IMG/VR virus record: IMGVR_UViG_3300032257_000005
Span: 1 to 64,000 of that record
Strand: one strand, 5' to 3'
Length of the DNA: 64,000 nt
Source of the DNA: a virus
Lineage: Duplodnaviria > Heunggongvirae > Uroviricota > Caudoviricetes
The number at the start of each line of letters is the position of its first letter. Within the stretch, counting starts at the first letter, position 1. Positions 1 through 64,000 of this stretch are shown here, in pieces. Under the pieces are notes generated by a model. It made no database searches, was not told where the DNA came from, and saw nothing but the letters and a program-made list of their open reading frames with translations. Both the position numbers and the translations under genes were made by a program.

Positions 1-126
1 GCGTTTGATTGTCCATATAGCAGTACGTTTGATTGCTCCATTAGGGACAGGCTTTTTCCACCATAAGTCTGATAGCTCACCACTATCTAATAATCTTCTA
101 CCTCTTGCGGAAAGTCGTGCTCTCAT
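1..126 (-). CDS. hypothetical protein; only the 5' part is in the window
   Basis: Open minus-strand frame runs from the ATG at 126..124 to the window edge. It is preceded by copy 1 of the conserved left-end leader motif. Confidence 0.3.
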   Translation of the reverse strand, partial: MRARLSARGRRLLDSGELSDLWWKKPVPNGAIKRTAIWTIKR

Positions 127-149
127 ACATCACCCTGTTAGTCTGTGTC
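124..149 (-). promoter_or_regulatory. conserved left-end leader/TIR motif, copy 1 (minus strand ...CAGACTAACAGGGTGATGT-ATG)
   Basis: Near-identical ~25 nt element directly abutting a minus-strand start codon. There are four copies at 124, 361, 513 and 888. Confidence 0.5.
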
Positions 150-362
150 TTTAATTCTGTTTCTCAATGCGTGGTATAAGCTTAAAGCTAGGCATAGCAA
201 TACAAACCACATAAGCCAGTGTGTATCCATCCAATTAGACTTTACTAGCCTTATATATTCATGTTTGCCATACATATCCTGAATCATTGAGACGCTGAAC
301 ATGGCAGACAAAAAGCCAAGTAAAAAACTATACCGCAATTGCTTTTTAGGCTTAATATTCAT
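138..362 (-). CDS. small hydrophobic membrane protein (74 aa)
   Basis: ORF with two hydrophobic segments. Its start codon is fused to leader motif copy 2. Confidence 0.4.
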   Translation of the reverse strand: MNIKPKKQLRYSFLLGFLSAMFSVSMIQDMYGKHEYIRLVKSNWMDTHWLMWFVLLCLALSLYHALRNRIKDTD

Positions 363-390
363 ATCATCACCCTGTTAGTCTGTTTACCTG
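361..390 (-). promoter_or_regulatory. conserved left-end leader/TIR motif, copy 2 (AAACAGACTAACAGGGTGATGAT-ATG)
   Basis: Sequence repeat, see copy 1. Confidence 0.5.
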
Positions 391-516
391 CATCTTGAAA
401 AACGGCTGTAGCATAATCTTCCTTACCGCCTTTAGCTTTTTCTTTTGGCGCAATATTTCTCGCTTAAGATATATTTCATCTAGCTCGTCCTGTGTTCTAT
501 CTCCGAAATAAGCCAT
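367..516 (-). CDS. small basic protein (~50 aa, MAYFGDRTQDELDEIYLKRE...). The start is reassigned to the ATG fused to leader copy 3.
   Basis: The ORF track gives 367..651, but motif copy 3 ends in an in-frame ATG at 516. The upstream in-frame 'RNDDM' is the translated motif itself. Confidence 0.3.
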   Translation of the reverse strand: MAYFGDRTQDELDEIYLKREILRQKKKLKAVRKIMLQPFFKMQVNRLTG

Positions 517-540
517 ATCATCATTCCTGTTAGTCTGTTT
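513..540 (-). promoter_or_regulatory. conserved left-end leader/TIR motif, copy 3 (AAACAGACTAACAGGAATGATGAT-ATG)
   Basis: Sequence repeat. Confidence 0.5.
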
Positions 541-890
541 GTTTGTGTCTATGATTTTTAATGCAGCCCTTAGTACCTTTCTCACACATTCTTGAACTAA
601 GTGTATTAACTTCACAAATGTCATTCCATAGGCCAAAATTATATTTTTCATCCAGTAAGTATGAATCTTGCATCAATCTACAATATAACCAGCTTGTTTT
701 GCTCACTAAATCACCAAGCCAAAAACTAAACCATGCAATAAGAAAATAATATCTATGTTTGGCTGTATTTTCATTTTGTTCAAGCCAATCAAAAAACGCA
801 TCAATTAAAAGAAATATAAACATTAGTAACGGCCATACAATAAATAGGCATATTAAAAAGCCAATTATTAAAGCAAATATAAACTCCTGC
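530..890 (-). CDS. membrane protein (~120 aa). The start is reassigned to the ATG at 890 behind leader copy 4.
   Basis: Multiple hydrophobic helices. The motif-fused ATG (MQEFIFALIIGFL...) lies inside the longer ORF 530..937. Confidence 0.4.
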
Positions 891-905
891 ATATCATCAT
901 TCCTG
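888..905 (-). promoter_or_regulatory. conserved left-end leader/TIR motif, copy 4 (short form CACAGGAATGATGAT-ATG)
   Basis: Sequence repeat. Confidence 0.45.
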
Positions 906-1634
906 TGTATCGGGTGCTGGTGTTTCTGGGAAATCAAGACCAGCTCTACACAGCTCGTCTAGTGCATTTTGAAATAGATCAACATAATTACTATCCATTT
1001 CTTTAGCCACAAGTTGTATTCCACGTTGAAGATTGCGCCTAACATTATGGAGATTTTCAACACTCACCCACTCAGAGCCTTGTCGCTGGTTATTCTGCTC
1101 TTTCCATAAATCATACATAGAATACATATCATCCAATCGATCTTTAATATCTCGTCGCAATGTTGTCAGCTCTTTATTTTTAGAGTCATTCATTGCTCGC
1201 AAAACATCCAAGTCTCTACGTAAGCAATATTCTATATTTAGCTCTTTATCATCACTCATATCATCCCACTTATCTGTGTTGTTGGTTTCATTATTAGGTA
1301 ATAGAAACTCCCTTGGTGTAATTTTTCCTGTTTCTAGGCTTAGCTTTATTGTGTTGGCTTTAGTAATCCCTAATAACTCGTCAGAGGATAGGCTTAATGC
1401 TTCACATATTAAAATTAAATTTCTTACGCTTAACCATGAGCTTGCATTTTCTATCATCACATATGAGGTTCTTTCTATATTCATATAATCAGCAAAACTA
1501 GCTTGAGATTCACCCATATTTTTTCTTATGGCTTTTAATTTATTAGCGATTTCTTTTTTAGGTTTATCTTTTTCAATATTAATCTTCTTCTTTAAATCAT
1601 TAATCTGCTTCTGTAAACCATCAATCTTATTCAT
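897..1634 (-). CDS. XRE-family helix-turn-helix transcriptional regulator with an N-terminal coiled coil
   Basis: Central segment ...IRKNMGESQASFADYMNIERTSYVMIENASSWLSVRNLILICEALSLSSDELLG has the classic Cro/C1-type HTH pattern. The N-terminal region is Lys/Glu-rich coiled coil. Confidence 0.5.
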   Translation of the reverse strand: MNKIDGLQKQINDLKKKINIEKDKPKKEIANKLKAIRKNMGESQASFADYMNIERTSYVMIENASSWLSVRNLILICEALSLSSDELLGITKANTIKLSLETGKITPREFLLPNNETNNTDKWDDMSDDKELNIEYCLRRDLDVLRAMNDSKNKELTTLRRDIKDRLDDMYSMYDLWKEQNNQRQGSEWVSVENLHNVRRNLQRGIQLVAKEMDSNYVDLFQNALDELCRAGLDFPETPAPDTQE

Positions 1635-2152
1635 CCTTCCACCTCATTATTACCACCAAAATGTTTAATAAATAACACTTCTATTTCTTCCCACTTTTGT
1701 TTTCTAGAAGCATCAGTATAAGCAGCAGCAGCAGCATTAGCAGCAGCATCATAAGCAGCATAAGCAGCATAAGCAGCATAAGCAGCAGCAGCAAGGGTTA
1801 TTTTATTTATATTACCTAACTTATACTCTCTAATAGCCGCTATGGCTTCGCGCGGAGCAGTGTTGTCATTATCTCTTTCATAGATATGCAAAACGCTTTC
1901 AGCAATATCAGCAAGAAATAAACAATAATCAAGGTAATCAAAACAGCGTAGACACCAGATAGCATCTTTAATGCCGTTAGACTTGAGTATAGTCATTAAG
2001 TCTATTGGCTCATCGTCTGGTTTGGTTTTACCCAGTGATTTTAATAGAGTCTCCCAGCCTGAAGTGCAAGGTAAATGGCTTTTAATATCATTCAGTGTTG
2101 TAATCATTATCATTCCCCTTGTGCATAGAAATAAACCCTCCAAGCTGGACAT
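1631..2152 (-). CDS. hypothetical protein with Ala/Tyr repeat (AAYAAYAAYAAYDAAANAAAAAY). The true start is probably internal, around 2107-2113.
   Basis: ORF. It contains a GCAGCAKMA microsatellite-like repeat at 1721-1800. Its 5' end overlaps ORF 2088..2294. Confidence 0.35.
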   Translation of the reverse strand: MSSLEGLFLCTRGMIMITTLNDIKSHLPCTSGWETLLKSLGKTKPDDEPIDLMTILKSNGIKDAIWCLRCFDYLDYCLFLADIAESVLHIYERDNDNTAPREAIAAIREYKLGNINKITLAAAAYAAYAAYAAYDAAANAAAAAYTDASRKQKWEEIEVLFIKHFGGNNEVEG

Positions 2153-2294
2153 ACTCTGATCGAGTAACCTCCACCCCGTCTACATAAAATTCATCAGGGG
2201 CAATAATACTTTTAGTATGCACATATTTATGGAAACTTTTCCAGAAAGCGACTGATGTTTCCTCCTGCCTGTCTATACTGTCTTTGTTAGTCAT
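2088..2294 (-). CDS. hypothetical protein
   Basis: ORF only. Confidence 0.3.
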   Translation of the reverse strand: MTNKDSIDRQEETSVAFWKSFHKYVHTKSIIAPDEFYVDGVEVTRSEYVQLGGFISMHKGNDNDYNTE

Positions 2295-2476
2295 ATTTTA
2301 CCCCTTGCTTGCTCAGATTTTTTAATTGCTTTTTTTATCTCTGATTCGCTGGGCACATACCCTGTGTTTAACCAATGCAAATAAATTTGATTTACAGGCT
2401 CAGGCGGTGAGCCAACACTATAAAGCCAAATACTCATATAATTTGTTAATAATCTACAACGGGCATGTTTCTTCAT
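2291..2476 (-). CDS. hypothetical protein
   Basis: ORF only; overlapping stop/start with its neighbour. Confidence 0.3.
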   Translation of the reverse strand: MKKHARCRLLTNYMSIWLYSVGSPPEPVNQIYLHWLNTGYVPSESEIKKAIKKSEQARGKI

Positions 2477-2502
2477 CCCTCACCCCTCCGCTTGCTGTTG
2501 TG

Positions 2503-2781
2503 CTATTCTTCATACAAATCATACTTTTTACAAATTTCATCTATTTCAGGTATTGCCCTGAAGATTGAAAACTCCCCTTCCCATTTTCCACTGAGTTTAA
2601 AATACTTTTCACCAGCTAATATTTTGAAACGTCTTAGCCTCATAGTTTCGATAACTGCCCAATCTTCAGGGCTGTATTCTTTTTTGTTTAATCCAAGAGA
2701 ATCAATAAGTATTCTAGACGCATCACAATGATATTCTTTACGCGCTTTAGGATACGTAACCGTTGTAAGCTCCCATGACAT
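2503..2781 (-). CDS. hypothetical protein
   Basis: ORF only. Confidence 0.35.
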   Translation of the reverse strand: MSWELTTVTYPKARKEYHCDASRILIDSLGLNKKEYSPEDWAVIETMRLRRFKILAGEKYFKLSGKWEGEFSIFRAIPEIDEICKKYDLYEE

Positions 2782-2783
2782 AA

Positions 2784-3137
2784 TTATTCCCCCGCCCCGT
2801 CTAGGGCTTGCTGAATCCTAACTAAGCATTTCATTAAATCATTATTCCTTTCTTCAAAATCTGCCGAACCTGCATAGCAAGACCAATCTTTTACTATTGC
2901 AGCAACTTTAACCATCTTCGCCTTTTCTGCCTCAAGCTCGGACTGTAACGCATCAGCTTGAAACGGCCATGTATTCATCATTGAATAGTGCATAACCTGC
3001 CTTTCTGCTGCCTCAAGCTCGGACTGAAAATGTTTAATAATTTGAATGACATTACTACACAGCTCACAGGCTAATTCATCATCCGACATATCCACAACAG
3101 CTTGCATATTATTTATCGCTACCTGTATATCACTCAT
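2784..3137 (-). CDS. hypothetical acidic coiled-coil protein
   Basis: ORF. It has an internal duplicated segment (..ALQSELEAEKAK.. / ..FQSELEAAERQ..; DNA repeat CTGCCTCAAGCTCGGACTG at ~2930 and ~3010). Confidence 0.35.
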   Translation of the reverse strand: MSDIQVAINNMQAVVDMSDDELACELCSNVIQIIKHFQSELEAAERQVMHYSMMNTWPFQADALQSELEAEKAKMVKVAAIVKDWSCYAGSADFEERNNDLMKCLVRIQQALDGAGE

Positions 3138-3640
3138 AACGGAACCCCATCTTTATCAAACCACTTATCCATTTCTTCCACCATATTATTGTAGTTTGTT
3201 CCTTTTACTTGGCTAAAAAGTATCTGCATTCTTGCGCCTCGTTGTGTGCAACATTTTTTAGCTGCCTCAAGCTCTGCCTTAGCTTCGGTTAGTTGTTGTC
3301 TTATACCCTCCACTTCTTCTAAAAAGTCTATATAATCCTCGCCGCTATATAATATCTGATCTTTCTCAAACTCAGCTATTGCTCCCTCAAGCTCACTGTT
3401 ACGTGCTTGTAGGTGTTCAACAGCTTTGAGGAAATTATCATATATGTTAGGTATCATTCTATGGTCACTCTTAAGCTGCTTTACTAAAGAGTCAATATCC
3501 TCCATAGATAGCTTATCAGTGCTCATGAATTTGGTAATATCAAATCTAAATTCCATATCAGTAAGCCTCGGCTTGTCCCTGCTGCCAACATTATCAAAGT
3601 CAGTCGCGTTTACGTGGTTTGGGTCTATGTGTTTAGTCAT
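3134..3640 (-). CDS. hypothetical protein
   Basis: ORF with stop/start overlap to the 2784..3137 gene. It shares the 'ELEAAKK' theme. Confidence 0.35.
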   Translation of the reverse strand: MTKHIDPNHVNATDFDNVGSRDKPRLTDMEFRFDITKFMSTDKLSMEDIDSLVKQLKSDHRMIPNIYDNFLKAVEHLQARNSELEGAIAEFEKDQILYSGEDYIDFLEEVEGIRQQLTEAKAELEAAKKCCTQRGARMQILFSQVKGTNYNNMVEEMDKWFDKDGVPL

Positions 3641-3650
3641 TGTCTGCTCC

Positions 3651-3866
3651 TTATTGGTTGGCTAGTCCGCATTTAATTTTTGTAGTGTCGCCGGGAAATC
3701 TATGCAAGTATTTATACTTCATTTCCCAAACGTAACTATTTCTTAAATTGCACCACCAGACAGATTCGTTACGCTTCCTTAATTTACGAGCGCGTTGCTT
3801 GCAAATTATTCTAACTGTATTCATACAACCTCCCACAATCCCCGCAACGCTTGGGGGTGTTAACAC
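3651..3866 (-). CDS. hypothetical basic protein
   Basis: ORF only. Confidence 0.25.
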   Translation of the reverse strand: MLTPPSVAGIVGGCMNTVRIICKQRARKLRKRNESVWWCNLRNSYVWEMKYKYLHRFPGDTTKIKCGLANQ

Positions 3867-4072
3867 CTAAACAAAGTATCATTGCCACCATGCGTTTGAT
3901 TTAATACGCTTGGGCTAGTTGACGTTTCACTTTCCCTTAATGGGTCAATTTCATGTTTAAATACTAAACTCAAATGACGTTTTATTGCTCGAACTTGGTC
4001 AATGGTTAATTCGTCAGTATCGGATATTTCAAAATACCCCTGTAACCAAAAGCAAAAATCAATAGTGTTCAT
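3860..4072 (-). CDS. hypothetical protein
   Basis: ORF only. Confidence 0.3.
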   Translation of the reverse strand: MNTIDFCFWLQGYFEISDTDELTIDQVRAIKRHLSLVFKHEIDPLRESETSTSPSVLNQTHGGNDTLFRC

Positions 4073-4089
4073 TTCTCTTTCCTTCTCTG

Positions 4090-4638
4090 TTAAACCGGCT
4101 CAATCACATTCAAAGCCTGCTCAATATCAGATACACGATAGTTTTTACCACCGATATTAATCGTTGCTTTTTCATTCACATCAATGCCAGAAATCTCTTT
4201 GAATATCTCAGCGTCAAAATTCGGCAGTTTAAACAGTTTGGCTTTATCTTCTTCGCTGGCTCTTGCGTACGAAGCCTTAAACGCTTCCTGATATTCGTAA
4301 ACTTTTAAATACCCGCCTGTAGTCTCATGTGATGGATGATCGGCTTTTTCTTTGTCTGTCATATTAGCCGCATCAATCCATTGAGTTAAATCGAAGTAAA
4401 GAAAATCAGGCTTATCGGCATTGTCCCAGTCATCTATAGAACATGGTTTATTGAACACACTAAAACCATCATAATCATTGGTGCTAAAATGGCCTGTTGA
4501 GTAATTACTAATTGACCAGCATCCTGTTGACCTGTGTCCCGTTGACCTATTCCCCGTTGACCAGTGTCCCGTTGACCAGTGTCCCGTTGACCAGTGTCCC
4601 GTTGACCTATTTCCCGTTGACCAGTTTCCCGTATTCAT
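4090..4638 (-). CDS. hypothetical protein with N-terminal (S-T-G-H/N-W/R)n pentapeptide repeats
   Basis: The N-terminus, NTGNWSTGNRSTGHWSTGHWSTGHWSTGNRSTGHRSTGCWS, is encoded by tandem 15-bp repeats at ~4501-4635. Confidence 0.4.
   Translation of the reverse strand: MNTGNWSTGNRSTGHWSTGHWSTGHWSTGNRSTGHRSTGCWSISNYSTGHFSTNDYDGFSVFNKPCSIDDWDNADKPDFLYFDLTQWIDAANMTDKEKADHPSHETTGGYLKVYEYQEAFKASYARASEEDKAKLFKLPNFDAEIFKEISGIDVNEKATINIGGKNYRVSDIEQALNVIEPV
4501..4635 (-). repeat. in-frame tandem 15-bp repeat (GTCCCGTTGACCAGT-like), about 9 units
   Basis: Directly visible in the sequence. Confidence 0.8.
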
Positions 4639-4717
4639 AATTCATTTCCTCGCTGTTGTTGTATGACTACCTCATGCAGCACAAGAGAGCCATAATCTTT
4701 ACTCACCGCAGTCATAA

Positions 4718-4933
4718 TTAATTAAAATGTAATAACCTATACTCAGTTCTCTTTGATGAAACTTTATAAGCTGAAATGAATAAACAAATACCTATAAGAC
4801 CTAATATAAATTCACCAGTAACTAAACATAGCAAACCTAAAACAACGTATAAAAAAGGTATATGTTCATAAATTAAATAAGGTATTTTAATATTCATAAT
4901 ATTATCCTGAATAAATAGATGAACTTTCTGCAT
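4718..4933 (-). CDS. small membrane protein (2 TM)
   Basis: ORF with hydrophobic helices. Confidence 0.3.
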   Translation of the reverse strand: MQKVHLFIQDNIMNIKIPYLIYEHIPFLYVVLGLLCLVTGEFILGLIGICLFISAYKVSSKRTEYRLLHFN

Positions 4934-5126
4934 TGAAATCTATTTCTTCAATTTCTTCAGGTTCATCATCGTAATGTTCTGCCCAATAGACTAATATTTG
5001 TTTAGCTTCACCATGACCAATATCAAATTCATTTATTAACTTGGCTCTAATTTCAACAATATTAGTTTCACCCATTTCACGTAGATTATCTAAAAATTCA
5101 AGATATATTTTCTTTGGTTTCTTCAT
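4902..5126 (-). CDS. hypothetical acidic protein
   Basis: ORF only. Confidence 0.3.
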   Translation of the reverse strand: MKKPKKIYLEFLDNLREMGETNIVEIRAKLINEFDIGHGEAKQILVYWAEHYDDEPEEIEEIDFNAESSSIYSG

Positions 5127-5403
5127 TAGTTTTCTCCTTGGTATCCAGTGTTGAGTTTAGCACACGATAAATACTTTTTATTTCATTCTCTATTGCTAGA
5201 GCAGACATTTTAGCCATTAACGGATCTGAATCAATTGAGTTTTTAATAACATCTACAGCCGATTCAATACCTATTAAATTGTCAATTAAAAATCTAATAT
5301 GTGATTCATATAAACCACATAATGCAGGGTAAGGTGATTCATCACCACGCGCTAATACATAATCATTAGCTTTTTCTTGATACTTTTCAAAAAATTCATT
5401 CAT
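5098..5403 (-). CDS. hypothetical protein (the start is probably the ATG at 5403, just downstream of the exonuclease stop)
   Basis: ORF; tight junction with the 5408..6085 gene. Confidence 0.3.
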   Translation of the reverse strand: MNEFFEKYQEKANDYVLARGDESPYPALCGLYESHIRFLIDNLIGIESAVDVIKNSIDSDPLMAKMSALAIENEIKSIYRVLNSTLDTKEKTNEETKENIS

Positions 5404-5407
5404 TGTA

Positions 5408-6085
5408 TTAATCCATAAATTGTAAACGTTTAAATATTTTACGTGCTTTAATGCAATCATTATTACAATATTCTGCAACTTTTTCATACTCACCATCTTT
5501 AATAGCTTGCCATACCATTGAACCATCAAAACCATCTTTACCTTCAATACCTAACAACTTACATAGGTTATCCATGCTGATCATTTTAGTAGAATCCCAT
5601 TCATGCATCGTATCGAATACACGATCTGACCACGGCCTTGCATCATGATAAAGAGGTATGGTTGGATGAACATTATTAATAACAGACCGTTTCCAGATAT
5701 ACTTTAAATCAAATCCGCAAATATTATGGCCTATCATCATAGGTATACTCATCCCGATAGCTTTACTAGCAGATTTATAAAACGTTATTAATAAACCAGC
5801 TTCAGATTCATCTAAATGTCGCATAACGTTTACAGGTGGTTCATCATCAATAGCATAACTAATACAAATTATCTCGCCGTAATTAGCATCTAGTGAAGTC
5901 TTGATCCATTTAGTTTCAGCATTCTTATCTGCATTAGCTATCTCAGTTGCAAACCATTTATCAAGCGTTTCCTGTTTCTTAATATTGCCGGGTGGATTTA
6001 AATTATCAATTATTTCTTTTTTAAATGTTTCAACAATTCCTTCTTGCTGGCATGGAATTGATTCGATATCTATGGTGAAATTCAT
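5408..6085 (-). CDS. 3'-5' exonuclease, DnaQ-like / PolB-exonuclease-related
   Basis: N-terminal Exo I-like motif MNFTIDIESIP (D-x-E). Later motifs ...ICGFDLKYIW... and ...EYCNNDC... (Y-x(3)-D) fit the fold of stand-alone PolB-type exonucleases. Confidence 0.55.
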   Translation of the reverse strand: MNFTIDIESIPCQQEGIVETFKKEIIDNLNPPGNIKKQETLDKWFATEIANADKNAETKWIKTSLDANYGEIICISYAIDDEPPVNVMRHLDESEAGLLITFYKSASKAIGMSIPMMIGHNICGFDLKYIWKRSVINNVHPTIPLYHDARPWSDRVFDTMHEWDSTKMISMDNLCKLLGIEGKDGFDGSMVWQAIKDGEYEKVAEYCNNDCIKARKIFKRLQFMD

Positions 6086-6103
6086 TTCATAACTCCCCTT
6101 TAA

Positions 6104-6790
6104 TCAAAATGAAATATCGTCATCAAAGTTACTTGGCATTGCATTAGGTGCAGGTTGCTGTTGTGGTGCAGGATTTTCAGACATAACCGGCATTTCATCT
6201 GGCAAAGCTGCGGCTGGTGGTTGTTCTGTTTTACTTTCACCTATTAATTCTTTCCATTCATTACTTTCTTTTATTTGTTTCTGCATACCATCAGATAACG
6301 TTTCAAATGTTTTCATATCAAAATCATCAAAATCAATAAACACTAATGGATTTATAGCTTTGGGTTTTTCCATACCTTCTATACATGAAATAACTGATGC
6401 AGGTTTAGCTTTCATTTTACCTTTGCTATTAGGTGAATGAATTATAGTCATTAAGCCGGGAGCATTAAGCATTTTTGAAATATCAAAATCTTCAGCTTCT
6501 TCATCAGAAACAAAATCCTTACCTCGCCATGTTACAATTCGTGCGCGTAGATTACCTAATTCGCTCATAGTTAAAGTTGGAAATTCAGCAATAATAAAAG
6601 GGCGTTGTACGCCTTTATCATCTGCTTCCATTAAACAACTAGTAAGCTCATACATCAAGCAAATTTTATGCTGATTTTTACTGTACATTTCGTTGTAAGT
6701 TGTACCTAAATCAATGATACGAATTAATCTACAAAAATGACTTCCTTCTGGTGCTAGTTGGAAATCTCCACTGTTTACGTGTGCTTTCAT
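6104..6790 (-). CDS. single-stranded DNA-binding protein-like (acidic C-terminal tail ...NFDDDISF)
   Basis: The C-terminal D-D-D-I-S-F closely mimics the conserved SSB or T7 gp2.5 acidic, aromatic-terminated tail. A Pro/Gln-rich linker precedes it. The gene sits next to the exonuclease. Confidence 0.45.
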   Translation of the reverse strand: MKAHVNSGDFQLAPEGSHFCRLIRIIDLGTTYNEMYSKNQHKICLMYELTSCLMEADDKGVQRPFIIAEFPTLTMSELGNLRARIVTWRGKDFVSDEEAEDFDISKMLNAPGLMTIIHSPNSKGKMKAKPASVISCIEGMEKPKAINPLVFIDFDDFDMKTFETLSDGMQKQIKESNEWKELIGESKTEQPPAAALPDEMPVMSENPAPQQQPAPNAMPSNFDDDISF

Positions 6791-6791
6791 T

Positions 6792-7739
6792 TTATTTACC
6801 TTCTCGGTTGTTTGCCTTAATCGGCGTTAATAGTTGCCGGTTACGGTTCCGGCTTGCTGTATCAATAAGCAACGTATATTGCACTATGGCGGCTTCTTTA
6901 ATAGCCTTCATCTGCATTGCCATTTCAAAAAGTGCTTTGTTAAGTTTAATATTTTTATCAATATTTTTAACTTCGCGTGTAGTGCTATTTCGATAGCCTT
7001 TACCGTCAGTCCACTTGGACATTCTAATACCACCGCGTAAAGCCTTTTCCTGTACTACGTTAAATGTACTCCATAAATCCATTCCTGTATCAGAACTTCT
7101 TTTAGGTCGTAACATTTGGCTAGTCAAATTTTCTGATGAAGTAATTATTTTTTGATTCTGCTTTGGTTCTGGCAAAATATAACCTAGTGCTGTACGTGCA
7201 AATATTTCTTGTTCAGCTCGATTTAGTTCAATCGCTTGCATACCTTCAATCTGACTAGTAATTAGTGGCACTTCATCAATTACGTTGTAACTACCTTCAA
7301 TTACACGTTCAGTAGCAAAACGGTTATGACGTACACTTACTTTATTAAAAGTTGAATCAGCAATAACAATACCATTAGCACATGCCATTCTAAAAACACC
7401 TGCATGTAATACAAAGCCGCTTGATCGGTCATGGCTATTAGTAAGTAGTAATTCTACAACTGAATCACCTACTGTAATATCATCGTTTAATCTGCGAAAT
7501 CGTACTAAATGTTTTGTGAAATCTTGCTTTGATTTGTCGCGTACATTTTTTTGAGTTGCATCAACTGGATACCAGCCTTCAGCACGTAGACCATCAATAA
7601 CATTAATGGTTGGTATAAAACCGTATTTGTCGGATACATCACTATGCGGTTGTTCAGCAAATACGCTTGGTGCGGTCATTATAATTTGATCGTTTTCAAG
7701 TGCTACTGAATGTGATTTTGTTTCTTCTCTATAGTACAT
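6792..7739 (-). CDS. conserved phage protein of unknown function (possibly DUF932-like). The start is reassigned to the ATG at 7739.
   Basis: Long ORF. The track start at 7748 is a GTG inside the Shine-Dalgarno sequence AAGGTGA of the conserved 5'UTR cassette. The next ATG at 7739 has proper spacing. Confidence 0.35.
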   Translation of the reverse strand: MYYREETKSHSVALENDQIIMTAPSVFAEQPHSDVSDKYGFIPTINVIDGLRAEGWYPVDATQKNVRDKSKQDFTKHLVRFRRLNDDITVGDSVVELLLTNSHDRSSGFVLHAGVFRMACANGIVIADSTFNKVSVRHNRFATERVIEGSYNVIDEVPLITSQIEGMQAIELNRAEQEIFARTALGYILPEPKQNQKIITSSENLTSQMLRPKRSSDTGMDLWSTFNVVQEKALRGGIRMSKWTDGKGYRNSTTREVKNIDKNIKLNKALFEMAMQMKAIKEAAIVQYTLLIDTASRNRNRQLLTPIKANNREGK

Positions 7740-7795
7740 AATATTCACCTTTTTTCGGTTTGTTTATTTAACTTACACTTTGAATTATACATACA
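7740..7795 (-). promoter_or_regulatory. conserved promoter + 5'UTR cassette copy a (minus strand TGTATAATT...N~22...AACCGAAAAAAGGTGAATATT-ATG)
   Basis: -10-like TGTATAAT box, then the conserved leader AACCGAAAAAAGGTGA. Five related copies exist. Confidence 0.5.
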
Positions 7796-7841
7796 TTATT
7801 ATGAATTGCAAACTTTTTTTAAGTGTATGAAATTCAACAAC

Positions 7842-8069
7842 TTATACCTGTATTCTATCTATTAATGCATCCCACCAGCCGTTTTTACTTTTAAAACTCT
7901 TAAAAACACGTACATGATCAGGAAAAGCCATTGCTAACTTAGCCATATTACCGATATCCGCTACAGAAATAGCGTTCATCAAATGAGTTTTAAAGCTACT
8001 CGACATACCATTATTCCATTCGTATAGGTCACGTTCAGCTTCAGTTAAAACAGTTAAATTAATTCTCAT
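7842..8069 (-). CDS. hypothetical protein
   Basis: ORF only. Confidence 0.3.
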   Translation of the reverse strand: MRINLTVLTEAERDLYEWNNGMSSSFKTHLMNAISVADIGNMAKLAMAFPDHVRVFKSFKSKNGWWDALIDRIQV

Positions 8070-8182
8070 AAATCACCTATTGCAATATTAAACAAGTTAA
8101 TGCATCATGAAATCTGACCTTTCCCTTAAAGGTCTTTCATTTCTAAACTCCCCTTTAGCGGTCTTTATGGCCGCTTTTTTAA

Positions 8183-9397
8183 TTATCCTTTTACATTTAT
8201 AACTTGCTTTAATGTATGAACGATATCAACTAAATCAGATTGATTTTCCATAACTACATCAATAGATTTATATGCCGATGGTATTTCATCAATTCTTGCT
8301 TCATCTTTTGGACATTCAATACCTTCTGTTTGTGAAATTAAATCATCAACTGTATACATTTTTTTAGCTTGATTTCGCCCTAACTTTCTACCAGCACCAT
8401 GAGAACATGAACAAAATGAATCTTTATTACCTTTACCTTTTACAATAAATGATTTTGCTCCCATACTGCCGGGTATAATTCCCATATCGCCTTCACGCGC
8501 ACGAATAGCACCTTTTCGAGTAACCCAAACATTTGAACCAAAATGGTTTTCTCTTGATATATAATTGTGGTGACAATTGATTGCACTTTTATCTGTTCCG
8601 AAATTTCCAAAATGATTATGTAGAACTTTTAAAACTGCTTGCATCATAACTAAACGACTTTGTTCAGCGAAATCTTGCGCCCATAAAACAGCATTACAAT
8701 AATCATCAAATATTTCTGTATGCTCAACTAAATAAGAAAGGTCTTTATCTGGAAGAAAAGGTGTAATATGATAACGTTCCATTTCACGTTTTGCTTGTTC
8801 AATAAAATATGAACCTATTTTATTTCCAGCACCCCTTGAGCCTGAATGTAACATAACCCAAACATTATCATTTTCATCAAGACATATTTCAATAAAATGA
8901 TTTCCTCCACCAAGCGTACCCATATGCTGCCATGAATTATAACCTTTAGCTTTAGGATGCTTGAGTATTATTTCATCATAACGTGATGCTAAGGGAATCC
9001 ATCTATCTGAAGCATCTACTGAAATTGTATCTTGCCAACCACCTTTATCATTTATACCGCCATTATCAGTACGTCCATGTGGTACAGCCGCTTCAATATC
9101 AGTTCTGATAGTATGTAAATTATCCGGTAATTCATTAGCAGTAATTGTTGTTTTTACTGCAATCATTCCGCAACCAAGATCAACACCAACCGCAGCAGGT
9201 ATAATTGCGCCTTTTGATGGAATAACAGAACCGATAGTTGCACCCATACCCCAATGAACATCAGGCATAGCCGCAATATGTTTATGAATGAAATTCATTT
9301 GCGACATGTTTTCTAATTGCTTCATAGCATTATCATCTATGTCATTAGTCCATATTTTTACTGGCTTACCTTTATTTATAACTTTTTTTATTGGCAT
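8183..9397 (-). CDS. rtcB: RtcB-family RNA 3'-phosphate/2',3'-cyclic-phosphate ligase
   Basis: 404 aa. Typical RtcB segments are present: N-terminal ...AAMPDVHWGMGATIGSV..., ...HSGSRGAGNKIG..., and C-terminal ...CSCSHGAGRKLGR.... Confidence 0.8.
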   Translation of the reverse strand: MPIKKVINKGKPVKIWTNDIDDNAMKQLENMSQMNFIHKHIAAMPDVHWGMGATIGSVIPSKGAIIPAAVGVDLGCGMIAVKTTITANELPDNLHTIRTDIEAAVPHGRTDNGGINDKGGWQDTISVDASDRWIPLASRYDEIILKHPKAKGYNSWQHMGTLGGGNHFIEICLDENDNVWVMLHSGSRGAGNKIGSYFIEQAKREMERYHITPFLPDKDLSYLVEHTEIFDDYCNAVLWAQDFAEQSRLVMMQAVLKVLHNHFGNFGTDKSAINCHHNYISRENHFGSNVWVTRKGAIRAREGDMGIIPGSMGAKSFIVKGKGNKDSFCSCSHGAGRKLGRNQAKKMYTVDDLISQTEGIECPKDEARIDEIPSAYKSIDVVMENQSDLVDIVHTLKQVINVKG

Positions 9398-9409
9398 AAT
9401 AATACCTCT

Positions 9410-9880
9410 TTAATTCCAATTTTCTCTCAATTTTACTTTCTCAAATACAGTTTTATGACCTGCAATATTATTACATTCTTTATGCGCTAATACTTTATTT
9501 TCCATTCTATTACTACCACCGTGTATTAAGCTTAATAAATGTTCTTCAGACATTTCATTGTCATTCATTTCCTGATTACAATAAAAACATTTATTACCAT
9601 CACGCGCTAAAAGTTGTCTTATTTGTTTTGATACATTTCTTTTAGTTGAATTAAATCTACCATCCCATTTTTTAGCTGTTAAAAAACAATCAATAGCTTC
9701 TGTTACAAATGGCGCGCTAACACTAATACCTCTTTTACCTTTATAAATAACACCAGTACCATGTTTACAATTAAACCTTAATAACTCATAAGGATTTGTT
9801 GCAGGTATTATTTCAGCACCTAATTGTTTTAACCATTTTTCAAAATTATTAATTCTATTAGTGCCTAATCGTCTAATCAT
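9410..9880 (-). CDS. HNH endonuclease
   Basis: C-terminal ...CFYCNQEM...EHLLSLIHGGSNRMENKVLAHKECNNIAGHK is an HNH motif with Cys pairs. Confidence 0.6.
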   Translation of the reverse strand: MIRRLGTNRINNFEKWLKQLGAEIIPATNPYELLRFNCKHGTGVIYKGKRGISVSAPFVTEAIDCFLTAKKWDGRFNSTKRNVSKQIRQLLARDGNKCFYCNQEMNDNEMSEEHLLSLIHGGSNRMENKVLAHKECNNIAGHKTVFEKVKLRENWN

Positions 9881-9894
9881 TTATAAACTCCCGA

Positions 9895-10215
9895 TTATGG
9901 TCTATACCGATTAATTAAAGTATCAGCAACTTCATCAAAATCAACTTTTCTTAATCCAGCTCTGATTAAATCATTATAGATAGATGCACTAACAACAGCA
10001 TCAGCTTCACTAAAGTAATGCTTTTCCATGTCTTTAGATAAAGTTTCAATAGGTGATTCATCCATTTCAATATTAGGTTGAATTTCTAATTGTGCATAAA
10101 ACTTAGCCTTATCATCCCACAATAGCATTTGTGTTTCTGATGTAGTAATCCAACTAACCATCATCCACGTTTCGATAGTTGAAAATTCATTTGGTTGCAT
10201 TATGCTGACTCCCAT
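9895..10215 (-). CDS. hypothetical protein
   Basis: ORF only. Confidence 0.3.
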   Translation of the reverse strand: MGVSIMQPNEFSTIETWMMVSWITTSETQMLLWDDKAKFYAQLEIQPNIEMDESPIETLSKDMEKHYFSEADAVVSASIYNDLIRAGLRKVDFDEVADTLINRYRP

Positions 10216-10409
10216 TGTAATTGTTGTGTATCATTTTCATAATTAAGCTGCTCAAATAACTGTACATGCCCATCATGCTTAGGCGTGTAAAAATTTATTA
10301 TTTGTTGTAATGAATAATCAGGTGTTTCATTAATACAATCCATTAGCTCATAATAAATATCAGTTGGGCATACAGTTAAAGCCTTTTGTTCTAAATCATC
10401 CCGTTTCAT
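10200..10409 (-). CDS. hypothetical protein
   Basis: ORF only. Confidence 0.3.
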   Translation of the reverse strand: MKRDDLEQKALTVCPTDIYYELMDCINETPDYSLQQIINFYTPKHDGHVQLFEQLNYENDTQQLQWESA

Positions 10410-10411
10410 TT

Positions 10412-10633
10412 TTAATTAACCTCAATTAATCCCTGTGGAAAATAACTTAGTAATTCATCTGTTATTTTATCTTCGGTATAGCAGTTATGAAATTCACCTT
10501 CAAACCATTCAAATGCTAACGCTCTACCACTTTTATAATCTTTTGCATTAATAACAGCTATACAATCTTTATCTAATGTTTTGCCATTTATAGAATGAAC
10601 ATGTATTTGACCAAATGTTATGTATACTTTCAT
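10412..10633 (-). CDS. hypothetical protein
   Basis: ORF only. Confidence 0.3.
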   Translation of the reverse strand: MKVYITFGQIHVHSINGKTLDKDCIAVINAKDYKSGRALAFEWFEGEFHNCYTEDKITDELLSYFPQGLIEVN

Positions 10634-10643
10634 TTTTTAATCC

Positions 10644-11708
10644 TTAATACGAAATTGTTATATGTGGTATTTGTCCTTTTGCTATCGCAATTATTGCTTT
10701 TTCTGCTTGTGTTTTATTCATACCACTAATAACAAAAGCATCTAAAGCAGCATTGTTTATTTTCTTTTTATGTGCTTTATTAGCCTCACGGTTTTTAGCA
10801 GCAATTTCTTCATTGATTCTTTCTTGCTCAATTCTATCTCGCTCGCGTTGTGCAGCTAATTCAATATCCTCCTTAGCTTTACGTTCTGCTTCAATAGCTT
10901 TTTTTTCAGCAAAAACCTTAGCTTGCAAAGCTTCATTTTTTTCTTTTTCTACGCGATCAGCATCTTCTTTGGCCTTCGCTTTTGCTTTAACCATTTCTTG
11001 CTCAATTCGTTTGGTTTCTATTTCCGCTTTTTCTTTAGCTTCTTTTTTTGCTCGTTCTTCACCTTCCAATCTTAATTTTTCTTCTTGGTCTTTGCGTTCA
11101 CGTTCTTCTGCTTCTTGTCTTAATTTTAATAGTTCAGCTTGTTCATCATCGTATTTAATACGTTTTTCTATAGCTTGTTTAACGTTAATCATTGCATTTT
11201 CTTTAGCTATAGCGGCCTCATTAGCATATTCTTCCCATGAATCATTTATTTTTTTTGATTCAATCTCTTTTAATATATCTTGTATGGCTTCTAGTTGTAA
11301 ATCCATCCAATTATCAAGAGAATAAATACCAGAACTTTTTATTTCTGAAATATTTGTAGTATGTTTTTCAATTCTATTTTTTTCAATTTCTTCCCATTCT
11401 GTTAATGGCTTACGAACTTCATCTTTCAGATTATCCAGATATTCACGTATTTTTTTACGTTCAGCATCAACTATTTTAGATTTAGCTTTCCAATCTGAAA
11501 CAAGATCTTTACCAGCATCATCAAGATATGTTTTTGATTTAGCAACCTTATAAGCCATACTAGCTATTTCTTTACGACCTTTACTTGTGGTTACATCAAA
11601 AGTAATATCAGTAACTTCATCCTTGATTTTTTTAAGTAGATCACTAGACCCGTCTTGGTTAAATACCTCTATAATATTTATTTTTTCTAAAACCGTTAAT
11701 TCATTCAT
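10644..11708 (-). CDS. hypothetical coiled-coil protein (Lys/Glu/Ala-rich, ERKAKEDIELAAQRERDRIEQERINEE...)
   Basis: Long ORF dominated by a charged heptad-like composition. Confidence 0.4.
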   Translation of the reverse strand: MNELTVLEKINIIEVFNQDGSSDLLKKIKDEVTDITFDVTTSKGRKEIASMAYKVAKSKTYLDDAGKDLVSDWKAKSKIVDAERKKIREYLDNLKDEVRKPLTEWEEIEKNRIEKHTTNISEIKSSGIYSLDNWMDLQLEAIQDILKEIESKKINDSWEEYANEAAIAKENAMINVKQAIEKRIKYDDEQAELLKLRQEAEERERKDQEEKLRLEGEERAKKEAKEKAEIETKRIEQEMVKAKAKAKEDADRVEKEKNEALQAKVFAEKKAIEAERKAKEDIELAAQRERDRIEQERINEEIAAKNREANKAHKKKINNAALDAFVISGMNKTQAEKAIIAIAKGQIPHITISY

Positions 11709-11710
11709 TT

Positions 11711-11911
11711 CTATTCCTCAACTTTATGTTTTTCATAGTAAGGTCGTGCATATTCCATAATTATTTTGCCTAACATCGGTTCGTTGTTAGTAACTATTGC
11801 GTATGATATTAATCCCGCAATCATTTCACCCTGATCTTTATCGTAATCTTCTTTAGGTATTCCATCAGGGCCAATAGCTTCCCATATAATATTTTGATTA
11901 TGTTTATTCAT
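11711..11911 (-). CDS. hypothetical protein
   Basis: ORF only. Confidence 0.3.
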   Translation of the reverse strand: MNKHNQNIIWEAIGPDGIPKEDYDKDQGEMIAGLISYAIVTNNEPMLGKIIMEYARPYYEKHKVEE

Positions 11912-11913
11912 TT

Positions 11914-12138
11914 CTAATCATCCAATTTAAAGTGTTCAGTTTCACCAGCGTTTTCAAAACGTTCTTTCATTTTTGTAAATTCACTATCAATTGCATTAAT
12001 AATTGCATCAATTTGTTTTTTATTATATTTATAATTTGATTTATCTGATAGATTACCAATTAAACGTATTTGTTTTATTGTTTTATTAGTTCTAATTGTG
12101 GCAAGACTTTTAAATTTTTCTTCACGATCAGTTTTCAT
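11914..12138 (-). CDS. hypothetical protein
   Basis: ORF. It is preceded by cassette copy e (AACCGAAAAAAGGTAAATGAA-ATG). Confidence 0.35.
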   Translation of the reverse strand: MKTDREEKFKSLATIRTNKTIKQIRLIGNLSDKSNYKYNKKQIDAIINAIDSEFTKMKERFENAGETEHFKLDD

Positions 12139-12356
12139 TTCATTTACCTTTTTTCGGTTGTTAGTTTAATGGCCGTATTGTTCAACAATAGTAAATTTAC
12201 CATTATTAGTATGATCTTTAGTAGTTATGCTTAAAATATAATCTTCAGCTTCATCTATTGTGTTGAATACTAAAGGTACATTTTTTCATTTGCAATATAT
12301 TCAGAACAATGTGTTTTATTATACGTGTATAATATTGAATACATTTTAATTCTCCT

Positions 12357-12665
12357 TTATAAACTCAAGTACAAGCCAGTTTCATTTTCAAAATATTCTT
12401 TCAGTTGATCAAAATAAAGACCTTCAACTTCAGAACGTACTGTGTAATTCATTGATCTGATATAACCAAATTCAGCACTATATGTATCATCAACTTTTAA
12501 TATCAGCTTAAAATAATTTGCTTTGTTACGTGCTTTACTAGGGAAGCGAAAGGATACTGAATTTTCATCCTTTGCAAAATTCTTTGCACCAATCATTGCT
12601 ACTAATCTATTGATACCGTTGTTAGCTTGGGCTAATTGGTTAAGTGCTGTATTTGCGTCTATCAT
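12357..12665 (-). CDS. hypothetical protein (the start is reassigned to the ATG at 12665)
   Basis: ORF. The track start is a GTG inside the Shine-Dalgarno sequence of cassette copy b. Confidence 0.35.
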   Translation of the reverse strand: MIDANTALNQLAQANNGINRLVAMIGAKNFAKDENSVSFRFPSKARNKANYFKLILKVDDTYSAEFGYIRSMNYTVRSEVEGLYFDQLKEYFENETGLYLSL

Positions 12666-12716
12666 GTTGTTCACCTTTTTTCGGTTCGTTTAAGTTATGA
12701 TTTAATTATACACACA
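12666..12716 (-). promoter_or_regulatory. conserved promoter + 5'UTR cassette copy b (GTGTATAATT...AACCGAAAAAAGGTGAACAAC-ATG)
   Basis: Sequence repeat, see 7740..7795. Confidence 0.5.
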
Positions 12717-12798
12717 ATAATCATAAATGCAAACAATTTGTAAGTTATTGATTTATATATGGATATAAAGATATATTGATACTACTATATATAACTTA

Positions 12799-13095
12799 TT
12801 GATATTATCGTATAATAATCAGATGAATTTAACGAAACGACAAAAATATAGACGTGATAACCCTGTACAGCCTAAAAAGAAATATCATAAATGGCAGAAC
12901 TATAAATTTTATAAAGTAATTGAAAAGGCTTTTGGAAAACCAAACGCTATTAAAAAATGTTCAGAACAAACAGGCTTTTCAATTTATACAATTTATAACT
13001 GGATAAAACGTTGTGGTGTTTATAATAAAAATTCACAAGATCTTTTACGCTATCGTGGGTTTGATCCTGAGACACTTGAGAAAATTGAAAAGTAA
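12799..13095 (+). CDS. small HTH-containing protein (possible early regulator)
   Basis: ...NAIKKCSEQTGFSIYTIYNWIKR... resembles an HTH. This is the first gene of the plus-strand block. Confidence 0.3.
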   Translation: MILSYNNQMNLTKRQKYRRDNPVQPKKKYHKWQNYKFYKVIEKAFGKPNAIKKCSEQTGFSIYTIYNWIKRCGVYNKNSQDLLRYRGFDPETLEKIEK

Positions 13096-13127
13096 TATTG
13101 ATATGACAACTTGAGGGTTATATAATT

Positions 13128-13397
13128 ATGTTTAGAAGAAAATGTATATTTTGTGGGTTAAAGGAAGGTTGTATAAAAAGAGTTGTTAAACGTTGGGCTT
13201 ATGAGTCAATTAAACATTCTTATCATGAAGATTGTTTTAAAAAAGTAATATGCAATCCTGAAGATAATGAAAAAATGGTAGATACAGCATTAGAGATTGA
13301 TGAAATATTATCTATTGAAAGAGAAAAGCAACGTAATAAAAAAGAATTTAAAAATAGAAAATTAACATATGCACAAGAATATCATTGCGATAAATGA
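13128..13397 (+). CDS. hypothetical Cys-containing protein
   Basis: ORF; CxxC...H..C pattern. Confidence 0.3.
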   Translation: MFRRKCIFCGLKEGCIKRVVKRWAYESIKHSYHEDCFKKVICNPEDNEKMVDTALEIDEILSIEREKQRNKKEFKNRKLTYAQEYHCDK

Positions 13398-13717
13398 TGA
13401 ATGGTGTAAAACCAAATCAACTAATGCAAAAACGTCATAATAATATGCGTGAGATAGGTTGTATTATTTGTAAAAAAGAAAAAGGTATTTTTACACCACC
13501 ACAAATTCATCATATTAACGGTTGTAAAACACAAGAACGACATGCTGAAACTTTAGCACTTTGTTACCTACATCATATGGCTGATCAGAACATGCCTATG
13601 GATGATCGTTACGTTAGTAGACACCCGTTTAAATGGCGTTTTGAAAGTCGCTATGGTACAGAACAAAAATTATTAGAATATCAAAATGAATTATTGGGAG
13701 AATATAATGGAGAATAG
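13394..13717 (+). CDS. hypothetical Cys/His-rich (zinc-binding, HNH-like?) protein
   Basis: CIICKK...IHHINGCK...CYLHH pattern. Confidence 0.3.
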   Translation: MMNGVKPNQLMQKRHNNMREIGCIICKKEKGIFTPPQIHHINGCKTQERHAETLALCYLHHMADQNMPMDDRYVSRHPFKWRFESRYGTEQKLLEYQNELLGEYNGE

Positions 13718-13719
13718 AA

Positions 13720-13899
13720 ATGCACATATTTCATAAATGGTCTAAATGGGAAAAGTATGAACAAAGTGTAATAGAATATCCGGGCATAATTGCACCTAAA
13801 AATATGCGAGGAAAACCAATTGAAAATACTCAATTAAGACAAAAACGATTATGTGAAAAATGTGGATATTTACAAGATAAAGAAATATATAGATATTGA
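13720..13899 (+). CDS. small KW-x-KWE / CxxC protein (59 aa), paralogue of 17213..17377; not in the ORF track
   Basis: MHIFHKWSKWEKYEQ...RLCEKCGY.... The start sits in the GAGAATAGAAATG context. Confidence 0.35.
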   Translation: MHIFHKWSKWEKYEQSVIEYPGIIAPKNMRGKPIENTQLRQKRLCEKCGYLQDKEIYRY

Positions 13900-14082
13900 T
13901 TTATTTAGAAAAAAAGCGTATAAAAAAAGACCAACCTCGTTAAAGGCTGGCCTCTTATCAAATCAAGTTCGTAGCTTGTTTGATAGCACCACTGGATTGT
14001 AAGGAATCCCTTGGAATGAATCTATTTTACATTCCAGAAAGTTCTATTTCAATCCTTTTATTAATTTAATAGGAGATTTTTA

Positions 14083-14688
14083 ATGACTACTTTAAAATTT
14101 AATTCAGAAAAAGATTTTGAAAATTATATATGTAAATTAATGGATGAAACAAAAGAGTGTCCATTGTTAGGAGAAAGTATTTCTGGATATCAACAAAAAT
14201 TTAATATTGGAAATTATGGTGAAATAGATATTATTAGATATCATTGTGATTATGAAGGCTATGTTTTTATAACAATAATTGAATTAAAAAAAGAAATTAT
14301 TGATATGAAAGCTGTTGCTCAAATATGTAGATATATAGAAGGTGTTAAAAATTTTATAGCTGATAAAACGAATAATTATATTAAAAATATAAATATTCAA
14401 GCTGTTCTGTCAGCACCCAATATAAAAATGAATGATGATACTATTTTCTTAATAAATGCTATTGAATGCTTATCTATATGTACAATAGACTTATCATTGG
14501 AGGATGGTTTTAAAAGTAATTGGATCTCAAGTGAAAATATTATAAATAAGCCTAATTATGGTGAAATGTGTCAATTATGGGAAAAAATAGATAAAGAAGT
14601 AAAAATATCTACTGAAGAATATCAATTATATTTAAAAAAAGAAAATTCAAATAACATTATAAATATAAATGGTGATAAGCATGACTGA
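14083..14688 (+). CDS. hypothetical protein, possible PD-(D/E)xK nuclease fold
   Basis: ...GEIDIIRYHCDYEGYVFITIIELKKE... resembles a D...E-x-K core. Confidence 0.3.
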   Translation: MTTLKFNSEKDFENYICKLMDETKECPLLGESISGYQQKFNIGNYGEIDIIRYHCDYEGYVFITIIELKKEIIDMKAVAQICRYIEGVKNFIADKTNNYIKNINIQAVLSAPNIKMNDDTIFLINAIECLSICTIDLSLEDGFKSNWISSENIINKPNYGEMCQLWEKIDKEVKISTEEYQLYLKKENSNNIININGDKHD

Positions 14689-15400
14689 ACAATCATCTTA
14701 TTACGCAATAATTCCTGCAAATGTTAGATATAGTGATAAATTAAAACCAATGGAAAAGTTAATGTATGGTGAAATAACTTGTTTAGCAAATAAAAAAGGT
14801 TATTGTTATGCATCAAATAAATATTTTGCTGAATTGTATAATGTTAGTAAAAATACAGTTAGTATTTGGATTAATAATCTTGTTAAACAAAGCTTTATAG
14901 ATACTAGGTTAATTAAAAAAGGAAAAGAAATTATAGAACGTAGGCTATATTTAAAAAACACTATACCTATCACTGAAAATGATGATAGGGGTATCATTAA
15001 AAACAGTGAGGATAATACTACAAGTATTAATAATACGAGAAAAGAAAGTGTCGAAAGAATTTTTGAATATTGGAAATTAATAATGAATACATCTAAATCG
15101 GTGTTTGATGATAAACGTGATAGAGATATACGAAAAGGTTTAAAGCTATTTAACGAAAATGAATTAATGCAAGCAATAGATGGTTGTAGTAAAACGCCTC
15201 ATAATATGGGTGACAATGATCAAAACACTAAGTATAATGGGTTGCATGTAATATTTAAAAATGCAGATCAAATTGAACGGTTTATAAATAATAATAAAAA
15301 TCCACCACGTAAACCAGAAAATGAAGTTGATAGGGTAAAAAGAAATTTATTAAATAATATAAATAATAGTCATGCAGTAATCGAAGGGGATTTTGAATGA
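14669..15400 (+). CDS. replication initiation/primosome-organiser-like protein (N-terminal DnaD-type HTH)
   Basis: N-terminal ...KLMYGEITCLANKKGYCYASNKYFAELYNVSKNTVSIWINNLVKQSFI... matches the HTH_36-type replisome-organiser motif. Confidence 0.45.
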   Translation: MVISMTEQSSYYAIIPANVRYSDKLKPMEKLMYGEITCLANKKGYCYASNKYFAELYNVSKNTVSIWINNLVKQSFIDTRLIKKGKEIIERRLYLKNTIPITENDDRGIIKNSEDNTTSINNTRKESVERIFEYWKLIMNTSKSVFDDKRDRDIRKGLKLFNENELMQAIDGCSKTPHNMGDNDQNTKYNGLHVIFKNADQIERFINNNKNPPRKPENEVDRVKRNLLNNINNSHAVIEGDFE

Positions 15401-15948
15401 TGAATGATAGATTTAGTGCATTTTGGTTTTCAATGATTGAATTATACGGTCAATCATGGATTAGAGAACATGGTGAACAACCCGGCCCACTTTGGGTAGA
15501 AGCTATAAAATCATTATCTGATGAACGTTTACAAGCTGCTATTTTAGTTTGTCGTGATTATGGTGATGATTACTGTATAAACTTATCTCAATTTATGGGT
15601 CGTGCTAGAGAAGTACGTTTACCACAAAAACATCCAGATGCTTTACCTGCACCAAAAGTTTCCAAAGAGAAACAACATCAAAATATCAAAAAAATAAATA
15701 AAGCAATTAAATCCATAAAATCTAAAAAATCAGTACGTAATGTTTATCTGCCTAACGAAACATTAGACGATTATAAAGATGCGCTTGGTCTTGCTGTACG
15801 TAAAGGTATTAGTGAGTTTGATTTTATATGGGATCGTTTAAAGCAAAATGGTTGGACGGTAGAAAAAGAAAAAACATACGCACAATGGGCAAGATCAATT
15901 CGATATAATTTATATAAAGGCACTATACAGTTGGTGTCATATGATTAA
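15397..15948 (+). CDS. hypothetical protein
   Basis: ORF with start/stop overlap to its neighbour. Confidence 0.35.
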   Translation: MMNDRFSAFWFSMIELYGQSWIREHGEQPGPLWVEAIKSLSDERLQAAILVCRDYGDDYCINLSQFMGRAREVRLPQKHPDALPAPKVSKEKQHQNIKKINKAIKSIKSKKSVRNVYLPNETLDDYKDALGLAVRKGISEFDFIWDRLKQNGWTVEKEKTYAQWARSIRYNLYKGTIQLVSYD

Positions 15949-16089
15949 TTTTTTTGATACTTTATTGACTGCACTTTTTAGTTTTTTCGGATCATTGCTT
16001 GTAGTTTTATTTCTTATAAGCATGGTATTAATAATACAGCCTTGGTTTTGGCTTGCAGTTATTGCTATTACTTTAATTTTAAATATCTA

Positions 16090-16275
16090 ATGGCAAAACA
16101 TAAAAAACAATACAAAAAAGAAAAAGTGGTAAAGATACCACACGAAATGTTATGGCCTAGAGAAATCGCGGCAGGGTACAGAAACGGAAAGACTATTGAA
16201 TGGGTGGTTGAACAATGTAAAAAATTTGCTAACCCTGAAGCTGCTTATGCATGGGTTAAATCATATATCAATTAG
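16090..16275 (+). CDS. hypothetical small basic protein (the start is probably MAKHKKQ)
   Basis: ORF only. Confidence 0.3.
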   Translation: MAKHKKQYKKEKVVKIPHEMLWPREIAAGYRNGKTIEWVVEQCKKFANPEAAYAWVKSYIN

Positions 16276-16284
16276 GAGAATACA

Positions 16285-16770
16285 ATGTCAGAAATGATGC
16301 AATTGAATAATGCAACAATTACCAAAACAGGTTTACAGATTCGTGAAGGTATTAATTTTGAAGAATGGGAACAAATAGGAAAGCAACTTGGTGAGGTTAA
16401 ACAGGGTTTGCTTTGGTGGATAGGTGATTGGTGTAATTATGGTGAGCGTAGTTACGGCGAGAAATATTCTCAAGCAATGGAAGAAACGGGTAAATCATAC
16501 GGCACAATTAAAAATGCTGCTTTTATGTCAAGACGTTTTCCACCACAACAACGTGATGATAAATTAACGTATTCACATTATGCAGTAGTAGCGGGTTTAC
16601 CTGATGAAATTTGTGATCGGTTATTAACATTAGCAAGTGATAATGATTTTACGGTTAAAGATTTAAAAGAAAAACGTTACGAAATGGAAGATAAGGTAAC
16701 ACCAAAAGTTAGAAATGAAGCGCATGTTACCTGTCCTGAATGTGGGCATAATTTTGAAGTAGAAAAATAG
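16285..16770 (+). CDS. hypothetical protein with a C-terminal zinc ribbon (CPECGHNFEVEK)
   Basis: ORF; CxxC...CxxC-like end. Confidence 0.35.
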   Translation: MSEMMQLNNATITKTGLQIREGINFEEWEQIGKQLGEVKQGLLWWIGDWCNYGERSYGEKYSQAMEETGKSYGTIKNAAFMSRRFPPQQRDDKLTYSHYAVVAGLPDEICDRLLTLASDNDFTVKDLKEKRYEMEDKVTPKVRNEAHVTCPECGHNFEVEK

Positions 16771-16807
16771 TTCACCAACTATAATTCATCAATAAAGGGG
16801 AATAATT

Positions 16808-17173
16808 ATGAGTAGCGAAATATTAACAGGAAAACTAGAAGGTGTAATTGCTAATCTAGCTGAATCATTTGGAACAACTGTACCACATCTTTATCAAGTT
16901 TTAACTAATCATGCTTATGTTAAAGCTTTACAAGCGGGAATGTTTTTTTTGCTTGTAGTTTTATTATGGTATCTATTCATAATAATAAACAAAAAAAAAG
17001 AAAGGTTTAATTTATTTTTTGATGATAATGAAGCTATAGATGTATTTAATTTTATTAGCAGTATTATTATTAGTTTAGCTTCTATAATTAGCCTAATTTG
17101 GATGATTGATGCATTTTCAATGCTTTTAAATCCAGAAAAATATGCTATAGACCAATTAATGAAGTTTTTTTAA
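16808..17173 (+). CDS. membrane protein
   Basis: Two long hydrophobic helices. Confidence 0.35.
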   Translation: MSSEILTGKLEGVIANLAESFGTTVPHLYQVLTNHAYVKALQAGMFFLLVVLLWYLFIIINKKKERFNLFFDDNEAIDVFNFISSIIISLASIISLIWMIDAFSMLLNPEKYAIDQLMKFF

Positions 17174-17212
17174 ATAAGTAATACCGATTCACCATCGTAT
17201 AGAGGAATATTA

Positions 17213-17377
17213 TGGATTTACCACTATGCAATAAATGGTATATACGACATGAATTCACAAAATGGGAGGATACAGAAAGATATAAAAAAGGTGAAATAGA
17301 ATTACAGAAACAAGAAAGAAGATGTATTTTTTGTAATAAATTAGAAAGTCAAATAATAGATGTAAAGCTTAATTACT
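17213..17377 (+). CDS. small KW-x-KWE / CxxC protein (54 aa), paralogue of 13720..13899; not in the ORF track
   Basis: MDLPLCNKWYIRHEFTKWEDTERY...RRCIFCNK.... Confidence 0.35.
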
Positions 17378-17394
17378 AAAAAGAGGAAATAGAA

Positions 17395-18405
17395 ATGGAA
17401 AATATAGAAGATTATATAGCAGGAAAGAAAAGTAAATTAATCAGATTATCTTTAATAGTTGTTCTATCTTGTATTGGTATTTTGTATGGATTATCTGGTA
17501 TTACAGATATTGAACCGGGTGAGGTTGGTCTTAAGGTACAGAAGATTGGTTTAGAACGTGGTATTGATAAACATACATTAGACACTGGTATTCATTGGAT
17601 TGAGCCATTTACAAATGATGTTGCGATTTATGATACACGATTAAAGCAATATGATTTACCTGATGTACCTGCACAAACTAAAGATGGTCAACCTATTCTT
17701 GTTGATATGTCGGTTGAGATAGGTTTGATTGATGAACACGTACCTACATTGCATGAAACAATTGGTAGTAATTATTATCATCAAGTTGTTTATCCTGCAT
17801 TACGTGCAGCATTAAGAAATAGTACAACACGTAAAATGTCTGATGAAATTTATACCGGTGTTGGTCGTGTGTTTATTCAAAACAGTATGGAAAAAACATT
17901 ACGTGATAAATTAAAACCAAAAGGTATTCATATTGCTTTGAACTTACGAGATATATCTTTTCAAAATCAAGATTTTGTTAAGACAATTGAATTGAAAGCT
18001 AAAGCTTCTCAACAAGTTGTTATTGAAACACGTAGAGCTGAAGCCGCAGTACAGGCTGCTATCAAAGTTAAGAATGTGGCTGAAGGTGAAAAACAAAAAC
18101 GTATTAAGGCCGCAGAAGCAAATGCTGAAGAACAACGTTTAGAGGGTGTAGGTAGACGCGCACAAAAAGAGCAAGATGCTAAAGGTATTTTGGCAATTGC
18201 TAAAGCTGAAGCTGAAGGTGTACGTTTACGCCGTGAAGCATTAAGTGGTGCAGGTGGTGCTGAATTAGTATCTATTGAATGGGCAAAAAATCTTGGCCCT
18301 AATGTGAAAGTATACGGTATTCCAACAGGTTCACCGGGTACAAGTGCTTTAATGGATCTAAATGGTTTATTAGGTGGTGCGTTTAAAGGAGCAATGCCAA
18401 AATGA
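17395..18405 (+). CDS. SPFH/band-7 (prohibitin/HflKC-like) membrane protein
   Basis: N-terminal TM, then ...IEPGEVGLKV...TGIHWIEPFTNDVAIYDTRLKQYDLP...TKDGQPILVDMSVEIGL.... This is the SPFH-domain pattern, with a coiled-coil Ala/Glu-rich C-terminus. Confidence 0.6.
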   Translation: MENIEDYIAGKKSKLIRLSLIVVLSCIGILYGLSGITDIEPGEVGLKVQKIGLERGIDKHTLDTGIHWIEPFTNDVAIYDTRLKQYDLPDVPAQTKDGQPILVDMSVEIGLIDEHVPTLHETIGSNYYHQVVYPALRAALRNSTTRKMSDEIYTGVGRVFIQNSMEKTLRDKLKPKGIHIALNLRDISFQNQDFVKTIELKAKASQQVVIETRRAEAAVQAAIKVKNVAEGEKQKRIKAAEANAEEQRLEGVGRRAQKEQDAKGILAIAKAEAEGVRLRREALSGAGGAELVSIEWAKNLGPNVKVYGIPTGSPGTSALMDLNGLLGGAFKGAMPK

Positions 18406-18649
18406 TGGATTGGGTAATTAATAATCCATTAACTCTTTTAGTTGGATTATCTGCGATAGTAATTATTGCGGTACTTATTATTACGCATTTTATTAGAAAT
18501 AAGGAGTGGAAAAAATGAGGTGGTTTATAGCAAGTATTGTTATAGGAATAATAGCTATTATTTTAGCGCCTTATGCCATGTGGTTAGGCAAGAAAATAAA
18601 AGCCTTTGTTATAGGTTTAGTTTCTAAACCAGACAATCAAGATAAATAA
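18402..18649 (+). CDS. two tandem tiny membrane peptides (18402..18516 and 18515..18649), possible SPFH partners
   Basis: Short hydrophobic ORFs (MMDWVINNPLTLLVGLSAIVIIAVLI..., MRWFIASIVIGIIAIILAPY...) not in the track. Each follows a GGAG-like RBS. Confidence 0.25.
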
Positions 18650-18650
18650 A

Positions 18651-19142
18651 ATGAATCTTATTGCTATTGATCCCGGTACTGAAATATCGGCAATTATTAT
18701 TTTTCATCAAAATGAAATTGTTTATGTTGGGATTGATGATAATTATGATATTTTAGAACGATTGAAAAAATTGTTTCAATATAGTGAAACTAGATATGAA
18801 ATAGCTATAGAAATGATTGCAAGTTATGGCATGAGTGTAGGGCAAACAACATTTGAAACTTGTGTATGGATAGGTAGATTTATACAGGCTTATGATGATG
18901 GTGATTGGGAGTTTGTGTATAGAAAAGAAGTTTGTATGCATTTATGTGGTTCTGCAAGAGCTAAAGATTCAAATATCAGGCAAGCGTTAATTGATATGTA
19001 CGGCGGTACAAAACAGATAGCAGTAGGTACAAAAAAGGCACAAGGCAAGCTGTACGGGTTCAAGTCACATCTTTGGGCAGCATTAGGTGTAGCTGAAACG
19101 TATAGAGAGAAAAAACGCTTAGAACGTATTACAGGGGTTTGA
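18651..19142 (+). CDS. RuvC-like Holliday-junction resolvase (putative)
   Basis: MNLIAIDPGTEISAIII... (D-P-G start), later ...IAIEMIASYG... acidic residues, 163 aa. This resembles phage RuvC/YqgF-type resolvases. Confidence 0.4.
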   Translation: MNLIAIDPGTEISAIIIFHQNEIVYVGIDDNYDILERLKKLFQYSETRYEIAIEMIASYGMSVGQTTFETCVWIGRFIQAYDDGDWEFVYRKEVCMHLCGSARAKDSNIRQALIDMYGGTKQIAVGTKKAQGKLYGFKSHLWAALGVAETYREKKRLERITGV

Positions 19143-19174
19143 TTAGTCTATAATAAGCCAAGGAGGGCGACATT

Positions 19175-19423
19175 ATGATACCGCCATTTATATTAGAATT
19201 ACTTGATAAAGAAATTGTTAAAAAAGTTTTAGATATTTTAAAAGACAGGAGGGTTTTATTAGGTATTGCATTAATAGCATCACATTATTTTGTATATTAC
19301 ATAGCATCAATGAATAAAGGCGATACTACGATTATTGAAAAAGTTGAAAAGCCAGTAATTGAAAAAAAGGAGGTTAAAAATGTTAAAGATTGTTATTACC
19401 AGCCTTATCCTAATAACCATTAG
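19175..19423 (+). CDS. membrane-anchored hypothetical protein
   Basis: ORF with a hydrophobic helix. Confidence 0.3.
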   Translation: MIPPFILELLDKEIVKKVLDILKDRRVLLGIALIASHYFVYYIASMNKGDTTIIEKVEKPVIEKKEVKNVKDCYYQPYPNNH

Positions 19424-19622
19424 TGCTTGCGGCTTACATCCTACAATTAAAGAAAATTGTGTTGTTGATACCAAGTTAGTTGAAAAACTATGGGTATTGG
19501 ATAGAGGTAAGACATACGGTGATTATATTAATAACACAAAACTGTATGAACAAATGATCAAACTTGATAACGCACGTAAAAATAAACTGAAAGAGGAATT
19601 AAAACAATGTTCAATAAAATAA
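19380..19622 (+). CDS. lipoprotein (start MLKIVITSLILITISAC-, lipobox ISAC)
   Basis: Signal peptide plus Cys lipobox. Confidence 0.4.
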   Translation: MLKIVITSLILITISACGLHPTIKENCVVDTKLVEKLWVLDRGKTYGDYINNTKLYEQMIKLDNARKNKLKEELKQCSIK

Positions 19623-19966
19623 TAAATGAATTTAAGTTGAATAGAGGTGATTTTGATGAAAAAAATAAATCAGGTTCTTTTGTTGTAAAAGGGTATGAGT
19701 ATGTTGGTAAGATTTGGCCTAAAGCTAATGATTATAGAGTTGTTGAGTATAAATTAAGAAGTTTTAATAGATATGGTATGCAAGCTAAGATTAATGAAGA
19801 ATGGATTGATGTTGTTGTATATGAAAATGGTTATGATGATGAAGGTAAAGTAAATCCTAGTAAGTGGTGTAAATTAAGTGATATTTGCTCATGGAGTAAA
19901 AACAGTATGACTTTATTTAAAAATTCAATTATTGGTATACCTGAAATACCTGAACCAGTTGAATAG
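19607..19966 (+). CDS. hypothetical protein
   Basis: ORF only. Confidence 0.3.
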   Translation: MFNKIINEFKLNRGDFDEKNKSGSFVVKGYEYVGKIWPKANDYRVVEYKLRSFNRYGMQAKINEEWIDVVVYENGYDDEGKVNPSKWCKLSDICSWSKNSMTLFKNSIIGIPEIPEPVE

Positions 19967-20004
19967 AATAAATTTAATATAATTAAAAATTAGGAGTTAA
20001 TAAA

Positions 20005-20574
20005 ATGCAAGAAAAATTAAAGATGCTTAGTATGATTCTATTATCTGCTTTATGGATATTCTTAATGGTACTGTTTTTTATATTACCCATTGAACAAGCC
20101 AAAGCGGATAACTCTGTTTTCTTTGGTATACGAACGCACGACTTTAAAGATATGGGCTATTCCGGGCAGATCTGCAATAAAGCGTGTATAGATATTGGTT
20201 ATCATAAAAACGTTTTACTAACGGGATTACTTTTTGATGCAACAACTGACAATAACAAATCATCATGGGGACGATTACAAGCCGGTGTAGGTTTATTAAA
20301 ACAAAACAATGTTTATACGATTGTTGGATTAGGTGGTGTAGGTGTAGGTGCTTTATCTGAAGATGGTGGTGTTGAAGTATCTTACAAGGTCGCTATTGAT
20401 AGAGATAAAATAGTCATGCGTGGATGGGATTTAGGAATACGATTACGTGAAAGTGAAGAAGATGAACTTATTACACCTATGAAGAAATTACCGACACCAC
20501 CAAAACATTATAATTGTAAACACCCGCATAAACATAAATGTGGTGATGATAAACATAGGAATAAGCATGATTAA
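20005..20574 (+). CDS. secreted/membrane protein with a His/Lys-rich C-terminus (KHPHKHKCGDDKHRNKHD)
   Basis: N-terminal signal/TM segment; His-rich tail. Confidence 0.35.
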   Translation: MQEKLKMLSMILLSALWIFLMVLFFILPIEQAKADNSVFFGIRTHDFKDMGYSGQICNKACIDIGYHKNVLLTGLLFDATTDNNKSSWGRLQAGVGLLKQNNVYTIVGLGGVGVGALSEDGGVEVSYKVAIDRDKIVMRGWDLGIRLRESEEDELITPMKKLPTPPKHYNCKHPHKHKCGDDKHRNKHD

Positions 20575-20751
20575 TTTGTTTAAACGATTATTATGTAGGC
20601 ATGAATTTGAATCATGGGTTACATATAATAAATTTGACTTTCCTATGCGAAGTTATAGGAAGTGTATTAAATGCGGAAACAATGAAATAAAGACAACGTA
20701 TAGAACGGGTTGTGAATCAATAAAATGGCTATGAAAGGAATGGACAAGTAA

Positions 20752-21009
20752 ATGACTGAAGAAAATAAAAAAATGAGAATGGAGAGAATTAATAGATTAC
20801 TTCATGAGCTTAGATATGAAATAGAGCGTGGGTTTATGGAGCATGAAATAGAAGAACGTATTGGATATGAATTTGTAGTGCCTATTAGTCGTGAAATAAA
20901 TAATGGTGTTGTTCATTGTAGATTTGAAACTAGGCCGGTACATATGGGTTCAGTTATGGGAAAAGATTTAAATATGGAGCCAAGATTAAAGATAATAAAA
21001 AATGAATGA
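20752..21009 (+). CDS. hypothetical protein
   Basis: ORF only. Confidence 0.3.
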   Translation: MTEENKKMRMERINRLLHELRYEIERGFMEHEIEERIGYEFVVPISREINNGVVHCRFETRPVHMGSVMGKDLNMEPRLKIIKNE

Positions 21010-21074
21010 TGATGATATTGAATACGTAGAAGAACGTGCAGCCATTCTTGAATACGATGCTGGCATGAATCGTT

Positions 21075-21320
21075 TTGATGCTGAAACTGAGGCTATTAGG
21101 TTATTACATGAACATAAACAACATAAAGAAATATCATGATGGTGTTGCTCATAACATAGATATATTTGTATGCCCTGAATGTGAGCAAGTGAAACCACAA
21201 CAGTATAAGAAAAGATACAAAGGAAGATCTATATGCATACGTTGCAAAAATAATTTACGTGCAGAAGTATTACGTAAAATACGTGAAGCTGATAAAAAGG
21301 TATTTGGGAGGATATTATGA
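21075..21320 (+). CDS. small zinc-ribbon protein (CPECE...CIRCKNN)
   Basis: CxxC...CxxC. Confidence 0.3.
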   Translation: MMLKLRLLGYYMNINNIKKYHDGVAHNIDIFVCPECEQVKPQQYKKRYKGRSICIRCKNNLRAEVLRKIREADKKVFGRIL

Positions 21321-21491
21321 GTGATGAAACATTTTTTTGTACAGGTTGTAGTATGCATAAGCCTATTCATTTAAAAACAAATCATAGAAAGCACAGACCG
21401 TTATGCGTGTCATGCAAAGAAAGAATGATTAATCGTATGAGTGAATTAAAGGCTGTAGAAGAAACTAAAAATATACTCAAGGAATTGAAAT
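21318..21491 (+). CDS. small zinc-ribbon protein (57 aa; CTGCS...CVSCKER); not in the track
   Basis: CxxC...CxxC; paralogue-like to 21075..21320. Confidence 0.3.
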
Positions 21492-21681
21492 GAGAATAAT
21501 AAGGAAAGAATCTGTAGCTGATAATTGCACTGAATGTATATATTTTAATACTGATTCAAATAATAATCCTTATTGTGAGCATGAAGAAGGTGGTAGCGTA
21601 TTAATTTTAATTATTGTAGAACGTGGATTTCCTAAAAATTGTCCACTTTATTATGATGAATCACTTGGAGTATGGAGGTAA
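21490..21681 (+). CDS. small Cys-rich protein
   Basis: ORF; CTEC...CEHE...NCP. Confidence 0.3.
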   Translation: MRIIRKESVADNCTECIYFNTDSNNNPYCEHEEGGSVLILIIVERGFPKNCPLYYDESLGVWR

Positions 21682-21950
21682 TGGATATTTATAAAGAAGT
21701 TTTAGATATTAAAAAGAAATATGATAAACAAGGAGCCTCTTATAATAATAGAACTATTTTTTTATCAAAAGATGAATGCAAAACGGTATTACGGCAAATA
21801 CATTTAAAATCCAAAGAAATAATATTATCACTTGAAAATATAGCTGTTATGGAAGCTTATCTTGAAATGGATGCTGAAGAATTATATTTTGATGGGCAAT
21901 TTAAGTTATTTGGATTTACTTTAAAATATGATTTTCAGGATGCGTTATGA
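21672..21950 (+). CDS. hypothetical protein
   Basis: ORF only. Confidence 0.3.
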   Translation: MEVMDIYKEVLDIKKKYDKQGASYNNRTIFLSKDECKTVLRQIHLKSKEIILSLENIAVMEAYLEMDAEELYFDGQFKLFGFTLKYDFQDAL

Positions 21951-22234
21951 AGTTATTTTTAGCTATTTGTATATTTGTAATTCCTTTTATTGTTATGTTA
22001 TGGGGTATCTTTAAGGTTAAGAAAAATAACAGAGTAAAAATATTTAAAAAATATGGTGTAGTTAAAGGTATGAAAGATGATAAATACGATATTTAATTAT
22101 TTGGTTACTATTTTTGGTTGTATAGGATTTTTTTATGTTTCAGATCAGCTTAGAGATTATGGATATAGTTGGGTAGTTGGAGCATTTGTTGCTATTGTTC
22201 TTTTGTCATTTGTTATTGATTGGAGTAGAAATAA

Positions 22235-22474
22235 ATGAAATTAATAACTGAAAAACAATATGCTGTATTAGTTGATTCATTAAAGTTTTATGCAGATCAA
22301 CATAATTATGATTCATTAACTGATGATGAAGATTTACGACATACTAAAATGAATAAAGATCATGGTGCAATAGCAAGAATGGCATTAGAATTTTATCAGG
22401 ATGAAGAAGAAAGAAATAAACAAAGAATAATTGATGAAGTGAATACGCACAATCAGAGATTAAGGGATAAATAA
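22235..22474 (+). CDS. hypothetical protein
   Basis: ORF only. Confidence 0.3.
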   Translation: MKLITEKQYAVLVDSLKFYADQHNYDSLTDDEDLRHTKMNKDHGAIARMALEFYQDEEERNKQRIIDEVNTHNQRLRDK

Positions 22475-22716
22475 TGTCAGATAAAATAGTTCATCATTTT
22501 CAGACTAACCATGAATTTAGAAAAGATGTAGGTTTTGCTACTGTAGAATTGAATATGATTGTATCAGAAGTATTAATGGAAAGACCTAATCATGATAATG
22601 AAGTTATATCAACTGCCGGTAAGGTTGTTGGTATTGTATTTAAAGAATCAGAAAAATTAGATACTGTCATTACTGGTTTAAAGACGTTAGTACGTAGATT
22701 AGAGGAATTAAAATAG
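22474..22716 (+). CDS. hypothetical protein
   Basis: ORF only. Confidence 0.3.
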   Translation: MSDKIVHHFQTNHEFRKDVGFATVELNMIVSEVLMERPNHDNEVISTAGKVVGIVFKESEKLDTVITGLKTLVRRLEELK

Positions 22717-23082
22717 TGGAATACTTTTACGTTTATTTGTTATTAAATTTAATTGCATCTTTAATAGGATATAGGTTAGATACTAGAACATCATATAACG
22801 TTAAAAATACTCATTGGTTAATACTCATATATATATTTTTATTTTTATTATTTTTATACATTCCGTGGTTGATTTTAACATTATCAGTTAGATATTTTTA
22901 TGATTGAATACATTCCATATTACATAGGGCTTAATTTAATATTAAGTATTATGTGTTTAAGACTGATACCTGTAAAAGCAGATACAAGTTTAATAGAAAA
23001 AATATTAGCGGCTACATTATCACTTTTATTTTTAGCACCATTAACATTATTAATTATGGTGAGAAATGCATTTAAAACCTAG
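22716..23082 (+). CDS. two small membrane proteins (22716..22907 and 22900..23082)
   Basis: Hydrophobic ORFs. Confidence 0.3.
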
Positions 23083-23560
23083 ACCTGTATACGAAAAGAA
23101 ATCTGATTTATCTAATGAATTAATGGTAGCTAATGCATTAGGTAAAGTTTGTAATTTTTATGCACAAAAAGCGGCTGAATTTTTTTGGTGTGATTTTATC
23201 ATGCGAAGGGATGCACGAATAATTAGTTATATGGAAGTAAAATGCCGTACAAATAAGCGTGATCAATACCCTACATACATGATAAGTAAGGCAAAATATG
23301 ATAAACTGATAGATATGGACAAGCCAGCAATACTTGCTGTTAGATGGATAGATTTCACTGGATTTATAAAACTAAATACGGCACAAATAAAAATAGAAAA
23401 AGGTGGTCGTAGGGATAGAAATGATAATAAAGATGTTGAAGAATGTGTGTTTATCAATATTGCTGATTTTAATTGTATTGCCAATAATGAATTAAGAGTA
23501 CGCGCACAAGAAACTGAGGAATGGTTAGCGGAATATACAAAGAATGAAATGTCATATTGA
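23066..23560 (+). CDS. hypothetical protein, possible PD-(D/E)xK nuclease
   Basis: ...ISYMEVKCRTNKRD... / ...AVRWIDFTGF... are D/E-x-K-like segments. Confidence 0.25.
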   Translation: MHLKPRPVYEKKSDLSNELMVANALGKVCNFYAQKAAEFFWCDFIMRRDARIISYMEVKCRTNKRDQYPTYMISKAKYDKLIDMDKPAILAVRWIDFTGFIKLNTAQIKIEKGGRRDRNDNKDVEECVFINIADFNCIANNELRVRAQETEEWLAEYTKNEMSY

Positions 23561-23581
23561 TATGACCTTTGGAGAATAGAA

Positions 23582-23782
23582 ATGGATATTAGCGTAAAAT
23601 TTATACTTACATCAATATTGTTTGTGCTTTTTTCTGGTTTAGTTGCTTCTTCAATAGAAGATGAAGCCAGTGGAGTTTATGTAGTATTGGCTATAATTTT
23701 TTATTTAAGCTTATTTTCTTTAATTTTTTATTTAAGCTTATTTTCTTTATTTGCATCTTGTTTTTATTGGGTATGGTCATGA
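23582..23782 (+). CDS. small membrane protein with an internal 27-bp tandem duplication (IFYLSLFSL x2)
   Basis: ORF; direct DNA duplication at ~23697-23750. Confidence 0.3.
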   Translation: MDISVKFILTSILFVLFSGLVASSIEDEASGVYVVLAIIFYLSLFSLIFYLSLFSLFASCFYWVWS

Positions 23783-23944
23783 ATGAAGATATAAAACATG
23801 AATTAGTAAAGTTAATGAAAGATGCTTTAGATAGAACAGTACCTGATATATGGTTTGATGCCTTTGCATTAGCTGCATTTAAAGTAGCTCACGGTGAGAA
23901 ATACAATATTGATATTGTAAATGATTGCAAGAAGGAGTTAATAA

Positions 23945-24280
23945 ATGAATGAAGAAATAGGTGATCATATGAGTGAAGAAATGATAGATGTTGAATTAAG
24001 GTGCGATAAAAAGTTAGCCGATAAAATAAATAAAATGACAAAAAAAGAGCTTATTGGTGAAATTATTGGAATCAGTGTTAAGGCATTAAATGATAATAAA
24101 AAACATAAAGTAGCAATGGAAGCTAAAAATGATGATATTTTTAAATTAAAAAATGAAATTAACTTATTAGAACGTGGAATTGTAATTTTAGATAAAAAAT
24201 TAGCTAAGTCTGAATCTTATGTAGAACAGGGTCGTGCTATGGTTGAATCAGTTATGGAACGTTGGTATCACTACGATTAA
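23945..24280 (+). CDS. hypothetical coiled-coil protein
   Basis: ORF only. Confidence 0.3.
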   Translation: MNEEIGDHMSEEMIDVELRCDKKLADKINKMTKKELIGEIIGISVKALNDNKKHKVAMEAKNDDIFKLKNEINLLERGIVILDKKLAKSESYVEQGRAMVESVMERWYHYD

Positions 24281-24291
24281 GGGGATAACAA

Positions 24292-24579
24292 ATGAAATTT
24301 GAAATAGGTGAAATAGCATACGCATATAGAGAAAGTACAAATGAATGGAATGAATGTGAAATAGTAGGTGGATTAGGGACATATCAAGTTGCCCCTAATA
24401 AATTTAAATCTAATCTTTATTTAATAAAAATTGAAGGTTACGTAAGTCATGTTAAAAGTGGTTATTGGTCAGTACCTCCATATAAATTAAAAAAGAAACA
24501 ACCTCCACAAGAACTAGGATCTTACGAAGCATTAAAGGATATATGGATACCTAATAGAAATGATTTAGTTGAATCATGA
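24292..24579 (+). CDS. hypothetical protein
   Basis: ORF only. Confidence 0.3.
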   Translation: MKFEIGEIAYAYRESTNEWNECEIVGGLGTYQVAPNKFKSNLYLIKIEGYVSHVKSGYWSVPPYKLKKKQPPQELGSYEALKDIWIPNRNDLVES

Positions 24580-25100
24580 AAATAAAAGATATGCAAAATG
24601 CATTTTATAGACATACAGTTCAAAGATACGAAATGTTAGCACCTAATATATATCTTGATTGGCGGTTTAATGAAATGGATTTACTTGGTTTACGTAAAAG
24701 TGGTTATATTGACGAGATTGAAATAAAACTTACCAAATCTGATTTTAAAGCTGATTTTAAAAAAACAGTTAAAGTTGATGGTGAAATGAAATCATTATTT
24801 CCCTGCGGTGTTAAGTATCCAGAAATAATTAATAAACCAAAGCATGATGCATTACAGGAAGGATTAAACCACTGTAATTATTTTTCATTTTTAATACCTG
24901 AAGAATTAGTTGATAAATGTGTAATACCAGAATATTCAGGTTTATATGTATATAAGGTTGATAATACTGGGATTGGTAGAGTTAGTGAAATAAAAAAAGC
25001 ACCTTTATTACATAAACGTAAAATAAGTGATCATTTTAAATATTGTATTGGTCGTAAAATGGCATACAGATATTGGAATAATGAATCAGATATATTTTAA
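24576..25100 (+). CDS. MmcB-like / PD-(D/E)xK nuclease-fold protein (putative)
   Basis: ...DWRFNEMDLLGLRKSGYIDEIEIKLTKSDF... is D...E-I-K-like core spacing typical of MmcB-type proteins. Confidence 0.35.
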   Translation: MKIKDMQNAFYRHTVQRYEMLAPNIYLDWRFNEMDLLGLRKSGYIDEIEIKLTKSDFKADFKKTVKVDGEMKSLFPCGVKYPEIINKPKHDALQEGLNHCNYFSFLIPEELVDKCVIPEYSGLYVYKVDNTGIGRVSEIKKAPLLHKRKISDHFKYCIGRKMAYRYWNNESDIF

Positions 25101-25110
25101 GGGGTAAGTT

Positions 25111-25374
25111 ATGAAGTTACAAGAATATTGCGATACTTTAAATATAGAAATAAGAATAATTTATTATCCAAATCAAGATAATAGATGGAGTGCTGCTTTT
25201 AATTGCTGTGAAGTATCTGAAGGATCTATGTTAATAAGTCAGTATGGAGATGGTAACAGTCCAGATGAAGCAATACGTGAGTACATTAACTGCATAGAAG
25301 GTAAAAAAATCGTGTTTAATGCGGGTAGTGATGATAGTAGAGAATATGTTGTACCAAAGGGAATTATATTATGA
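25111..25374 (+). CDS. hypothetical protein
   Basis: ORF only. Confidence 0.3.
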   Translation: MKLQEYCDTLNIEIRIIYYPNQDNRWSAAFNCCEVSEGSMLISQYGDGNSPDEAIREYINCIEGKKIVFNAGSDDSREYVVPKGIIL

Positions 25375-25545
25375 AACAAGACATAGGCGTAGAAAGGCCA
25401 AAAGAAAAAATATTGTTTGATGCTATTATAAGAACGATTGAAGAATACAGTGATGGTGTTCCATTCTTATCTACGCTTGGTGCATTAGAACTTGCGAAGA
25501 TAACGGTTATTGATGAACAAGTTGAATCTATACGGGGTGAATAGA

Positions 25546-25659
25546 AATGAATAAATCAATTAATGTTATATCAGCTATTATACTTGTTATTTTATTAACA
25601 CCGCTTTTATTGGCATGTATTATCCCTTGGTTTATGGGTAGAGCTGCGAGGCTATAAAT
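25546..25659 (+). CDS. tiny membrane peptide (MNKSINVISAIILVILLTPLLLACIIPWFMGRAARL); not in the track
   Basis: The start lies in the GTGAATAGAAATG context. Its stop overlaps the next start (TAAATG). Confidence 0.25.
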
Positions 25660-25900
25660 GAATAAAATAATTAATTCACCTCCACGAACAGGAATGAGTT
25701 CATTATCTAATTGTGGGGTAACTAAACAAGAATTTGAAAATGCAGTAAAAGTATTTAGTGTTCTTGGAGTCAGTCTTAATGATATCAATTTAAATTTAAA
25801 TAAATTTGCAAAATCAATTAAAGAATACAAAAAAAATAATAAGAAAAGCAACGGTTTTGATAAACGACATAATTTATTAATACGAAATAAGCATAGGTGA
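25658..25900 (+). CDS. hypothetical basic protein
   Basis: ORF. Preferred over antisense ORF 25528..25938 because of operon context. Confidence 0.35.
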   Translation: MNKIINSPPRTGMSSLSNCGVTKQEFENAVKVFSVLGVSLNDINLNLNKFAKSIKEYKKNNKKSNGFDKRHNLLIRNKHR

Positions 25901-25903
25901 TAT

Positions 25904-26134
25904 ATGAATAAGCTAATTATTATATTTATAATGCTCATGCCACTATCAGTATTTGGGACGAGGACTGATTATATTCAAACAAAAGTAATATGTGAGGAAG
26001 GCTATAAATTTCTCATTGTTTATGTATGGGGAGATAAAAACGAAAATGGCTCTATAAGATCGCCTTCAGTAGTGCAGATGTATGAAATTAACAGACAAAT
26101 ATCTTTACCACCAAGACCTATGAGATGTAAATAA
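25904..26134 (+). CDS. secreted small protein (signal peptide)
   Basis: N-terminal hydrophobic signal. Confidence 0.3.
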   Translation: MNKLIIIFIMLMPLSVFGTRTDYIQTKVICEEGYKFLIVYVWGDKNENGSIRSPSVVQMYEINRQISLPPRPMRCK

Positions 26135-26135
26135 T

Positions 26136-26708
26136 ATGAGTAGTTACATAATCATACGAGAAGATTTGGAAAACGAAACCAAGTGGCATATTGTTTGGGG
26201 TACTAATAATTTAGGCTCGGTTGTACCGAAAGAAGGTAAAGATGCTTTTTATGTCAGTCGATGGGCTGATGGATGTATTAGTATCAAACTTCCTTGGGAT
26301 TACATATATGCAGGTGAGCAACCAGAAAGGCTAGTTGAAGCTTTGCAGTTATCTATAAAAATGGATAAAGATGAAAAGGCAAAGAACCGAAAACGTTTTG
26401 AAAATAATTTCGATAGAGATTATGGTGATAGGGTTGATTTAAATTTAATTCAAACACGAGTGGTATTGGATAACCCCAAAGCCAGAATAAAAATAACAGA
26501 AAAATATGCAACACCAGAGATCTATTATAATGATAAATGGCTAGTGTTAGGTGGAACTGATTTGATTGATGATATTAAAACAACCACCTGTTTCAATTTG
26601 GACGAAGATTTAGAAAGTATGATTGAAGCTTACCGATCTCAAATTAACTTTGGTGCAAGAGTAACCGATACTGGTTTTTTTGTTGTTACTTCTTTAACGG
26701 ACGGATAA
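26136..26708 (+). CDS. hypothetical protein
   Basis: ORF only. Confidence 0.35.
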   Translation: MSSYIIIREDLENETKWHIVWGTNNLGSVVPKEGKDAFYVSRWADGCISIKLPWDYIYAGEQPERLVEALQLSIKMDKDEKAKNRKRFENNFDRDYGDRVDLNLIQTRVVLDNPKARIKITEKYATPEIYYNDKWLVLGGTDLIDDIKTTTCFNLDEDLESMIEAYRSQINFGARVTDTGFFVVTSLTDG

Positions 26709-26746
26709 TATGAGCAATTGGAAAAACAGAATAATAGGAACAGATA

Positions 26747-28015
26747 ATGCAATGGAAAAATAAAATAGTTGGTTACGGTGAAGATGCACCTGAAAACTTA
26801 TTGGCTAATCCTCAGAATTATAGATTGCATCCAAAGTACCAACAGGATGTACTAAAGGAGCAAATAGAAAAAGGCGGTATTATCGCACCTGTTATTGTCA
26901 ATAAACGCACAGGATTTATGATAGATGGTCACTTGCGAGTAACATTAGCTATTAGAGAAAATCAAAATACAATACCTATTGCTTATGTTGATCTATCTGA
27001 AGAAGATGAAAAGTTAATGCTTGCTACTTACGATGCTATAACTTATTTAGCAACAATAGAAGAAGATACGCGTAATACATTAGCGCAGGAAGTCGAAGAG
27101 CAGAAAGAAAATCTAGAAAAGTTATTAGATGAAATGCGTTTTGATCCACCTGCTGAAGATAATGAAGGTGAAGATGATGTACCAGAGGTTGAAGAAACTG
27201 CTATAAGTGTATTAGGCGATGTATGGATATTAGGAAATCATCGGTTAATGTGTGGTGACAGCACCAGTATAGATGCGGTTGAAAAGCTTATGGATGGACA
27301 GAAAGCCGATATGGTTTTTACAGATCCGCCTTATAACGTAAATTTTAAAGGTCAAGAATTAAGTAATACGACAAAAAATGGAAAAAAAATACTTCACCAT
27401 GAAGGTGCTAATACAAATCATGATAATATAAAAAATGATTGCATGGATGATAATTTATTTATTGAGTTTATAACATTATCATTAAATAATTTATCTAAAG
27501 TAAATAAAGGCGCATGGTATTTTTGTTTTGTTGATTTAAAGTTAGATTTAATTTTAGTGCCATTAAAGGAAACAGGTTTTTCTTGGAAATCAATAATTAT
27601 ATGGAAAAAAAATCAAGCTACTTTATCAGGCAAAGATTATAAAAGCAGATATGAGCCAATAGTGTATGGATGTCCTAGTAATTGCTTTTTTGGTGAAAGA
27701 TATAAACAGGAGGATATATGGGAGTTTACCCGAACACTTAAAAATGATTTGCATCCAACAATGAAGCCGATTCCGCTTATAGAAAATGCAATAAACAATT
27801 CATCTAAAGAAGAAATGAATGTAATAGATGTATTTGGCGGTTCAGGCTCTACTTTAATAGCTTGCGAGAAAACAAAACGTAATTGTTACATGATGGAACT
27901 AGACCCTAAATACATAGACGTAATAATTAAACGTTGGCAGGACTTCACAGGAAAACAAGCTACTCTTGAGAATACAGATAAAACATTTAAAGATATAGAA
28001 ACAGAACGATTATAA
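26747..28015 (+). CDS. ParB-like nuclease domain fused to a DNA (N6-adenine/N4-cytosine) methyltransferase
   Basis: N-terminal ...HPKYQQDVLKEQIEKGGIIAPVIVNKRTGFMIDGHLRVTLA... is a ParB-N/Srx fold. C-terminal ...MVFTDPPYNV... (motif IV DPPY) and ...DVFGGSGSTLIACEKTKRNCYMMELDPKY... (motif I) indicate a beta-class amino-methyltransferase. Confidence 0.7.
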   Translation: MQWKNKIVGYGEDAPENLLANPQNYRLHPKYQQDVLKEQIEKGGIIAPVIVNKRTGFMIDGHLRVTLAIRENQNTIPIAYVDLSEEDEKLMLATYDAITYLATIEEDTRNTLAQEVEEQKENLEKLLDEMRFDPPAEDNEGEDDVPEVEETAISVLGDVWILGNHRLMCGDSTSIDAVEKLMDGQKADMVFTDPPYNVNFKGQELSNTTKNGKKILHHEGANTNHDNIKNDCMDDNLFIEFITLSLNNLSKVNKGAWYFCFVDLKLDLILVPLKETGFSWKSIIIWKKNQATLSGKDYKSRYEPIVYGCPSNCFFGERYKQEDIWEFTRTLKNDLHPTMKPIPLIENAINNSSKEEMNVIDVFGGSGSTLIACEKTKRNCYMMELDPKYIDVIIKRWQDFTGKQATLENTDKTFKDIETERL

Positions 28016-28057
28016 TATGCTAAAATAAGTAAGTATCCATTTTTAACGGGGTTAGGA

Positions 28058-28453
28058 ATGAAAAAAGAATTACATTTAACAAAAAAAGATTTTCGTATTG
28101 AATGGTTTTCCGGTCAAGGTGCTGGTGGTCAGCATAGAAATAAACATCAGAACTGTTGTCGTATAATTCATAAAGAAACGGGATTAAAAGCACAAGGCAC
28201 TGAATCTAGAGAAAGACAATCAAATCAAAGAACAGCATTTACCAGACTTGCTAAATTAGTTATTGCTCATTATTACGCTGAAGATGAAAAAATAAGAATA
28301 AAAGCAGATGAAGTAATAAGGAATTATCACGGCGTTAGAAATGAAGTACATGATAAGGCTAGTGGGTTAAAATTATCATATAAAGATATTGTAGAAAACG
28401 GCAATATTGGAAAGATGATTGAAGCAAGACGTAAAATAATGGGATGCGAATAA
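28058..28453 (+). CDS. GGQ-motif peptidyl-tRNA hydrolase, ArfB/PrfH-like (release-factor catalytic domain only)
   Basis: ...FSGQGAGGQHRNKHQNCCRIIHKETGLKAQGTESRERQSNQRTAFTRLAKLV... matches the RF-1/ArfB GGQ-domain consensus (G-x-GGQHVNK...RSQ..NR..A...L). At 131 aa it has no codon-recognition domains. Confidence 0.65.
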   Translation: MKKELHLTKKDFRIEWFSGQGAGGQHRNKHQNCCRIIHKETGLKAQGTESRERQSNQRTAFTRLAKLVIAHYYAEDEKIRIKADEVIRNYHGVRNEVHDKASGLKLSYKDIVENGNIGKMIEARRKIMGCE

Positions 28454-28684
28454 ATGTCAGACGATAAAGATAATGTAGTTATGTTGAATGGATACACACG
28501 TTTAGATATTCCTGCTAATCGAGTATTAGAAGGTGCTAAAGATCAATTAAAAGATTGCATAATAATCGGATGGGATAAAGAAGATAAACTATACATAGCA
28601 AGCAGTACAGCTAAGACGGGTGATCTTATGGTATTAGTAAAATTAGCTGAAGATGATTTATTAAGTTATATGCGTGGGGATTAA
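28454..28684 (+). CDS. hypothetical protein
   Basis: ORF only. Confidence 0.3.
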   Translation: MSDDKDNVVMLNGYTRLDIPANRVLEGAKDQLKDCIIIGWDKEDKLYIASSTAKTGDLMVLVKLAEDDLLSYMRGD

Positions 28685-28883
28685 TATGATTAAGAAACCA
28701 GAATATTTAACCGATTGGAATTTCAGTGATACCGTAACTATTCCTGATGGTTATAATCTAAATAATGTGCCAGACATGACAAGGGATAATTTCAATACTC
28801 TTATTGAGGAACATAATAATCTAGTTACTGTTGTTAATCTATTATGTGAAAAGGCAGGAGTGGAGTTCAATGAAGGAGGCTAA
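28674..28883 (+). CDS. hypothetical protein
   Basis: ORF only. Confidence 0.3.
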   Translation: MGINMIKKPEYLTDWNFSDTVTIPDGYNLNNVPDMTRDNFNTLIEEHNNLVTVVNLLCEKAGVEFNEGG

Positions 28884-28894
28884 TAAAAAAGGAC

Positions 28895-29212
28895 TTGTTA
28901 GTTATGGAGATTGATATGTCTGATGATAATATTATAGATTTAAGTAAGCACTTAAAGAAACCATTTACTAATGAATGTATATTAGAAACCGATAGGGAAT
29001 TATTGTTAAGACATATCAAAGCGCGTCAATTAGATCTTACAGAGTATTTACAAATTATTGAACAACATAAAGATGGTTATTCATTAATGAAAGATAATAT
29101 GAAAAATACATTAAACGTAAAAGCTGAAAGGTTATACTCGTTAATAATATTAGCTGAAGGTATAGATCCTGATTCAGAGGACTGGAAGGTATGGGACGTA
29201 GAAAAACACTAA
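28895..29212 (+). CDS. hypothetical protein
   Basis: ORF only. Confidence 0.3.
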   Translation: MLVMEIDMSDDNIIDLSKHLKKPFTNECILETDRELLLRHIKARQLDLTEYLQIIEQHKDGYSLMKDNMKNTLNVKAERLYSLIILAEGIDPDSEDWKVWDVEKH

Positions 29213-29685
29213 CACCTGATTTATTAAAAAAGCTGGTAAATGTAATATCGGCTGGAAATTATATAAAGGTAGCGTGTCAATACGTAGGTATAAGCGAGGC
29301 TGCATTTTACAAATGGGGTGAACGCGGAAGGGCTGAGATAGAACGTATTGAGGCTGAAGAAGAAGCTACAGGAACGCATGTACGGGACGATAACGAATAT
29401 ATATACGTTGAGTTTGTTGAGTCCATTATGGAAGCTGAGGTAGCGGCAGAGGTTGCGTGTGTAACAAATATTAGGGTAGCGGCGGGTAACGGTAACGTAC
29501 AAGCGGCTATTGCTTACTTAGAACGCAAGCATAATAAACGATGGGGCAAGAAGGATCGACACCATATCGAATTAGAACAAACTAAGAAATACGATTTTAG
29601 CAATGTACCGACAGACGAATTAGAACGTGCTGAAGCTATACTAGCATTGGGTGTTATTGAAGATGATGAACATACGGAGGGTTAG
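29191..29685 (+). CDS. terS: terminase small subunit
   Basis: MGRRKTLTPDLLKKLVNVISAGNYIKVACQYVGISEAAFYKWGERGRAE... is the characteristic TerS N-terminal HTH. It lies ~4.5 kb upstream of TerL. Confidence 0.6.
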   Translation: MGRRKTLTPDLLKKLVNVISAGNYIKVACQYVGISEAAFYKWGERGRAEIERIEAEEEATGTHVRDDNEYIYVEFVESIMEAEVAAEVACVTNIRVAAGNGNVQAAIAYLERKHNKRWGKKDRHHIELEQTKKYDFSNVPTDELERAEAILALGVIEDDEHTEG

Positions 29686-29690
29686 TTATA

Positions 29691-30098
29691 ATGAATAAAG
29701 TATTTTTAGGTGGTACATGTAATGAAAGTAAATGGCGTGACGAATTAATATCATTATTAAATATTGAATATTTTAATCCGGTTGTAGAAGATTGGACACC
29801 AGAATGTATGCATGAAGAATTAAAACAACGTGAAATATGTGATTTTTGTTTATACGTAATTACACCTAGAATGACGGGTGTATATTCTATTGCTGAAGTT
29901 ATTGACGATAGTAATAAGAGGCCAGATAAGACGGTATTTTGTGTATTGGAATCAGATGTGAACGCATTTAGTTTTTCATCGGCGCAATTAAAAAGTTTAA
30001 ATCAAGTAGGACGAATGGTAGTTAGTAACGGCGGTTATTTTGCTGAAGATATGCAAGATGTTGCTAATTATTTAAACTATGCATCAGATAGAAATTAA
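29691..30098 (+). CDS. nucleoside 2-deoxyribosyltransferase-like protein (putative)
   Basis: MNKVFLGGTCNESKWRDELI...NPVVEDW... resembles the N-terminal signature of the Nuc_deoxyrib_tr-fold phage proteins. Confidence 0.3.
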   Translation: MNKVFLGGTCNESKWRDELISLLNIEYFNPVVEDWTPECMHEELKQREICDFCLYVITPRMTGVYSIAEVIDDSNKRPDKTVFCVLESDVNAFSFSSAQLKSLNQVGRMVVSNGGYFAEDMQDVANYLNYASDRN

Positions 30099-30119
30099 TT
30101 AAACAATGAGGAAATTATT

Positions 30120-30368
30120 ATGGAAGTAGGGGATAAGGTAGAGTTATATATAGATGTAGATGATGAATGTAATTCAGTATTAGGCGAAGGCGAAATAGTT
30201 GCTGTTACAGATAGGCTGTATAAAGTTTTGGTGTTAGGTAGTTATTTTAAGTTCAGCAAGAAAACATTAAAAGAAAATAGAGGCGGTAAGCATTTTATTA
30301 AGCCTATTGAAAAACCTGTTGAGCAATCCAATATATTTGTAAGATGGTTTAAAAAGTTATTCAGTTAA
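30120..30368 (+). CDS. hypothetical protein
   Basis: ORF only. Confidence 0.3.
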   Translation: MEVGDKVELYIDVDDECNSVLGEGEIVAVTDRLYKVLVLGSYFKFSKKTLKENRGGKHFIKPIEKPVEQSNIFVRWFKKLFS

Positions 30369-30544
30369 TCCCTGATCATACCGCTTAAAGAACGGTTGCT
30401 ACCCACACTTTGCCGGTAGTGTGATGATCGAGAATCCGGTATTCAATTATGGTGATCAGTTATCACAAAGCCGTCCATAAAAAACTACTTGCTAGACGGT
30501 GTAAGTAGGTGGTAACTGGTCGCCGCCATTTAAGGAGAATCGGA

Positions 30545-30694
30545 ATGTTAACAATAGAACAAATAAAAGAAGCACAACAAACGCTTAATCACCAACCCGT
30601 ATCAACAGAGGATAGGCAAATACAACCATTAAGTGATGAAGATGAAAAGCAGTTACTTGATGAAATGATGAAATTACAAGAGGAAATGTATTAA
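30545..30694 (+). CDS. hypothetical small acidic protein (start MLTIEQIKE)
   Basis: ORF only. Confidence 0.25.
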   Translation: MLTIEQIKEAQQTLNHQPVSTEDRQIQPLSDEDEKQLLDEMMKLQEEMY

Positions 30695-30715
30695 CTATAA
30701 GAAGGTTTTATATTA

Positions 30716-30880
30716 TGCCAAAATTAATAGATTTGAAAGGACAAGTTTTTAGTAGGCTTACAGTTATATCTCGTGCAGAAAATAGTAAGAGTGGTCAGGT
30801 AAGATGGAATTGCATTTGTAGTTGCGGTGAAGAATCGGTTATAGATGCGTGTAATTTAAGAAGTGGATCTACAAAATCAT
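30716..30880 (+). pseudogene. truncated N-terminal fragment of an HNH/YfdM-like endonuclease (54 aa, GQVFSRLTVI...WNCICSCGEE then stop)
   Basis: The N-terminus matches the common start of free-standing phage HNH proteins. The frame ends after ~54 codons and is followed by AT-rich non-coding DNA. Confidence 0.3.
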
Positions 30881-31101
30881 GAAGAAAATAATAATAATAA
30901 ACGTAATAATATAAAAATAAAATTTCGTAATAAATATAGATCGTTTATGGAAATGTGCAAAATATTTAATATTGATATTAATAAAGCCAGATCGAGAAGG
31001 CAGAGAGGATGGGGAGTTATAAAAATATTTACAGCTTAACTGTTGCAAAAGTAATAACATTACTGTATAGTATATGATTATATAATTAATGAGAATTTAC
31101 T

Positions 31102-31296
31102 ATGACTATTTACATTTGGGTACTTGTTATATTAATGTGTTTTGAATGTTTAGGTAGAATTTCTTGGTTACAACAAGGTAGAATTTCTTGGTTACAACAA
31201 GGTATAATTCCATCAAGAACTTCCACTAATATAGCATTTGATTTAATTATTTCTTTAGTGTTTATTTTTTGGGGTTTGTTTTTAGTATTAAAATGA
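31102..31296 (+). CDS. small membrane protein with a 24-bp in-frame tandem duplication (GRISWLQQ x2)
   Basis: ORF; direct repeat at 31157-31204. Confidence 0.3.
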   Translation: MTIYIWVLVILMCFECLGRISWLQQGRISWLQQGIIPSRTSTNIAFDLIISLVFIFWGLFLVLK

Positions 31297-31420
31297 GTAA
31301 GCAGTCTGATTATGACAAACGACAGGTATCTGAAGGTAATGTAAAAGTATGTCTTTGGATACCTGTTAAGAAGCGTAAGAAATTAATAGAATATGCCAAT
31401 AAGTTGAAGGGGAAATAGAA

Positions 31421-32173
31421 ATGACAAAATTACATGAGTTATTAGCAGTTGAAGGGGATCTTGAAGGTGTGTCTAAAAAGATCATTGATGAAGCGAATAA
31501 GACGTTTAAAGATAAGCCAGCGCATTTTTTAGGTGCTACTAAGCATTGGGATATGTTTGATGAAGTTGATCAATTAAATGCACCTACTGATGAACATCAG
31601 AAAATGGTTACTACTGTTAATCAAAAACTTGAATTTGTTTCAAAAAAGGTTGGCAAGTATTATGATGCTGTATTACAGAAAGAATCAACTAATCAACTAG
31701 CAAAATCAGATTTAATTGTTGATGGTGATATTTTGGCTAAAGATGTACCCGCTACTTTTTTATTAGGTATGGAAAAGCGATTAAAAGAATTGCGTAATAT
31801 GATGGATTCAATGCCAACATTGCAAGCAGGTAAAGCATGGGAACGTGACGATTCAACTAATACGTATAAAATGGTTCATCCTGATGTACGTTTTAAAACA
31901 GCTAAAACATTTCAGCATAAAGTTTTATATGATGCAACACCTGAACATCCTGCACAAATTGAACGATGGGAAGAAACAAAGAATGTAGGTAAATCAGTTC
32001 AAGACGTATGGTCAGGTATGCTATCAGTAAAAGAAAAGGCTGATATGATGGAACGAGTTGATAATTTAATGCGAGGTGTTAAGAAAGCACGTATGCGAGC
32101 TAATAATGTAGAAGCGGTTAAAAGTTCTATTGGTAGTAAGATGTTTCAATATATTATTAAAGGAAAGATTTAA
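31421..32173 (+). CDS. hypothetical protein (250 aa)
   Basis: ORF behind the duplicated leader TATGCCAATAAGTTGAAGGGGAAATAGAAATG. Confidence 0.4.
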   Translation: MTKLHELLAVEGDLEGVSKKIIDEANKTFKDKPAHFLGATKHWDMFDEVDQLNAPTDEHQKMVTTVNQKLEFVSKKVGKYYDAVLQKESTNQLAKSDLIVDGDILAKDVPATFLLGMEKRLKELRNMMDSMPTLQAGKAWERDDSTNTYKMVHPDVRFKTAKTFQHKVLYDATPEHPAQIERWEETKNVGKSVQDVWSGMLSVKEKADMMERVDNLMRGVKKARMRANNVEAVKSSIGSKMFQYIIKGKI

Positions 32174-32284
32174 AATTTTTATGGTAGCTTGAAATTTAGC
32201 TTTGTTGTTACTGAACTGAATCGACCACCATTTACACGGAAACTGATTCACAGATAAGCATTAGTTTTTTACCATAATAGATTT

Positions 32285-32357
32285 AAGCGAAAAAATAGTA
32301 AGACGGTTTCAGGTATTTTGATTAGAGGCGCGGGTTCGAATCCCGCTGATCACGCCA
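32285..32357 (+). ncRNA. tRNA-like 3' remnant (T-arm GCGGG-TTCGAAT-CCCGC + acceptor 3' strand TGATCAC + G + CCA) with no matching 5' acceptor strand
   Basis: The canonical T-loop TTCGAAT and encoded CCA end at 32357 are visible. No G-U-tolerant complement of TGATCAC occurs in the preceding 120 nt. Confidence 0.35.
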
Positions 32358-32565
32358 ATAAGTATTTATTAAGTATTTATTGGGTGATTATAGCAAAGTG
32401 GTAATGCGCTAATCACATTGATCTTAAAAAAACCTGATGAACATAATTACTTATAACGCTACTGTCAGCTATTAATTTAGCACTAGACTCATAATCTAAG
32501 ACAACGTTCCTGCTCGGTTGGCAATACCGGGCGGGGACTCTTTATTAATAACAAAAGAGTGAACT

Positions 32566-32913
32566 ATGAAAATTGATAATTTTTGTGATCCTAATAAACA
32601 AATGTCCCGATTAGGTAAGCATGAATGGGCCGTATCAAGACTTATTACGCTATCTAAAGATTTAAAAGTAATGAGTATACCGATAAACCATCTTAATATT
32701 TATTATATATATGAAAATTTAACATTAAGAGAAATGATAGGTCATATGAAATCAGTTTTAGATGCAGATTTAAAACATCCTATAATTTTAGATGAAGATG
32801 GGGAGGTTATGGATGGTCGGCATAGGATAATGAAGGCTATTATTGAAGGTAAAAAAATCATTAAGGCAGTCAGATTTGAAGAAAATCCATCGCCATGTAA
32901 GTTAATTGAATAA
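32566..32913 (+). CDS. ParB-like nuclease-domain protein (stand-alone)
   Basis: ...HPIILDEDGEVMDGRHRIMKAIIEGKK... (DGRHR motif). Confidence 0.45.
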   Translation: MKIDNFCDPNKQMSRLGKHEWAVSRLITLSKDLKVMSIPINHLNIYYIYENLTLREMIGHMKSVLDADLKHPIILDEDGEVMDGRHRIMKAIIEGKKIIKAVRFEENPSPCKLIE

Positions 32914-32956
32914 ATATACTTAAGTTAATTAAGTATGCTAATAAGTTGAAGGGGAA

Positions 32957-33139
32957 ATGAAAATGAGTGAAATAAAATTAAGCTTAGATGATGCAAGGCA
33001 ATTAAAAAAAGATTGCGAGAATGAAATAGATAGAATTATTAAGTCTTTTCAGGAAAGAACTAATATTGAAGTTGAAGAAATTCAGTTTAAGCATAAATCT
33101 GGAACTGGTCGATATACTGAAATTAAAGTAGATTTCTAA
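32957..33139 (+). CDS. hypothetical protein
   Basis: ORF behind the second copy of the duplicated leader. Confidence 0.3.
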   Translation: MKMSEIKLSLDDARQLKKDCENEIDRIIKSFQERTNIEVEEIQFKHKSGTGRYTEIKVDF

Positions 33140-33143
33140 TTGA

Positions 33144-33545
33144 ATGAAGATAGATTGGAAACAAGTATCTAAATGTGATGGATACAGATCTATGAAAGCT
33201 GTTGTAGCTAATGAAGCCAAGCGCAATGCTAAATGGAATCGTAAGCCTAACGAGCGGTATGCTAAAAAATTTAATTGGGCTATCAATAGAGCCAAGCATT
33301 ATGCGTATAAATTTTTAACATTAAATAATCAAATTATTCATAAAAATAGCTTAACGCTTACAATGATTATATTTTTAAATGAATGGGAAGCAAAACGTGA
33401 TTATTGTTTTCTTAATTACTATCAGGATGGTAAGTTTCCTAAATTTCATTCAAACAGTTTAAAGAATAAACGTGGTAAAACAGGTTATTTTAAAATGAAA
33501 GAAAAACCCCGATGGAATACAGTACGTAAAAAACGGGGATATTGA
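33144..33545 (+). CDS. hypothetical basic protein
   Basis: ORF only. Confidence 0.3.
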   Translation: MKIDWKQVSKCDGYRSMKAVVANEAKRNAKWNRKPNERYAKKFNWAINRAKHYAYKFLTLNNQIIHKNSLTLTMIIFLNEWEAKRDYCFLNYYQDGKFPKFHSNSLKNKRGKTGYFKMKEKPRWNTVRKKRGY

Positions 33546-33768
33546 GTCCGTAAGCAAATTGCTTGAAGGGAAAACGTAATAACCAGTAGTGAGTCAAGTC
33601 ATGGCCGTTATTGTAAGTACCAGATTAGAAGGGGAGGTTGCGTTAAACTTGAATAATATGCAAATATCCTTCTTTATGTAGACCGCATAAACCGTTTCTA
33701 TCGTTAATACCTTTGTGGCTAACGAGACATCTGTTCAATTTGCAGGGTAGGTAGAAGCACTAATTATT

Positions 33769-33867
33769 ACGGGAGTGGTGGAAATGGCAGACACGCTATA
33801 AGGTAGTGATGATAAAAGCATAGGCTGGTGCTTCATCGTGCAGGTTTGAATCCTGCCTTCCGTACCA
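33769..33867 (+). tRNA. non-canonical 99-nt tRNA-like gene (acceptor ACGGGAG/CTTCCGT with one G-U pair, T-arm GCAGG-TTTGAAT-CCTGC, discriminator A, CCA encoded); anticodon not assignable
   Basis: Acceptor and T-arm pairings are exact and a 3-bp D-stem (GTG/CAC) is possible. The body is ~10-20 nt too long for any standard class. A 5-bp stem (AAGCA/TGCTT) closes an 8-nt loop TAGGCTGG. Confidence 0.35.
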
Positions 33868-33888
33868 TACAAGCCAAGCATTTATTAA

Positions 33889-33963
33889 GTCGAGTTCATC
33901 TAACGGTTAGGATATCAGGTTTTCAACCTGAGTATGGGAGTTCAATTCTCCCACTCGACACCA
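33889..33963 (+). tRNA. tRNA-Glu (anticodon UUC)
   Basis: Clean cloverleaf: acceptor GTCGAGT/ACTCGAC, anticodon arm TCAGG-TTTTCAA-CCTGA (anticodon TTC), T-arm GGGAG-TTCAATT-CTCCC, discriminator A, CCA encoded. Confidence 0.8.
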
Positions 33964-34257
33964 TATAAGCCAAGCATTTACCTGAAGTCGCACCAGCATC
34001 GAGCTGGCCTAGGCGCGAAGGTAAAGAGGGAAGTTTCTAGAGCTTGATGGAGTTGCGACCATCCAATTTTTTAAAGGTGAAATATGATTATTTGGAACAG
34101 CACTAAGATAAAACAACGTACTTTAACGGTAAGAACTGGTTCAAGTGTTCAAGTTAAGTTTATGATAACAACTTGGTGGTTTTTATTTATTCCAATATTC
34201 AGAAATGAAAAATTAATATCAACTCAATAAAAAGTAATAACATCATGCTATGATAGA

Positions 34258-35694
34258 TTGATGCATGACGAAGAAAGAATAAAACAAGTAATAGCTTTAC
34301 AGGCTGAATTATACAAACGTGATTTCAGAAAATTCTTTTATGAATCATGGAAAATAATAGAACCATCTAATCCCGTTATTCCAAATTGGCATTACGATTG
34401 TATTGCTGAATATCTTGAGGCCGTTACTGCCGGTCAAATCAAACGATTAATTATAAACATCGCACCTCGTACAGGTAAGAGCCGACAAATCACAACGGCT
34501 TGGCCTGTATGGGAATGGATTAAAAAACCTCATAACCGATATCTATTTAGTTCATATTCAGGTGATCTTGCGCGTGATCATTCGCGTGAGCGTAGACTTA
34601 TTATTGAAAGCGATTGGTATCAAGAACGATGGGGTGATGTGTTCAAGATGCAAGGCGATCAGAACGTAGTTACTTACTTTGCTAATGATAAAGGCGGTAG
34701 ACAGCAAGCGCGTGGTACAGGCGGTGGTGGTACAGGTAAGGGTGGATCAAGAGTGATTATTGATGATCCGCATAATGTTAAAGAAGCTAAATCACCTGTA
34801 CAAATTATAAAAGCTGTTCATGATTTTGATGAAAATCTATCAACACGTTTAGATAATCCAAATACAGGCGCGTTTGTATTGGTTATGCAGCGACTTAATA
34901 ACAATGATTTAACAGGTCATATATTAAGAGAAATTGGTGGATATGAAATATTAAAATTACCAACAATAGCTAAATCAAAAACAATCGTTATATTTCCTAT
35001 TAGCAAAAAAGAAAGAATACGTGAAGAAGGTGATATATTATTTCCGTCAAGGCATGGCCCTGAATATCTTGCAGAACAAAAACGATCATTAGGAACGGCA
35101 GGTTTTGAAGCACAACATGAACAAGAACCTTTAATTGTTGGTGGTGATCGAATTAAACTAGATTGGTTTGATCGTTATGCAGTAAGACCTCAAAAATGGT
35201 TTAGATGTATTCAGTCATGGGATACGGGTTTAAAGCCTAAAGACACAGCCGCACCAAGCGTATGCTTAACGTTTATTCAAGATGCTAAAGATCATCCGTG
35301 GAAGATAGTTGATGTATATAGGGAAAAAGTTGGTTATCCTAAATTACGTAAAGCGGTAATAGATCTACATACAAAATGGAATCCTGAAGCAATATTAATA
35401 GAAAACAAAGCGAGTGGTATACAGTTAGTGCAAGAATTAAAAGGTAATCTACCTGTTATACCGATTGAACCTGAATCTGATAAGCAAACAAGAATGGAAA
35501 CGCAATCACCGCATGTTGAATCAGGTCAACTATCATTGCCTGATGAAGCTAAATGGTTAGGTGATTTTGAAACTGAAATTATGCAATTTCCAAACTGCGA
35601 TACATGGGATCAGATAGATACATTAAGCCAATTCTTAAAATACATATTTACTAAAAAGAAAAAAATAGAGCAAAGGAAGTTGTCAGGGCTTTAA
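34258..35694 (+). CDS. terL: terminase large subunit
   Basis: Walker-A-like ...INIAPRTGKSRQ.... 478 aa. Acidic nuclease-domain residues lie in the C-terminal half. It is followed by the portal gene. Confidence 0.7.
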   Translation: MMHDEERIKQVIALQAELYKRDFRKFFYESWKIIEPSNPVIPNWHYDCIAEYLEAVTAGQIKRLIINIAPRTGKSRQITTAWPVWEWIKKPHNRYLFSSYSGDLARDHSRERRLIIESDWYQERWGDVFKMQGDQNVVTYFANDKGGRQQARGTGGGGTGKGGSRVIIDDPHNVKEAKSPVQIIKAVHDFDENLSTRLDNPNTGAFVLVMQRLNNNDLTGHILREIGGYEILKLPTIAKSKTIVIFPISKKERIREEGDILFPSRHGPEYLAEQKRSLGTAGFEAQHEQEPLIVGGDRIKLDWFDRYAVRPQKWFRCIQSWDTGLKPKDTAAPSVCLTFIQDAKDHPWKIVDVYREKVGYPKLRKAVIDLHTKWNPEAILIENKASGIQLVQELKGNLPVIPIEPESDKQTRMETQSPHVESGQLSLPDEAKWLGDFETEIMQFPNCDTWDQIDTLSQFLKYIFTKKKKIEQRKLSGL

Positions 35695-35760
35695 TAAGTG
35701 TACTATACTGTATAAAATTGCTGGCGGGGCTGGCTAATCTTTAATCAGGAGTAGCCCGAT

Positions 35761-37239
35761 ATGCCAGTTAGTGATAAGCATAAAGAATATCAAAAATACG
35801 AAGAAGAATGGGAAAAATGCCGCGATACCATAGCCGGATCTAAAGCGGTTAAATTAGCTGGTCAGAAATACATTCCTAAATTGAGCGGTCAAGATTCACC
35901 TGAGTATGAAGCTTATATCAATCGTGCATTATTTTACAGTGCAACATCACGAACCGTTCAAGCACTTATGGGTTCAATTTTCCGCAAAGAATACACCTTA
36001 GAATACCCATCACATTTAGAACATCAATTAGAAGCCATTACATTAGACGGTAAGCCGTTTGATTCATTCTTGCGTTCAGTTGTTCGGCATGTCATATCTA
36101 CAGGCAGATTAGGTATATTAACTGATGTACTAGATACAGGTAACACAGTTGATTTCAGAGCGTACCTTGCATTGTATAAAACTGAAGCCGTTATTAATTG
36201 GCGTGAAGCTGTTGTAGGTAGTAGCAAGATAACAACCATGGTTGTTATGTATGAAAATTATGAAGTGTTAGCTGATGATGGATTTACGATTAATGAACGT
36301 CCACAATATCGTGTATTAACTTTAAACAAAGAAAAAGGTAGTGAAAATATACGTTATATGCAAGATGTCTATCGAAAAAATAAAGGTGATGAAAGATATA
36401 CACCTGTACCTGATATGCATACAGCACCTACACGAATGGGATTACCTTTAGATAAAATACCGTTTCAATTTATCAACACTTATGATCTGGATGTATCACC
36501 TGATCAACCACCTTTAATTCATTTAGCTGAAGTTAATCTTTCTCATTATCGTACCAGTGCTGATTTAGAACACGGCGCACATTTTACGGCATTACCGACA
36601 GCATGGGTTGCAGGTTTTAGTACAGATAGTGATTTAAGAATAGGATCGGCTACAGCGTGGGTTACTGAAGAAGTAGGTGCTAAAGTTGGATTTTTAGAAT
36701 ATACGGGTCAAGGCTTAAGTGCTTTACGTGATATTAAAAACGATAAAGAACAGTTAATGGCTATATTAGGTGCGCGTTTACTTGAAGAAAATAAGAAAGC
36801 GGCTGAAGCGGCTGATACATTAAAAATACGTGCAGCGGGTGAAAGCGGTTCATTAACAGCAATAGCTAAAAATATTTCTGCCGGTGTAGAGAAAGCGTTA
36901 AAAACATTAGCGTGGTGGAGTGGTGCAACAGATGCACAAATTGATGCTATTAAATTTGAATTAAATACTGACTTTATTGATAGTAAATTAACACCTCAAG
37001 AAATAGCAGAATTAACTAAAATGTATCAATCAGGTGCTATCAGTCAGGATACATTTTTATATAATCTTAAGCGTGGTGAAATATTACCTGAAGATATTAG
37101 TATTGAAGATGAAAAAAGTCTTATTGATACTCAAGGTGGTGGAATAGAAAATGATCCAGCTAATATTATTCCTATGAAGCGTAACTTTTCTATTGAATCA
37201 GATGATAATGGTAAGCCTATTGGTTTTAAGGAACAATAA
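35761..37239 (+). CDS. portal protein (putative)
   Basis: 492 aa; gene order TerL - this gene - MuF-like protein. Confidence 0.5.
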   Translation: MPVSDKHKEYQKYEEEWEKCRDTIAGSKAVKLAGQKYIPKLSGQDSPEYEAYINRALFYSATSRTVQALMGSIFRKEYTLEYPSHLEHQLEAITLDGKPFDSFLRSVVRHVISTGRLGILTDVLDTGNTVDFRAYLALYKTEAVINWREAVVGSSKITTMVVMYENYEVLADDGFTINERPQYRVLTLNKEKGSENIRYMQDVYRKNKGDERYTPVPDMHTAPTRMGLPLDKIPFQFINTYDLDVSPDQPPLIHLAEVNLSHYRTSADLEHGAHFTALPTAWVAGFSTDSDLRIGSATAWVTEEVGAKVGFLEYTGQGLSALRDIKNDKEQLMAILGARLLEENKKAAEAADTLKIRAAGESGSLTAIAKNISAGVEKALKTLAWWSGATDAQIDAIKFELNTDFIDSKLTPQEIAELTKMYQSGAISQDTFLYNLKRGEILPEDISIEDEKSLIDTQGGGIENDPANIIPMKRNFSIESDDNGKPIGFKEQ

Positions 37240-37372
37240 CATATAAGCACTATATGATAAAAAATGCCTATTGATAGGCTAAAGTTTCGCAGCCTGTTTA
37301 TTCCTCTGGGTTGGTGAGCATGTTTTGTCCGGTGCATGTGCGAAGAAAATCGGACTATTTATTATTTAAGGA

Positions 37373-37600
37373 TTGATTATGTCTATACGTAGGATAGATA
37401 CATTTAAAGATAATCCAGATGATATTGAATTAAGTTCAATACATACTATTGTTTTTGAATGTTCTGATTATGCGATTAGTAAGGATGTTTCACAATTTGT
37501 ATTAGTTGTAGAAGATGGTTTATCTAATCTTGAATTAGCGCAAAATTTACGTGAGTTTGCAGATATGGTTCAATTTGGAATAACAGGTGAGTTTCATTGA
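37373..37600 (+). CDS. hypothetical protein
   Basis: ORF only. Confidence 0.3.
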   Translation: MIMSIRRIDTFKDNPDDIELSSIHTIVFECSDYAISKDVSQFVLVVEDGLSNLELAQNLREFADMVQFGITGEFH

Positions 37601-37723
37601 TCATTGATAATATAAAAACGATTGAAAATTCAATAAATGATAATTCTACAAATGAAGATAATCAACAAGTAATATATAATTATGATGAAGCTGTTTATTT
37701 AATGTTGATCAATATGATATTAG

Positions 37724-39241
37724 ATGAAGATGACTAACTTAACAGATAAAATAGTTGATATACTAACTAAGCATGATATTGATTTACATCGTGTAGAAGC
37801 TAGTGTTAGTAAAGAGATCATAGGTATGATAAATGGTCTTTCTGCACAATTGCGTAAGCGTATTTTAAAATTTGATCCAACTAGTGTAAAAAATCCTATC
37901 TTTATTAATAAACGATTAAAACAACTTGTGAGTGTTGCCGGTGGTGATATAGATCAGGTTTATGCAACACTTGAGAAAACGTTAGCGGCTGAATTAAAAG
38001 ATATTGCATTATTAGAAGGTAGAACAACAACAGATACAATAAACAGAGCTATGCAGGTTGAACTTGCAAGTAAACATGTTAATGCATCTAAATTAAAAGC
38101 GTTAGCTAGTCGATCTATGATTGAAGGCGCGGTTGTTAAGTCGTGGTGGAAAAATCAAAGCACATGGTTAAAAGATGCCTTTAAGCGAAACATGCAAGAA
38201 GGTATTATAGGCGGTGAAGATATAGGTACATTAGTTAGGCGTATTCGTGGTACAAGAGAATCAGGTTTTACTGATGGGTTAATGCGTACACCTACACACG
38301 CTGCAAGACGTTTAGCAAGATCTGCCGTTATTACTGTTGCTAATGATGCGCGTGTTATGACGTTTGAAGAAAATGCTGATGTAATAAAAGGGATGCAATG
38401 GCTCAGCACTTTTGATTCTAGAACAAGTGACCAGTGTATCGCTCTTGACGGACAATCTTGGTTCCTCGACGGGAGGAAGATGAAAGGTACAACCGCAGAC
38501 TGGCGTGGCCCTCCGCCAGCGCACTGGAATGCTTATTCAGAAGGAACATTAATCACTACCGAAAAAGGCCAAGTACCAATTGAAAATATTAAAATTGGCG
38601 ACAGTGTTCTAACACATAAAGGTCGATACAAAAAAGTATCAGCTACTATGAGTAAGCGCAATGACACGAACTTCATCAATCGTCTTACAACGGATTCAGG
38701 TCGTATTTTTTTTGCAACAGATGATCATCCAATACTTGTTGTTGATAGAGGATGGATTAGAATTGATGATATTATAATTAATGATAAATTATTTGAATTA
38801 AATAATGGTATTAAATGGAATACCCCATTAGTTATTGACATACATAAAATAGATTATATAGGAATGGTTTATAATCTTTCAGTTGAAGATGATGAAAGTT
38901 ATATTGCTGAAAATATAGTTACGCATAATTGCCGTTCAACTATCGTACCTATTACAAAAACGTTTTCTGAAATGAATCGTAATCCAGATCTGAAAGGTAA
39001 ATTAAAAAAAGCAGATAAAGCTACACAAAATACATTACGACAAAGTGCTGATGGTGGTGCTAGTGCAAAACTAAATTATGAAGGTTGGTTAAAGAAACGA
39101 CCAAAATCAGAACAGATAGAAGTGCTTGGTCGTACAAAATATAAATTATGGAAAGAAGGTAAGATAGGGTTTACAGATCTTATAGATCAGTCGCATAATT
39201 CGATATCTACAGATGTTCTATTAAAAAGATTTGATAAATAA
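37724..39241 (+). CDS. head morphogenesis protein, Mu F / SPP1 gp7 family, interrupted by a mini-intein
   Basis: Family motif ...MQWLSTFDSRTSDQCIALDGQ...GPPPAHWN | CRSTIVPI... is split by a ~133-aa insertion with intein blocks. Confidence 0.65.
   Translation: MKMTNLTDKIVDILTKHDIDLHRVEASVSKEIIGMINGLSAQLRKRILKFDPTSVKNPIFINKRLKQLVSVAGGDIDQVYATLEKTLAAELKDIALLEGRTTTDTINRAMQVELASKHVNASKLKALASRSMIEGAVVKSWWKNQSTWLKDAFKRNMQEGIIGGEDIGTLVRRIRGTRESGFTDGLMRTPTHAARRLARSAVITVANDARVMTFEENADVIKGMQWLSTFDSRTSDQCIALDGQSWFLDGRKMKGTTADWRGPPPAHWNAYSEGTLITTEKGQVPIENIKIGDSVLTHKGRYKKVSATMSKRNDTNFINRLTTDSGRIFFATDDHPILVVDRGWIRIDDIIINDKLFELNNGIKWNTPLVIDIHKIDYIGMVYNLSVEDDESYIAENIVTHNCRSTIVPITKTFSEMNRNPDLKGKLKKADKATQNTLRQSADGGASAKLNYEGWLKKRPKSEQIEVLGRTKYKLWKEGKIGFTDLIDQSHNSISTDVLLKRFDK
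38531..38929 (+). mobile_element. mini-intein (~133 aa, no homing endonuclease domain) inside the Mu F-like protein; +1 Cys at 38930
   Basis: Block A-like SEGTLITTEKGQVPIENIKIGDSVLT, block B T-x-x-H (FATDDHPILV), block G VYNLSVEDDESYIAENIVTHN followed by Cys. Flanking exteins reconstitute the PP-x-H-x-N-C-R motif. Confidence 0.6.
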
Positions 39242-39357
39242 ATCAATAACTTAGCATAAATATAGAAAATAATTAATAAAAACACTTGCACAATATGAAA
39301 AGGTGTGTATAATTAAACTATAACTTAAACAAAGCAACCGAGTAAAGGTGAATTAAA

Positions 39358-39777
39358 ATGAGTACAAATAGCGCAATAGCAATGATTAATGATAACGAAG
39401 AAGTAACCGCAGTATATTGTCACTGGGATGGTTATCCTCAACATGTTGGTAATCTGCTTTTTAATAATTACAACACAAACGAAAAAGTAGAAGCATTGAT
39501 TGACTTGGGTAATATCTCAAGTTTAGATGAAAGCATTGAATGTCCTGAAGGTCATGATTTTGATAATAGAGCTGAAGGGTGTACTACTTTCTATGGTCGT
39601 GATCGAGGTGAAGAAAATCAAGAAGCTAATATATTTGATACATTGGATGATTTTGTAAAAGGGTATAAAGATAATTCATATTGTGAATATTTATATGTTT
39701 TTGCTCAAGGTAAGTGGAATTGCTTTGATGTTAGTAAAAATGATTGGATTATTTTAGATAAAAATAATACTAAGTAA
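39358..39777 (+). CDS. hypothetical protein
   Basis: ORF followed by a terminator. Confidence 0.35.
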   Translation: MSTNSAIAMINDNEEVTAVYCHWDGYPQHVGNLLFNNYNTNEKVEALIDLGNISSLDESIECPEGHDFDNRAEGCTTFYGRDRGEENQEANIFDTLDDFVKGYKDNSYCEYLYVFAQGKWNCFDVSKNDWIILDKNNTK

Positions 39778-39810
39778 CTTGTAACGATCTAAAAAAAGCG
39801 TAATATATTG

Positions 39811-39838
39811 AAACCAGCTTAACGGCTGGTTTTTTTAT
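39811..39838 (+). terminator. rho-independent terminator (AACCAGC-TTAACG-GCTGGTT + TTTTTT)
   Basis: Perfect 7-bp stem plus T-run. Confidence 0.6.
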
Positions 39839-39880
39839 GTCTGAAAAGTCATATTAATATTACCACTTAGAGGAAGTTAT

Positions 39881-40927
39881 ATGATTGCACAACCACTTGA
39901 AGCACCTATACATCTACGGGGTTTAAGTTTAGCCGCTACCAAACAGAAAGGCGGCAATAAAATAAAGTTCGTAAATCCAAATACAGACAACTATGAACGA
40001 AATCTAAATTATGCAGCCGCTTTACATAAGGCAGGTGTTGCTACTATCAAACGAAATGAGCTAAAAGGTAAAAACGCAGTTATTATTGGATCAGGTTCAA
40101 CATTAAAAGATCCTGATGTTATGGTTGAATTACTTAGATTGAAAGATGAAGGTTATATTTTATTTGCCTGTAAGCAAGCCATTAAAGTTTTAGTTGATGC
40201 AGGTATAACACCTCAATACGCGGTAACAATGGACCCCGGCCAGCACATTGCTAGACCTGAAAAGATATACAAAGCTGAAGGCACTACACATATTGTAGCC
40301 AGTTCAAGCGATCCGTTATTATGGCAATACTTATTAGCTGGTATGCCTTTTGGTGATTGGATTAAATCATTAAGCGAAGAAGATCAGAAAAAAGTATTAG
40401 AGAAAGATTACGATAATTACAAATCTGGAACCTACGAATTAAATGATGCTGGTGTTGATAAAGCTGAAGTATTAATATTTCATTCTGCTACAGGCTATGA
40501 AAATGAAGTAAAAATGTATAATGAATTATTTGATTTACATGATTGTATGGGTGGTGGATATAACGTTGTGAACAGAGCGTTATCTGCTGCAATGTTTATG
40601 GGTGTTGATAATATCGTTATGGCTGGTACTGATTGTGGCTGGCGCGTAGATGGAAAATTTTATGCTGATGATACAAATAATCGTCCCGGTGTTGATATGA
40701 ACGATGGGATGATGGTTGAAGGGACTGATAAAAACGGACAAAAAATAAATAACCCAAACGCTAGAGAATGGTTCACAAGACCTGATATGCTTGCATCTGG
40801 CGTAGCATTAGCTAAACTTGCAATTAAGTTCAATGGAAAAATTAAATTCATTGGTGATACACTTCCTGCAAAACTTATTGAGAAGGATGATTCTTTTTTA
40901 AATAAGTGTGCAAGTTTTCATAGTTGA
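39881..40927 (+). CDS. hypothetical protein, possibly Maf/DUF115-like (MptE-like) glycosyltransferase fold
   Basis: ...NAVIIGSGSTLKDPDVMVELLRLKDEGYILFACKQAIKVLVDAGITPQYAVTMDP... resembles the iiGxGPSL...ac..a...L...gI.PDy..s.D signature of the motility-associated-factor family. This is memory-based, not verified. Confidence 0.25.
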   Translation: MIAQPLEAPIHLRGLSLAATKQKGGNKIKFVNPNTDNYERNLNYAAALHKAGVATIKRNELKGKNAVIIGSGSTLKDPDVMVELLRLKDEGYILFACKQAIKVLVDAGITPQYAVTMDPGQHIARPEKIYKAEGTTHIVASSSDPLLWQYLLAGMPFGDWIKSLSEEDQKKVLEKDYDNYKSGTYELNDAGVDKAEVLIFHSATGYENEVKMYNELFDLHDCMGGGYNVVNRALSAAMFMGVDNIVMAGTDCGWRVDGKFYADDTNNRPGVDMNDGMMVEGTDKNGQKINNPNAREWFTRPDMLASGVALAKLAIKFNGKIKFIGDTLPAKLIEKDDSFLNKCASFHS

Positions 40928-40966
40928 AATATTTGAAATTTAAATTATACTATTCATCAATATAGG

Positions 40967-41791
40967 TTGGAGAGAACAATGGCTTTAAAATTAATCATCA
41001 AATCATTAGAAGAAGTTTCAGAGGCATTACGTAGCGAATACATTAAAGATGGTGATAGTTACGTATTAGATACGGACGATACAGAACTAAAAGCAAAGAT
41101 TGCTGAATTCAGAAATGAAAATATTACATTACGACAAAAGAATGAACTTTTGGGTGAATCTGAAAAAGAACTAACAGAATTACGTGAAAAATACGAACAA
41201 TACAAAGATCTTGATCCAGTGAAAGCGCGTGAAGCGGTTGAGAAAATGAACGCTATTGAAGAAAATCAATTGATTGATGCTGGTAAATTAGATGAAGTTG
41301 TTGAACAGCGTATCAGTAGGCGTGTAGAACGTATGCAGTCTGATTACGATGGTAAGATAACAGCATTGCAATCAGCTTTAGATAAAGCACAAGGTAACGA
41401 AAAAACTTATCGAGGTAAACTTGAAGAAGTAGTAATTGATAACGCATTGCAAACAGCATTAACTAATGCCGGTGCAATTCGTCAAGGTGCTATGACAGAT
41501 GCACTATCAAGAGGTAGGAACACTTGGAAATTGGATACGGACGGTAATCCAATTCCTATGAATGGCAGCGAGGTAATTTACGGAAAAGACGGCAAACAAC
41601 CTATTTCAACGGAGGAATGGGCGCAATCTTTAGTAGTAGATGCACCTTGGTTATTCGAGGGTAGTACCGGCGGCGGAGCTGGCGGAAATACAAATTCAAA
41701 TTTAGAAAGTGGAAAGATTAGTTTAACTGATCAAGACAGTTTAAATGCGAATATTGAAGCAATTGCTAAAGGTGAAGTCACTGTAGGCTAA
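40967..41791 (+). CDS. scaffolding protein (putative)
   Basis: Acidic, coiled-coil-rich 274-aa protein immediately upstream of the capsid gene. Confidence 0.45.
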   Translation: MERTMALKLIIKSLEEVSEALRSEYIKDGDSYVLDTDDTELKAKIAEFRNENITLRQKNELLGESEKELTELREKYEQYKDLDPVKAREAVEKMNAIEENQLIDAGKLDEVVEQRISRRVERMQSDYDGKITALQSALDKAQGNEKTYRGKLEEVVIDNALQTALTNAGAIRQGAMTDALSRGRNTWKLDTDGNPIPMNGSEVIYGKDGKQPISTEEWAQSLVVDAPWLFEGSTGGGAGGNTNSNLESGKISLTDQDSLNANIEAIAKGEVTVG

Positions 41792-41873
41792 TTGTATATC
41801 CGTGAACGGGGTTCACAAATTGAATCGGGGATTCAAGCTAACTTAATTTTAACGTAACTAGGAAACATATATC

Positions 41874-43013
41874 ATGGCTAATTCATTAGACAATATTATG
41901 GCTAAAATCCTTGCGCGTGGCTTGATGGTTCTACGTGAACAAGCAACCATGCCAAGAATCGTAAACGGTGACTACTCGCGTGAAGCTGCGCAAAAAGGCA
42001 CTACAATTGATATTCCAATATCTTCAGGTAAGACAGCTAGTGATGTAACACCATCACCAACTTATTCAAGTGCGCCTGATAGCTCTCCCGGTATTGTTCA
42101 AGTTCCTTTGAACAACTGGAAAAAGGTAGCATTTAGTCTTACTGATAAAGATCAGGTAGAGATTGATAAAAATGAACACTTTATGCCGCTAGAAATGGGT
42201 GAAGCAATTCGCGCACTTTCAAACGTTGTAAATGAAGATATTTTTGCAGAATACAAAGGCGTATATGGTTATGCTGGAACGGCTGGTACTACACCATTCG
42301 CTTCAACCGTAACTGCTGCAACCGATGCACGTAAAGTGCTTCATCAACAGCTTGCCCCTCGTATGGATCGCCGTGCAGTTCTTGATTATACTGCTGAAGC
42401 AAATGCACTGGCATTATCACCATTTTCTGATGCTGATAAAATCGGTACTAACGATATTCGTATTGAAGGTGAAGTTGGTAAAAAGTACGGTATTGATTGG
42501 TATGCTGATGATGCTGTACCTACGCATACACGAGGTACAGTAGCTTCTGTTGCTGTAGGTTCAACTACTGCTATAGGCGCATCTTCTTTAGGTGTAACGG
42601 GTGGAGGTGCTTTGGGTACAATGACTCACGGTGATGTTTTCACAATCGCTGGTGATACTCAAACATACGTGGTTAACGCCACTGTTACTATTGCATCTGC
42701 AACTACTAACATTTCAATTGATCCACCTTTGAAAGTTATTGCTTCTGCAACATCAGTTATTACTATAAAAGGTAGTCATACTGTTAACATGGCGTTCCAT
42801 CGTGATGCGTTTGCATTTGCGACACGTCCATTGATGCAGTCAACTACTGATACAGCTTTAGGCAGTAAGATTATGTCTATGACTGATCCACAAACAGGTA
42901 TTAGTTTGAGGCTGGAAGTGTCACGTCAATATAAACAGGTCACATGGGAACTAGACATTCTCTGGGGAGCTAAACTTGTACGCGCACCACTTGCTATGAG
43001 AATTGCAGGTTAA
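41874..43013 (+). CDS. major capsid protein (putative)
   Basis: 379 aa, follows the scaffold, Ala/Thr/Gly-rich. A strong terminator lies immediately downstream. Confidence 0.55.
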   Translation: MANSLDNIMAKILARGLMVLREQATMPRIVNGDYSREAAQKGTTIDIPISSGKTASDVTPSPTYSSAPDSSPGIVQVPLNNWKKVAFSLTDKDQVEIDKNEHFMPLEMGEAIRALSNVVNEDIFAEYKGVYGYAGTAGTTPFASTVTAATDARKVLHQQLAPRMDRRAVLDYTAEANALALSPFSDADKIGTNDIRIEGEVGKKYGIDWYADDAVPTHTRGTVASVAVGSTTAIGASSLGVTGGGALGTMTHGDVFTIAGDTQTYVVNATVTIASATTNISIDPPLKVIASATSVITIKGSHTVNMAFHRDAFAFATRPLMQSTTDTALGSKIMSMTDPQTGISLRLEVSRQYKQVTWELDILWGAKLVRAPLAMRIAG

Positions 43014-43036
43014 TAGATTAGTAACTAAAATAAAAC

Positions 43037-43070
43037 CTCGTTATGTATAAAAACATAGCGGGGTTTTTTT
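43037..43070 (+). terminator. rho-independent terminator after the capsid gene (CCTCGTTATGT..ACATAGCGGGG + TTTTTTT)
   Basis: Imperfect GC-containing hairpin plus T7 run. Confidence 0.5.
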
Positions 43071-43084
43071 ATAAGGAAAAATAT

Positions 43085-43483
43085 ATGAGATTACCAAAAG
43101 TAAAAATTGTAAATGATGCTACAGGTAAAACAAAAAAAGTAAATCAAATTGAATATGCTAATGATCTTGGTTTAGGAAAATTTATAGGATGGAGTTTAGC
43201 AGGTGAAATTCGTGGTGAATTTAACGAATCAGATCAGGTTTTAGCAAACAATGATCAAGCGATACATTCACCTAAAACATTTGAAGAAGGTGGCTGGGAA
43301 GTAGCTGCTGAGGCTGAATCAATTGTTGTAACACCTAGCGAAGAAGTAACAACAAGTGATAAAATTGAACTTGTAGAAAATAGTGATAATCAAGAAGTTC
43401 AAAATGAAGTTGCAGAAAGTGACGCAAAACAAAAAGTACAACCTAAGCGTGGTAGAGGAAAACGTAAAAAAGAGGAAGAATAA
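43085..43483 (+). CDS. hypothetical protein (possible head decoration/accessory), start MRLPKVKIV
   Basis: ORF with a Lys/Glu-rich tail. Confidence 0.3.
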   Translation: MRLPKVKIVNDATGKTKKVNQIEYANDLGLGKFIGWSLAGEIRGEFNESDQVLANNDQAIHSPKTFEEGGWEVAAEAESIVVTPSEEVTTSDKIELVENSDNQEVQNEVAESDAKQKVQPKRGRGKRKKEEE

Positions 43484-44241
43484 TGATCATTACATCGTTC
43501 AGTCAAAAAGGTTATCATGAGTATGGTAAACGGTTCATCACCACCTTTTTAGAACATTGGAAAGATGAAAAACTAACTGTTTATTATGAAAACGGTATAC
43601 CTTCAAGCAGGCCACAAGATAAACGTATTCAATATATTAATCTATGTCAATATGACGATTTCAATTCGTTTGAAAAAACATTATTAGAATCAGATCCAAT
43701 GTATCAAGGTATGATTGCATCACCTCCTAATGGTGATAAAGCGTATAACTTTAGATATAACGCCGCTAAATTCTTCAAAAAAGTATTTTGTATTGCTCAT
43801 GCTACTCGTAAGACTAAAGAAAAAGTTACGTGGGTTGATGCTGATGTTGAGTTTGTAAAAGAACTTCCTGAAGGTTTTATAGATAGCATATTACCTGATG
43901 ATATGTATTTAGCACATTTAGCACGTGAATGGCTTTATACTGAAGCTGGGTTTATGATTTTCAATTGTAATCATGCATCACATGAATACTTTATGCCGTT
44001 ATATTTAAACATGTATTTCACAGGTGCGTTTAAATACTTAGGTGAGTTTCATGATTGTTATGTATTGGATTGTTTAACTAAATTATTACAAGTTCCATGC
44101 GTTAATATTAATCCTAATGAAAAATCAAATCATCCATTCCAAGAATCTGTTATAGGTGAGTATATGCATCACTATAAAGGGCCAGAACGTAAAAAAGCTG
44201 GTGCTTTACTTGATACCGATCCTAAGAGGAAAACAGCATGA
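43483..44241 (+). CDS. hypothetical protein, possible nucleotide-sugar transferase (DxD-like VDADVEF)
   Basis: ORF; weak DxD context. First gene of the sugar island. Confidence 0.25.
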   Translation: MIITSFSQKGYHEYGKRFITTFLEHWKDEKLTVYYENGIPSSRPQDKRIQYINLCQYDDFNSFEKTLLESDPMYQGMIASPPNGDKAYNFRYNAAKFFKKVFCIAHATRKTKEKVTWVDADVEFVKELPEGFIDSILPDDMYLAHLAREWLYTEAGFMIFNCNHASHEYFMPLYLNMYFTGAFKYLGEFHDCYVLDCLTKLLQVPCVNINPNEKSNHPFQESVIGEYMHHYKGPERKKAGALLDTDPKRKTA

Positions 44242-44669
44242 AACGTAGATCATTCTTAACAAGTTTAGGTTTAATTGGAGCAGCTTCTTTTACAAAAGCA
44301 TCTGAACACTTGCCAGAAAAAATGATTGAAGCTACTAACGATGAGATATCTAATAGATTTTCAGTAGTTACAAAACCAGTTGAAAATATAACTAATGTGG
44401 ATTTTGGATTAATTATTAATGGTGTTAGCTATCGCACTATTGATTATTCAATATCTTATGAATCAGGTTTTATAATAAACAGAGAATTAAATGCGTCAAT
44501 ATATCTAGATAAGCTATCACTTGATTCCGGTGAAGAAGTAACCGTTGAATTAATACATAAAGAAGTTAATATTCATGAAAAGTTTAACGCCGTTATTACT
44601 CGTACAACAACAAGCATAGGATATGATAGCCCTTTAATTATGGATATAATTTTGAAGGAAGTATCATGA
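44238..44669 (+). CDS. exported protein with a twin-arginine (Tat) signal peptide
   Basis: MKRRSFLTSLGLIGAASFTKASE... has the S/T-R-R-x-F-L pattern plus a hydrophobic core and an A-x-A-like cleavage region. Confidence 0.45.
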   Translation: MKRRSFLTSLGLIGAASFTKASEHLPEKMIEATNDEISNRFSVVTKPVENITNVDFGLIINGVSYRTIDYSISYESGFIINRELNASIYLDKLSLDSGEEVTVELIHKEVNIHEKFNAVITRTTTSIGYDSPLIMDIILKEVS

Positions 44670-46681
44670 AGAAAGCACTTATAACTGGCATCACCGGCCA
44701 AGATGCAGCTTATCTTTCTGAATTACTTTTATCTAAAGGCTATGAAGTTCATGGAGCATCACCACGTAGAGCGTCCGGTAATTATTGGCGGCTACAATCA
44801 ATAGGGATACTTGATGATGAAGATAATCCTAGAGATAAGAATTTTAAATTAAAGTCACTAGATGTTACCTGTAGTTCATCAGTCACCAATATTATTAAGG
44901 ATGGACAATACGATGAAATTTATAATCTCGCTGCTCAAAGTTTTGTTGCCGAATCGTTTAATTCGCCTACAGCGACTTTCAACATCAATGCGATTGGAGT
45001 CCTCAATCTCCTTGAAGCGATTAAAATAAACTCACCAGAAAGTAAATTTTACCAAGCATCAACATCTGAAATGTTTGGATTAGTTAATATGGAGGCACAA
45101 AATGAAGAAACACCATTCCATCCACGTTCCCCTTACGGGGTGGCAAAAGTTGCAGCGCATTATGCGGTATGTAATTACCGCGAAGCATACGGATTATTTG
45201 CGAGCTGCGGAATCTTGTTCAACCACGAAAGTCCCTTGCGAGGAATCGAATTTGTCACAAGAAAAATTACTGATGGAGTGGCAAAAATCATTGCAGGTAA
45301 GCAAGAGAAATTATCGTTAGGTAATTTAGATGCATATCGTGATTGGGGTCATGCAAAAGATTATTGTATAAATAAAGATGTTCCAATGCTTACACCTAAT
45401 GGCTGGAAGTATTTTAATGAATTAAATATTGGTGATGAAGTTATTAACTTTAATCCTGAAACAAATTCACTATCAAGAGATATTATATTACAGGTTGTTG
45501 AACCTAAAATAGATTCATCTAAGAAAATACGTTTAACTGGTAGGTCAATAGATTTAACTTGTACACAAAACCATAGAATTTATTATCAACAAAAATCTAT
45601 AAATTCAAAAGGTGGTTGGAGTGATTGGAAAGTTACAACTGCTAGTGAATTTAATTATAAATTGAATATACTTGAAAATAGATCAAAATATGATTATAGA
45701 TTGCCACATTTTCAAGATTATAATGGTATTGAAAATAACAAAGTAACTGATAATCAAATATATCTTGTTGGTGCTTTATTAGCAGAAGGTCATTTAAGAA
45801 CAATACATAAACAGGGTAGAGGGCATAATGTAACAGTTTCTCAATCTGAAATTGCTAATCCTAGAATACATAATAAAATAAAATCAATACTAGATAATTT
45901 TAATTTTAAATATAGCGAAAGATTAAATAATTCAGGTGTTACTGAATGGGTTATTAATGCAGAAAATACTGAAGATATACTTAAATGGTTTGATAGTAAT
46001 GACTTACATAAAATGCCTACTTGGTGTTTTTCATTATCACAACGACAATCGAAAATATTATTTGATTCAATGATGGATTGTGATGGTTGTTGGGGTTCTA
46101 TGCAATACATTTCAAAACGATATAAATTATTAACAGATTTTCAAACAATAGCAGCAATTAGTGGTTATCAAACAACGAATCCAAAACAAGATAAATTTGG
46201 GTGCTGGAGAATAGCAAGTATTGTACAAAGAAGAAAATACTCATATATAACTAAAGCAGAAGAAATTGATGATGGAATTACAGATGTTTGGTGTATAACT
46301 ACAAATAATGGAACAATTATATCAAGAGATAAAGGATTGATATCAATATCTGGAAATTGTTACGGCATGTATTTAATGATGCAACAAGAAACACCTGATG
46401 ATTACGTATTAGCTACAGGTGTAAAACATTCTGTAAGAGATGTATTACGAATATGTTTTGAACGCTTTGATATGTTTTATCCTGACTATGTTGAAATGGA
46501 TCAACGGTATATGCGGCCTAGTGATGTTCCATTATTATTAGGTGATGCAACTAAAGCACATGAAAAACTTAATTGGCATCCATCATATGATTTTGAATTA
46601 TTAATAACTGAAATGCTTGATTATGATTTAGCGTGTCAAGGTGTCGATGCTATTAAATTGTTAGCGGATAGCTATAAATAA
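44666..46681 (+). CDS. gmd: GDP-mannose 4,6-dehydratase interrupted by a full-size LAGLIDADG intein
   Basis: Exteins [30 protein letters not shown]...[10 protein letters not shown]...FNHESPLRG...RDWGHAKDY | [21 protein letters not shown]...[16 protein letters not shown] are near-collinear with bacterial Gmd. Confidence 0.8.
   Translation: [671 protein letters not shown]
45365..46357 (+). mobile_element. intein with a LAGLIDADG homing-endonuclease domain (331 aa) inside gmd; +1 Cys at 46358
   Basis: Starts [13 protein letters not shown] (block A) and ends ...ISGN. The two dodecapeptide motifs are ...[12 protein letters not shown]... and ...[13 protein letters not shown].... The insertion site lies inside the conserved [9 protein letters not shown]/C-xxMWLMLQ segment. 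Confidence 0.7.
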
Positions 46682-46703
46682 TTACTAAATAGAGGAATAT
46701 TAA

Positions 46704-47348
46704 ATGTTACCACAAACAGGTGAAAGACAAGTTGCAGAACATATCGAAGGTATTAAACCAAACCATCGACAGCGTTATCAATTTGGTATAGATAAAATTA
46801 AAGAACATTTTTGTGCGCTAGAAAGGCCTATTACAATATTGGATGCTGCATGTGGTGTTGGTTACGGTACTATGATGATAGCTGAATCATTAGCTGATGG
46901 ATCTGATTTAAAAGGTAGTGTATTAGGTGTTGATATATTTGAAGGTGCTGTAGAGGCTGCAAAACGTGCATATAAATTAGATAACAATGATTTCATGCAA
47001 TTAGATTTAGGTAATTCTGATTTATGGAATGAAAAAATAGATAATGTCGATGCTATTGTCAGTATTGAAACTATTGAACATGTTAAAGATGCTGAAGATT
47101 TAATAAAGCGATATGCAGAAAAAACTAATTTTCTTATAGGTTCGGTTCCAAATGAAGATGTAGTCCCTTTTAATGCAATTACACATCCATTTCATTTTAG
47201 ACATTATACAAATAGTGAATTTGAAACATTGCTTAACGATTATGGTTTTAAAATAAAAGCGATAGGAACTCAATACGATAAAATTCCCGGCTTTGTTTAT
47301 CCGGGAGATGATGGTTATGGGAACGTTGTTTGTGCTATTAAAGAATAA
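46704..47348 (+). CDS. class I SAM-dependent methyltransferase
   Basis: Motif I ...ILDAACGVGYGT.... Confidence 0.5.
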   Translation: MLPQTGERQVAEHIEGIKPNHRQRYQFGIDKIKEHFCALERPITILDAACGVGYGTMMIAESLADGSDLKGSVLGVDIFEGAVEAAKRAYKLDNNDFMQLDLGNSDLWNEKIDNVDAIVSIETIEHVKDAEDLIKRYAEKTNFLIGSVPNEDVVPFNAITHPFHFRHYTNSEFETLLNDYGFKIKAIGTQYDKIPGFVYPGDDGYGNVVCAIKE

Positions 47349-47349
47349 T

Positions 47350-47814
47350 ATGAAAACTTTATTAGAAAGATTTAATGAAAAATGGATACCTGTAACAGAA
47401 AGTGGTTGCTGGATATGGACTGCCTTTGTAAATGAAAAAGGATATGGAAAATTTACCAATAATGGTAAAACTTATAGATCACATAGACTTTCATATGAAT
47501 TGTATATTGGTGAAATACCTGATGGTTTATATGTTTGTCATGAATGTGATAATACTTTTTGCGTTAATCCAAATCATCTTTTTTTAGGAAGTCAATTAGA
47601 TAATATACATGATATGTTAAACAAAGGTAGAGGATCAGCACCTCCTTTATTTAAAGGTGAAGATCATTCATTGTCAAAATTAACAGAAAATAATGTGATT
47701 GAGATTCGTAAATCTAAACATATGACACATAGACAATTAGCGGAAAAATATAATGTTAGTAAAAAACTTATATTTAATGTAATACATAAAAAAGCTTGGA
47801 GTCATGTACCGTGA
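47350..47814 (+). CDS. HNH homing endonuclease (paralogue of 51965..52437)
   Basis: ...GCWIWTAFVNEKGYGKFTNNGKTYRSHRLSYELYIGEIPDGLYVCHECDNTFCVNPNHLFLGSQLDN... is the HNH_3 pattern. It is wedged between the methyltransferase and the next gene with overlapping stop/start. Confidence 0.7.
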   Translation: MKTLLERFNEKWIPVTESGCWIWTAFVNEKGYGKFTNNGKTYRSHRLSYELYIGEIPDGLYVCHECDNTFCVNPNHLFLGSQLDNIHDMLNKGRGSAPPLFKGEDHSLSKLTENNVIEIRKSKHMTHRQLAEKYNVSKKLIFNVIHKKAWSHVP

Positions 47815-48671
47815 AAGTAGGTGTTTTCATAACTGAAAATAATCATGAGCATGATAAAATGCTTACTGCTTTTGCAAAAGGATTATGTGCAACAGGAATT
47901 GAACCGATTATATCTAATGTCAATAATTATGTTGATGTTGATATAGCGGTTATTTTTGGCGTATATAAAAAATCAGTACCCATTAGTTTTGCGCGTGGTG
48001 AGATTATGCGTAAACAAACTGAGGCTAATAGATTAACAATTGTTATTGAGAAAGGTTTTATTGATCGTGATGAATATTATATGGTTGGTATGAACGGATT
48101 AAATAATCGAGCTTATTTTAATAATGATGATTGTGATGATTTAAGATGGAATCAGTTAGATAAAAAAATTAAACAAATGAACTTAAACGGTAAGAATATT
48201 GTCATTTGTGGACAAGTACCATCTGATGCAAGCGTACAGGCTGTTGATATTGTGGATTGGTATGGATTATTGATAAAACAAATACGTGATATATCACAAA
48301 GACCGATAGTATTTAGACCGCATCCGTTAGCATTAAACACAACACCTGAATTTATTGGCACGACACGATCACACAAGACGCTACAGGAGGATTTCGATGA
48401 TGCCTATTGCGTTGTAACCTATAATTCAAATACAGCCGTAGACGCTGTAATAGCCGGTGTGCCGGTTGTTGCATTTGATTGCGGTTCTATGGTTTGGGAT
48501 ATATGCGGTAAATCTGTTAATTCAATTGAATTTCCATTAATACCTTTTGCAAAAGATATTGATCAGTGGGCTAATAATATTGCCTATGCACAATGGAATA
48601 TAGATGAATTCAGACAGGGGTTGCCATTTACTCATTTAATGCAAGTTCTAAAGCAGGAGATAGTTTTATGA
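47796..48671 (+). CDS. hypothetical protein (possible glycosyl/phosphotransferase); start uncertain (GTG 47811 or a later ATG)
   Basis: ORF only. Confidence 0.3.
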   Translation: MESCTVKVGVFITENNHEHDKMLTAFAKGLCATGIEPIISNVNNYVDVDIAVIFGVYKKSVPISFARGEIMRKQTEANRLTIVIEKGFIDRDEYYMVGMNGLNNRAYFNNDDCDDLRWNQLDKKIKQMNLNGKNIVICGQVPSDASVQAVDIVDWYGLLIKQIRDISQRPIVFRPHPLALNTTPEFIGTTRSHKTLQEDFDDAYCVVTYNSNTAVDAVIAGVPVVAFDCGSMVWDICGKSVNSIEFPLIPFAKDIDQWANNIAYAQWNIDEFRQGLPFTHLMQVLKQEIVL

Positions 48672-48964
48672 ATATTCTTGTTAGTATTGGATCTATTGCG
48701 GCTGTTGTTGGTTCTATTTCTGGTGGTATTTATTTTTATGAAAATCGTTTTGAAACAAAAATACACCATGAAGTTACATTAGCTGAAAATGAAAAAAGAG
48801 TTTCAGATCATTTATTAGATTTGCGTATTGATTTGTATGAATCAAGATTAGATAGATTAATTGATAAAAAATCACGCCAGACGATATCACCAAGAGAACA
48901 GCGTATAATTAAACGATTAAATAAAAGCTTAGATATTTTATATAAACGTAAAGAGGAAAAGTAA
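48668..48964 (+). CDS. membrane-anchored small protein
   Basis: N-terminal TM helix. Confidence 0.3.
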   Translation: MNILVSIGSIAAVVGSISGGIYFYENRFETKIHHEVTLAENEKRVSDHLLDLRIDLYESRLDRLIDKKSRQTISPREQRIIKRLNKSLDILYKRKEEK

Positions 48965-49194
48965 TGAATAGAGTTGCACATAATTTATCAGTATCAAGTG
49001 ATTTCATTCAAGATCAATTACATTGGATGCATACATTGTCAGTTGTAATATCTGATGTTAATGATGAAGATAAAACAATTGATCATTCTGAACAAATGAA
49101 CATGACGGTTGAACCTGCTATGAAGCCTGAAGATATTATTAGTGGTTTACGTGCGTTAGCAGATAAGATTGAGGAATACACAGGTGAGGCTTGA
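48964..49194 (+). CDS. hypothetical protein
   Basis: ORF only. Confidence 0.3.
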   Translation: MNRVAHNLSVSSDFIQDQLHWMHTLSVVISDVNDEDKTIDHSEQMNMTVEPAMKPEDIISGLRALADKIEEYTGEA

Positions 49195-50176
49195 TAATGG
49201 GATACTAGATCATGGTTTTAAATTTCCTGATTTAGCTGAATTTCCTGATTACGAAAATGAAGATAGATTTGATGAAGATGTTGATTTATCACCCCTGTAT
49301 AAACATTTTGTTGAAGCAAATGGAAAAGCATTTTTAAAAGAACTATCAAAATACACTAACGTTAATGAGCCTTGGATAAATAAGTTAATGTCTTATTTTT
49401 ACATATACTCTGGTTATGATAGGCATAGCAGTATAATTGATGGTGATTGTTTTTATAATTTATATAACAAAGGAATACACATAACCAGTTTACCTTTTGG
49501 TGATTTAGATGTAAGTAAAACAGTTGATAAATTATTGAATGATCCAGATTGGAAACCTGAACCGGGTACTTATGATCGTGGTGTTTATCTGGATGCAAAA
49601 AATATAGCATTTGTTAATGATAAGTTTAAAAAGGCTGGAATATTGAAAGCGGTAAGTGCTTATTCAGGTGGTTTAAAAGAAGTTAAAAATGTATTTCTTC
49701 ACGTATCAACACCAACAGATTATCATTATAAGCAGTTTATGTCCGATGCTACCACTACACCTAAATGGACTAATTTACATATAGATCCTAAAGAAGATGC
49801 TATGAAGGCTATTGTTTATTTAGAGGATAATGTAGGTGAAGAAAATGGTGCTTTTGGATACGTACCTAAATCGAATAGATTTCTGTATAAAGATTTAGAT
49901 AGTGTTTTTGCAAGAGCTATATCGACAGGTAATTATTGTCGCACTCCTGAAATGCGTAAAAGCGTTTTTAGTTTACCTAAACGATTCAGAATATCTAATA
50001 ACTTTGGTCGATGTATTTTAGATGGAAGTGAAATGTCAAAATATTTTGATGAACGATTTTTACGTGTAACATCTAATATGGGTAACGTATCTATTTTTGA
50101 TGCTGGTGCTGGTATGCATATGGGGGGCAAATGCAAAACAGGACGGCGTATTGCACTTCAGGTACTTATGAAATGA
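49169..50176 (+). CDS. hypothetical protein (335 aa) in the sugar island
   Basis: ORF only. Confidence 0.35.
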   Translation: MRNTQVRLDNGILDHGFKFPDLAEFPDYENEDRFDEDVDLSPLYKHFVEANGKAFLKELSKYTNVNEPWINKLMSYFYIYSGYDRHSSIIDGDCFYNLYNKGIHITSLPFGDLDVSKTVDKLLNDPDWKPEPGTYDRGVYLDAKNIAFVNDKFKKAGILKAVSAYSGGLKEVKNVFLHVSTPTDYHYKQFMSDATTTPKWTNLHIDPKEDAMKAIVYLEDNVGEENGAFGYVPKSNRFLYKDLDSVFARAISTGNYCRTPEMRKSVFSLPKRFRISNNFGRCILDGSEMSKYFDERFLRVTSNMGNVSIFDAGAGMHMGGKCKTGRRIALQVLMK

Positions 50177-50673
50177 TTACACAAAAAGTATTAAAAGAAT
50201 TATTTTTGCATGATGAAGAAAAAGGTGTTCTTTATTGGAAAAATCCTACGTCATTTAGGGTTAAGAAAGGTGAATTTGCTGGAACTGTATATCATGATGG
50301 GAATGTAAATATTCAAATTAAAGGAAAAGTATATAAAAGGCATCGTTTAATTTGGATGTTTAAACATGGCTACTTTCCTAAACAACTTGATCACATAGAT
50401 CGTGATCGAAGTAATGATAGATTAAATAATTTAAGAGAAAGTAACCAATCTGAGAATAATGCAAATAAAGCTAAAACAAATAAAAAAACATCTTCAATTT
50501 ATATTGGTGTTAGTTGGAGTGAATCTCGTAAACGATGGGAATCTAAAGTTATGAAGAACAGAAAAACTTATCATTTAGGTAGATTTAAATGTGAAATTGA
50601 AGCGGCAAAAGCTAGAGATAAGAAAGCAGTAGAATTATTTGGTGAATTTGCAGAGAGGAATTTTAATGAGTGA
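50173..50673 (+). CDS. HNH homing endonuclease with a C-terminal AP2 DNA-binding domain
   Basis: ...KRHRLIWMFKHGYFPKQLDHIDRDRSNDRLNNLRESNQSEN... (HNH), then ...SIYIGVSWSESRKRWESKVMKNRKTYHLGRFKCEIEAAKARDKKAVELFGEFA... (AP2). Confidence 0.7.
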   Translation: MITQKVLKELFLHDEEKGVLYWKNPTSFRVKKGEFAGTVYHDGNVNIQIKGKVYKRHRLIWMFKHGYFPKQLDHIDRDRSNDRLNNLRESNQSENNANKAKTNKKTSSIYIGVSWSESRKRWESKVMKNRKTYHLGRFKCEIEAAKARDKKAVELFGEFAERNFNE

Positions 50674-51376
50674 GTTAAATTTAAATGAAGATGTATTAAA
50701 ACGTAGGGTTTGGAATCAGAGTATTTATGATTCACATATAAAGGATTTCATGTTAGGTCAAACTCCACCATATATCAATAAAGATAGAAATGTTATAGAT
50801 GTTGGTGCTGCTGTCGGATTATATTCTAATTTTTGGGCTGATAAATGTAAAAATATTTATTCGTTTGAAGCGGTAACGCCAGTGTATGAACAACTAAAAC
50901 TAGTTGAAGCCAAGCATGGAAATATGGCTGCATTTAATGTTGCTGTATCTAATTTTGTTGGTAAGGCTGATTTTTGGGTTGATGATAAGCGATTATCTAA
51001 TTCATCATTTAGAGATTTAGTAGGCGGTCAGAAAATTACTGTACCTGTTACAACGATTGATCATGAAGATCTTGGTAAAGTTGGTTTTATTAAGATTGAT
51101 GTTGAAGGTCATGAATTAGATGTTTTGAAAGGTGCTGAAAAGACTATTGAAAAATATCATCCTACTATCATGTGTGAAATTTATCCTAAATTTAATAACG
51201 GTGATGTATCACATACATTTGATTTTTTATTTGATCGTGGTTATAACTGTTACTACAATATTAAAGGTCAAGGTTTAAGTCGGGTTATGGATACAGCGCG
51301 TGGTGTATTGGCTGCTACCAATGAAGGTTTGATTAAACAACACGATGGGGATTTTCTTTTTACTTATGGCAACTAA
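50666..51376 (+). CDS. FkbM-family methyltransferase
   Basis: ...VIDVGAAVGLYSNFWA...FEAV... plus overall FkbM-like length. Confidence 0.5.
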   Translation: MSELNLNEDVLKRRVWNQSIYDSHIKDFMLGQTPPYINKDRNVIDVGAAVGLYSNFWADKCKNIYSFEAVTPVYEQLKLVEAKHGNMAAFNVAVSNFVGKADFWVDDKRLSNSSFRDLVGGQKITVPVTTIDHEDLGKVGFIKIDVEGHELDVLKGAEKTIEKYHPTIMCEIYPKFNNGDVSHTFDFLFDRGYNCYYNIKGQGLSRVMDTARGVLAATNEGLIKQHDGDFLFTYGN

Positions 51377-51974
51377 ATTACAAAATAGTATGTTTATCCA
51401 TATACCAAAAACAGGCGGAAGATGGGTAAACAATATGCTTTTCAAAGCAGTTAAAGGTGCTGAATCTATTGGTGATCCTATTTATGATGCCCATGATTCA
51501 CCTGATATTGATTTACCTGTATTTGCTTTTGTGCGACATCCTATTGAGCTTGCTAATAGCTTATGGTGTCATAGATCAAGAAAGCATAGTAATACACGAC
51601 ATAAAGATTGGAACTGGCAACAAGATATAGAGTTTGAACGTGTATGTGGTGATTCAGATTATAATAAGTATTTTGAAAATGTTGCTGCTAATCCAAAAAT
51701 AATTACTAGTTATTATTATCATTTTATAGGTAAATATAAAAAAGTAAGATTAGGTCGAATGGAAACAATAGCTGAAGATCTTGTTAAGATACTTATTAAT
51801 TATGAAGAATCATTTAATGAAGATTTTATACGTGCTAATGCAATGAATAAGATTGGAAGCGGATCTGATCAGATTAATTTACCTAAAGACATATACAACC
51901 AAATAATGAAAAATGAAGAAGATTTTTGTTTGCAGTTTGGTTATACAGAACAGGAAGAAGTTAATGCATCGTAA
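51366..51974 (+). CDS. sulfotransferase (PAPS-dependent) family protein
   Basis: ...MFIHIPKTGGRWVNN... matches the 5'-PSB loop (h-I-P-K-T-G-T/S). Confidence 0.45.
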   Translation: MATKLQNSMFIHIPKTGGRWVNNMLFKAVKGAESIGDPIYDAHDSPDIDLPVFAFVRHPIELANSLWCHRSRKHSNTRHKDWNWQQDIEFERVCGDSDYNKYFENVAANPKIITSYYYHFIGKYKKVRLGRMETIAEDLVKILINYEESFNEDFIRANAMNKIGSGSDQINLPKDIYNQIMKNEEDFCLQFGYTEQEEVNAS

Positions 51975-52437
51975 ATATAAAAATAAATTAGAATCATTTA
52001 ATGATAAATACGAAGTTGTTGAAGAATTAGGTTGTTGGGTATGGACTGCATCAATATTAAAAGTAGGATATGGTTGCATGAGATGGGATGGTAAGACACA
52101 ATTATCACATAGAGTTTCTTATGATCTGCATAAAGGAAAAATACCAGATGGTATGCATGTTTTACATAAATGTGATAATAGATTTTGTGTAAATCCTAAT
52201 CATCTTTTTATTGGGACAAACTTAGATAATATAAAGGATAGATTATCTAAGAATAGACCAAAAACAGGATGTGTAGGTGAGAAATCTGGTAGAGCAATAT
52301 TATCAGAAGTTGATGTTAATAATATAAGAGCGATAAAAAAATATTGCAAATGCACACAGCAACAGTTAGCAGATATATATAATGTTTCAAAATCATGTAT
52401 AAATCATGCAATTCACTACAATTGGAAACATATATGA
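51965..52437 (+). CDS. HNH homing endonuclease (paralogue of 47350..47814)
   Basis: ...GCWVWTASILKVGYGCMRWDGKTQLSHRVSYDLHKGKIPDGMHVLHKCDNRFCVNPNHLFIGTNLDN.... Confidence 0.7.
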
Positions 52438-53174
52438 ACTACTTAGATAATGATATGCCAAAATGCTTCATTGGTTATGATAGAGCTGAATCTGCGGCTT
52501 TTTATACTTTATGTCATTCAATATGGAGGCGAGCATCAAGACCTGTTCATATTATACCTATTATGCTATCTGAACTTAAAGGTTTGATGTGGCGTGATCG
52601 TGATCCAATGCAAAGCAATGATTTTTCATTCAGTCGATTTTTAGTGCCGTATCTTTGTAATTATGAAGGTAAGGCGTTATTCATAGATGCGGATATGATG
52701 GTTGTTGATGATATTAATAACTTGTTTGATTTGTTTGATGATAGCTATTCAGTTCAATGTGTAAAGCATAATCATGTACCTATAGAAGAAGTAAAATATT
52801 TAGGTAATGTACAAACAAAATATAACAAGAAAAATTGGTCAAGTGTGCTATTATTCAATAATAGTAAGTGTTCTGCTCTCACCCCTGAATACATCAATAC
52901 TGCAAGTGGCTTAGATTTACATCAATTTAAGTGGCTTGATTCTGACAGTGAAATTGGTGATTTGCCTTTGCGTTGGAATTTTTTAGTATCGTACTATCAT
53001 GATTTACCTATAGAGGAAATTAGCTTACTTCACTGGACTGAGGGAGGGGCTTATTTTAATGACTACAAGAATTGTCCATATGCAGATATTTGGCAAGATG
53101 AATATAAAGATATGATTCATGTAACACAACCAGCAAGTGTTCATTATAGTGAAGTATCAGAAAAAATAGTATAG
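52434..53174 (+). CDS. glycosyltransferase family 8-like protein
   Basis: ...FSRFLVPYLCNYEGKALFIDADMMVVDDINNLFD... is a GT8-type DxD region. Confidence 0.45.
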   Translation: MNYLDNDMPKCFIGYDRAESAAFYTLCHSIWRRASRPVHIIPIMLSELKGLMWRDRDPMQSNDFSFSRFLVPYLCNYEGKALFIDADMMVVDDINNLFDLFDDSYSVQCVKHNHVPIEEVKYLGNVQTKYNKKNWSSVLLFNNSKCSALTPEYINTASGLDLHQFKWLDSDSEIGDLPLRWNFLVSYYHDLPIEEISLLHWTEGGAYFNDYKNCPYADIWQDEYKDMIHVTQPASVHYSEVSEKIV

Positions 53175-53181
53175 GTGAATT

Positions 53182-53697
53182 ATGACTACAGTTAACGCAA
53201 CAGTTTCACATGCAAGTGCTAATAGTTACATTACGTTAATTGAAGCTAATGCATATTGGGCTGATCATTTTTATAGTGAAACATGGGATGCATTACAAAG
53301 CGGTGATAAAAATACATTGATCGTTATGTCTACACGTTTGCTTGATGAATGGGTTGATTGGAAAGGTATTAAATCAAGTGATACGCAAGCACTACGTTGG
53401 CCTCGTTATAATACTGTAGATCGTGATAACTATTGGATTGATGGTGATGTTATACCTGTTGAGGTTAAAAATGCTACGGCTGAACTTGCAGGTTATTTAG
53501 CAAAAGGTGATGCAACTGCTGAACCTGATACTAAAGGCTTTAGTGAATTAAAGGTTGGTGAATTGCAATTAAAAATTGATAAATCAGATCGTGATAATAC
53601 CACAGTAATTCCTGATTCTGTTTTGGCTATCATTTCACATTATGGTGTTGTCAGATCAAGAAAGAATCCAAGCACTGTTAGTTTAATTAGAACTTAA
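53182..53697 (+). CDS. hypothetical structural protein
   Basis: ORF just upstream of the fibre gene. Confidence 0.3.
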   Translation: MTTVNATVSHASANSYITLIEANAYWADHFYSETWDALQSGDKNTLIVMSTRLLDEWVDWKGIKSSDTQALRWPRYNTVDRDNYWIDGDVIPVEVKNATAELAGYLAKGDATAEPDTKGFSELKVGELQLKIDKSDRDNTTVIPDSVLAIISHYGVVRSRKNPSTVSLIRT

Positions 53698-53701
53698 TAC
53701 C

Positions 53702-56509
53702 ATGCCTCGTTATTTTAACGGATTAAACGAATACTTAACTGCTGCTGCATTATCTGCACATCAGATAACAGGTGATGTTTCTATTGCTGTTACATTTAAT
53801 CCAGATACTTTACCGGCAAGTAATGCCGCAGAATGGGCTGTATTTCAATCTATAGGTGGAGAAACAACAGCTACTAATGCTCTTTATGGTGTTGGAATAA
53901 GAAATAATAGTGGAACATCATATTTTTCATTTTTTCATGAAAGTGGATCAGGAGTGAATCATAGGGTTGATTCAAATATTACCGTTAGTGCGGATACTGA
54001 ATATAAAATTATTGTTATACGTAATACATCAGCATTAACATATCAACTTATTGTTAACGGAACTGATCATGGTACTTTTTCATACACAACAAATCCTTCA
54101 GGAGGAAGTAGTACAAGATTAAGAATAGGTTCTGCATACAGTGGAGGTACTTCTGCTGCTCAATGGTTTAATGGTACTATAAGTGAGGTAGGTATATGGG
54201 ATGCAGGAATAAGTACCGCTGAAGCTATTTCATATACGGATGGATCGTATGAAGTTAAAAATATTGATACTTCTAATCTTGTTAGTCATTATAGAATAAC
54301 AGGTGGTATATCACCGGAACCTGATACCTTTGGATCAGTTGGAAGTTTAGTTATAAGTGGTACGCCAAATTCACCAGTTATAACAACACAAACTAGTATA
54401 ACGCCAAACTTAACTAATAATTCAAAACAAGGTTATGCTAGAAGTGGTGTTTTTAATATTATAAGTGATAATGAATCTTTATATATAAGAGATTCTCAAT
54501 GGTCTGTTATCGCTTCTGATACAGCCGTACTATCTGCTTTAACCAGTGTAACTAATCATCTTGGTGATATAGACGTTTATAACGGAATGATCTATACGGT
54601 AGCTAATAGATTTTCTACTTGTGCTGATAAAACAAATCATCAAATAGCAATTTATAACGCTTCAACTTTAGCATTAACTTCATCAAGAAGTATATCCGCA
54701 TCAGATCATACCGCCGCAGCCGCGATAGCGATAAACCATAGAGCTAATGAAATATATCTAGGATCTTTTTGTGATGGTGCGAATATAGAGATCCATGATT
54801 TAGATACATTAGCCTATTCAAGTTCATTAACACTTAGTTATAACGTTTCAAGCATTCAAGGTATCGCATATAAGAATGGTTATATTTATGCAATGGGTAC
54901 GGATGGAGATCTTTTTCAAATAAGACGAAGTGATGGAGATATAATTTGGCATGAGAATATGGGCGGTGGTTATCCTGAATATGAAGGTATTGATTTTTCA
55001 GGTGATGAATTTAGATACTTAGTTCATGCTTCATCAATTGTATATAACATACTGTTTATAACAGGTGTTCCAGTTGGTAATATTGATTTTAATGTAACTG
55101 GATCAAAGCATTTACATAAAGCAGATAGTACAAATGTATCGGTAATAACAGATTCAACTATTAACTTAGATGTACTTGATTCAAAACACATTCATAAATC
55201 AGATATATTTAACATAGTACAAACATATAATTTAAATATATTAGATTCTAAGCACTCACATAAAGCAGATAAAACTAATTTAAGTTTAACTGTTGATTTA
55301 GATACAAAAGACTCAAAACATACTCACAAGTCTGATAAAGTTAATTTAAATCAAACTCATGATTTAAATACACTAGATAGTAAGCATATTAATAAATCTG
55401 ATAATTTAATAATTGATCAAATACATAATTTAAACGCATTAGATAGCAAACACTTACACAAATCTGATAAGACTAATTTAGATCAAACTAATAACTTAAT
55501 TATATTTGATTCTAAACACATTCATAAATCTGATAAATCTAATTTAGATCAAACGCATTATTTAAATATTATTGATAGTAAACATCTGCATAAATCAGAT
55601 GAAACTTTATTCAATTTAACAATAACGCTTAATACATTAGATTCAAAACATATTCATAAATCTGAAAATAATGCTGTTGATCAAACTCATAATATCAATG
55701 TATTAGATAGTAAGCATTTACATAAATCAGATATTGCTGGATTAGAAGTTACAGAAGGTCTTGATGTACGAGATTCAAAACATCTTCATAAATCTGATAA
55801 AACTAACTTAGATCAAATACATGATTTAGGTGTTTTAGATAATACGCATAATCATACATCAGAACAAACTTCATTTAATTTAACTGTTGAATTAAATACT
55901 AAAGATTCTAAGCATATTCATAAATCTGATAATACTGCTATTGATCAGATACATAATTTAAATGCTTTAGATAGTAAACATACACATACTTCTGATAATG
56001 CTGCACTTGAATCAACAGTAGGATTACAAGTAAATGATTCTAAGCATCTACATAAATCGGATAAAACTAATTTAGATCAAGTTCATAATTTATCAGTTAA
56101 AAGTACAAAACATATTCATAAATCTGAAAATGTTGTAATACAATCTACATTAGAACTTGATGTACATGATAATAAGCATTTACATAAATCTGAAAATGCA
56201 GGTTTAATACAAACATTAACGTTATCAATTAAGAGTGCAAAACATATTCATAAGTCAGATAATGCTCAGGTAAATCAAACTAATATATTAAGAGCATTAG
56301 ACGGAAAACATTTGCATAAGTCTGATAAAGCTAATATTGTACAGAAGCATATATTAAAACCGAAAGATGCTAAACATTTACACAAGTCTGATTTCATTGA
56401 TTGGACACCAGCCGTTCCGTATGTTTCTTCACCAGAACGTACTATACTAGGAAAATATGAGGATAGAACTATATACTCTAAATATGTATCTAGGGTAATA
56501 CAATCATAA
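53702..56509 (+). CDS. tail fibre/spike-like protein (935 aa) with an N-terminal lectin/LamG-like jelly-roll region and ~19 tandem 22-aa His/Lys-rich repeats
   Basis: N-terminus ...VSIAVTFNP...EWAVFQSIGG...LRIGSAYSGG...WFNGTISEVGIWD... is LamG-like. The repeat unit is LDSKH(L/I)HKSDKTNLDQ(T/I)HNLN(A/I). Confidence 0.5.
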   Translation: MPRYFNGLNEYLTAAALSAHQITGDVSIAVTFNPDTLPASNAAEWAVFQSIGGETTATNALYGVGIRNNSGTSYFSFFHESGSGVNHRVDSNITVSADTEYKIIVIRNTSALTYQLIVNGTDHGTFSYTTNPSGGSSTRLRIGSAYSGGTSAAQWFNGTISEVGIWDAGISTAEAISYTDGSYEVKNIDTSNLVSHYRITGGISPEPDTFGSVGSLVISGTPNSPVITTQTSITPNLTNNSKQGYARSGVFNIISDNESLYIRDSQWSVIASDTAVLSALTSVTNHLGDIDVYNGMIYTVANRFSTCADKTNHQIAIYNASTLALTSSRSISASDHTAAAAIAINHRANEIYLGSFCDGANIEIHDLDTLAYSSSLTLSYNVSSIQGIAYKNGYIYAMGTDGDLFQIRRSDGDIIWHENMGGGYPEYEGIDFSGDEFRYLVHASSIVYNILFITGVPVGNIDFNVTGSKHLHKADSTNVSVITDSTINLDVLDSKHIHKSDIFNIVQTYNLNILDSKHSHKADKTNLSLTVDLDTKDSKHTHKSDKVNLNQTHDLNTLDSKHINKSDNLIIDQIHNLNALDSKHLHKSDKTNLDQTNNLIIFDSKHIHKSDKSNLDQTHYLNIIDSKHLHKSDETLFNLTITLNTLDSKHIHKSENNAVDQTHNINVLDSKHLHKSDIAGLEVTEGLDVRDSKHLHKSDKTNLDQIHDLGVLDNTHNHTSEQTSFNLTVELNTKDSKHIHKSDNTAIDQIHNLNALDSKHTHTSDNAALESTVGLQVNDSKHLHKSDKTNLDQVHNLSVKSTKHIHKSENVVIQSTLELDVHDNKHLHKSENAGLIQTLTLSIKSAKHIHKSDNAQVNQTNILRALDGKHLHKSDKANIVQKHILKPKDAKHLHKSDFIDWTPAVPYVSSPERTILGKYEDRTIYSKYVSRVIQS
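55090..56400 (+). repeat. 66-bp tandem coding repeat array (~19-20 units, DSKHxHKSDK...)
   Basis: Directly visible periodicity. Confidence 0.85.
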
Positions 56510-56532
56510 TTTAATTACTTAGGAGAAATACA

Positions 56533-56916
56533 ATGCCACGTTATCAAAATGACTCAATGCTAGATGCAGCGATAAACTGGGTAAAAGACAATACAGATAA
56601 GATTTTTATTTTATCATCAGGTACAACATCATTAACATATGATCAAGCTAAATCTTTTACGCTTGCTTCGGCTGCTGTCGCATCAACTATTTTTAGTATT
56701 GCGAATGGTGATGTATCAGGTAGAAAAGGAACAGTTGGTATTGTTTCTGCTGTATCGGTAACAACAACAGGTAGTGCAACACATTTTTGTTGTGTTAATG
56801 CATCAGCTTCAAGTGTTACGTATTTAACTGAAACATCTGCACAAGTATTAACGGCAGGTAATAGTTTAAATACACAGGCTTGGGATTTTGAGCTTGAGGA
56901 CAGCGTAGCTCCTTGA
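56533..56916 (+). CDS. hypothetical structural protein (Ser/Thr/Ala-rich)
   Basis: ORF with a terminator downstream. Confidence 0.35.
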   Translation: MPRYQNDSMLDAAINWVKDNTDKIFILSSGTTSLTYDQAKSFTLASAAVASTIFSIANGDVSGRKGTVGIVSAVSVTTTGSATHFCCVNASASSVTYLTETSAQVLTAGNSLNTQAWDFELEDSVAP

Positions 56917-56923
56917 TTTTTAA

Positions 56924-56955
56924 AGAGTTTTTCTTTTAACTCTTTTTTTATTTCT
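56924..56955 (+). terminator. rho-independent terminator (AAAGAGTT-TTTCTTTT-AACTCTTT + TTTTT)
   Basis: 8-bp perfect stem plus T-run. Confidence 0.55.
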
Positions 56956-57076
56956 AGCAGCGCAACATTTTCTACAAATAGATGCATAACCATCATAACG
57001 TGCTTTGTTTTTATTGAAATTGGAAATTGGATAATATGTTGAGCAATCAGGACAATGTTTATAATCATATTGAGGA

Positions 57077-57391
57077 TTGTATATGTCTACTATAAAAGTT
57101 GACTCAGATGGAGTTCAATTTTTTGATATATTAACGGGTGAGCATTTAGATTATACGGCTAAACATGCTGATTCGTTAGATCCTTTAGGGGATACTATAT
57201 CAAGTGCTGAATTTTCATCTACAGATACAGGACTTGCTTTTACTTCTGTTACCAAAACAACTTCTACTGTAGTTGGATGGGTAACACCTAGCGCGGGTAA
57301 TACTAACACTACTTATAATTTTACTAGTAAAGTATTTACGGCAGGTGGTCGTGTAGATAAGCTACCATTTAAAATTAAGGTAGGTAACTAA
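57077..57391 (+). CDS. hypothetical structural protein
   Basis: ORF only. Confidence 0.3.
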   Translation: MYMSTIKVDSDGVQFFDILTGEHLDYTAKHADSLDPLGDTISSAEFSSTDTGLAFTSVTKTTSTVVGWVTPSAGNTNTTYNFTSKVFTAGGRVDKLPFKIKVGN

Positions 57392-57765
57392 TGGGCTTGC
57401 GTGATACATTTAAAAATGCAGCACAAACGGCATTATCTGCGGCTGGTGATGTTGTTGAAAATGCTCATCTTTATCAAGAAGGATCTTCTGTTCATAATGT
57501 ATCATCAGGTACAGTATCAACAATTGATTCACGTTATTTATTAAGTGCTATTTTTAGCAAGTATAAAGCGTATGAAATAGTTGGCAGTCATATACAGCCG
57601 CATGACTTAAAGGCAACACTTGCTCAAAAAGGCTTTTCACCAATCCCAACTGTTAATGATTATGTTGTACGTATAGAAGATAATTGTAGTACACGTTATG
57701 ATGTAGTTGATGTAAAACAAGATGCTGCTGGTGCAACTTGGAATTTACAAATACGGAAAGCATAA
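57391..57765 (+). CDS. hypothetical structural protein
   Basis: ORF; ATGG/TAATG junctions. Confidence 0.3.
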   Translation: MGLRDTFKNAAQTALSAAGDVVENAHLYQEGSSVHNVSSGTVSTIDSRYLLSAIFSKYKAYEIVGSHIQPHDLKATLAQKGFSPIPTVNDYVVRIEDNCSTRYDVVDVKQDAAGATWNLQIRKA

Positions 57766-58211
57766 TGCCATTTATTAGTTTTACAAATTTACCAAGCTTT
57801 GAACATCGTTTAGATGCTTATGCAAAACTATTAAATGTAAAATCAGAAAAACTTGTTAGAAAAGTTGGCTTTGATTTATTTCGTGGAATAACTGAAAGAA
57901 CACCTGTTGATACAGGTTACGCAAGAGCCAGTTGGAATATTAGTGTCGGTTCACCTGATAGAACTGTACCTGATAAAATTGAAGGTGGTGAATCAGCCGC
58001 TAAACAAAGAAATCAACAACAGCTTGGTGGTATAAATGCTGCTGCACTTAAAAACTTTCCTGTTATCTATATAACTAATCCATTGGATTATATTGTATTT
58101 CTTGAACAGGGTAGAACAAAACAACTACCTGAAGGAAAAGGTTACATGGTGCAACGTACATTGGCTGATGTTGAAATGAAATTAAAATTAGCTATCAGTG
58201 AGTTATTATAA
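57764..58211 (+). CDS. hypothetical structural protein (head-tail connector/adaptor class by position)
   Basis: ORF only. Confidence 0.3.
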
Positions 58212-58606
58212 TGTCATTCACTACGATAAGGCGTGATATTTTTAATCGATTTGAAGCTAATTGGGTTACAACACCTATAGCTTATCAAAACATACCTTAT
58301 AAACCATCATTCAATCAGCCGTGGGTTAAGATTAATTTATTTGATGAAAGTTCAAGCCGTATTAATGTAGGACTACCTGCTATTTACAGACAAGTTGGAA
58401 CAGTTATCATTGAAATACATACAGAAGATGCAAAAGGTATTCAGGAAGGTCGTGGATATGGCGATACTATAGCGGCTATTTTTCGTGATCAGCAATTCAG
58501 TGGTTTAACGTTTAGTGATGTTAATGTAACAGCCGTAGGCAAGAATAACGGATATTGGCAAACTAATGTTATAGCGCCTTTTTATTGGGATGGTACTTAT
58601 CCGTGA
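58211..58606 (+). CDS. hypothetical structural protein
   Basis: ORF only. Confidence 0.3.
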   Translation: MSFTTIRRDIFNRFEANWVTTPIAYQNIPYKPSFNQPWVKINLFDESSSRINVGLPAIYRQVGTVIIEIHTEDAKGIQEGRGYGDTIAAIFRDQQFSGLTFSDVNVTAVGKNNGYWQTNVIAPFYWDGTYP

Positions 58607-58722
58607 GTCCTGCCACAAGGGTCTTGCATGAAACCTTAATACGAATATTAAAAGGTGGAGTAAAAGCATATGAGGTTTGGTATAAAGCTACACTTGAAGA
58701 AAATAAATTAAAAAAGAAATAA

Positions 58723-59298
58723 TTATTTATATCTCCAACATAATGCTCTACACCAAGATCCCTGCCAATCTGTACGCCTTCCATATTTTCTATGTAGCTT
58801 TGTCATTTCTGTTAAATTATCCCCACAAATATTATCCCAAATATCATGCCAAACAGCATTATATCTTTTACCTTTTGGTGGTTTCCATTCAAAGGCATCT
58901 GCATTTATAATATTTACACGTTTATCCTTATTATAATATTCAGCAACTAATGAAATAACATCACTGGATTTTTCAATCACTGTTACAGAGGTAACTAAAT
59001 CACTTTTTAATATTTCAGTAAGTGCAACACCAAGACCAAGACCGTTAATTAAAATATCACCACCTTTTTTAGCTTCTCTAATAAACTCATGATGATCTTC
59101 TATTTCTGCTGGCGTATTAGACATAATAGCTGTACCGTTACGCATTAATCGTTTAAATTTTCCGGGCTTAACATATCTTGAACCCATATGAAAAGAAGCC
59201 CTAATATTATAAAGCTTTGCATCATCTTCTGTTATTTCAAAATCTTCTACTGTCCAATTACCTGAATTGCCATTAGGAATATTAATATCTATTTTCAT
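58723..59298 (-). CDS. class I SAM-dependent methyltransferase-like protein
   Basis: ...GGDILINGLGLGVALTEIL... is a glycine-rich motif-I loop followed by an acidic residue. Confidence 0.35.
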   Translation of the reverse strand: MKIDINIPNGNSGNWTVEDFEITEDDAKLYNIRASFHMGSRYVKPGKFKRLMRNGTAIMSNTPAEIEDHHEFIREAKKGGDILINGLGLGVALTEILKSDLVTSVTVIEKSSDVISLVAEYYNKDKRVNIINADAFEWKPPKGKRYNAVWHDIWDNICGDNLTEMTKLHRKYGRRTDWQGSWCRALCWRYK

Positions 59299-59555
59299 TA
59301 TATTGTCCTATAAGATCGTAATACACCAAATTCAGCATAACTTTGCCGCATTTGTGTTTCGTTAATAGTCGCATCAATCAATCCAAGTAATTGATCGTTT
59401 TCAACACAATGAACACGCATTAACATTAATGAATGTATTGCTGCATCAAATTGCTCATGGGTTGTATTTGTATTATAAATTTTACGTACTTCACATAAGT
59501 CTTTATAGCAATTTTTAATATCAGAATAATAATCTTTCAGTTCGTCTACTTGCAT
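59298..59555 (-). CDS. hypothetical protein
   Basis: ORF only. Confidence 0.3.
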   Translation of the reverse strand: MQVDELKDYYSDIKNCYKDLCEVRKIYNTNTTHEQFDAAIHSLMLMRVHCVENDQLLGLIDATINETQMRQSYAEFGVLRSYRTI

Positions 59556-59556
59556 T

Positions 59557-59880
59557 TTAATCCACCTTTTTATTACTTAAAACTTTATTTGCAACATCCC
59601 AACCTTTTAAATATCTTTCGATGTAATCACTACTTTTACCTTCTCGATTTAATGATGCTATTGATATATCTCTTGCATTTTCATTTGAAACATTAAATAT
59701 AACAATTGAATCAAGAACACCCGCTAAAAAATTACTAAGCTGATCTTTTGTAATTATGTTTTTTTCACCAGTTAGCGCGATAGAAATAAGATCAACTTCA
59801 GCACCCCATAATTGCCATTTAAAATCTATCTCCATATTTTGATTTTTAATTAAACTTTCATACATTTTATTTAACCTCAT
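59557..59880 (-). CDS. hypothetical protein
   Basis: ORF only. Confidence 0.3.
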   Translation of the reverse strand: MRLNKMYESLIKNQNMEIDFKWQLWGAEVDLISIALTGEKNIITKDQLSNFLAGVLDSIVIFNVSNENARDISIASLNREGKSSDYIERYLKGWDVANKVLSNKKVD

Positions 59881-60073
59881 TAAAAGTACATAATGAAATT
59901 CTTACAGTTAACGCTTCCCCTTTCTCTTTTTCATTATAATTATTCATTACTTTAGTTTTACCTTCAACTATAGTTCCACTTGCCCATTCATCATCTAATG
60001 ATTCAACCATCATAGTAAAATTACCTTTACGATTATGACTAACGTTATAAATTTTACCTGTTTCAATTTTCAT
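59867..60073 (-). CDS. hypothetical protein
   Basis: ORF only. Confidence 0.3.
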   Translation of the reverse strand: MKIETGKIYNVSHNRKGNFTMMVESLDDEWASGTIVEGKTKVMNNYNEKEKGEALTVRISLCTFNEVK

Positions 60074-60416
60074 TTCTTTTTATCCTCTATCCACCATTGC
60101 AGCCAATCAATAAGTTTTTGTGCCTGCTCAATGTTAGTAGGCTGTATTTTACTAGTATGTAAAAGTTCGCCGCTAATTTGTATAAATTTAGATTCACCAT
60201 TCATCACCATGTATTAGTAATGTACATATATCACCTTCTCTATCCATAACATCAATATGATCTAATTTTAAACCATTTTCTTCACTCATTTCTTCCACAC
60301 TCCATTTAATAATCTACCTAACAATGTATTAAATAATCTACCGATTACCTTACCCTTACTTGCAGCGTTTACATGACCTAATAAACGTGCAAGTGCGTAT
60401 AGTGTTGAACGTATTT

Positions 60417-61223
60417 TCATAATGTTTCAGCTTTAGCTATACGCTGTACAAAAGTTTGATTTTCATCTTTATATTCTTCATGACTTTTTATTGTTGCTTT
60501 AAATGTTGCTGGTAAACCTAAATCTAAACCTGTTGGCGCACTACCTTTATATACAATAAGTTCACCAGTATCTTTAACAAACTTTTCTATATAAACAGTT
60601 CCATAAAACCCATCAAAAGAAAACCTAGCAATCGGCGTAACATTAAAATCTTCACGCTTTTTTACTTCACCATAATATTCACCATTTGGCTCAGGTAATT
60701 TAATAAGGTGAGGAAATACATTTTTTAATGCTTCCTGAAGTGATTGTAAAATAACATCATCTTCAGAATCTAATGATAAGAAATATAAAATATAGCTATC
60801 AGGTGCATTTTCAAATGCTTCTGTATGACATTGACCAAACGGCCATACTTTACGACTGATTTTATCAAAAGCATCTTCACGGCGTTGGCGTTCACGTTCC
60901 TCAAAACGCTCTTGTGCTTCTTTTTCTGATGCTAATCTTGCAGCTTCAACTTCTTCACTAGTACGGCGGCGTATTTCTTCAAGACTTTCAAGCGTACTAT
61001 CAACAAACTTTCCATCTAATCTGCTAACAATATCCTTTGCTTTAACTTCAGCTTTTTCTTTGTCTATAGATAGATTACGCACATAGTAATCACGAGTGAT
61101 TGTAAAAGAACCTTCTGGTGTAAAAACTTTTTCAGGATAGCGAACTCGCAAAGTATACATTTTTGTTTGTTCGCCAGTGCTGATGTAGTAAATAGTATTG
61201 CTTGTGTTGTCTTGTGGTAACAT
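60417..61223 (-). CDS. hypothetical protein with a central acidic coiled coil (the start is reassigned to the ATG at 61223)
   Basis: ORF. The track start is a GTG inside the Shine-Dalgarno sequence of cassette copy c. Confidence 0.35.
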   Translation of the reverse strand: MLPQDNTSNTIYYISTGEQTKMYTLRVRYPEKVFTPEGSFTITRDYYVRNLSIDKEKAEVKAKDIVSRLDGKFVDSTLESLEEIRRRTSEEVEAARLASEKEAQERFEERERQRREDAFDKISRKVWPFGQCHTEAFENAPDSYILYFLSLDSEDDVILQSLQEALKNVFPHLIKLPEPNGEYYGEVKKREDFNVTPIARFSFDGFYGTVYIEKFVKDTGELIVYKGSAPTGLDLGLPATFKATIKSHEEYKDENQTFVQRIAKAETL

Positions 61224-61262
61224 ATCATTCACCTTTTTTCGGTTAGTTGTTTATTTAATTCT
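61224..61262 (-). promoter_or_regulatory. conserved 5'UTR cassette copy c (AACCGAAAAAAGGTGAATGAT-ATG)
   Basis: Sequence repeat. The -10 box is weaker here and lies in the upstream coding sequence. Confidence 0.4.
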
Positions 61263-61474
61263 TTATATTTATTTTTAAAATAATCTTCCTGATATGACTT
61301 AACAGTTAAAGTATAAAATGATTCATTTTTACAAAACTCAACACCATTAACATCATCTTCTTTAGATAATAAATCACCAATTTTTTCTATTTTATCAGAT
61401 TCTTCTGTATTTCCTTCAATTGAAAATAATCTTACTGATCTACTTCTATTTGCTGATAATTTAATTAATCTCAT
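61229..61474 (-). CDS. hypothetical protein
   Basis: ORF only. Confidence 0.3.
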   Translation of the reverse strand: MRLIKLSANRSRSVRLFSIEGNTEESDKIEKIGDLLSKEDDVNGVEFCKNESFYTLTVKSYQEDYFKNKYKELNKQLTEKR

Positions 61475-61483
61475 AACAATACC

Positions 61484-61615
61484 TTAAGCTTTAACTAATT
61501 CGCCGTTTTTATATTTGTAAATTGTTTGGTGTTGGTTTTCTTTTTCTACCTTAACAACATAAGTGCCTATTGCTGTTGTTAGAACTAATGCTAATGCGAT
61601 CAATATTGTTTCCAT
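61484..61615 (-). CDS. tiny membrane protein (~43 aa, METILIALALVLTTAIGTYVV...); not in the track
   Basis: Start ATG behind cassette copy d. Confidence 0.3.
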   Translation of the reverse strand: METILIALALVLTTAIGTYVVKVEKENQHQTIYKYKNGELVKA

Positions 61616-61670
61616 TTCGTTTCACCTTTATTCGGTTAATTTGTTACTCTATGATTCAAATTATACACAT
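61616..61670 (-). promoter_or_regulatory. conserved promoter + 5'UTR cassette copy d (GTGTATAATTT...AACCGAATAAAGGTGAAACGAA-ATG)
   Basis: Sequence repeat. Confidence 0.5.
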
Positions 61671-61856
61671 ATATTCAAGATATACAAGTGAATTTATGAA
61701 AAAAGATGAAAATAATTTCAATATCCAGCTAAGTTATTGTTTTTGTTTGTAATATTAACATGACATTGTGGGCGATTCTAAGCCGTTCTAAGCGGTCTTA
61801 CTGTTAACCCATGTAACGCCATTGGATTTCATTTAAAATAGCCCACGTATTGACTA

Positions 61857-62027
61857 CTATAGCGATTCAAGTGCTAACCGTATGCCTTTACTCAGATTAC
61901 CACCACCTAATTTCTCACCTTTTTCAGCTAATCTATCGCACAACGTAATATTGCGGCGTTTCTGCACATCTTTATCAAGTCGATTTCGACCAGCACCTTT
62001 ACGCTTACCACCATGTTTGTTTTTCAT
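61857..62027 (-). CDS. small basic protein (56 aa, MKNKHGGKRKGAGRNRLDKDVQKRRNITLCDRLAEKGEKLGG...); not in the track
   Basis: Clean ORF with a stop/start junction to the 62030..62215 gene. Possibly nucleic-acid binding. Confidence 0.3.
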   Translation of the reverse strand: MKNKHGGKRKGAGRNRLDKDVQKRRNITLCDRLAEKGEKLGGGNLSKGIRLALESL

Positions 62028-62029
62028 TA

Positions 62030-62215
62030 CTATAGCCTTACTTTTTTATTTATATTAAAAAACGTACCATCATTGCATCGAACATTATTATTATTAACCA
62101 CTAAGTAATCAACTCCATTATGTTTTAAACATTCAGCAACAGCTATATTAATTTCCCATCCGTTAACTGTGCTACACCCACTTAAAAATAAAATAGATAT
62201 TAGTATTGTTTTCAT
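62030..62215 (-). CDS. lipoprotein-like small secreted protein (MKTILISILFLSGCS)
   Basis: Signal peptide plus lipobox LSGC. Confidence 0.35.
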   Translation of the reverse strand: MKTILISILFLSGCSTVNGWEINIAVAECLKHNGVDYLVVNNNNVRCNDGTFFNINKKVRL

Positions 62216-62219
62216 CTTA

Positions 62220-62594
62220 TTATTCCTTGCTTATTAAAAGTCTTAATTTATTCATTTCTTCTATATGAAATTCATAATCATCAACTATGCCAGTTTCCCA
62301 ATCTTTATGTGTATGAAAGCTACACGTAATTTCATATATACCGGGATCTTCATCAGGTAAATCGACAGGTAATCCAATGTATTCCGCTTCTGAACCATTA
62401 TCAAAAAATGATGGATGAATATTAGGTGCTACTATTACAAATACATTATGAGATATATCTACACCTATAATCCATTGTGAATTATGTTCTGAATCCCAAT
62501 TAGGTTCCGTTTCATCATCAGTTAATGTTATATTTTCAGGTGCTTGAACTTTTAATATATCATCAAGTAATTTATTCATATTTTCACCATCCAC
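62220..62594 (-). CDS. hypothetical protein
   Basis: ORF only. Confidence 0.3.
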   Translation of the reverse strand: MDGENMNKLLDDILKVQAPENITLTDDETEPNWDSEHNSQWIIGVDISHNVFVIVAPNIHPSFFDNGSEAEYIGLPVDLPDEDPGIYEITCSFHTHKDWETGIVDDYEFHIEEMNKLRLLISKE

Positions 62595-63249
62595 TATGTA
62601 TATCTGTATATACTTGTACTTGTTTTCTTATCTGATTCATTGCTGGCATATGATAAAAAGATAATCTAAAAAAATAACGCCAACCTCTAGTAGTAGCTGG
62701 CATACACTTATGTAATGTGCTTCGACTAAATTTTAAAATATGTCCTGCCTGTAAAATATCAATAAAACTATCATCAGAAATTTTATCAATTCTTTTTGAT
62801 ACTGATTGCCATACTTTATTTTCATCTACGTCTAAATATAAATCAGTATTCATAAAAGCTGTATTACATAAATCATGTTCGGTATCAATATGACAAATAT
62901 AATGTTTTATATCATTATTCAATGTAGATAAATCAGGTTGTGAACTTCTATCTTTTCTTACAACACCGTCACAATGCCAACCGGGTATACATGGATAAAA
63001 ATCCTGCATTAACATAACAGATTTAGTATCTATTACGGGATGATAACCCATTAAACTATGTCTATATATTTCTTTTTCTACATCTTTTATTATTTTATCC
63101 ATAATATTATTAGTTAATGGCCCTGCATTTTGTCTGCACCACTTCCATGATCCACCATATATCATAGGTTCATCTTGAATAACATGTTGAGATTCAACAC
63201 CAGTAACACTATTTATATATTGATAGTTTGATTTAAATTTATACTTCAT
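62584..63249 (-). CDS. hypothetical protein, possibly 2OG-Fe(II) oxygenase-like (H-x-D ... H)
   Basis: ...CIPGWHCDGV... and later ...HILKF... His residues. Weak evidence. Confidence 0.25.
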   Translation of the reverse strand: MKYKFKSNYQYINSVTGVESQHVIQDEPMIYGGSWKWCRQNAGPLTNNIMDKIIKDVEKEIYRHSLMGYHPVIDTKSVMLMQDFYPCIPGWHCDGVVRKDRSSQPDLSTLNNDIKHYICHIDTEHDLCNTAFMNTDLYLDVDENKVWQSVSKRIDKISDDSFIDILQAGHILKFSRSTLHKCMPATTRGWRYFFRLSFYHMPAMNQIRKQVQVYTDIHSGW

Positions 63250-63673
63250 TTTGTTTTACCATTCTATCGTATAAAACTACATTTACAGTTGCGGCTAAAT
63301 TCATACAACCGTTAGTTGGTATATAAACAGTATCACGACACCATGAAGTAATACGTTCACCTAATGTTGCATCTTCAGCACCAAATATATAAAACGCACG
63401 TTCTGGATGCTTGTATTCACTCAAAGGTATAGCACCTTCAATTAAATCAACTGCAACAGGTACGCAACCATGTGGAATAATATCTTTTAGATTATCAACA
63501 TTAAATAATGGTTTATGCCTAATCTGTTTCATGGTATCAGTTGGAAATGCTTTAAATCGCTTATTTGTATAAGCAATAAATTTAGCATCGTAACAACCAA
63601 CAGCACGTAAAGCTGCACCAACATTAACACCTGATTTCGGATTATCTAATCCTATACATGCATAGCCTCTCAT
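63239..63673 (-). CDS. SPOUT-family RNA 2'-O-methyltransferase (TrmL/TrmH-like)
   Basis: ...YACIGLDNPKSGVNVGAALRAVGCY... (motif 1), ...RAFYIFGAEDATLGERI... (motif 2), ...VYIPTNGCMNLAATVNVVLYDR... (motif 3). At 144 aa it matches the TrmL size. Confidence 0.6.
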   Translation of the reverse strand: MRGYACIGLDNPKSGVNVGAALRAVGCYDAKFIAYTNKRFKAFPTDTMKQIRHKPLFNVDNLKDIIPHGCVPVAVDLIEGAIPLSEYKHPERAFYIFGAEDATLGERITSWCRDTVYIPTNGCMNLAATVNVVLYDRMVKQNEV

Positions 63674-63972
63674 AACAATTCACATACAGGTGCTTTAACA
63701 AAACCTGATTTAATTCGCTTGCCTGTATCCTTAACAATACCTGCACTAATTAAAGCATCAAGCATACCTTCATTTTCACTGTAATCTTTAATAACAACTT
63801 CGTTATCATAAATTTCTTCTTGAACGTTAATAGTTGCAACAGCTATACGTTCACCAGTCGCTTTTTCATTTAGAACTAAAGCAGTTCTACCGTTATAATA
63901 AGTTTGACGTTCTATTACACAATCCCAATGTTTAAATATCATTTCAAATAACCTCCATTGATATGAAATCAT
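63670..63972 (-). CDS. hypothetical protein
   Basis: ORF with stop/start overlap to the SPOUT gene. Confidence 0.3.
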   Translation of the reverse strand: MISYQWRLFEMIFKHWDCVIERQTYYNGRTALVLNEKATGERIAVATINVQEEIYDNEVVIKDYSENEGMLDALISAGIVKDTGKRIKSGFVKAPVCELL

Positions 63973-64000
63973 TTTTAGATTTTTCTTTTATTTCATTTGC

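Follow-up and report, generated by a model that had tools for sequence, protein, structure and literature searches.

A leucine-type tRNA-like gene without an anticodon arm, and a covarying pseudoknotted RNA, in a phage tRNA locus

In the phage DNA analysed here, a stretch of 64,000 nt (the window), a tRNA locus contains a 99-nt tRNA-like gene, at 33769..33867, that has no usable anticodon arm and belongs to a class recurring among viral sequences. On balance, we favour the reading of this gene as a non-decoding tRNA mimic, a member of a recurrent phage class. Just upstream of it lies a genuine RNA, pseudoknotted and strongly covarying.

Results

Organisation of the locus

The features of the locus are the following:

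33144..33545, + strand: gene of a small basic protein, 133 aa (PHROG phrog_24749)
33547..33763, + strand: conserved structured non-coding RNA, about 215 nt (nhmmer profile, E=6e-58)
33769..33867, + strand: 99-nt tRNA-like gene with a leucine-type (class II) scaffold (ARAGORN 'tRNA-???'; alignment to phage tRNA-Leu)
33868..33888, + strand: spacer copy 1, TACAAGCCAAGCATTTATTAA, from the CCA of the 99-nt gene to tRNA-Glu (read from the sequence)
33889..33963, + strand: tRNA-Glu(UUC), canonical, CCA encoded (ARAGORN; Rfam RF00005)
33964..33986, + strand: spacer copy 2, TATAAGCCAAGCATTTACCTGAA (read from the sequence)
33987..34059, + strand: long imperfect hairpin GTCGCA...TGCGAC (fold -27.7 kcal/mol, z=-1.86)
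34046..34072, + strand: terminator-like hairpin GATGG-AGTTGCGA-CCATC, then CAATTTTTT, the sole such site in 33100..34400

The initial annotation had placed a single canonical tRNA-Glu in a tRNA locus here, and this was borne out: ARAGORN and Rfam agree on tRNA-Glu(ttc) at 33889..33963 (RF00005, 62.8 bits, E=3e-11), which folds with a z of -4.1 and is 85-91% identical to the tRNA-Glu of T4-like and T5-like phages. The near-identical spacers reported after both genes were also recovered, with 16 of the first 17 bases identical and each copy continuing into AAGTCG. As for the structured segment said to follow the second spacer, a long imperfect hairpin is indeed present at 33987..34059, with a z of -1.9; 8 of 200 shuffles fold equally well. 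ARAGORN and Rfam give no call on it, and both T arm and CCA are absent, meaning that it is not tRNA-like. Relatives of the spacer repeat and of this third hairpin were absent from all loci fetched; a 15-nt match to them in one locus (L239) was set aside as chance, as it falls in apparently ordinary coding sequence without tRNA features. The 3′ side of the long hairpin is overlapped by the terminator-like hairpin and its T6 run, where the RNA operon probably ends, judging from the sequence.

The phage also encodes an RtcB (Pfam, 7e-122) and a stand-alone GGQ-domain protein. Its TerL relatives are at most 46% identical (36.7% in INPHARED, 43% in IMG/VR, 46% in JGI metagenomes), and a tRNA upstream of TerL was found in 0 of 60 IMG/VR relatives. 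The only other contig that carries the locus has an identical sequence, so that selection on the 99-nt element itself is not measurable. The combination of a single tRNA-Glu(UUC) with RtcB likely reflects counter-defence rather than codon supply.

A 215-nt structured RNA next to a small basic protein

The ~220 nt upstream of the 99-nt gene (33545-33768) had been described as non-coding and as a possible site of further RNAs. Both points held: no ORF of 60 aa or more was found in 33546..33768, and a covarying RNA of about 215 nt occupies 33547..33763, with these elements:

33554..33561 with 33736..33743, + strand: closing helix P1, to which four internal helices are added
33744..33758 (3′ tail) with 33694..33702 and 33708..33713, + strand: pseudoknot

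The consensus structure (RNAalifold) comprises 37 pairs, 26 of them with compensatory changes. In the alignment, 95.1% of cells are paired, against 33-44% when the partners are slid, and the covariation score is 0.632, against at most 0.127 with slid partners. The pseudoknot helix is 6-10 bp long, and its sequence differs in each of 9 lineages. In every relative the RNA follows the gene of the 133-aa protein, whose N-terminal domain is conserved and built of three helices, while its basic tail is disordered; the pair is also present in the cultured Alteromonas phage vB_AmaP_AD45-P1, where the RNA lies at about NC_021532:51266..51480, downstream of gp057 (YP_008126028.1), and in Vibrio phages (D456/D491). 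Searches of Rfam 15 left the RNA unmatched at E<=10, and its Vibrio phage counterpart gave chance-level matches only. The nhmmer profile finds the RNA only beside its protein, and it is unlinked to the class of leucine-type elements described below.

Anatomy of the 99-nt element

The initial annotation proposed that 33769..33867 is a true tRNA-like gene whose middle is too long, and the acceptor stem, T arm, A73 and CCA were all confirmed. Its parts are:

33769..33775 (5′ strand) and 33857..33863 (3′ strand), + strand: acceptor stem, ACGGGAG/CTTCCGT, 7 bp including one G-U
33778..33794, + strand: leucine-type D arm, preceded by U8 G9
33795..33807, + strand: 13-nt linker GCTATAAGGTAGT, replacing the 17-nt anticodon arm (MFE structure)
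33808..33837, + strand: 30-nt hairpin with a bulge, at the site of the variable arm, GATGA-TAAA-AGCAT ... GTGCT-TCATC (MFE)
33840..33856, + strand: T arm, GCAGG-TTTGAAT-CCTGC
33864, + strand: A73, followed by the encoded CCA at 33865..33867

The element retains the core and upper half of a leucine-type, class II tRNA: the 7-bp acceptor, A73, CCA, U8, A14, A15, G18 G19, U48 and the T arm. The acceptor stem, discriminator, 5-bp T stem with its 7-nt loop and G18 G19 are all canonical, and in the T loop (TTTGAAT) a U replaces C56. Alignment with T4 and IMG/VR tRNA-Leu genes is limited to the acceptor, D and T parts, and no CTTAAAA-type loop is found in the element. In its MFE structure, two hairpins foreign to tRNA accompany the helices of the acceptor, D arm and T arm, the best helix of the linker having 5 bp, two of them G-U, and a 3-nt loop. 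The helix AAGCA/TGCTT enclosing TAGGCTGG, which had been suggested to close an anticodon-like loop, does exist, but lies in the variable-arm position: G and U48 (33838..33839) separate its hairpin from the T stem, and since it closes 2 nt before that stem, as in class II tRNAs, it is not an anticodon arm. With the anticodon arm missing and the linker and bulged hairpin in its place, the element cannot read codons. Its whole-molecule fold is unexceptional (z=-1.07), so that the case for it comes from tRNA-specific features and relatives, not from thermodynamics.

Prediction tools, which the initial annotation had named as a check on this gene, are split. ARAGORN returns an undetermined tRNA ('tRNA-???') whose 8-nt loop, GGTAGTGA, would carry a 4-base anticodon, tagt; this is not the loop singled out earlier. 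Infernal with the Rfam tRNA model (RF00005, gathering cut-off 29 bits) calls nothing there even at E<=10, whereas the same search, over 901 nt, found tRNA-Glu. A working decoder, with the 8-nt anticodon loop GGUAGUGA reading a quadruplet (UAGU) or CUN/UAG-related codons as a frameshift suppressor or recoding tRNA, would match ARAGORN's best model. Loops of this size occur in nature: yeast mitochondrial tRNA-Thr1 reads CUN through an enlarged 8-nt anticodon loop (PMC4267643). Nevertheless, we hold this reading to be very unlikely. The proposed stem (33797..33801 with 33810..33814) consists of four A-U pairs and an A.G mismatch, position U33 is occupied by G, two nucleotides rather than one separate the D stem from the anticodon stem, and 6 unpaired nt would precede the T stem. 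Neither ARAGORN nor the MFE structure, which favours another pairing, shows a 5-bp anticodon stem closing a 7-nt loop that has U33 and, at 37, a purine. Class members share no conserved loop whatsoever, and TerL and further late genes read through intact under the standard code, so that no need for recoding is visible. The earlier suggestion of a frameshift suppressor is therefore weak, given the 8-nt loop without U33 and the mismatched stem. Nor does the element look like a frameshift-suppressor or quadruplet-reading tRNA, canonical but for one added loop nucleotide: besides the mismatched stem, it has surplus nucleotides at the D/anticodon junction and an aberrant stretch of 25 nt beyond the proposed anticodon stem.

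In archaea and eukaryotes, RtcB ligates the halves in tRNA splicing. The presence of a phage-encoded RtcB, and the ~12-25 nt by which the element exceeds a class II tRNA, would fit a pre-tRNA with an unconventional intron, excised by a nuclease, the halves being rejoined by RtcB. The intron that had been proposed for this gene did not materialise, however: ARAGORN in its intron modes (-i and -i0,200) yields only the intron-less 'tRNA-???'. No splicing endonuclease was found among the ~40 ORFs scanned, the sequence shows no bulge-helix-bulge whose removal would yield a 7-nt loop containing U33, no exon sequence is conserved around the variable part across the class, and RtcB lies 24 kb away from the element. 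An intron is thus extremely improbable here.

A recurrent class of leucine-type elements

IMG/VR was searched with the pattern GGAA-N3-8-AGACRC-N40-70-GGTTYRAATCC, which was derived from the 99-nt element itself, so that the 'leucine type' of the class is partly imposed. It matched at least 120 loci, and at least 110 distinct IMG/VR elements with such a scaffold were found. Among the matches listed, the three outer T-stem pairs, which the pattern does not select, are all present in 100 of 110 (control, 2), and at least 6 of the 7 acceptor pairs form in 102 of 110 (control, 13), which puts the pairing of the unselected stems at ~91-93%. Again among the matches listed, U8 is found in 100 of 101 elements, U48 in 96 and A73 in 82, and ARAGORN calls just 18 of the 101, 5 of them as tRNA-Leu, leaving 83 uncalled. 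The last helix ends 2 nt before the T stem in 42 of the 96 members (44%) among the matches listed, against 10% of shuffles. U48, A73, the 2-nt tail and the failure of ARAGORN are features outside the search pattern, and the 99-nt element likewise has the 2-nt tail, U48 and A73; its fit to the pattern itself (48-nt middle, 7/7 acceptor pairs) is true by construction. Of 125 matches to the pattern in cellular genomes, an acceptor stem accompanies only 25: as far as sequence matches can tell, the class is enriched in viruses. A stricter search of IMG/VR, for GCTAACGAGA..CAGGGTAGGTAG, gave 0 matches, the pattern being overly strict.

The middles of the class are hypervariable while the scaffold is shared; an acceptor AGTCAGG/CCTGACT is common to 43 elements with unrelated middles among the matches listed. 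Many elements are the sole tRNA-like gene on their contig, and the ORF clusters that flank them are all on the same strand as the element. No gene family recurs beside the leucine-like elements in more than 5 of ~80 loci, and thus no partner is indicated. Odd tRNA-like genes with other D arms were noticed in two loci (L091 and L184). An attP remnant of an integrase site was considered and discarded: both tRNA halves are in register and no integrase is found nearby. In the literature, incompletely covered, we found no account of leucine-type phage tRNA-like genes devoid of an anticodon arm.

These data bear on two further readings. According to the first, the 99-nt element is a decaying phage tRNA-Leu pseudogene, a functionless passenger of tRNA-Glu whose anticodon arm was deleted and whose variable arm has grown. 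The middle of the element without any conserved counterpart, the unexceptional fold, U56 in the T loop, and the identity of the sole other copy, which gives no direct sign of constraint, would all agree with this. Yet the loss is confined to the anticodon arm, acceptor, A73, CCA, U8, A14, G18G19, U48 and T stem being intact, and the same selective pattern is repeated in ~100 independent viral elements with perfect stems, many of them alone as tRNA-like gene on their contig, which is unlike random decay. We judge the pseudogene quite unlikely.

In the second, the tRNA scaffold is a vehicle: it would stabilise and release an active hairpin and linker (regulatory, aptamer-like or anti-defence), or serve as RNase P/Z punctuation, a site for cutting the polycistronic transcript between the 215-nt RNA and tRNA-Glu. 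Identical scaffolds with hypervariable middles over dozens of contigs are what diversifying selection would produce, and the co-stranded flanking ORFs are in line with the idea. The 99-nt element begins 6-10 nt past the end of the 215-nt RNA, so that RNase P cleavage would set the 3′ end of this RNA. Conversely, no target is evident: the middles are not enriched in Shine-Dalgarno-like words and have only a marginal excess of anti-Shine-Dalgarno-like 5-mers (17 vs 10.0 +/- 2.8, p~0.016), and the only complementarity found nearby, with the third hairpin, extends over 8 bp, no more than chance would give. Punctuation, moreover, needs no A73, U48 or class II D arm. A vehicle is therefore doubtful, and we rate it unlikely. 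The idea of ribosome binding by the middles was dropped on the same word counts.

Class members adjoin phage tmRNA genes in three loci (L200, L222 and L226), and a miniature tmRNA-like rescue RNA, charged with leucine and entering stalled ribosomes without codon recognition, would suit a repair kit made of RtcB and the GGQ protein. The topology is shared too, with a variable insert for the anticodon arm and a synthetase indifferent to the anticodon. But the neighbourhood concerns only 3 of 120 loci among the matches listed, the tmRNA mode of ARAGORN (-m) returns nothing, Rfam tmRNA families do not match, pair 3:70 is G-C and not G3:U70, the middles show no enrichment of stops in all three reading frames (12 observed vs 8.4 +/- 2.6), and no SmpB-like partner was seen. 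Such a rescue RNA is highly improbable.

Discussion

The non-decoding mimic that we favour would act as follows. The 99-nt element may share one transcript with the protein gene upstream, with the 215-nt RNA and with tRNA-Glu, ending at the terminator-like hairpin (34046..34072). It would then probably be released like a tRNA, by RNase P and 3′ trimming, with the repeated spacers as putative 3′ processing context. Probably, the host LeuRS would leucylate it independently of the anticodon arm. The RNA may then act outside decoding, its targets being proteins whose recognition of tRNA relies on the acceptor and elbow; LeuRS, transferases dependent on aminoacyl-tRNA and defence enzymes directed at tRNA are candidates. 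The 'decoy' reading, already raised in the initial annotation, is a live option, even though stoichiometric decoys counter catalytic toxins poorly.

What is reported for bacterial LeuRS allows a comparison. Removing the anticodon stem-loop in its entirety costs only a 2.5-fold loss of affinity (PMC2377443), and the identity set of tRNA-Leu consists of A73, U8-A14, A15-U48, G18-U55, G19-C56 and a correctly oriented variable arm (PMC2377443). In the 99-nt element A73, U8, A14, A15, G18, G19, U48 and U55 are present, G19-U56 replaces G19-C56, and the hairpin is much longer than the arm of tRNA-Leu. Two observations speak against charging by LeuRS: the T loop TTTGAAT gives G19-U56 at a pair reported as critical, and the variable-arm-like hairpin exceeds that of any tRNA-Leu, a longer variable arm lowering charging (PMC2377443).

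Among known systems, class II tRNA-Leu of bacteria and phages such as T4 share with the element the 7-bp acceptor, A73, U8, U48, the 5-bp T arm, the D arm form TGG(Y)GGAA..GG.AGAC(R)C and, where the variable arm lies, a hairpin ending 2 nt short of the T stem. They differ in that the element has neither a 5-bp/7-nt anticodon arm nor a Leu anticodon, and has a 30-nt hairpin with a 4-nt bulge, U56 and no Rfam tRNA match. The T4 'species 1' and 'species 2' RNAs are processed by RNase P. Encoded by rnaC and rnaD, they too are small stable RNAs within a phage tRNA cluster, with canonical tRNAs as neighbours (NC_000866 annotation), and rnaC has a T-arm-like 3′ end, CCGGG-TTCGAAT-CCCGG; however, they are 139 and 119 nt long, lack a leucine-type D arm and show no sequence similarity to the element. 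The tRNA-like domain of tmRNA also combines acceptor and T arm with a non-tRNA insert for the anticodon arm and an anticodon-blind synthetase, but tmRNA is alanine-specific via G3:U70 and has a degenerate D arm, pseudoknots, a tag ORF and a need for SmpB, none of which is found in the 99-nt element.

The ends of YrlA RNA form a Ro-binding stem and not an acceptor stem. No Ro/TROVE protein was found among the ~40 ORFs scanned, and Rfam reports no Y RNA here. The likeness of YrlA-type bacterial Y RNAs to the element lies in a non-decoding tRNA-like D/T/acceptor module and in the RtcB of the genome: these RNAs contain a tRNA-mimicking module and often lie in rsr-rtcBA operons (PMC4201824, PMC7790460). 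Finally, some phage-encoded tRNAs escape the anticodon nucleases of the host through changes in their anticodon loops (PMC10264068) and are likewise interpreted as counter-defence, not codon supply; unlike the 99-nt element, which has no anticodon arm, they retain a functional one that differs by point changes.

A broader proposal can be put forward tentatively, improbable as it may be in full: phages would widely encode chargeable, non-decoding tRNA-Leu mimics for a translation arms race, which here would work with tRNA-Glu(UUC), RtcB and the GGQ protein; independently of this, the 215-nt RNA and its basic protein would form a new phage ribonucleoprotein or ribozyme. If so, the mimics might act as a sink or a false lead for host immunity directed at tRNA, supply a reaction that depends on leucine-tRNA, or gain access to damaged ribosomes in the absence of a codon.

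The genes for phage tRNAs are currently being reinterpreted as means of counter-defence, and annotation pipelines skip or mislabel genes like the 99-nt element. The 215-nt RNA is a large pseudoknotted family missing from Rfam and tied to one small protein; with cultured Alteromonas and Vibrio phages carrying it, experiments are possible now. RtcB and a GGQ protein in one genome offer a compact case for phage repair or bypass of damage to the translation machinery. If this large class keeps exactly the determinants for LeuRS and processing enzymes while dropping the decoding arm, this would mean that phages use the tRNA shape beyond decoding.

A tRNA-like gene that cannot decode

The RNA locus lies between the 133-aa ORF on one side and the 48-aa ORF and terminase gene on the other, and contains the following features:

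33144..33545 (+), 133-aa ORF, small basic protein
33547..33763 (+), 215-nt RNA
33769..33867 (+), 99-nt tRNA-like gene
33868..33888, first spacer
33889..33963, tRNA-Glu(UUC)
33964..33986, second spacer
33987..34059, third hairpin, a long imperfect fold (z=-1.9) whose 3′ side overlaps the terminator-like site
34046..34063, then a T run up to 34072, terminator-like site, the sole one in the region
34084..34230 (+), 48-aa ORF, downstream of the terminator-like site and upstream of the terminase gene
34258..35694, large terminase (TerL)

Run on the full 64 kb, ARAGORN called exactly two genes, tRNA-Glu(ttc) at 33889..33963 and a 'tRNA-???' at 33769..33867, to which it assigned a four-base anticodon, tagt. 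The Rfam tRNA model gave 62.8 bits to tRNA-Glu and left the 99-nt element unreported even at E≤10 (901-nt search), so the two tools are split on this element. The initial annotation had described a tRNA locus made of tRNA-Glu, a 99-nt tRNA-like gene and repeated spacers, which these calls and the sequence features confirm. All the parts it named in the 99-nt element were found: the acceptor stem ACGGGAG/CTTCCGT, A73, CCA, the T arm GCAGG-TTTGAAT-CCTGC and an AAGCA/TGCTT helix. The near-identical spacers match at 16 of the first 17 positions and each leads on to AAGTCG, and the structured segment reported after the second one is the third hairpin. The start of this hairpin, GCACCAGC (33990..33997), is perfectly complementary over 8 bp to GCTGGTGC (33824..33831) in a hairpin of the tRNA-like gene; given the distance, this is about chance level.

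The D arm of the 99-nt element, TGGTGGAAATGGCAGACAC, is a class II tRNA-Leu signature. Alignment with T4 tRNA-Leu and with two tRNA-Leu(TAA) genes from IMG/VR brings the acceptor, D and T regions into register, but not the middle. The distance from D arm to T arm is 45 nt, compared to ∼33–37 nt in these three genes and an estimated ∼31–39 nt for tRNA-Leu (17-nt anticodon arm, position 26 and a 13–21-nt variable region). No register allowed a stem of 5 bp closing a 7-nt loop that carries U33. In the ARAGORN solution, the anticodon stem consists of four A-U pairs and one A.G mismatch, the loop is 8 nt long (GGUAGUGA) with a G at the U33 position, two nucleotides instead of one follow the D stem, and six unpaired nucleotides precede the T stem. 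The MFE fold contains two hairpins:

33795..33807, marginal hairpin, 5 bp including two G-U, 3-nt loop
33808..33837, 30-nt bulged hairpin, separated from the T stem by two nucleotides (G, U48)

The second one ends at the same place as a class II variable arm. The intron and tmRNA modes of ARAGORN yielded nothing further. Given the faults of the ARAGORN model, an MFE fold devoid of anticodon arm, and the lack of any intron or tmRNA solution, we conclude that the element has the shape of a tRNA in the upper half and the core, and that decoding is impossible. The readings offered initially are thereby reduced to a non-decoding mimic; an intron is not supported, ARAGORN having found no intron solution.

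Positions 33801..33824, in the middle of the tRNA-like gene, could pass for a very small translation start (UAAGG, 5 nt of spacer, then AUG AUA AAA GCA UAG), and the corresponding place of L084, an IMG/VR contig, reads AUG AUG AAU GGC UGG AAC CCU UCC CCG UGA. This start-like reading is probably due to chance, because Shine-Dalgarno-like words showed no excess across the family. A mini-tmRNA reading is likewise disfavoured, as all-frame stop codons are not in excess in the middles of the family. Anti-Shine-Dalgarno-like 5-mers were in marginal excess (17 vs 10.0 ± 2.8 in shuffles, p∼0.016).

Leucine-type elements form a class enriched in viruses

The exact T-arm 19-mer was found in 11 IMG/VR contigs, mostly in ordinary phage tRNA-Arg genes. 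Three contigs (L087, L084 and L091) combine a Leu-type D arm and the same T arm with aberrant middles of 48–101 nt. The scaffold pattern GGAA-N3-8-AGACRC-N40-70-GGTTYRAATCC retrieved at least 120 loci from IMG/VR. Among the 110 distinct matches listed, all three outer T-stem pairs formed in 100 (2 with displaced partners), and at least 6 of the 7 acceptor pairs in 102 (control, 13). Since these tRNA parts lie outside the pattern selection, their pairing confirms that the matches are real genes. The same pattern, run on 185,579 cellular genomes, gave at least 125 matches; only 25 of the 125 listed had an acceptor stem, several of these belonging to the viral AGTCAGG/AGTCCTG type and located on MAG contigs. 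Hence the class shows enrichment in viruses.

ARAGORN called 18 of 101 elements extracted from the matches listed, only 5 of them as tRNA-Leu, and the Rfam tRNA model gave 41–45 bits to some members and missed others. Within the same listed set, U8 was present in 100/101, U48 in 96/101 and A73 in 82/101, while CCA was encoded in only 13 of 101. The acceptor AGTCAGG/CCTGACT is common to 43 listed members, whose middles (39–67 nt) are unrelated. In 42/96 listed members, vs 10% of shuffles, the last middle helix closes with exactly 2 nt left before the T stem, as it does in the window element. About half of the listed members lie in tRNA arrays and about half are the sole tRNA-like gene of the locus analysed; no neighbour protein family recurs in more than 5 of ∼80 loci.

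The leucine type is built into the search pattern, and tRNA-like genes with other D arms also occur, in L091 and in a further contig, L184. L091 (IMGVR_UViG_3300033151_000623) has four tRNA-like elements in a row (∼3310..3860, minus strand), with acceptor and T arms, expanded non-canonical middles and differing D-arm types, so that the phenomenon is not limited to Leu-type scaffolds. Default ARAGORN called none of the four. The fourth has CCCUCC within a loop. In L087, a 93-nt Leu-type element (2263..2355, minus strand) has in its middle a stem of 8 bp whose 9-nt loop, ACCUCCUCC, is similar to the anti-Shine-Dalgarno end of 16S rRNA. In three other IMG/VR contigs, a phage tmRNA gene lies ∼60–180 nt from the Leu-type element on the same strand (L200 5468..5866, L222 9493..9958, L226 2992..3315).

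A conserved RNA and its small protein

The initial annotation had guessed that further RNA lay upstream, and a conserved structured RNA was indeed found there. Starting from a blastn match to 27 Vibrio phages, the whole upstream stretch and the preceding ORF proved to be conserved. The RNAalifold consensus, built on ten distinct sequences, has 37 pairs, of which 26 show compensatory changes. Paired cells amount to 95.1% (33–44% with slid partners) and the covariation score is 0.632 (at most 0.127 with slid partners); no measure was reached by shuffles (0/500). A pseudoknot forms between the 3′ tail and an internal segment, spanning the closing helix; its pairing is 6–10 bp long and differs in sequence in each of nine lineages. 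Long unpaired motifs are near-invariant: GAAGGGAAAA, AAGUACC, UUAAACUUAAAUAAU and GCUAACGUGA. Rfam holds no family for the window RNA or its Vibrio phage counterpart.

Cultured phages carrying this RNA are Alteromonas vB_AmaP_AD45-P1 and Vibrio D456, D491 and K479. In AD45-P1 (L311, ∼2210..2394) and in D491 and K479 (L312 and L313, ∼2140..2335), 170–190 nt more of non-coding sequence follow it. The AD45-P1 stretch repeats motifs of the 5′ part (CCGTAAGCC, CAAGTAC, GGAAGGAAAAGG), as an additional copy, partial or rearranged, would.

For the 133-aa protein, 15 homologues were identified, with a gap of 250–400 nt after every one of them, and the RNA was found only beside its small protein. A three-helix domain is predicted with confidence, followed by a disordered basic tail; neither a fold match nor a family match was found. 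The D456 homologue (L001 1960..2385, i.e. OZ195695.1 ∼54,940..55,360, minus strand) is unannotated in the deposited record, where five short reverse-strand 'hypothetical proteins', probably spurious, are annotated over the protein gene and RNA instead.

Downstream genes vary by lineage: tRNAs in the window, an AAA ATPase in L184, small ORFs elsewhere, and in locus L173 a gene that, from its N-terminal sequence, is presumably thymidylate-synthase-like. The conserved unit is therefore the protein and the RNA; the simplest interpretations are a ribonucleoprotein or an RNA that acts on the message carrying it. Four lineages have a tRNA or tRNA-like gene no more than 300 nt from this module, a proximity that is suggestive only. 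L184 is a second lineage with an odd tRNA-like gene adjoining the module: this 96-nt gene (2369..2464) combines a D arm of class I (GTAGCTCAATTGGTAGAGC) with a 26-nt loop closed by a CTATT/AATAG stem, and lies 36 nt upstream of the small-protein homologue and its 215-nt RNA. A lone tRNA-Lys(UUU) lies ∼230 nt upstream of the module in D491 and K479 (L312 1194..1267 and L313 1203..1276). tRNA-Lys(UUU) and tRNA-Glu(UUC) belong to the tRNA group typically targeted by anticodon nucleases.

The phage and its translation-related genes

The window belongs to an 86-kb contig of ENA metagenome assembly ERZ27251083, and the locus copy in a second sample is identical. The genome is AT-rich (∼32% GC). The best TerL relatives reach 36.7% identity in INPHARED, 43% in IMG/VR and 46% in JGI metagenomes, none exceeding the latter value. 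No small terminase was recognisable near TerL. The 48-aa ORF has a good ribosome-binding site (AAAGGTGAAATATG) and no family match. Three further genes lie elsewhere in the window:

8183..9397 (-), RtcB RNA ligase (Pfam PF01139, 7e-122); its match to 'release_rtcB', a PrfH-associated model, is below threshold
9410..9880 (-), HNH endonuclease gene, directly adjoining the RtcB gene
28058..28453 (+), stand-alone GGQ-domain protein, 131 aa (PF00472, 1.6e-15), essentially the release-factor GGQ domain alone (motif GQGAGGQHRNK), matching PrfH and ArfB models weakly

We take RtcB and the GGQ protein to be reminiscent of the RtcB2-PrfH ribosome-rescue pair.

A possible tRNA mimic

Of the identity set for bacterial LeuRS (A73, U8-A14, A15-U48, G18-U55, G19-C56 and a correctly oriented variable arm), the 99-nt element has A73, U8, A14, A15, G18, G19, U48 and U55; position 56 is U instead of C, and the hairpin at the variable-arm position is much longer than in tRNA-Leu. 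The anticodon arm of tRNA-Leu is dispensable for charging by LeuRS, its deletion costing a 2.5-fold loss in affinity (PMC2377443). We infer that the element keeps the features recognised by RNase P, by 3′ end-processing enzymes and by LeuRS. It would then be a non-decoding mimic of tRNA that is processed and probably leucylated; it may target a tRNA-binding protein or, apart from normal decoding, the ribosome. The genome context, with its lone tRNA-Glu(UUC), RtcB and GGQ protein, fits a contest over translation. The 99-nt element is a new variation on a known theme, the phage tRNA-like stable RNAs, among which T4 rnaC/rnaD are the closest precedent, and the 215-nt RNA is a new structured RNA family.

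What the first reader, a model, noticed from the sequence alone, without database searches (positions are those of the whole stretch)
38531..38929. Mini-intein splitting the conserved C-terminal motif of the Mu F / SPP1 gp7-like head morphogenesis protein
The family signature D-x-R-T-x-x-x-C...G-P-P-x-H-x-N-C-R-x is broken after HWN. It resumes with CRSTIVPI 133 aa later.
The insertion shows intein block A (SEGTLITTEKGQVPIENIKIGDSVLT), block B (TDDH) and block G (VYNLSVEDDESYIAENIVTHN + Cys). It has no endonuclease domain.
The first intein residue appears to be Ala or Ser rather than Cys, which implies non-canonical (class 2 or 3-like) splicing.
Together with the gmd intein this gives two inteins within 8 kb of a late operon.
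Basis: partly seen in the sequence, partly recalled or inferred. Interest (0 to 1): 0.7.

Follow-up and report, generated by a model that had tools for sequence, protein, structure and literature searches.

The report
Alanine-start mini-intein in phage MuF protein

Summary
Window 38531-38929 encodes a 133-aa HINT-fold insert between Asn269 and Cys403 of a MuF/SPP1-gp7 protein (ORF 37724-39241). Intein-less homologues read ...GPPPAHWN-CRST... without a break.

Residue 1 is Ala (GCT). The intein has no cysteine at all, so class 3 is excluded. Thr63-x-x-His66, His132-Asn133 and Cys+1 are intact.

Ala1 is a lineage trait, not a lesion. Of 128 inteins sampled at this MuF site, 90 start with Ala, 14 with Ser and 24 with Cys. 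The Ala and Ser forms make one clade, with catalytic residues 90-100% conserved. The Hint halves of one Ala1 pair are under purifying selection (dN/dS about 0.15). Three cultured Vibrio phages carry such inteins.

The best reading is a functional class-2-type intein in which Cys+1 attacks the N-junction directly. It arose independently of the archaeal KlbA inteins. Splicing itself is untested.

The window copy has lost its endonuclease. Full-length relatives carry a DUF559/Vsr-like homing endonuclease on the antisense strand inside the intein, an arrangement I found described nowhere.

Inteins in MuF proteins have been known since 2004. The Ala1 lineage is the new part.

The parts
37724..39241 (+). 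Precursor gene: MuF / SPP1 gp7-family head morphogenesis protein, 505 aa including the intein. It lies downstream of the terminase large subunit (34258-35694) and the portal gene (35761-37239).
   Evidence: An identical protein, P0001, occurs on an 86-kb ENA contig.
37724..38530 (+). N-extein (aa 1-269), ending ...D-S-R-T-S-D-Q-C...G-P-P-P-A-H-W-N.
   Evidence: Pfam Phage_Mu_F at aa 153-269. Alignment with intein-less homologues.
38531..38929 (+). 133-aa mini-intein (Ala270-Asn402 of the precursor). HINT fold, no endonuclease domain, no cysteine.
38531..38533 (+). Codon GCT, the intein's residue 1 (Ala). It occupies the position held by Cys1 in related inteins.
38717..38728 (+). Block B, Thr63-Asp-Asp-His66 (B:7-B:10). 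These residues activate the N-terminal scissile bond.
   Evidence: In the Ala1 clade position 63 is Thr or Ser in 100% and position 66 is His in 100%.
38873..38875 (+). Block F position 4 is Asn115. It is not Asp (usual in class 1 and 2) and not Cys (class 3).
   Evidence: HMMER alignment to the Spl DnaX intein. In the clade this position is Asn in 90% and Asp in 10%.
38921..38929 (+). Block G end: Thr131-His132-Asn133. The terminal Asn is the residue that cyclises.
   Evidence: Asn is present in 128 of 128 inteins at this site.
38930..38932 (+). Codon TGC, Cys+1 (Cys403). It is the proposed sole nucleophile, and it is also invariant in intein-less MuF proteins.
38930..39241 (+). C-extein (103 aa plus the stop codon), CRSTIVPITKTF... 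It is homologous to the C-terminal part of intein-less relatives.

Best explanation
Window 38531-38929 encodes a functional HINT-fold mini-intein inserted between Asn269 and Cys403 of a phage MuF/SPP1-gp7 head-morphogenesis protein. It starts with Ala and contains no Cys, so it can form neither the class-1 linear thioester nor the class-3 block-F thioester.

The most likely pathway is the three-step class-2 route. First, the thiol of Cys+1 (Cys403) attacks the Asn269-Ala270 peptide bond directly, with that bond activated by block B Thr63 and His66, and this gives the block-G branched thioester. Second, Asn133 cyclises, assisted by His132, and releases the intein. Third, an S-to-N acyl shift restores ...PPAHWN-CRST... 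and yields a 372-aa MuF protein.

Shown here: the fold, the exact boundaries, Ala1, the absence of Cys, conservation of the catalytic residues, and purifying selection in relatives. Inferred: that splicing occurs and by which chemical route.

In evolutionary terms the window copy is the endonuclease-less end stage of a mobile intein. Its nearest relative (P0002, on locus L004, in a syntenic phage contig) is the same intein plus a 192-aa central region. That region is the antisense reading of a DUF559/Vsr-like homing endonuclease gene.
For: Fold and boundaries.

Ala1 is a lineage trait. At this MuF site I sampled 128 inteins: 90 Ala1, 14 Ser1 and 24 Cys1. In a neighbour-joining tree built without residue 1, all Ala1 and Ser1 inteins plus one Cys1 form a single clade, and 23 Cys1 inteins form the outgroup. 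Ser1 is scattered through the clade, with about 13 changes. All four Ala codons are used, and Ser1 is mostly TCN, one step from GCN.

Catalytic residues in the 90 Ala1 inteins:
- Position 63: Thr 93%, Ser 7%.
- His66: 100%.
- Position 115: Asn 90%, Asp 10%.
- His132: 90%, with Ser 9%.
- Asn133: 100%.
- Cys+1: 100%.

The window copy keeps every highly conserved position except Gly84, which is Asn.

Selection. For the Ala1 pair L026/L037, dN/dS is 0.14 in the N-terminal Hint half and 0.17 in the C-terminal half. Between the window and its nearest relative, pN is 0.24 against pS 0.62.

Three cultured lytic Vibrio phages carry Ala1 inteins at this site in MuF.

The distribution is sporadic among related phages: empty site in P0003-P0010, a full-length intein in P0002, and a mini-intein in the window.

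The class-2 definition (no N-terminal nucleophile, no WCT triplet, Cys+1) comes from PMC2807308 and PMC4031507. The tolerance of KlbA to Ala1-to-Ser or Cys substitution (PMC7664689) mirrors the repeated Ala/Ser switching seen here.
Against: No experiment exists for any member. Standard inteins are inactivated by Cys1-to-Ala (PMC2807308), so a dead intein has to be considered.

The signature differs from KlbA: His rather than Ser at G:6, Asn rather than Asp at F:4, and Glu at the F:13 position.

The window copy has no close relative, so selection on this particular copy is shown only against a partner with saturated synonymous sites.

The selection and conservation data show that a Hint function is kept. 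They do not show which bond chemistry is used.

The sample of 128 inteins was chosen by similarity to the window intein, which inflates the Ala1 fraction.
Confidence: 0.68

Rival explanations
1. It is an inactive or decaying intein remnant. The Ala1 insert no longer splices, and MuF works, or is dispensable, with a 133-aa HINT domain left in place.
For: Cys1-to-Ala kills standard inteins, and the Arth_1007 'intein' is a documented pseudogene case (PMC2807308, PMC3196547). The window copy has already lost its endonuclease, which is the stage of the homing cycle that precedes decay. Block F is atypical, with Asn at F:4 and Glu at F:13.
Against: Ala1 is retained with synonymous codon turnover across about 100 divergent clusters, and the catalytic residues are 90-100% conserved. 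dN/dS is about 0.15 in the Hint halves of an Ala1 pair. Independent mini derivatives (P0032, P0126, P0110 and others) keep all catalytic residues. The insert sits between invariant His..Cys-Arg residues of the host motif.
Confidence: 0.12
2. It is an autoproteolytic rather than a splicing Hint domain, in the manner of PT-HINT. Only Asn133 cyclisation occurs, and it releases the 103-aa C-terminal fragment from MuF-Hint.
For: Pfam PT-HINT matches the insert just above its cut-off (29.3 against 27.7 bits). The best PDB match is a bacterial intein-like domain that mostly cleaves (PMC4031507). Many MuF relatives carry long C-terminal extensions or toxin modules, for example Zeta toxin in P0006. The Mja KlbA C+1A mutant gives C-terminal cleavage only (PMC2807308).
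Against: Block B Thr and His, which act on the N-terminal junction, are invariant in the clade. The insert splits a motif that is contiguous in intein-less homologues, and the C-extein is ordinary MuF sequence, not a cargo domain. The same site holds canonical Cys1 inteins.
Confidence: 0.08
3. It splices by a route other than class 2. One option is an internal Ser or Thr acting as a class-3-like first nucleophile; Thr28-His29 is invariant. Another is cyclisation of the -1 Asn followed by aminolysis.
For: Thr28-His29 is conserved in 99-100% of the family. The -1 residue is Asn in 75 of 90 Ala1 inteins. Thr131 at G:5 matches one member of the class-3 WCT triplet.
Against: Thr28-His29 and Asn-1 are equally conserved in the Cys1 outgroup and in intein-less homologues, so they do not co-vary with Ala1. 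The -1 residue is Gly, Gln or Arg in about 15% of Ala1 members. Thr at G:5 occurs in only 9 of 90. There is no precedent for either route.
Confidence: 0.09
4. It is an ordinary class-1 intein with a shifted boundary: Ser3 of AYSEG is the true first residue, and two extra residues remain in the spliced protein.
For: Ser is present at position 3 in the window copy.
Against: In the clade position 3 is Ala, Val or Leu, and Ser is not conserved there. Block A aligns Ala1 with Cys1 (A-x-x-x-G-T-x-I against C-x-x-x-G-T-x-I). Intein-less flanks join exactly at N|C.
Confidence: 0.02

Closest known systems
Mja KlbA intein, the class 2 'alanine inteins' (PDB 2jmz/2jnq)
   Same: Both have Ala1, no WCT triplet, Cys+1, block B T-x-D-H-P, a terminal Asn and a HINT fold. 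There is detectable sequence similarity (E 1e-5). KlbA tolerates Ser or Cys at position 1 (PMC7664689), which matches the Ala/Ser switching in this clade.
   Different: The host differs: an archaeal KlbA protein against a phage MuF protein. KlbA orthologues all have Ser at G:6 and Asp at F:4 (PMC4031507); here these are His132 and Asn115. The MuF clade sits beside Cys1 MuF inteins, so Ala1 arose independently. KlbA is proven biochemically and this intein is not.
Known inteins in Mu F / COG2369 proteins: the Methylococcus capsulatus Mu-like prophage F intein (PMC517821) and the 14 bacterial COG2369 inteins of Novikova et al. (PMC4760082)
   Same: Same host protein family. The Methylococcus example is also a mini-intein without an endonuclease.
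   Different: Those reports do not mention an Ala1 start. [quoted passage not shown] I did not compare insertion sites with those inteins.
Cys1 inteins at the same MuF site, for example Salmonella phage TS6-type (P0047-P0069), the 'CFIDPQIPIYTSKGW' type (P0013, P0025) and P0054-P0058 with an in-frame DUF559 domain
   Same: Same insertion point, H-x-x|C-R-[SC]. They share the motifs GDxVLTHKGR and YNLSVEDDESYIA, Asn at F:4, and the HN|C ending.
   Different: They start with Cys, which makes them canonical class 1. When an endonuclease is present it is translated in frame as part of the intein.
Class 3 inteins (mycobacteriophage Bethlehem DnaB, Msm/Mch DnaB-1)
   Same: They also lack an N-terminal nucleophile, have a phage association, and have Thr at G:5.
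   Different: Class 3 needs Trp at B:12 and Cys at F:4, and usually has Ser or Thr at +1. Here B:12 is Ile, F:4 is Asn, the intein has no Cys at all, and +1 is Cys.
Clostridium thermocellum bacterial intein-like domain, A-type BIL (PDB 2lwy)
   Same: It is the best sequence and structure match (E 8.7e-10; TM 0.80/0.86). It also has Asn at F:4 and an HN end.
   Different: A-type BILs have Cys1 and lack a +1 nucleophile. This intein is the converse. BILs are not inserted in conserved host motifs.
Archaeal RFC-S insertion-point-b S1/A1 inteins (Novikova et al. 2016, PMC4760082)
   Same: They form a clade mixing Ser1 and Ala1 starts, which the authors suggested 'might belong to class 2'.
   Different: The host and domain of life differ. 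They are also untested. I made no sequence comparison with them.

Membership tests
Intein (HINT-fold protein-splicing element) | HINT fold | tested here: met
   AlphaFold2 model with pLDDT 90.2. Foldseek TM 0.75-0.91 and E down to 3e-11 against solved inteins and BIL domains.
Intein (HINT-fold protein-splicing element) | In-frame insertion in a conserved host site whose flanks are contiguous in homologues without the insert | tested here: met
   Homologues read PPAHWN-CRST contiguously. The spliced length of 372 aa matches the 369-379 aa of intein-less relatives.
Intein (HINT-fold protein-splicing element) | Blocks A, B (T-x-x-H), F and G, with a C-terminal Asn and a +1 Cys, Ser or Thr | tested here: met
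   Thr63, His66, VYNLSVEDDESY, THN|C.
Intein (HINT-fold protein-splicing element) | Excision with ligation of the exteins (protein splicing) | not testable with these tools
   Only indirect evidence exists: conservation and dN/dS in relatives and viable cultured phages that carry such inteins.
Class 1 inteins | Cys, Ser or Thr as the first intein residue | tested here: not met
   Residue 1 is Ala (GCT at 38531-38533), in register with Cys1 of relatives.
Class 2 inteins (KlbA-like) | Non-nucleophilic first residue (Ala) together with absence of the WCT triplet | tested here: met
   Ala1, Ile at B:12, Asn at F:4, and no Cys in the intein.
Class 2 inteins (KlbA-like) | Cys at +1 | tested here: met
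   Cys403, present in 128 of 128 inteins at this site.
Class 2 inteins (KlbA-like) | [quoted passage not shown] | tested here: not met
   The host is MuF. G:6 is His132, which is His in 90% of the clade. The clade is sister to Cys1 MuF inteins.
Class 2 inteins (KlbA-like) | Direct attack of Cys+1 on the N-terminal amide, with no linear thioester | not testable with these tools
   This needs biochemistry.
Class 3 inteins | WCT triplet: Trp at B:12, Cys at F:4, Thr at G:5 | tested here: not met
   Ile68, Asn115 and Thr131. Only the Thr matches, and it is present in only 9 of 90 clade members. The intein has zero Cys.
A-type bacterial intein-like (BIL) domains | N-terminal Cys with no +1 nucleophile, and not located in conserved host motifs | tested here: not met
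   Ala1 and Cys+1. The insert lies inside the invariant H..CR motif.
Pretoxin HINT (PT-HINT) | Hint domain placed upstream of a variable C-terminal toxin module, which it releases | tested here: not met
   The Pfam score is borderline (29.3 against 27.7 bits). The C-extein is conserved MuF sequence.
Phage_Mu_F / SPP1 gp7 head morphogenesis family (the host protein) | Profile match plus a position after the terminase and portal genes | tested here: met
   PF04233 with E 5e-9, above its cut-off. Gene order is TerL, then portal (DUF4055), then MuF, then scaffold.
Homing-endonuclease-bearing (full-length) inteins | An endonuclease encoded within the intein | tested here: not met
   The intein is 133 aa. 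There are no antisense ORFs and no DUF559 HMM hit anywhere in the window. Relative to P0002 it lacks the 192-aa central region.

The most novel reading that the evidence does not exclude
The window intein is the endonuclease-less representative of a large, phage-borne lineage of class-2-type (Ala1) inteins. That lineage arose independently of the archaeal KlbA inteins, which overturns the view that class 2 'arose from a single event' and equals KlbA orthologues.

Its full-length members are spread by a DUF559/Vsr-like homing endonuclease encoded on the antisense strand of the intein's own coding sequence. The sense frame across that gene is kept open only as a roughly 200-residue linker between the two Hint halves.
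Probability: 0.5. Interest if true: 0.8.

Novelty: new variant of a known kind. Interest (0 to 1): 0.65.

Why it matters
Class 2 splicing is a direct attack of the +1 Cys on a peptide bond, with no N-terminal nucleophile. It rests on essentially one experimental system, Mja KlbA, and reviews state that all class 2 inteins are KlbA orthologues that arose once.

A second, far larger lineage would give many natural sequences for asking how a HINT active site activates an amide for direct thiol attack. This one has at least about 100 clusters at 50% identity. It keeps His at G:6 and Asn at F:4, switches repeatedly between Ala and Ser at position 1, and has Cys1 sister inteins at the same site. A cysteine-free 133-aa mini-intein is also a practical candidate for protein engineering.

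For phage biology, it shows that the H-x-N|C-R-S motif of MuF head-assembly proteins is an intein hotspot. Capsid maturation in these phages may therefore depend on a post-translational splicing step.

The antisense homing-endonuclease arrangement seen in the full-length relatives would be a new way for an intein and its endonuclease to share DNA.

Tried and rejected
- Megablast of the gene against 50,697 phage records found no match. tblastn found only three cultured phages with the Ala1 type.
- phmmer of the intein against all six-frame ORFs of the window found no second copy.
- A Pfam scan of six full-length relatives found no domain in the central roughly 200 aa of the sense frame. This was explained later by the antisense ORF.
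- I modelled an intein-less MuF homologue (P0004, pLDDT 82) to see what the split motif does. Foldseek against the PDB gave only helical-bundle noise with E > 0.1, so the role of the H..CR motif remains unknown.
- The gmd insert gave no Pfam hit and only E of about 0.2-0.3 in PDB sequence search.
I found nothing on Ala1 inteins in MuF or on antisense endonuclease genes in inteins. Southworth 2000 and Tori & Perler 2011 are not held in the library.
- Rejected readings: class 3 (no Cys); a Ser3 boundary shift; a sequencing error at codon 1 (the identical protein is read on four contigs, from at least two ENA assemblies); BIL; PT-HINT.
- The atomic geometry of the model (the distance from the Cys+1 sulphur to the scissile carbonyl) could not be measured because the coordinates are not exposed.
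Full report
OBSERVATION. The window is AT-rich (32% G+C) and carries a phage late module. In order it holds the terminase large subunit (34258-35694), a portal gene (DUF4055, 35761-37239), the gene in question (37724-39241), an MptE-like gene, a scaffold gene, a 379-aa ORF without any Pfam match (41874-43013) and others. An identical protein (P0001) lies on an 86-kb ENA metagenome contig.

The 505-aa ORF matches Pfam Phage_Mu_F over aa 153-269 and Hint/intein families over aa 270-402. The stated coordinates 38531-38929 are exactly Ala270 to Asn402. The flanks read ...DSRTSDQC...WRGPPPAHWN | AYSEGTLITT ... ENIVTHN | CRSTIVPI.

BOUNDARIES. Homologues without the insert read GPPPAHWNCRSTL/IxPV with no break (P0003-P0010 and others). 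In an alignment of 22 such proteins the His, Cys and Arg around the junction are invariant. Removing 133 residues gives 372 aa, the size of intein-less relatives (369-379 aa).

IT IS A HINT DOMAIN. The excised insert passes the Pfam cut-offs for Intein_splicing (E 7e-10) and Hint_2 (E 1e-8). It matches solved inteins and BIL domains by sequence: 2lwy at E 8.7e-10, and the class-2 KlbA intein 2jmz at E 1e-5. It folds with pLDDT 90.2 into an all-beta domain. Foldseek places that model on BIL, gp41-1, DnaB and NrdJ-1 inteins with TM 0.75-0.91. There is no endonuclease domain, no stop-free antisense frame, and no DUF559-like ORF anywhere in the window.

THE FIRST RESIDUE. Block A aligns A-Y-S-E-G-T-L-I-T-T with C-x-x-x-G-T-x-I-x-T of related inteins, so Ala (GCT) occupies the Cys1 position. 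The intein contains no cysteine. Position B:12 is Ile and F:4 is Asn, established by HMMER alignment to the Spl DnaX intein. Only Thr at G:5 matches the class-3 Trp-Cys-Thr triplet, so class 3 is excluded. By the published definition (no N-terminal nucleophile, no WCT triplet, Cys+1; PMC2807308) this is a class-2-type intein.

ALA1 IS A CLADE CHARACTER, NOT DAMAGE. An exhaustive HMMER search of 1.84 billion representatives returned 11,794 Hint relatives. I examined the best 150, plus the 88 hits from the word-indexed search.

At the MuF site H-x-x | C-R-[STC] I could delimit 128 inteins. Of these, 90 start with Ala, 14 with Ser and 24 with Cys. All end in Asn and all are followed by Cys. This sample was ranked by similarity to the window intein, so the proportions are biased towards its own clade.

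A neighbour-joining tree built without residue 1 puts all Ala1 and Ser1 inteins, plus one nested Cys1, in one clade of 105. The other 23 Cys1 inteins fall outside it. Ser1 is scattered, with about 13 changes. All four Ala codons occur, and Ser1 is mostly TCN, one step from GCN.

Within the 90 Ala1 inteins the residues that act on the N-junction are conserved: Thr or Ser at position 63 in 100% and His66 in 100%. So are those acting on the C-junction: His132 in 90% with Ser in 9%, and Asn133 in 100%. The window copy departs from the highly conserved positions only at Gly84, which is Asn.

For one pair of Ala1 inteins that differ at 15% of bases (L026 and L037), dN/dS is 0.14 in the N-terminal Hint half and 0.17 in the C-terminal half. 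Between the window and its nearest relative, pN is 0.24 and pS 0.62.

Three cultured lytic Vibrio phages (1.265.O, 1.266.O, 1.082.O) carry Ala1 inteins at this site. They are annotated only as 'hint domain' or 'coil containing' proteins.

Together these results argue that Ala1 inteins of this clade do a job that needs both junctions, which means splicing.

MECHANISM. Inferred: Cys403 attacks the Asn269-Ala270 amide directly, giving a branched thioester. Asn133 then cyclises, and an S-to-N shift follows. This is the class-2 route established for Mja KlbA (PMC4031507, PMC7765530). KlbA splices after Ala1 is replaced by Cys or Ser (PMC7664689), which fits the repeated Ala/Ser switching here.

The signature differs from KlbA: His rather than Ser at G:6, Asn rather than Asp at F:4, Glu at F:13, a phage host, and Cys1 sister inteins at the same site. 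Ala1 was therefore acquired independently. I file this intein as working like class 2. It is not a member of the KlbA family.

ORIGIN OF THE MINI FORM. The nearest relative, P0002, shares 66% identity over the N-terminal splicing region. It lies in a syntenic portal-MuF-MptE contig (L004) and is the same intein with 192 extra central residues. The window copy joins ...DKLFE to ...KWNTP... cleanly across that gap. Typical clade members are 325-345 aa, and shorter forms (128-282 aa) occur in several branches.

SIDE FINDING IN THE RELATIVES. The central region of the full-length Ala1 and Ser1 inteins has no Pfam domain in the sense frame and an odd composition. In Vibrio phage 1.265.O it contains a 246-aa ORF on the opposite strand, which matches DUF559/Vsr-like endonucleases (PF04480, E 7e-13).

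Every full-length Ala1 or Ser1 locus for which I had DNA (20 loci, some redundant) has such an ORF wholly inside the intein. The two further Vibrio phage records (L088, L089) each hold a 259-codon stop-free antisense frame inside the intein, with the same conserved N-terminal motif. The frame is codon-aligned in the four loci where I checked it. A Cys1 group (...HPN|CVTPGQ...HN|CMCY) has the antisense ORF too. The 'CFIDPQ'-type Cys1 relatives instead carry DUF559 in frame.

For the L026/L037 pair the central region has dN/dS 1.11 in the sense frame and 0.13 in the antisense frame. The antisense gene in the 1.265.O locus uses none of the codons TTA, CTA or TCA, which would be sense-frame stops. 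From neighbouring genes 14.4 such codons are expected (P about 5e-7), and the same zero count holds in four other loci.

Homologues of about 247 aa are called as genes only on 1-2 kb contigs, where the long sense ORF is truncated.

So the endonuclease is encoded antisense, and the intein reads through it as a linker. Vsr-like homing endonucleases next to split inteins are known (PMC2677866). I found no report of an antisense arrangement inside a contiguous intein.

WHAT IS ALREADY KNOWN. An intein in Mu F was reported in 2004 in a Methylococcus prophage (PMC517821). Fourteen inteins in COG2369 'phage Mu F' proteins were counted in 2016, and the same paper suggested that S1/A1 inteins of archaeal RFC-S might be class 2 (PMC4760082). 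[quoted passage not shown] None of my searches found a description of Ala1 inteins in MuF.

SECOND INTEIN. The 671-aa Gmd ORF (44666-46681) has its GDP-mannose dehydratase profile split in two. A 331-aa insert (45365-46357) is bounded AKDY|CINKD...ISGN|CYGM and has LAGLIDADG-like motifs. Splicing it out would leave 340 aa. No Pfam or PDB sequence match is significant, so it is a plausible but unconfirmed divergent intein about 6.4 kb downstream.

VERDICT. This is an ordinary kind of element (a mini-intein in a host family known to carry inteins) with an unusual, clade-wide active-site variant that implies class-2-type chemistry in an independent, large phage lineage. Splicing is inferred, not shown.

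Noticed in passing
L003 3669-4409 (-) inside the MuF intein of Vibrio phage 1.265.O. Also L004 2413-3195, L005 876-1733, L007 2392-3309, L088/L089 1672-2448 and 14 further loci. Nothing equivalent in the window.: Full-length Ala1 and Ser1 MuF inteins contain a conserved roughly 247-aa DUF559/Vsr-like homing endonuclease ORF on the antisense strand, in the codon-aligned frame where checked. For one pair, dN/dS of the central region is 0.13 in the antisense frame and 1.11 in the sense frame. The ORF uses no TTA, CTA or TCA codons, so the intein frame stays open. It is unannotated in the GenBank phage records, and I found no literature on such an arrangement.
   Followed up: yes
window 44666-46681 (+), insert 45365-46357: The GDP-mannose 4,6-dehydratase gene carries a 331-aa insert bounded ...AKDY|CINKD...ISGN|CYGM, that is Cys1, a penultimate Gly, a terminal Asn and Cys+1. 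It has LAGLIDADG-like motifs (LVGALLAEGH, LFDSMMDCDGC). It is probably a divergent intein, but no Pfam or PDB sequence hit reaches significance.
   Followed up: partly
P0025 aa 247-380, P0093 aa 255-383, P0176 aa 262-393; loci L020 and L044: Some MuF relatives carry two inteins. The second sits at another conserved point of the same motif, directly after D-x-R-T (...DERT|CF...VHN|CDPC...). The MuF signature therefore has at least two intein insertion sites.
   Followed up: no
P0016, P0019, P0150, P0158, P0194, P0203, P0212, P0218, P0223; loci L007, L013, L016, L026-L028, L037, L040: A group of the Ala1/Ser1 inteins, most of them in one sub-clade with N-extein GPGxxH(W/F)x, ends in Ser-Asn (Ser at G:6, as in KlbA). 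At least L026, L037, P0016 and P0019 have Asp at F:4, and several (P0016, P0019, P0194, P0203, P0223) have a Cys in block F (E-G-D-C-S-Y). This may be a separate mechanistic variant.
   Followed up: no
L041, L048, L056, L082: A Cys1 intein group in a MuF-like protein (...HPN|CVTPGQ...VHN|CMCY, 398-435 aa) also holds an antisense DUF559-like ORF. The antisense arrangement is therefore not restricted to Ala1 inteins.
   Followed up: partly
window 39881-40927, 44666-46681, 46704-47348: Sugar and modification genes sit inside the structural module: an MptE-like gene (PF01973), the GDP-mannose dehydratase gene, and a SAM methyltransferase. This hints at glycan synthesis linked to virion assembly.
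   Followed up: no
P0164, P0170, P0216, P0220, P0222 (hits): These proteins consist of three to four tandem roughly 132-aa Hint units (CFLPGT...VHN|KGG). Each has Cys1 but no +1 nucleophile, so they are BIL-like arrays related to this intein family.
   Followed up: no
P0032 (792 aa); P0104, P0117, P0160 and other proteins over 1000 aa: Ala1 inteins also occur in portal-MuF fusion proteins: P0032 has PF06074 plus PF04233. They also occur in very long proteins (up to 2245 aa, P0125) that I did not characterise further.
   Followed up: no

Follow-up and report, generated by a model that had tools for sequence, protein, structure and literature searches.

A conserved sugar-enzyme gene cassette between the capsid and head-tail adaptor genes of a tailed phage: a candidate system for glycosylating a head protein

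Introduction

The mycobacteriophages Che8, Corndog/cluster O and Myrna use their own glycosyltransferases and an O-methyltransferase to modify capsid and tail tube, as described for Freeman 2023 in PMC11600133 and PMC12619734. The locus described here is similar in belonging to a tailed phage and in carrying tandem glycosyltransferases with an O-methyltransferase; there the phages' own subunits are modified in the cytoplasm, whereas here the likeness is one of genes alone. It differs in its enzyme families (Maf-like, KpsC-like, GT8-like GT-A, Gmd, sulfotransferase and PhyH) and in its capsid protein, which has no visible C-terminal S/T-rich acceptor tail. Its host is also probably a Gram-negative bacterium and not an actinobacterium. 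The chlorovirus PBCV-1 glycosylates its capsid in the cytoplasm with its own GMD (A118R), the GT-A-containing A064R (GT-A/GT/methyltransferase) and SAM methyltransferases, including A061L (PMC9614988). Shared with the phage locus are a virus-encoded GDP-mannose 4,6-dehydratase as 6-deoxyhexose source, small class-I SAM methyltransferases, fusions of glycosyltransferase and methyltransferase domains within the family and, on the reading we propose, cytoplasmic, host-independent glycosylation. PBCV-1, by contrast, is a giant virus of eukaryotes whose glycans are N-linked; it also encodes GMER and has no Maf-like or KpsC-like enzyme, sulfotransferase or dioxygenase.

In Rhizobium sp. NGR234, the fucose decoration of the Nod factor involves NoeL (a Gmd), NoeI (an FkbM-type 2-O-methyltransferase) and NoeE (a sulfotransferase). 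The phage locus likewise has a Gmd together with an O-methyltransferase of the FkbM family and a PAPS sulfotransferase, the set that leads to a methylated, sulfated 6-deoxyhexose in NGR234, but the NGR234 pathway is bacterial, serves a signal molecule and has its own GDP-fucose synthase and fucosyltransferase. Maf flagellin islands share the MptE/Maf domain with one phage gene (39881..40927), and the retaining beta-Kdo transferases KpsC, KpsS and WbbB have QxxxD and HP motifs in common with another phage protein. Both Maf proteins and beta-Kdo transferases are cytoplasmic and use CMP-activated acidic sugars; the substrates of KpsC and WbbB are lipid-linked capsule linkers and O-antigen termini. 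The phage differs from these systems in having no flagellin, nonulosonate/Kdo synthesis or capsule export gene, in its shorter, single-module proteins, and in its context, a phage head operon.

Results

We analyzed a window of 64,000 nucleotides (positions 1 to 64,000 of IMG/VR record IMGVR_UViG_3300032257_000005), in which a sugar-enzyme island occupies positions 43483-53174; all features given below lie on the + strand. The left flank is the gene for the major capsid protein (41874..43013; 46% identity to the capsid protein of Vibrio phage MAR10 and 66-73% to those of cassette-bearing relatives), a candidate acceptor. It is followed by a strong intrinsic terminator (43032..43070) with a 15-bp hairpin (43032-43067) and a U-run, whose fold (-19.1 kcal/mol, z=-6.9; 0 of 200 shuffles equally stable) bears out an earlier, sequence-only reading of this DNA that had placed the island directly after the capsid gene and its terminator. 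A small head-module protein (43085..43483), with a conserved N-terminal stretch of ~40 aa and a variable acidic tail, probably starts at the ATG at 43085, 3' of the terminator. Its homologues lie directly 3' of the capsid gene in cassette-bearing relatives, and it matches the same-position genes of cassette-less MAR10 and MW202657, aligned by position, weakly. The right flank is a head-tail adaptor gene (53182..53697; PF20557, E=2e-26), whose MW202657 counterpart is 36% identical; the MAR10 gene two after the capsid gene, annotated 'head-tail adaptor Ad1', was equated with it by position, without a sequence match. The sequence-only reading had put a 935-aa fibre directly after the island, wrongly, as this adaptor gene comes first. 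The 935-aa protein, repeat-rich and with LamG, is encoded by the next gene 3' of the adaptor and is missing from nearly all cassette-bearing relatives; it is, like the Tat-signal ORF described below, lineage-specific and outside the proposed pathway.

The island opens with a GT-A fold glycosyltransferase (43483..44241), a protein previously listed as an unknown with a DxD-like motif; the motif stands (D119-A-D121), and the protein now has a family. GDP-mannose 4,6-dehydratase (Gmd; 44666..46681) was recognized correctly, matching PF16363 in two stretches (E=1e-111) and TIGR01472 (389.6 bits), with T133, E135, Y157 and K161 invariant; it is interrupted by an intein and is 671 aa long with it, as compared to contiguous proteins of 324-344 aa in relatives. 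A homologue profile identified a 286-aa protein (47811..48671) as a KpsC/KpsS/WbbB-like glycosyltransferase of the retaining beta-Kdo-transferase type. The profile of its family (32 homologues) matched KpsC (6MGD, E=0.0012) and WbbB (5FA0, E=0.015) with the QxxxD and HP motifs aligned and Q135, D139, H171 and P172 invariant, the similarity to KpsC being marginal for the window's own protein; PF05159 was matched by 17 of the 32 homologues and DUF6716 by 15, and relatives are encoded on 299 IMG/VR contigs. At the right end, a GT8/GT24-like GT-A glycosyltransferase (52434..53174) carries the DxD motif within FIDADMMV, and the earlier GT8 call holds with partial coverage of PF01501 (27.3 bits, cut-off 24.3) and a match to phrog_28018 (E=2e-45). 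This protein is 49% identical to a glycosyltransferase of Pelagibacter phage Mosig, 45% to the 'galT-like' protein of MW202512, and 30-33% to Caulobacter jumbo-phage proteins. Upstream of the island, between the MuF and scaffold genes, the suspected Maf/DUF115-like gene (39881..40927) indeed encodes an MptE/Maf-like protein (PF01973, 63.5 bits, cut-off 34.6), a candidate protein O-glycosyltransferase. A profile of 15 phage homologues matched the Magnetospirillum Maf flagellin glycosyltransferase (5MU5, E=4.6e-6), with archaeal MptE second (8SD5, E=6e-5).

The tailoring enzymes comprise a class-I SAM methyltransferase (46704..47348; Methyltransf_12/23/25/11 matches), an FkbM-family methyltransferase (50666..51376; PF05050, 72.7 bits, E=5e-20; TIGR01444, 90.5 bits, cut-off 37.7), a PAPS-type sulfotransferase confirmed by its fold (51366..51974), and a 330-aa PhyH-family Fe(II)/2-oxoglutarate dioxygenase (49184..50176). 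The last was assigned from PF05721 matches in four homologues; all of 19 sequences keep H194-x-D196, H307 and R317, one member of its cluster carries the name 'ectoine hydroxylase-related dioxygenase', and its profile matches the sugar-modifying oxygenase HygX (4XC9) weakly (E=0.026). The class-I methyltransferase is the core partner of the KpsC-like gene, adjoining or lying near it in nearly all loci of the lineage as well as in the genomes of Planctomycetota and of many unrelated phages. All enzyme-family calls made earlier, both methyltransferases and the sulfotransferase included, survived the profile and fold checks, so that the objection that the calls might be wrong falls away. What the sequence-only reading had left as unknowns was half of the machinery, as the three larger ones are the GT-A, KpsC-like and PhyH proteins.

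Hydropathy revealed no transmembrane segment in any island enzyme. The island maximum (1.98 over residues 3-21; Kyte-Doolittle, 19-residue window) belongs to a 98-aa protein (48668..48964; phrog_1009, function unknown) with one N-terminal transmembrane-like helix and weak homologues in related loci L039-L041. The adjacent 76-aa protein (48964..49194), without a family match, has a 31% identical homologue in related loci L007 and L008 and similar-sized ORFs at the same position in L005. A 143-aa protein (44238..44669) shows the Tat-like signal noticed earlier (MKRRSFLTSLGL); it has no Pfam, PHROG or NCBIfam match, and none of the related loci encodes a homologue, making it window-specific.

Selfish elements are inserted among the enzyme genes and stand outside the pathway. 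Gmd residues 234-564 are a 331-aa class-1 intein with a LAGLIDADG homing endonuclease (45365..46357), showing Cys1, a TQNH block, LVGALLAEGHL, LFDSMMDCDGC and an end in SGN followed by Cys+1; its insertion is exact relative to three intein-free Gmd orthologues, and it shares about 25% identity with inteins of phage NrdA and of mycobacteriophages. Three genes encode HNH_3 homing endonucleases. The first (47317..47814; PF13392) shares about 47% identity with the third and 49% with an HNH protein in the analogous MW202512 cassette, and is not at this position in relatives; the second (50173..50673; PF13392, E=9e-14), which also has AP2 (PF00847, E=1e-5), is missing in relatives; the third (51964..52437; PF13392, E=3e-11; zf-His_Me_endon) is missing in L007, and L005 has an unrelated 124-aa ORF there. 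The intein and all three HNH genes had been overlooked in the sequence-only reading.

This gene set recurs, with order and slot unchanged, on about 25 distinct contigs of related phages at 35-63% protein identity (portal, MuF, Maf-like, scaffold, capsid, the small protein in some, cassette, adaptor), indicating that the island is more than a chance assembly. Wherever the region was captured in a relative with the cassette, the Maf-like gene is there; in cassette-less MAR10 no gene lies between MuF and scaffold (the junction is on record), and no MptE match was found in MW202657. Within the cassette, Gmd goes with GT-A, and the sulfotransferase with PhyH and FkbM, FkbM being always alongside the other two. 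Rosetta-stone proteins of other phages combine GT-A, methyltransferase and MptE-like domains. The intein and the three homing endonucleases mark a mobile-DNA hotspot and gene content differs among relatives, as would be expected of morons acquired independently at a permissive site without a shared product. We consider that very improbable, since order and content are kept at such divergence with catalytic motifs intact, families of the cassette are fused to one another, presence and absence is strictly modular, and the Maf-like gene, though distant, accompanies the cassette. Conserved synteny and this co-occurrence point to one coordinated glycan system, and the comparisons strongly support, at the level of sequence, reading the island as one co-inherited cassette for glycan assembly and tailoring. 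The sulfotransferase-FkbM-PhyH trio also occurs in relatives without the Gmd and GT-A genes, so sulfation is not tied to 6-deoxyhexose; this weakens the earlier proposal of a methylated and/or sulfated 6-deoxyhexose product and means that the NGR234 analogy may miss the real substrate.

We searched for partner genes among the called genes of the contig from 16.7 to 73 kb (precomputed Pfam hits) and 20 larger window ORFs elsewhere. No gene for Fcl/GMER, Rmd, Per, PAPS synthesis or CMP-sugars was seen among the ORFs checked, in agreement with the earlier failure to recognize a GDP-fucose synthase or perosamine synthetase. Neither the island nor the checked window and contig ORFs up to 73 kb encode a polyprenyl-phosphate transferase, flippase, polymerase or ligase. 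A hydroxymethyl-pyrimidine or other base-modification pathway was likewise not seen in the window, the genes sit in the late head operon outside the replication module, and we know of no DNA-glycosylation system with Gmd, Maf-like, KpsC-like, sulfotransferase or PhyH enzymes. These points make it extremely unlikely that the sugars are destined for phage DNA bases, even though DNA is a common substrate of phage glycosyltransferases (reviewed in PMC12619734).

Beyond the lineage, the KpsC-like gene was found in 17 phage loci where nothing detectably matches the window's capsid protein, and its commonest neighbours there are head and neck genes (tail-completion in seven, SU10 adaptor in five, head-completion in five, as well as SU10 and HK97 capsid and portal genes); it also lies among head and neck genes in proteobacterial prophages and the podoviruses MW202512 and MW202713. 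KpsC-like and methyltransferase pairs occur in Planctomycetota cellular glycan loci too, beside GT4, GT8 and polysialyltransferase-like genes. Two further clusters, both in cultured phages, are related to the cassette. That of Mosig (Mosig_00183-00191) adjoins RNR and RuvC genes and has an FkbM-like and a second methyltransferase, a GT-A homologue, the GT8-like protein, two KpsC-like proteins and a sulfotransferase; that of Caulobacter phage CcrSC (gp511-516), between tail and lysis genes, has an annotated sialyltransferase and KpsC-like, GT8-like and methyltransferase genes. Both differ from the island in lying outside the capsid-adaptor slot, and Gmd, PhyH and the Maf-like gene were not seen there. 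The genes of these clusters carry automatic annotation only, and the Mosig genome announcement is silent on them.

Discussion

Our best reading of the cassette, given somewhat less than an even chance, is that it glycosylates a head protein in the cytoplasm late in infection. The earlier suggestion of a virion-protein target gains from the capsid-adaptor slot, which is fixed across the lineage, and from the head and neck neighbours in unrelated lineages, although the target itself is still inferred. One part of that suggestion does not stand: the 935-aa protein is ruled out as the general target, since hardly any relative with the cassette has it. Compared with cassette-less relatives, phages with the cassette have no S/T-rich extension or insert peculiar to their capsid proteins, and the small post-capsid protein offers only a variable acidic tail.

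From enzyme families recognized by profiles, motifs and folds, we infer each of the following steps, the putative donor sugars being assigned by family membership only. Read-through of the capsid-gene terminator would transcribe the cassette late in infection, and because all its enzymes are soluble, they should act in the cytoplasm, where heads assemble. First, the Maf-like protein may attach an acidic sugar from a host CMP-activated pool, for example CMP-Kdo or a nonulosonic acid, to a head protein, most likely the capsid protein. Second, the KpsC/WbbB-like transferase would add a Kdo-type residue, and the neighbouring class-I methyltransferase would contribute a methylation. Third, Gmd would turn host GDP-mannose into GDP-4-keto-6-deoxymannose, whose reduction would fall either to a host enzyme or, as in PBCV-1, to Gmd; GT-A would then transfer the 6-deoxyhexose and the GT8-like enzyme add a hexose. 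Separately, the PhyH dioxygenase, FkbM O-methyltransferase and PAPS sulfotransferase may create and cap hydroxyl groups.

The main rival, which we regard as rather unlikely, is remodelling of the host envelope, in which the soluble enzymes modify host lipid-linked glycans at the cytoplasmic face of the membrane. The substrates could be O-antigen, capsule linker or LPS core, with chains capped, for example, by a beta-Kdo-type residue, methyl or sulfate. Three observations favour it and speak against a head target: of the solved proteins, those closest to the 286-aa protein are KpsC and WbbB, whose characterized members use lipid-linked glycans; the Planctomycetota pairs belong to cellular glycan loci; and the Mosig and CcrSC clusters lie outside head modules. 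The small, conserved, membrane-anchored protein within the cassette is a further point for the envelope. Against a link to the head, late accessory genes might just be tolerated at an insertion site that happens to lie between the capsid and connector genes. However, an initiating transferase, flippase, ABC transporter, polymerase or ligase is not encoded in the island or the checked ORFs, and there is little time for surface remodelling so late in the lytic cycle. A host-directed function also leaves unexplained both the Maf-like gene between MuF and scaffold and the strict capsid-adaptor slot across lineages.

It is improbable that another protein is the one glycosylated, be it tail tube, neck, fibres, or a host flagellin, pilin or phage receptor. 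Flagellins are the substrates of Maf enzymes, to which the 5MU5 match points, and the window has its repeat-rich LamG protein directly after the adaptor; mycobacteriophages modify the tail tube besides the capsid (PMC11600133). Yet that LamG protein is rarely present beside the cassette, the cassette belongs to the head half of the operon for structural proteins, and a link to a host protein is not visible.

If a head protein is indeed the acceptor, the head would be expected to carry an acidic coat bearing methyl and sulfate groups. Were the host envelope the substrate instead, the late change of the cell surface would exclude other phages or stop progeny from sticking to debris.

Location of the cassette within the head operon

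The window belongs to an 86.3-kb metagenomic contig (ENA ERZ27251083 k141_623775) of a siphovirus, whose capsid protein (41874-43013) shares 46% identity with its counterpart in Vibrio phage MAR10 and relatives of that phage. In MAR10 and MW202657, two phages that lack the cassette, the capsid gene is followed by a single small gene and then by the next head gene, which is annotated in MAR10 as head-tail adaptor Ad1. In the window, approximately 9.7 kb separates the small gene (43085-43483) from the adaptor gene (53182-53697; PF20557). Since one small gene occupies the same junction in MAR10 and MW202657, the sugar-enzyme island (43483-53174) is an insertion relative to those phages. It had been read as leading directly into a 935-aa fibre gene; the gene that follows it is instead that of the adaptor. 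The terminator proposed immediately downstream of the capsid gene was absent from the list of a consensus terminator scan, but direct folding confirmed it as a hairpin (43032-43067) followed by a U-run (-19.1 kcal/mol; z = -6.9). Most island genes, on the + strand, overlap or abut one another, and this arrangement together with the post-capsid terminator fits expression of the island by read-through at a level below that of the capsid protein. The head operon includes four glycosyltransferase-type genes located beyond the terminator of the capsid gene. A megablast search with the island as query found no match in 50,697 phage records.

The 935-aa protein (53702-56509), encoded between the head-tail adaptor gene and the next neck gene as an insertion of its own, carries an N-terminal Laminin_G_3 (ConA-like lectin) domain and, in its C-terminal part, about 20 copies of the 22-aa repeat LDSKHxHKSDxxNLxQxHNLNx (66-nt period); a homologue was found in only one related locus (L053). 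We considered this repeat protein as a general target of the cassette and rejected it, as nearly all cassette-bearing relatives lack it. Further downstream, between the tail terminator gene (58211-58606) and the tail-tube gene, the structural operon is interrupted by about 7.5 kb of small ORFs on the minus strand (58700-64000, extending on the contig as far as about 66 kb; L117), among them one for a SpoU methylase. Upstream, ARAGORN reported a tRNA-like gene of 99 nt whose anticodon has four bases, 'tagt' (33769-33867), adjoining tRNA-Glu(UUC) (33889-33963); the phage also encodes an RF-1-domain protein (28058-28453) and an RtcB RNA ligase (8183-9397), and together these could form a translation or tRNA-repair theme.

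Glycosyltransferases of the cassette

Searches with single sequences against PDB, Pfam, PHROG and NCBIfam were uninformative for four island proteins (the sulfotransferase and the proteins of 252, 286 and 330 aa), and their identification needed profiles, structure prediction and fold searches. The 252-aa protein (43483-44241), listed in the sequence-only reading as an unknown with a DxD-like motif, displays the GT-A fold and metal-binding DxD of a GT-A retaining glycosyltransferase. Two further proteins left there as unknowns turned out to be KpsC/KpsS/WbbB-like (286 aa; 47811-48671) and PhyH-type (330 aa; 49184-50176). In the 286-aa protein, Q135 and D139 (QxxxD) as well as H171 and P172 (HP) are invariant among 32 homologues and align with the motifs of KpsC 6MGD; when the family profile was compared with PDB, the matches to KpsC 6MGD (E = 0.0012) and WbbB (E = 0.015) aligned on these same motifs. 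PF05159 was matched by 17 of the 32 homologues (best E = 2e-5), the window protein not being among them. We therefore regard the protein as a putative KpsC/KpsS/WbbB-like (GT107/GT99) enzyme, an assignment that is good at the level of the family and marginal for the window protein alone.

The GT8 call (52434-53174) is marginal by Pfam, as PF01501 scored 27.3 bits against a threshold of 24.3 and covered just profile positions 79-156 of 253, but it is backed by a DxD motif (FIDADMMV) and by phage homologues annotated as glycosyltransferases, whose GenBank labels vary among GT8, GT24 and galT-like. For the gene at 39881-40927, the domain assignment as Maf/DUF115 is correct (PF01973, 63.5 bits against 34.6), and a profile built with 15 phage homologues matched best the Maf flagellin glycosyltransferase 5MU5 (E = 4.6e-6), followed by MptE 8SD5 (E = 6e-5). 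Maf flagellin systems have a flagellar context, a flagellin acceptor and a nearby nonulosonate locus; in contrast, the phage gene sits between the MuF and scaffold genes, and the window and contig ORFs checked included neither flagellin nor nonulosonate genes.

Gmd and its intein

The identification of Gmd is certain: PF16363 matched in two stretches (E = 1e-111), TIGR01472 was also matched, and the catalytic residues are present, with T133, E135, Y157 and K161 invariant across phage orthologues and an N-terminal GITGQDAAY segment that conforms to GxxGxxG. The TIGR01472 score (389.6 bits) falls under the cut-off of 415 solely because an intein splits the match. The protein is 671 aa long owing to this insert of 331 aa (45365-46357), located exactly after ...HAKDY; without it, Gmd is contiguous with three intein-free orthologues of 324-344 aa from relatives. 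By its motifs the insert is a class-1 intein with a LAGLIDADG endonuclease, presumably able to splice, with C234 as Cys1, block B TQNH, the endonuclease motifs LVGALLAEGHL and LFDSMMDCDGC, and SGN564 followed by C565 at +1; its penultimate residue is Gly, not His. The MuF gene (37724-39241; 505 aa) also gave Hint_2, PT-HINT and Intein_splicing matches and would hold a second intein in this head operon.

Sulfotransferase, methyltransferases and dioxygenase

For the proposed sulfotransferase (51366-51974), no Pfam or NCBIfam match of the window protein rose above threshold, and among its 16 homologues weak matches (E about 2e-3) to Sulfotransfer_1 and Sulfotransfer_2 occurred 3 and 2 times, respectively. 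Profile comparison with PDB gave spurious top matches to SWI/SNF, with heparan sulfate 6-O-sulfotransferase at E = 0.3. A fold search settled the identity by revealing the PAPS-dependent sulfotransferase fold, and in the 16 homologues P14, K15, G17, G18, R57, P59 and S65 are invariant, and H58 nearly so, corresponding to the 5'-phosphosulfate loop (PKxG..) and the 3'-phosphate motif (R.P....S). The two methyltransferases were recognised correctly: the FkbM enzyme (50666-51376) matches PF05050 (72.7 bits against 22.7) and TIGR01444 (90.5 bits against 37.7), and the class-I SAM methyltransferase (46704-47348) lies above curated thresholds. The 330-aa protein, which the sequence-only reading missed, is a PhyH-type Fe(II)/2-oxoglutarate dioxygenase: H194, D196 and H307 (the HxD...H triad) and the 2OG-binding R317 are invariant in 19 sequences, and PF05721 is recorded for four homologues, the window protein itself having no Pfam match.

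Homing endonucleases and remaining ORFs

The island also contains three HNH homing endonuclease genes (47317-47814, 50173-50673 and 51964-52437), overlooked earlier and missing from relatives. These free-standing HNH_3 genes lie between cassette genes; the middle one adds an AP2 domain, and the first shares about 47% identity with the third. An HNH protein with 49% identity occurs inside the comparable TPR/FkbM/GT8 cassette of podovirus MW202512, an unrelated phage (L118, 7824-8300), which hints that homing endonucleases move between, or together with, such cassettes. A 143-aa ORF with a twin-arginine-type signal (MKRRSFLTSLGLIGAASF) lies between the GT-A gene and Gmd (44238-44669); it has no family match, and because no homologue was found across related loci it falls outside the conserved cassette. 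A membrane-type helix is present in a 98-aa protein only, and all of the enzymes look soluble.

Cassette variants within the capsid lineage

About 25 distinct loci, with capsid proteins sharing 50-73% identity with that of the window, follow one gene order: portal > MuF > Maf-like > scaffold > capsid > (small protein) > cassette > adaptor. Four variants were distinguished by the genes present besides the Maf-like gene. Variant i, seen in the window and in L005/L009 and L007/L008, comprises GT-A, Gmd, methyltransferase, KpsC-like, PhyH, FkbM, sulfotransferase and GT8 genes. Variant ii, found at most loci, consists of GT-A, Gmd, methyltransferase, KpsC-like and GT8 genes, with an additional radical-SAM enzyme and another methyltransferase in L012/L013. 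Variant iii (L068-L070, L075-L077) has KpsC-like, sulfotransferase (detected by HMM only), PhyH, FkbM and methyltransferase genes, without Gmd or GT-A, and variant iv (L067) retains KpsC-like and methyltransferase genes alone. The lineage core is therefore the Maf-like, KpsC-like and class-I methyltransferase genes, while Gmd travels with GT-A, and the sulfotransferase with PhyH and FkbM. At the cassette end of L012/L013, a radical-SAM/SPASM enzyme replaces the PhyH, FkbM and sulfotransferase trio; the same locus (GCA_041607575.1 contig, 1044-3941) has MuF fused to an ADP-ribosyltransferase toxin domain (PF03496).

The Maf-like gene accompanies the cassette in every relative for which this region was captured, is absent from cassette-less MAR10 and had no match in MW202657. 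Using an MptE-like HMM on 57 phage loci without the head-module genes of this lineage, we found no such gene within 10 kb of the KpsC-like gene, indicating that the link to Maf is lineage-specific, fusion proteins excepted.

Taken as a whole, the conserved gene order with intact motifs, the strict modular co-occurrence, the domain fusions between its enzyme families and a linked gene 3 kb away make it very probable that the cassette is one glycan-building and tailoring system.

Related clusters in other genomes

The KpsC-like gene is present in 299 IMG/VR contigs. Around this gene we scanned 150 ORFs (within 4.5 kb) at 17 phage loci without a detectable match to the lineage head genes. The commonest neighbours were head or neck genes, namely tail-completion gp17 (7 times), SU10 adaptor (5) and head-completion (5) genes, along with SU10 and HK97 capsid and portal genes; sugar-enzyme neighbours included DegT aminotransferase (6), methyltransferases and radical SAM enzymes. 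In bacterial genomes the gene occurs in prophage head modules and in cellular glycan loci of Planctomycetota, in the latter with GT4, GT8 and polysialyltransferase-like genes. Pairs of KpsC-like and class-I methyltransferase genes were also seen in cellular genomes of Planctomycetota and Acidobacteriota (L016, L019-L025), beside genes of these same three types, and such pairs may be the cellular source of the phage module.

Related clusters also occur in GenBank phages; those in the cultured phages CcrSC and Mosig carry automatic annotation only. In podovirus MW202512 the capsid gene is followed by genes for a TPR protein, HNH, an FkbM methyltransferase and a GT8-like protein, and in podovirus MW202713 genes for a TibC-like glycosyltransferase, a methyltransferase, a KpsC-like protein and a PLP enzyme lie just upstream of terminase and portal. 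Caulobacter phage CcrSC (L120, 111906-128697) encodes a sialyltransferase, KpsC-like and GT8-like proteins and a methyltransferase between tail genes and endolysin. The cluster of Pelagibacter phage Mosig (L119, 121964-134614) adjoins RNR and RuvC genes, outside the head module, and contains an FkbM-like methyltransferase, a second methyltransferase, a GT-A homologue, two KpsC-like proteins, a GT8-like enzyme 49% identical to that of the window, and a 'putative sulfotransfer' protein homologous to the window sulfotransferase (hhalign probability 95%).

Chemistry of the product

The idea that the product is a methylated and/or sulfated 6-deoxyhexose has a chemical precedent in the decoration of Nod-factor fucose; as a necessary product, however, a sulfated 6-deoxyhexose is weakened by variant iii, which keeps the sulfotransferase, FkbM and PhyH genes without Gmd. 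The co-inheritance of an oxygenase, an O-methyltransferase and an O-sulfotransferase points to the introduction of a new hydroxyl group that is subsequently capped, and the substrate of this trio could be another sugar or the protein itself. As in the sequence-only reading, no GDP-fucose synthase (Fcl/GMER) or perosamine synthase (Per) was seen when we extended the search to further ORFs of the window and of the source contig up to 73 kb, nor did the ORFs checked include genes for Rmd, PAPS synthesis or CMP-sugars. A missing reductase need not block the pathway, since the GMD of PBCV-1 itself reduces its product to GDP-D-rhamnose (PMC9614988); alternatively, a host enzyme could act.

Head protein or host envelope as target

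Several observations argue for a head protein as the target. The MuF and scaffold genes enclose the Maf-like gene, the capsid-adaptor slot is kept, KpsC-like genes lie among head and neck genes in phages with different capsid types, and the enzymes look soluble, with no lipid-carrier, flippase or export function seen among the ORFs checked. There are also two precedents: in mycobacteriophages, glycosyltransferases together with an O-methyltransferase modify both the capsid and the tail tube (PMC11600133, PMC12619734), and chlorovirus PBCV-1 has its capsid glycosylated by its own GMD, GT-A and methyltransferases (PMC9614988). As in mycobacteriophage virion glycosylation, the glycosyltransferases are phage-encoded and placed with structural genes; attachment of a glycan to virion proteins is a prediction here. 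Unlike the S/T-rich acceptor extension of mycobacteriophage-type systems, no S/T-rich insert, tail or distinctive extension distinguishes cassette-bearing from cassette-less capsid proteins, and the small post-capsid protein likewise shows no acceptor signature, merely a variable acidic tail; both results weaken the head reading. It is weakened further by the clusters of Mosig and CcrSC, which lie outside head modules, by the possibility that the capsid-adaptor slot is a permissive insertion site, and by the activity of KpsC and WbbB, whose characterised members use lipid-linked glycans as substrates. The main rival, somewhat less probable in our view, is that the host's lipid-linked surface glycans are remodelled or capped late in infection. 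We infer that the cassette acts on a head protein, the reading we favour, at slightly less than an even chance.

With more reserve we propose a widespread virion-glycosylation system of Gram-negative-infecting phages, in which a Maf-like, KpsC-type (Kdo-like) and methyltransferase core with swappable modules (Gmd with GT-A; dioxygenase with O-methyltransferase and sulfotransferase) might coat capsids with acidic, methylated and, here, sulfated glycans.

Implications for phage biology

To our knowledge, mycobacteriophages are so far the only tailed phages in which glycosylation of the virion has been demonstrated; there it weakens recognition by antibodies. The present system is of a known kind, phage-encoded glycosylation, probably of the virion. 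The novelty lies in which enzymes are combined (Maf-like, KpsC-like, PhyH and sulfotransferase), in the modular build and in how widely such genes occur among aquatic phages; the literature searched contained no description of the cassette, of phage sulfotransferases in glyco-clusters or of a Gmd intein. Spread of such cassettes from phage to phage may have been aided by the intein and homing endonucleases inside this one. CcrSC and Mosig, which are in culture and carry related clusters, open the hypothesis to testing now and can serve as experimental models, and the modular variants offer a natural series for assigning the role of each enzyme.

Were the host envelope the target, the cassette would amount to a compact system for remodelling the cell surface late in infection, likewise new. 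If instead heads are decorated, the enzymes responsible would belong to families that serve flagellin and capsule glycans in bacteria, and capsid glycans would be common among aquatic phages, given the 299 KpsC-like contigs and the 1275 representatives of the GT-A gene family across public genomes and metagenomes, those of phages and of cells taken together. Kdo-type sugars, methyl ethers, sulfate esters and hydroxylation could alter the surface charge of the particle, and such glycan chemistry could alter adsorption to marine polymers and mucus, rates of grazing and decay, and recognition by host defences. Should the virion reading be true, this would be the first phage particle known to bear sulfated glycans, pointing to a hidden layer of surface chemistry on the capsids of aquatic phages.
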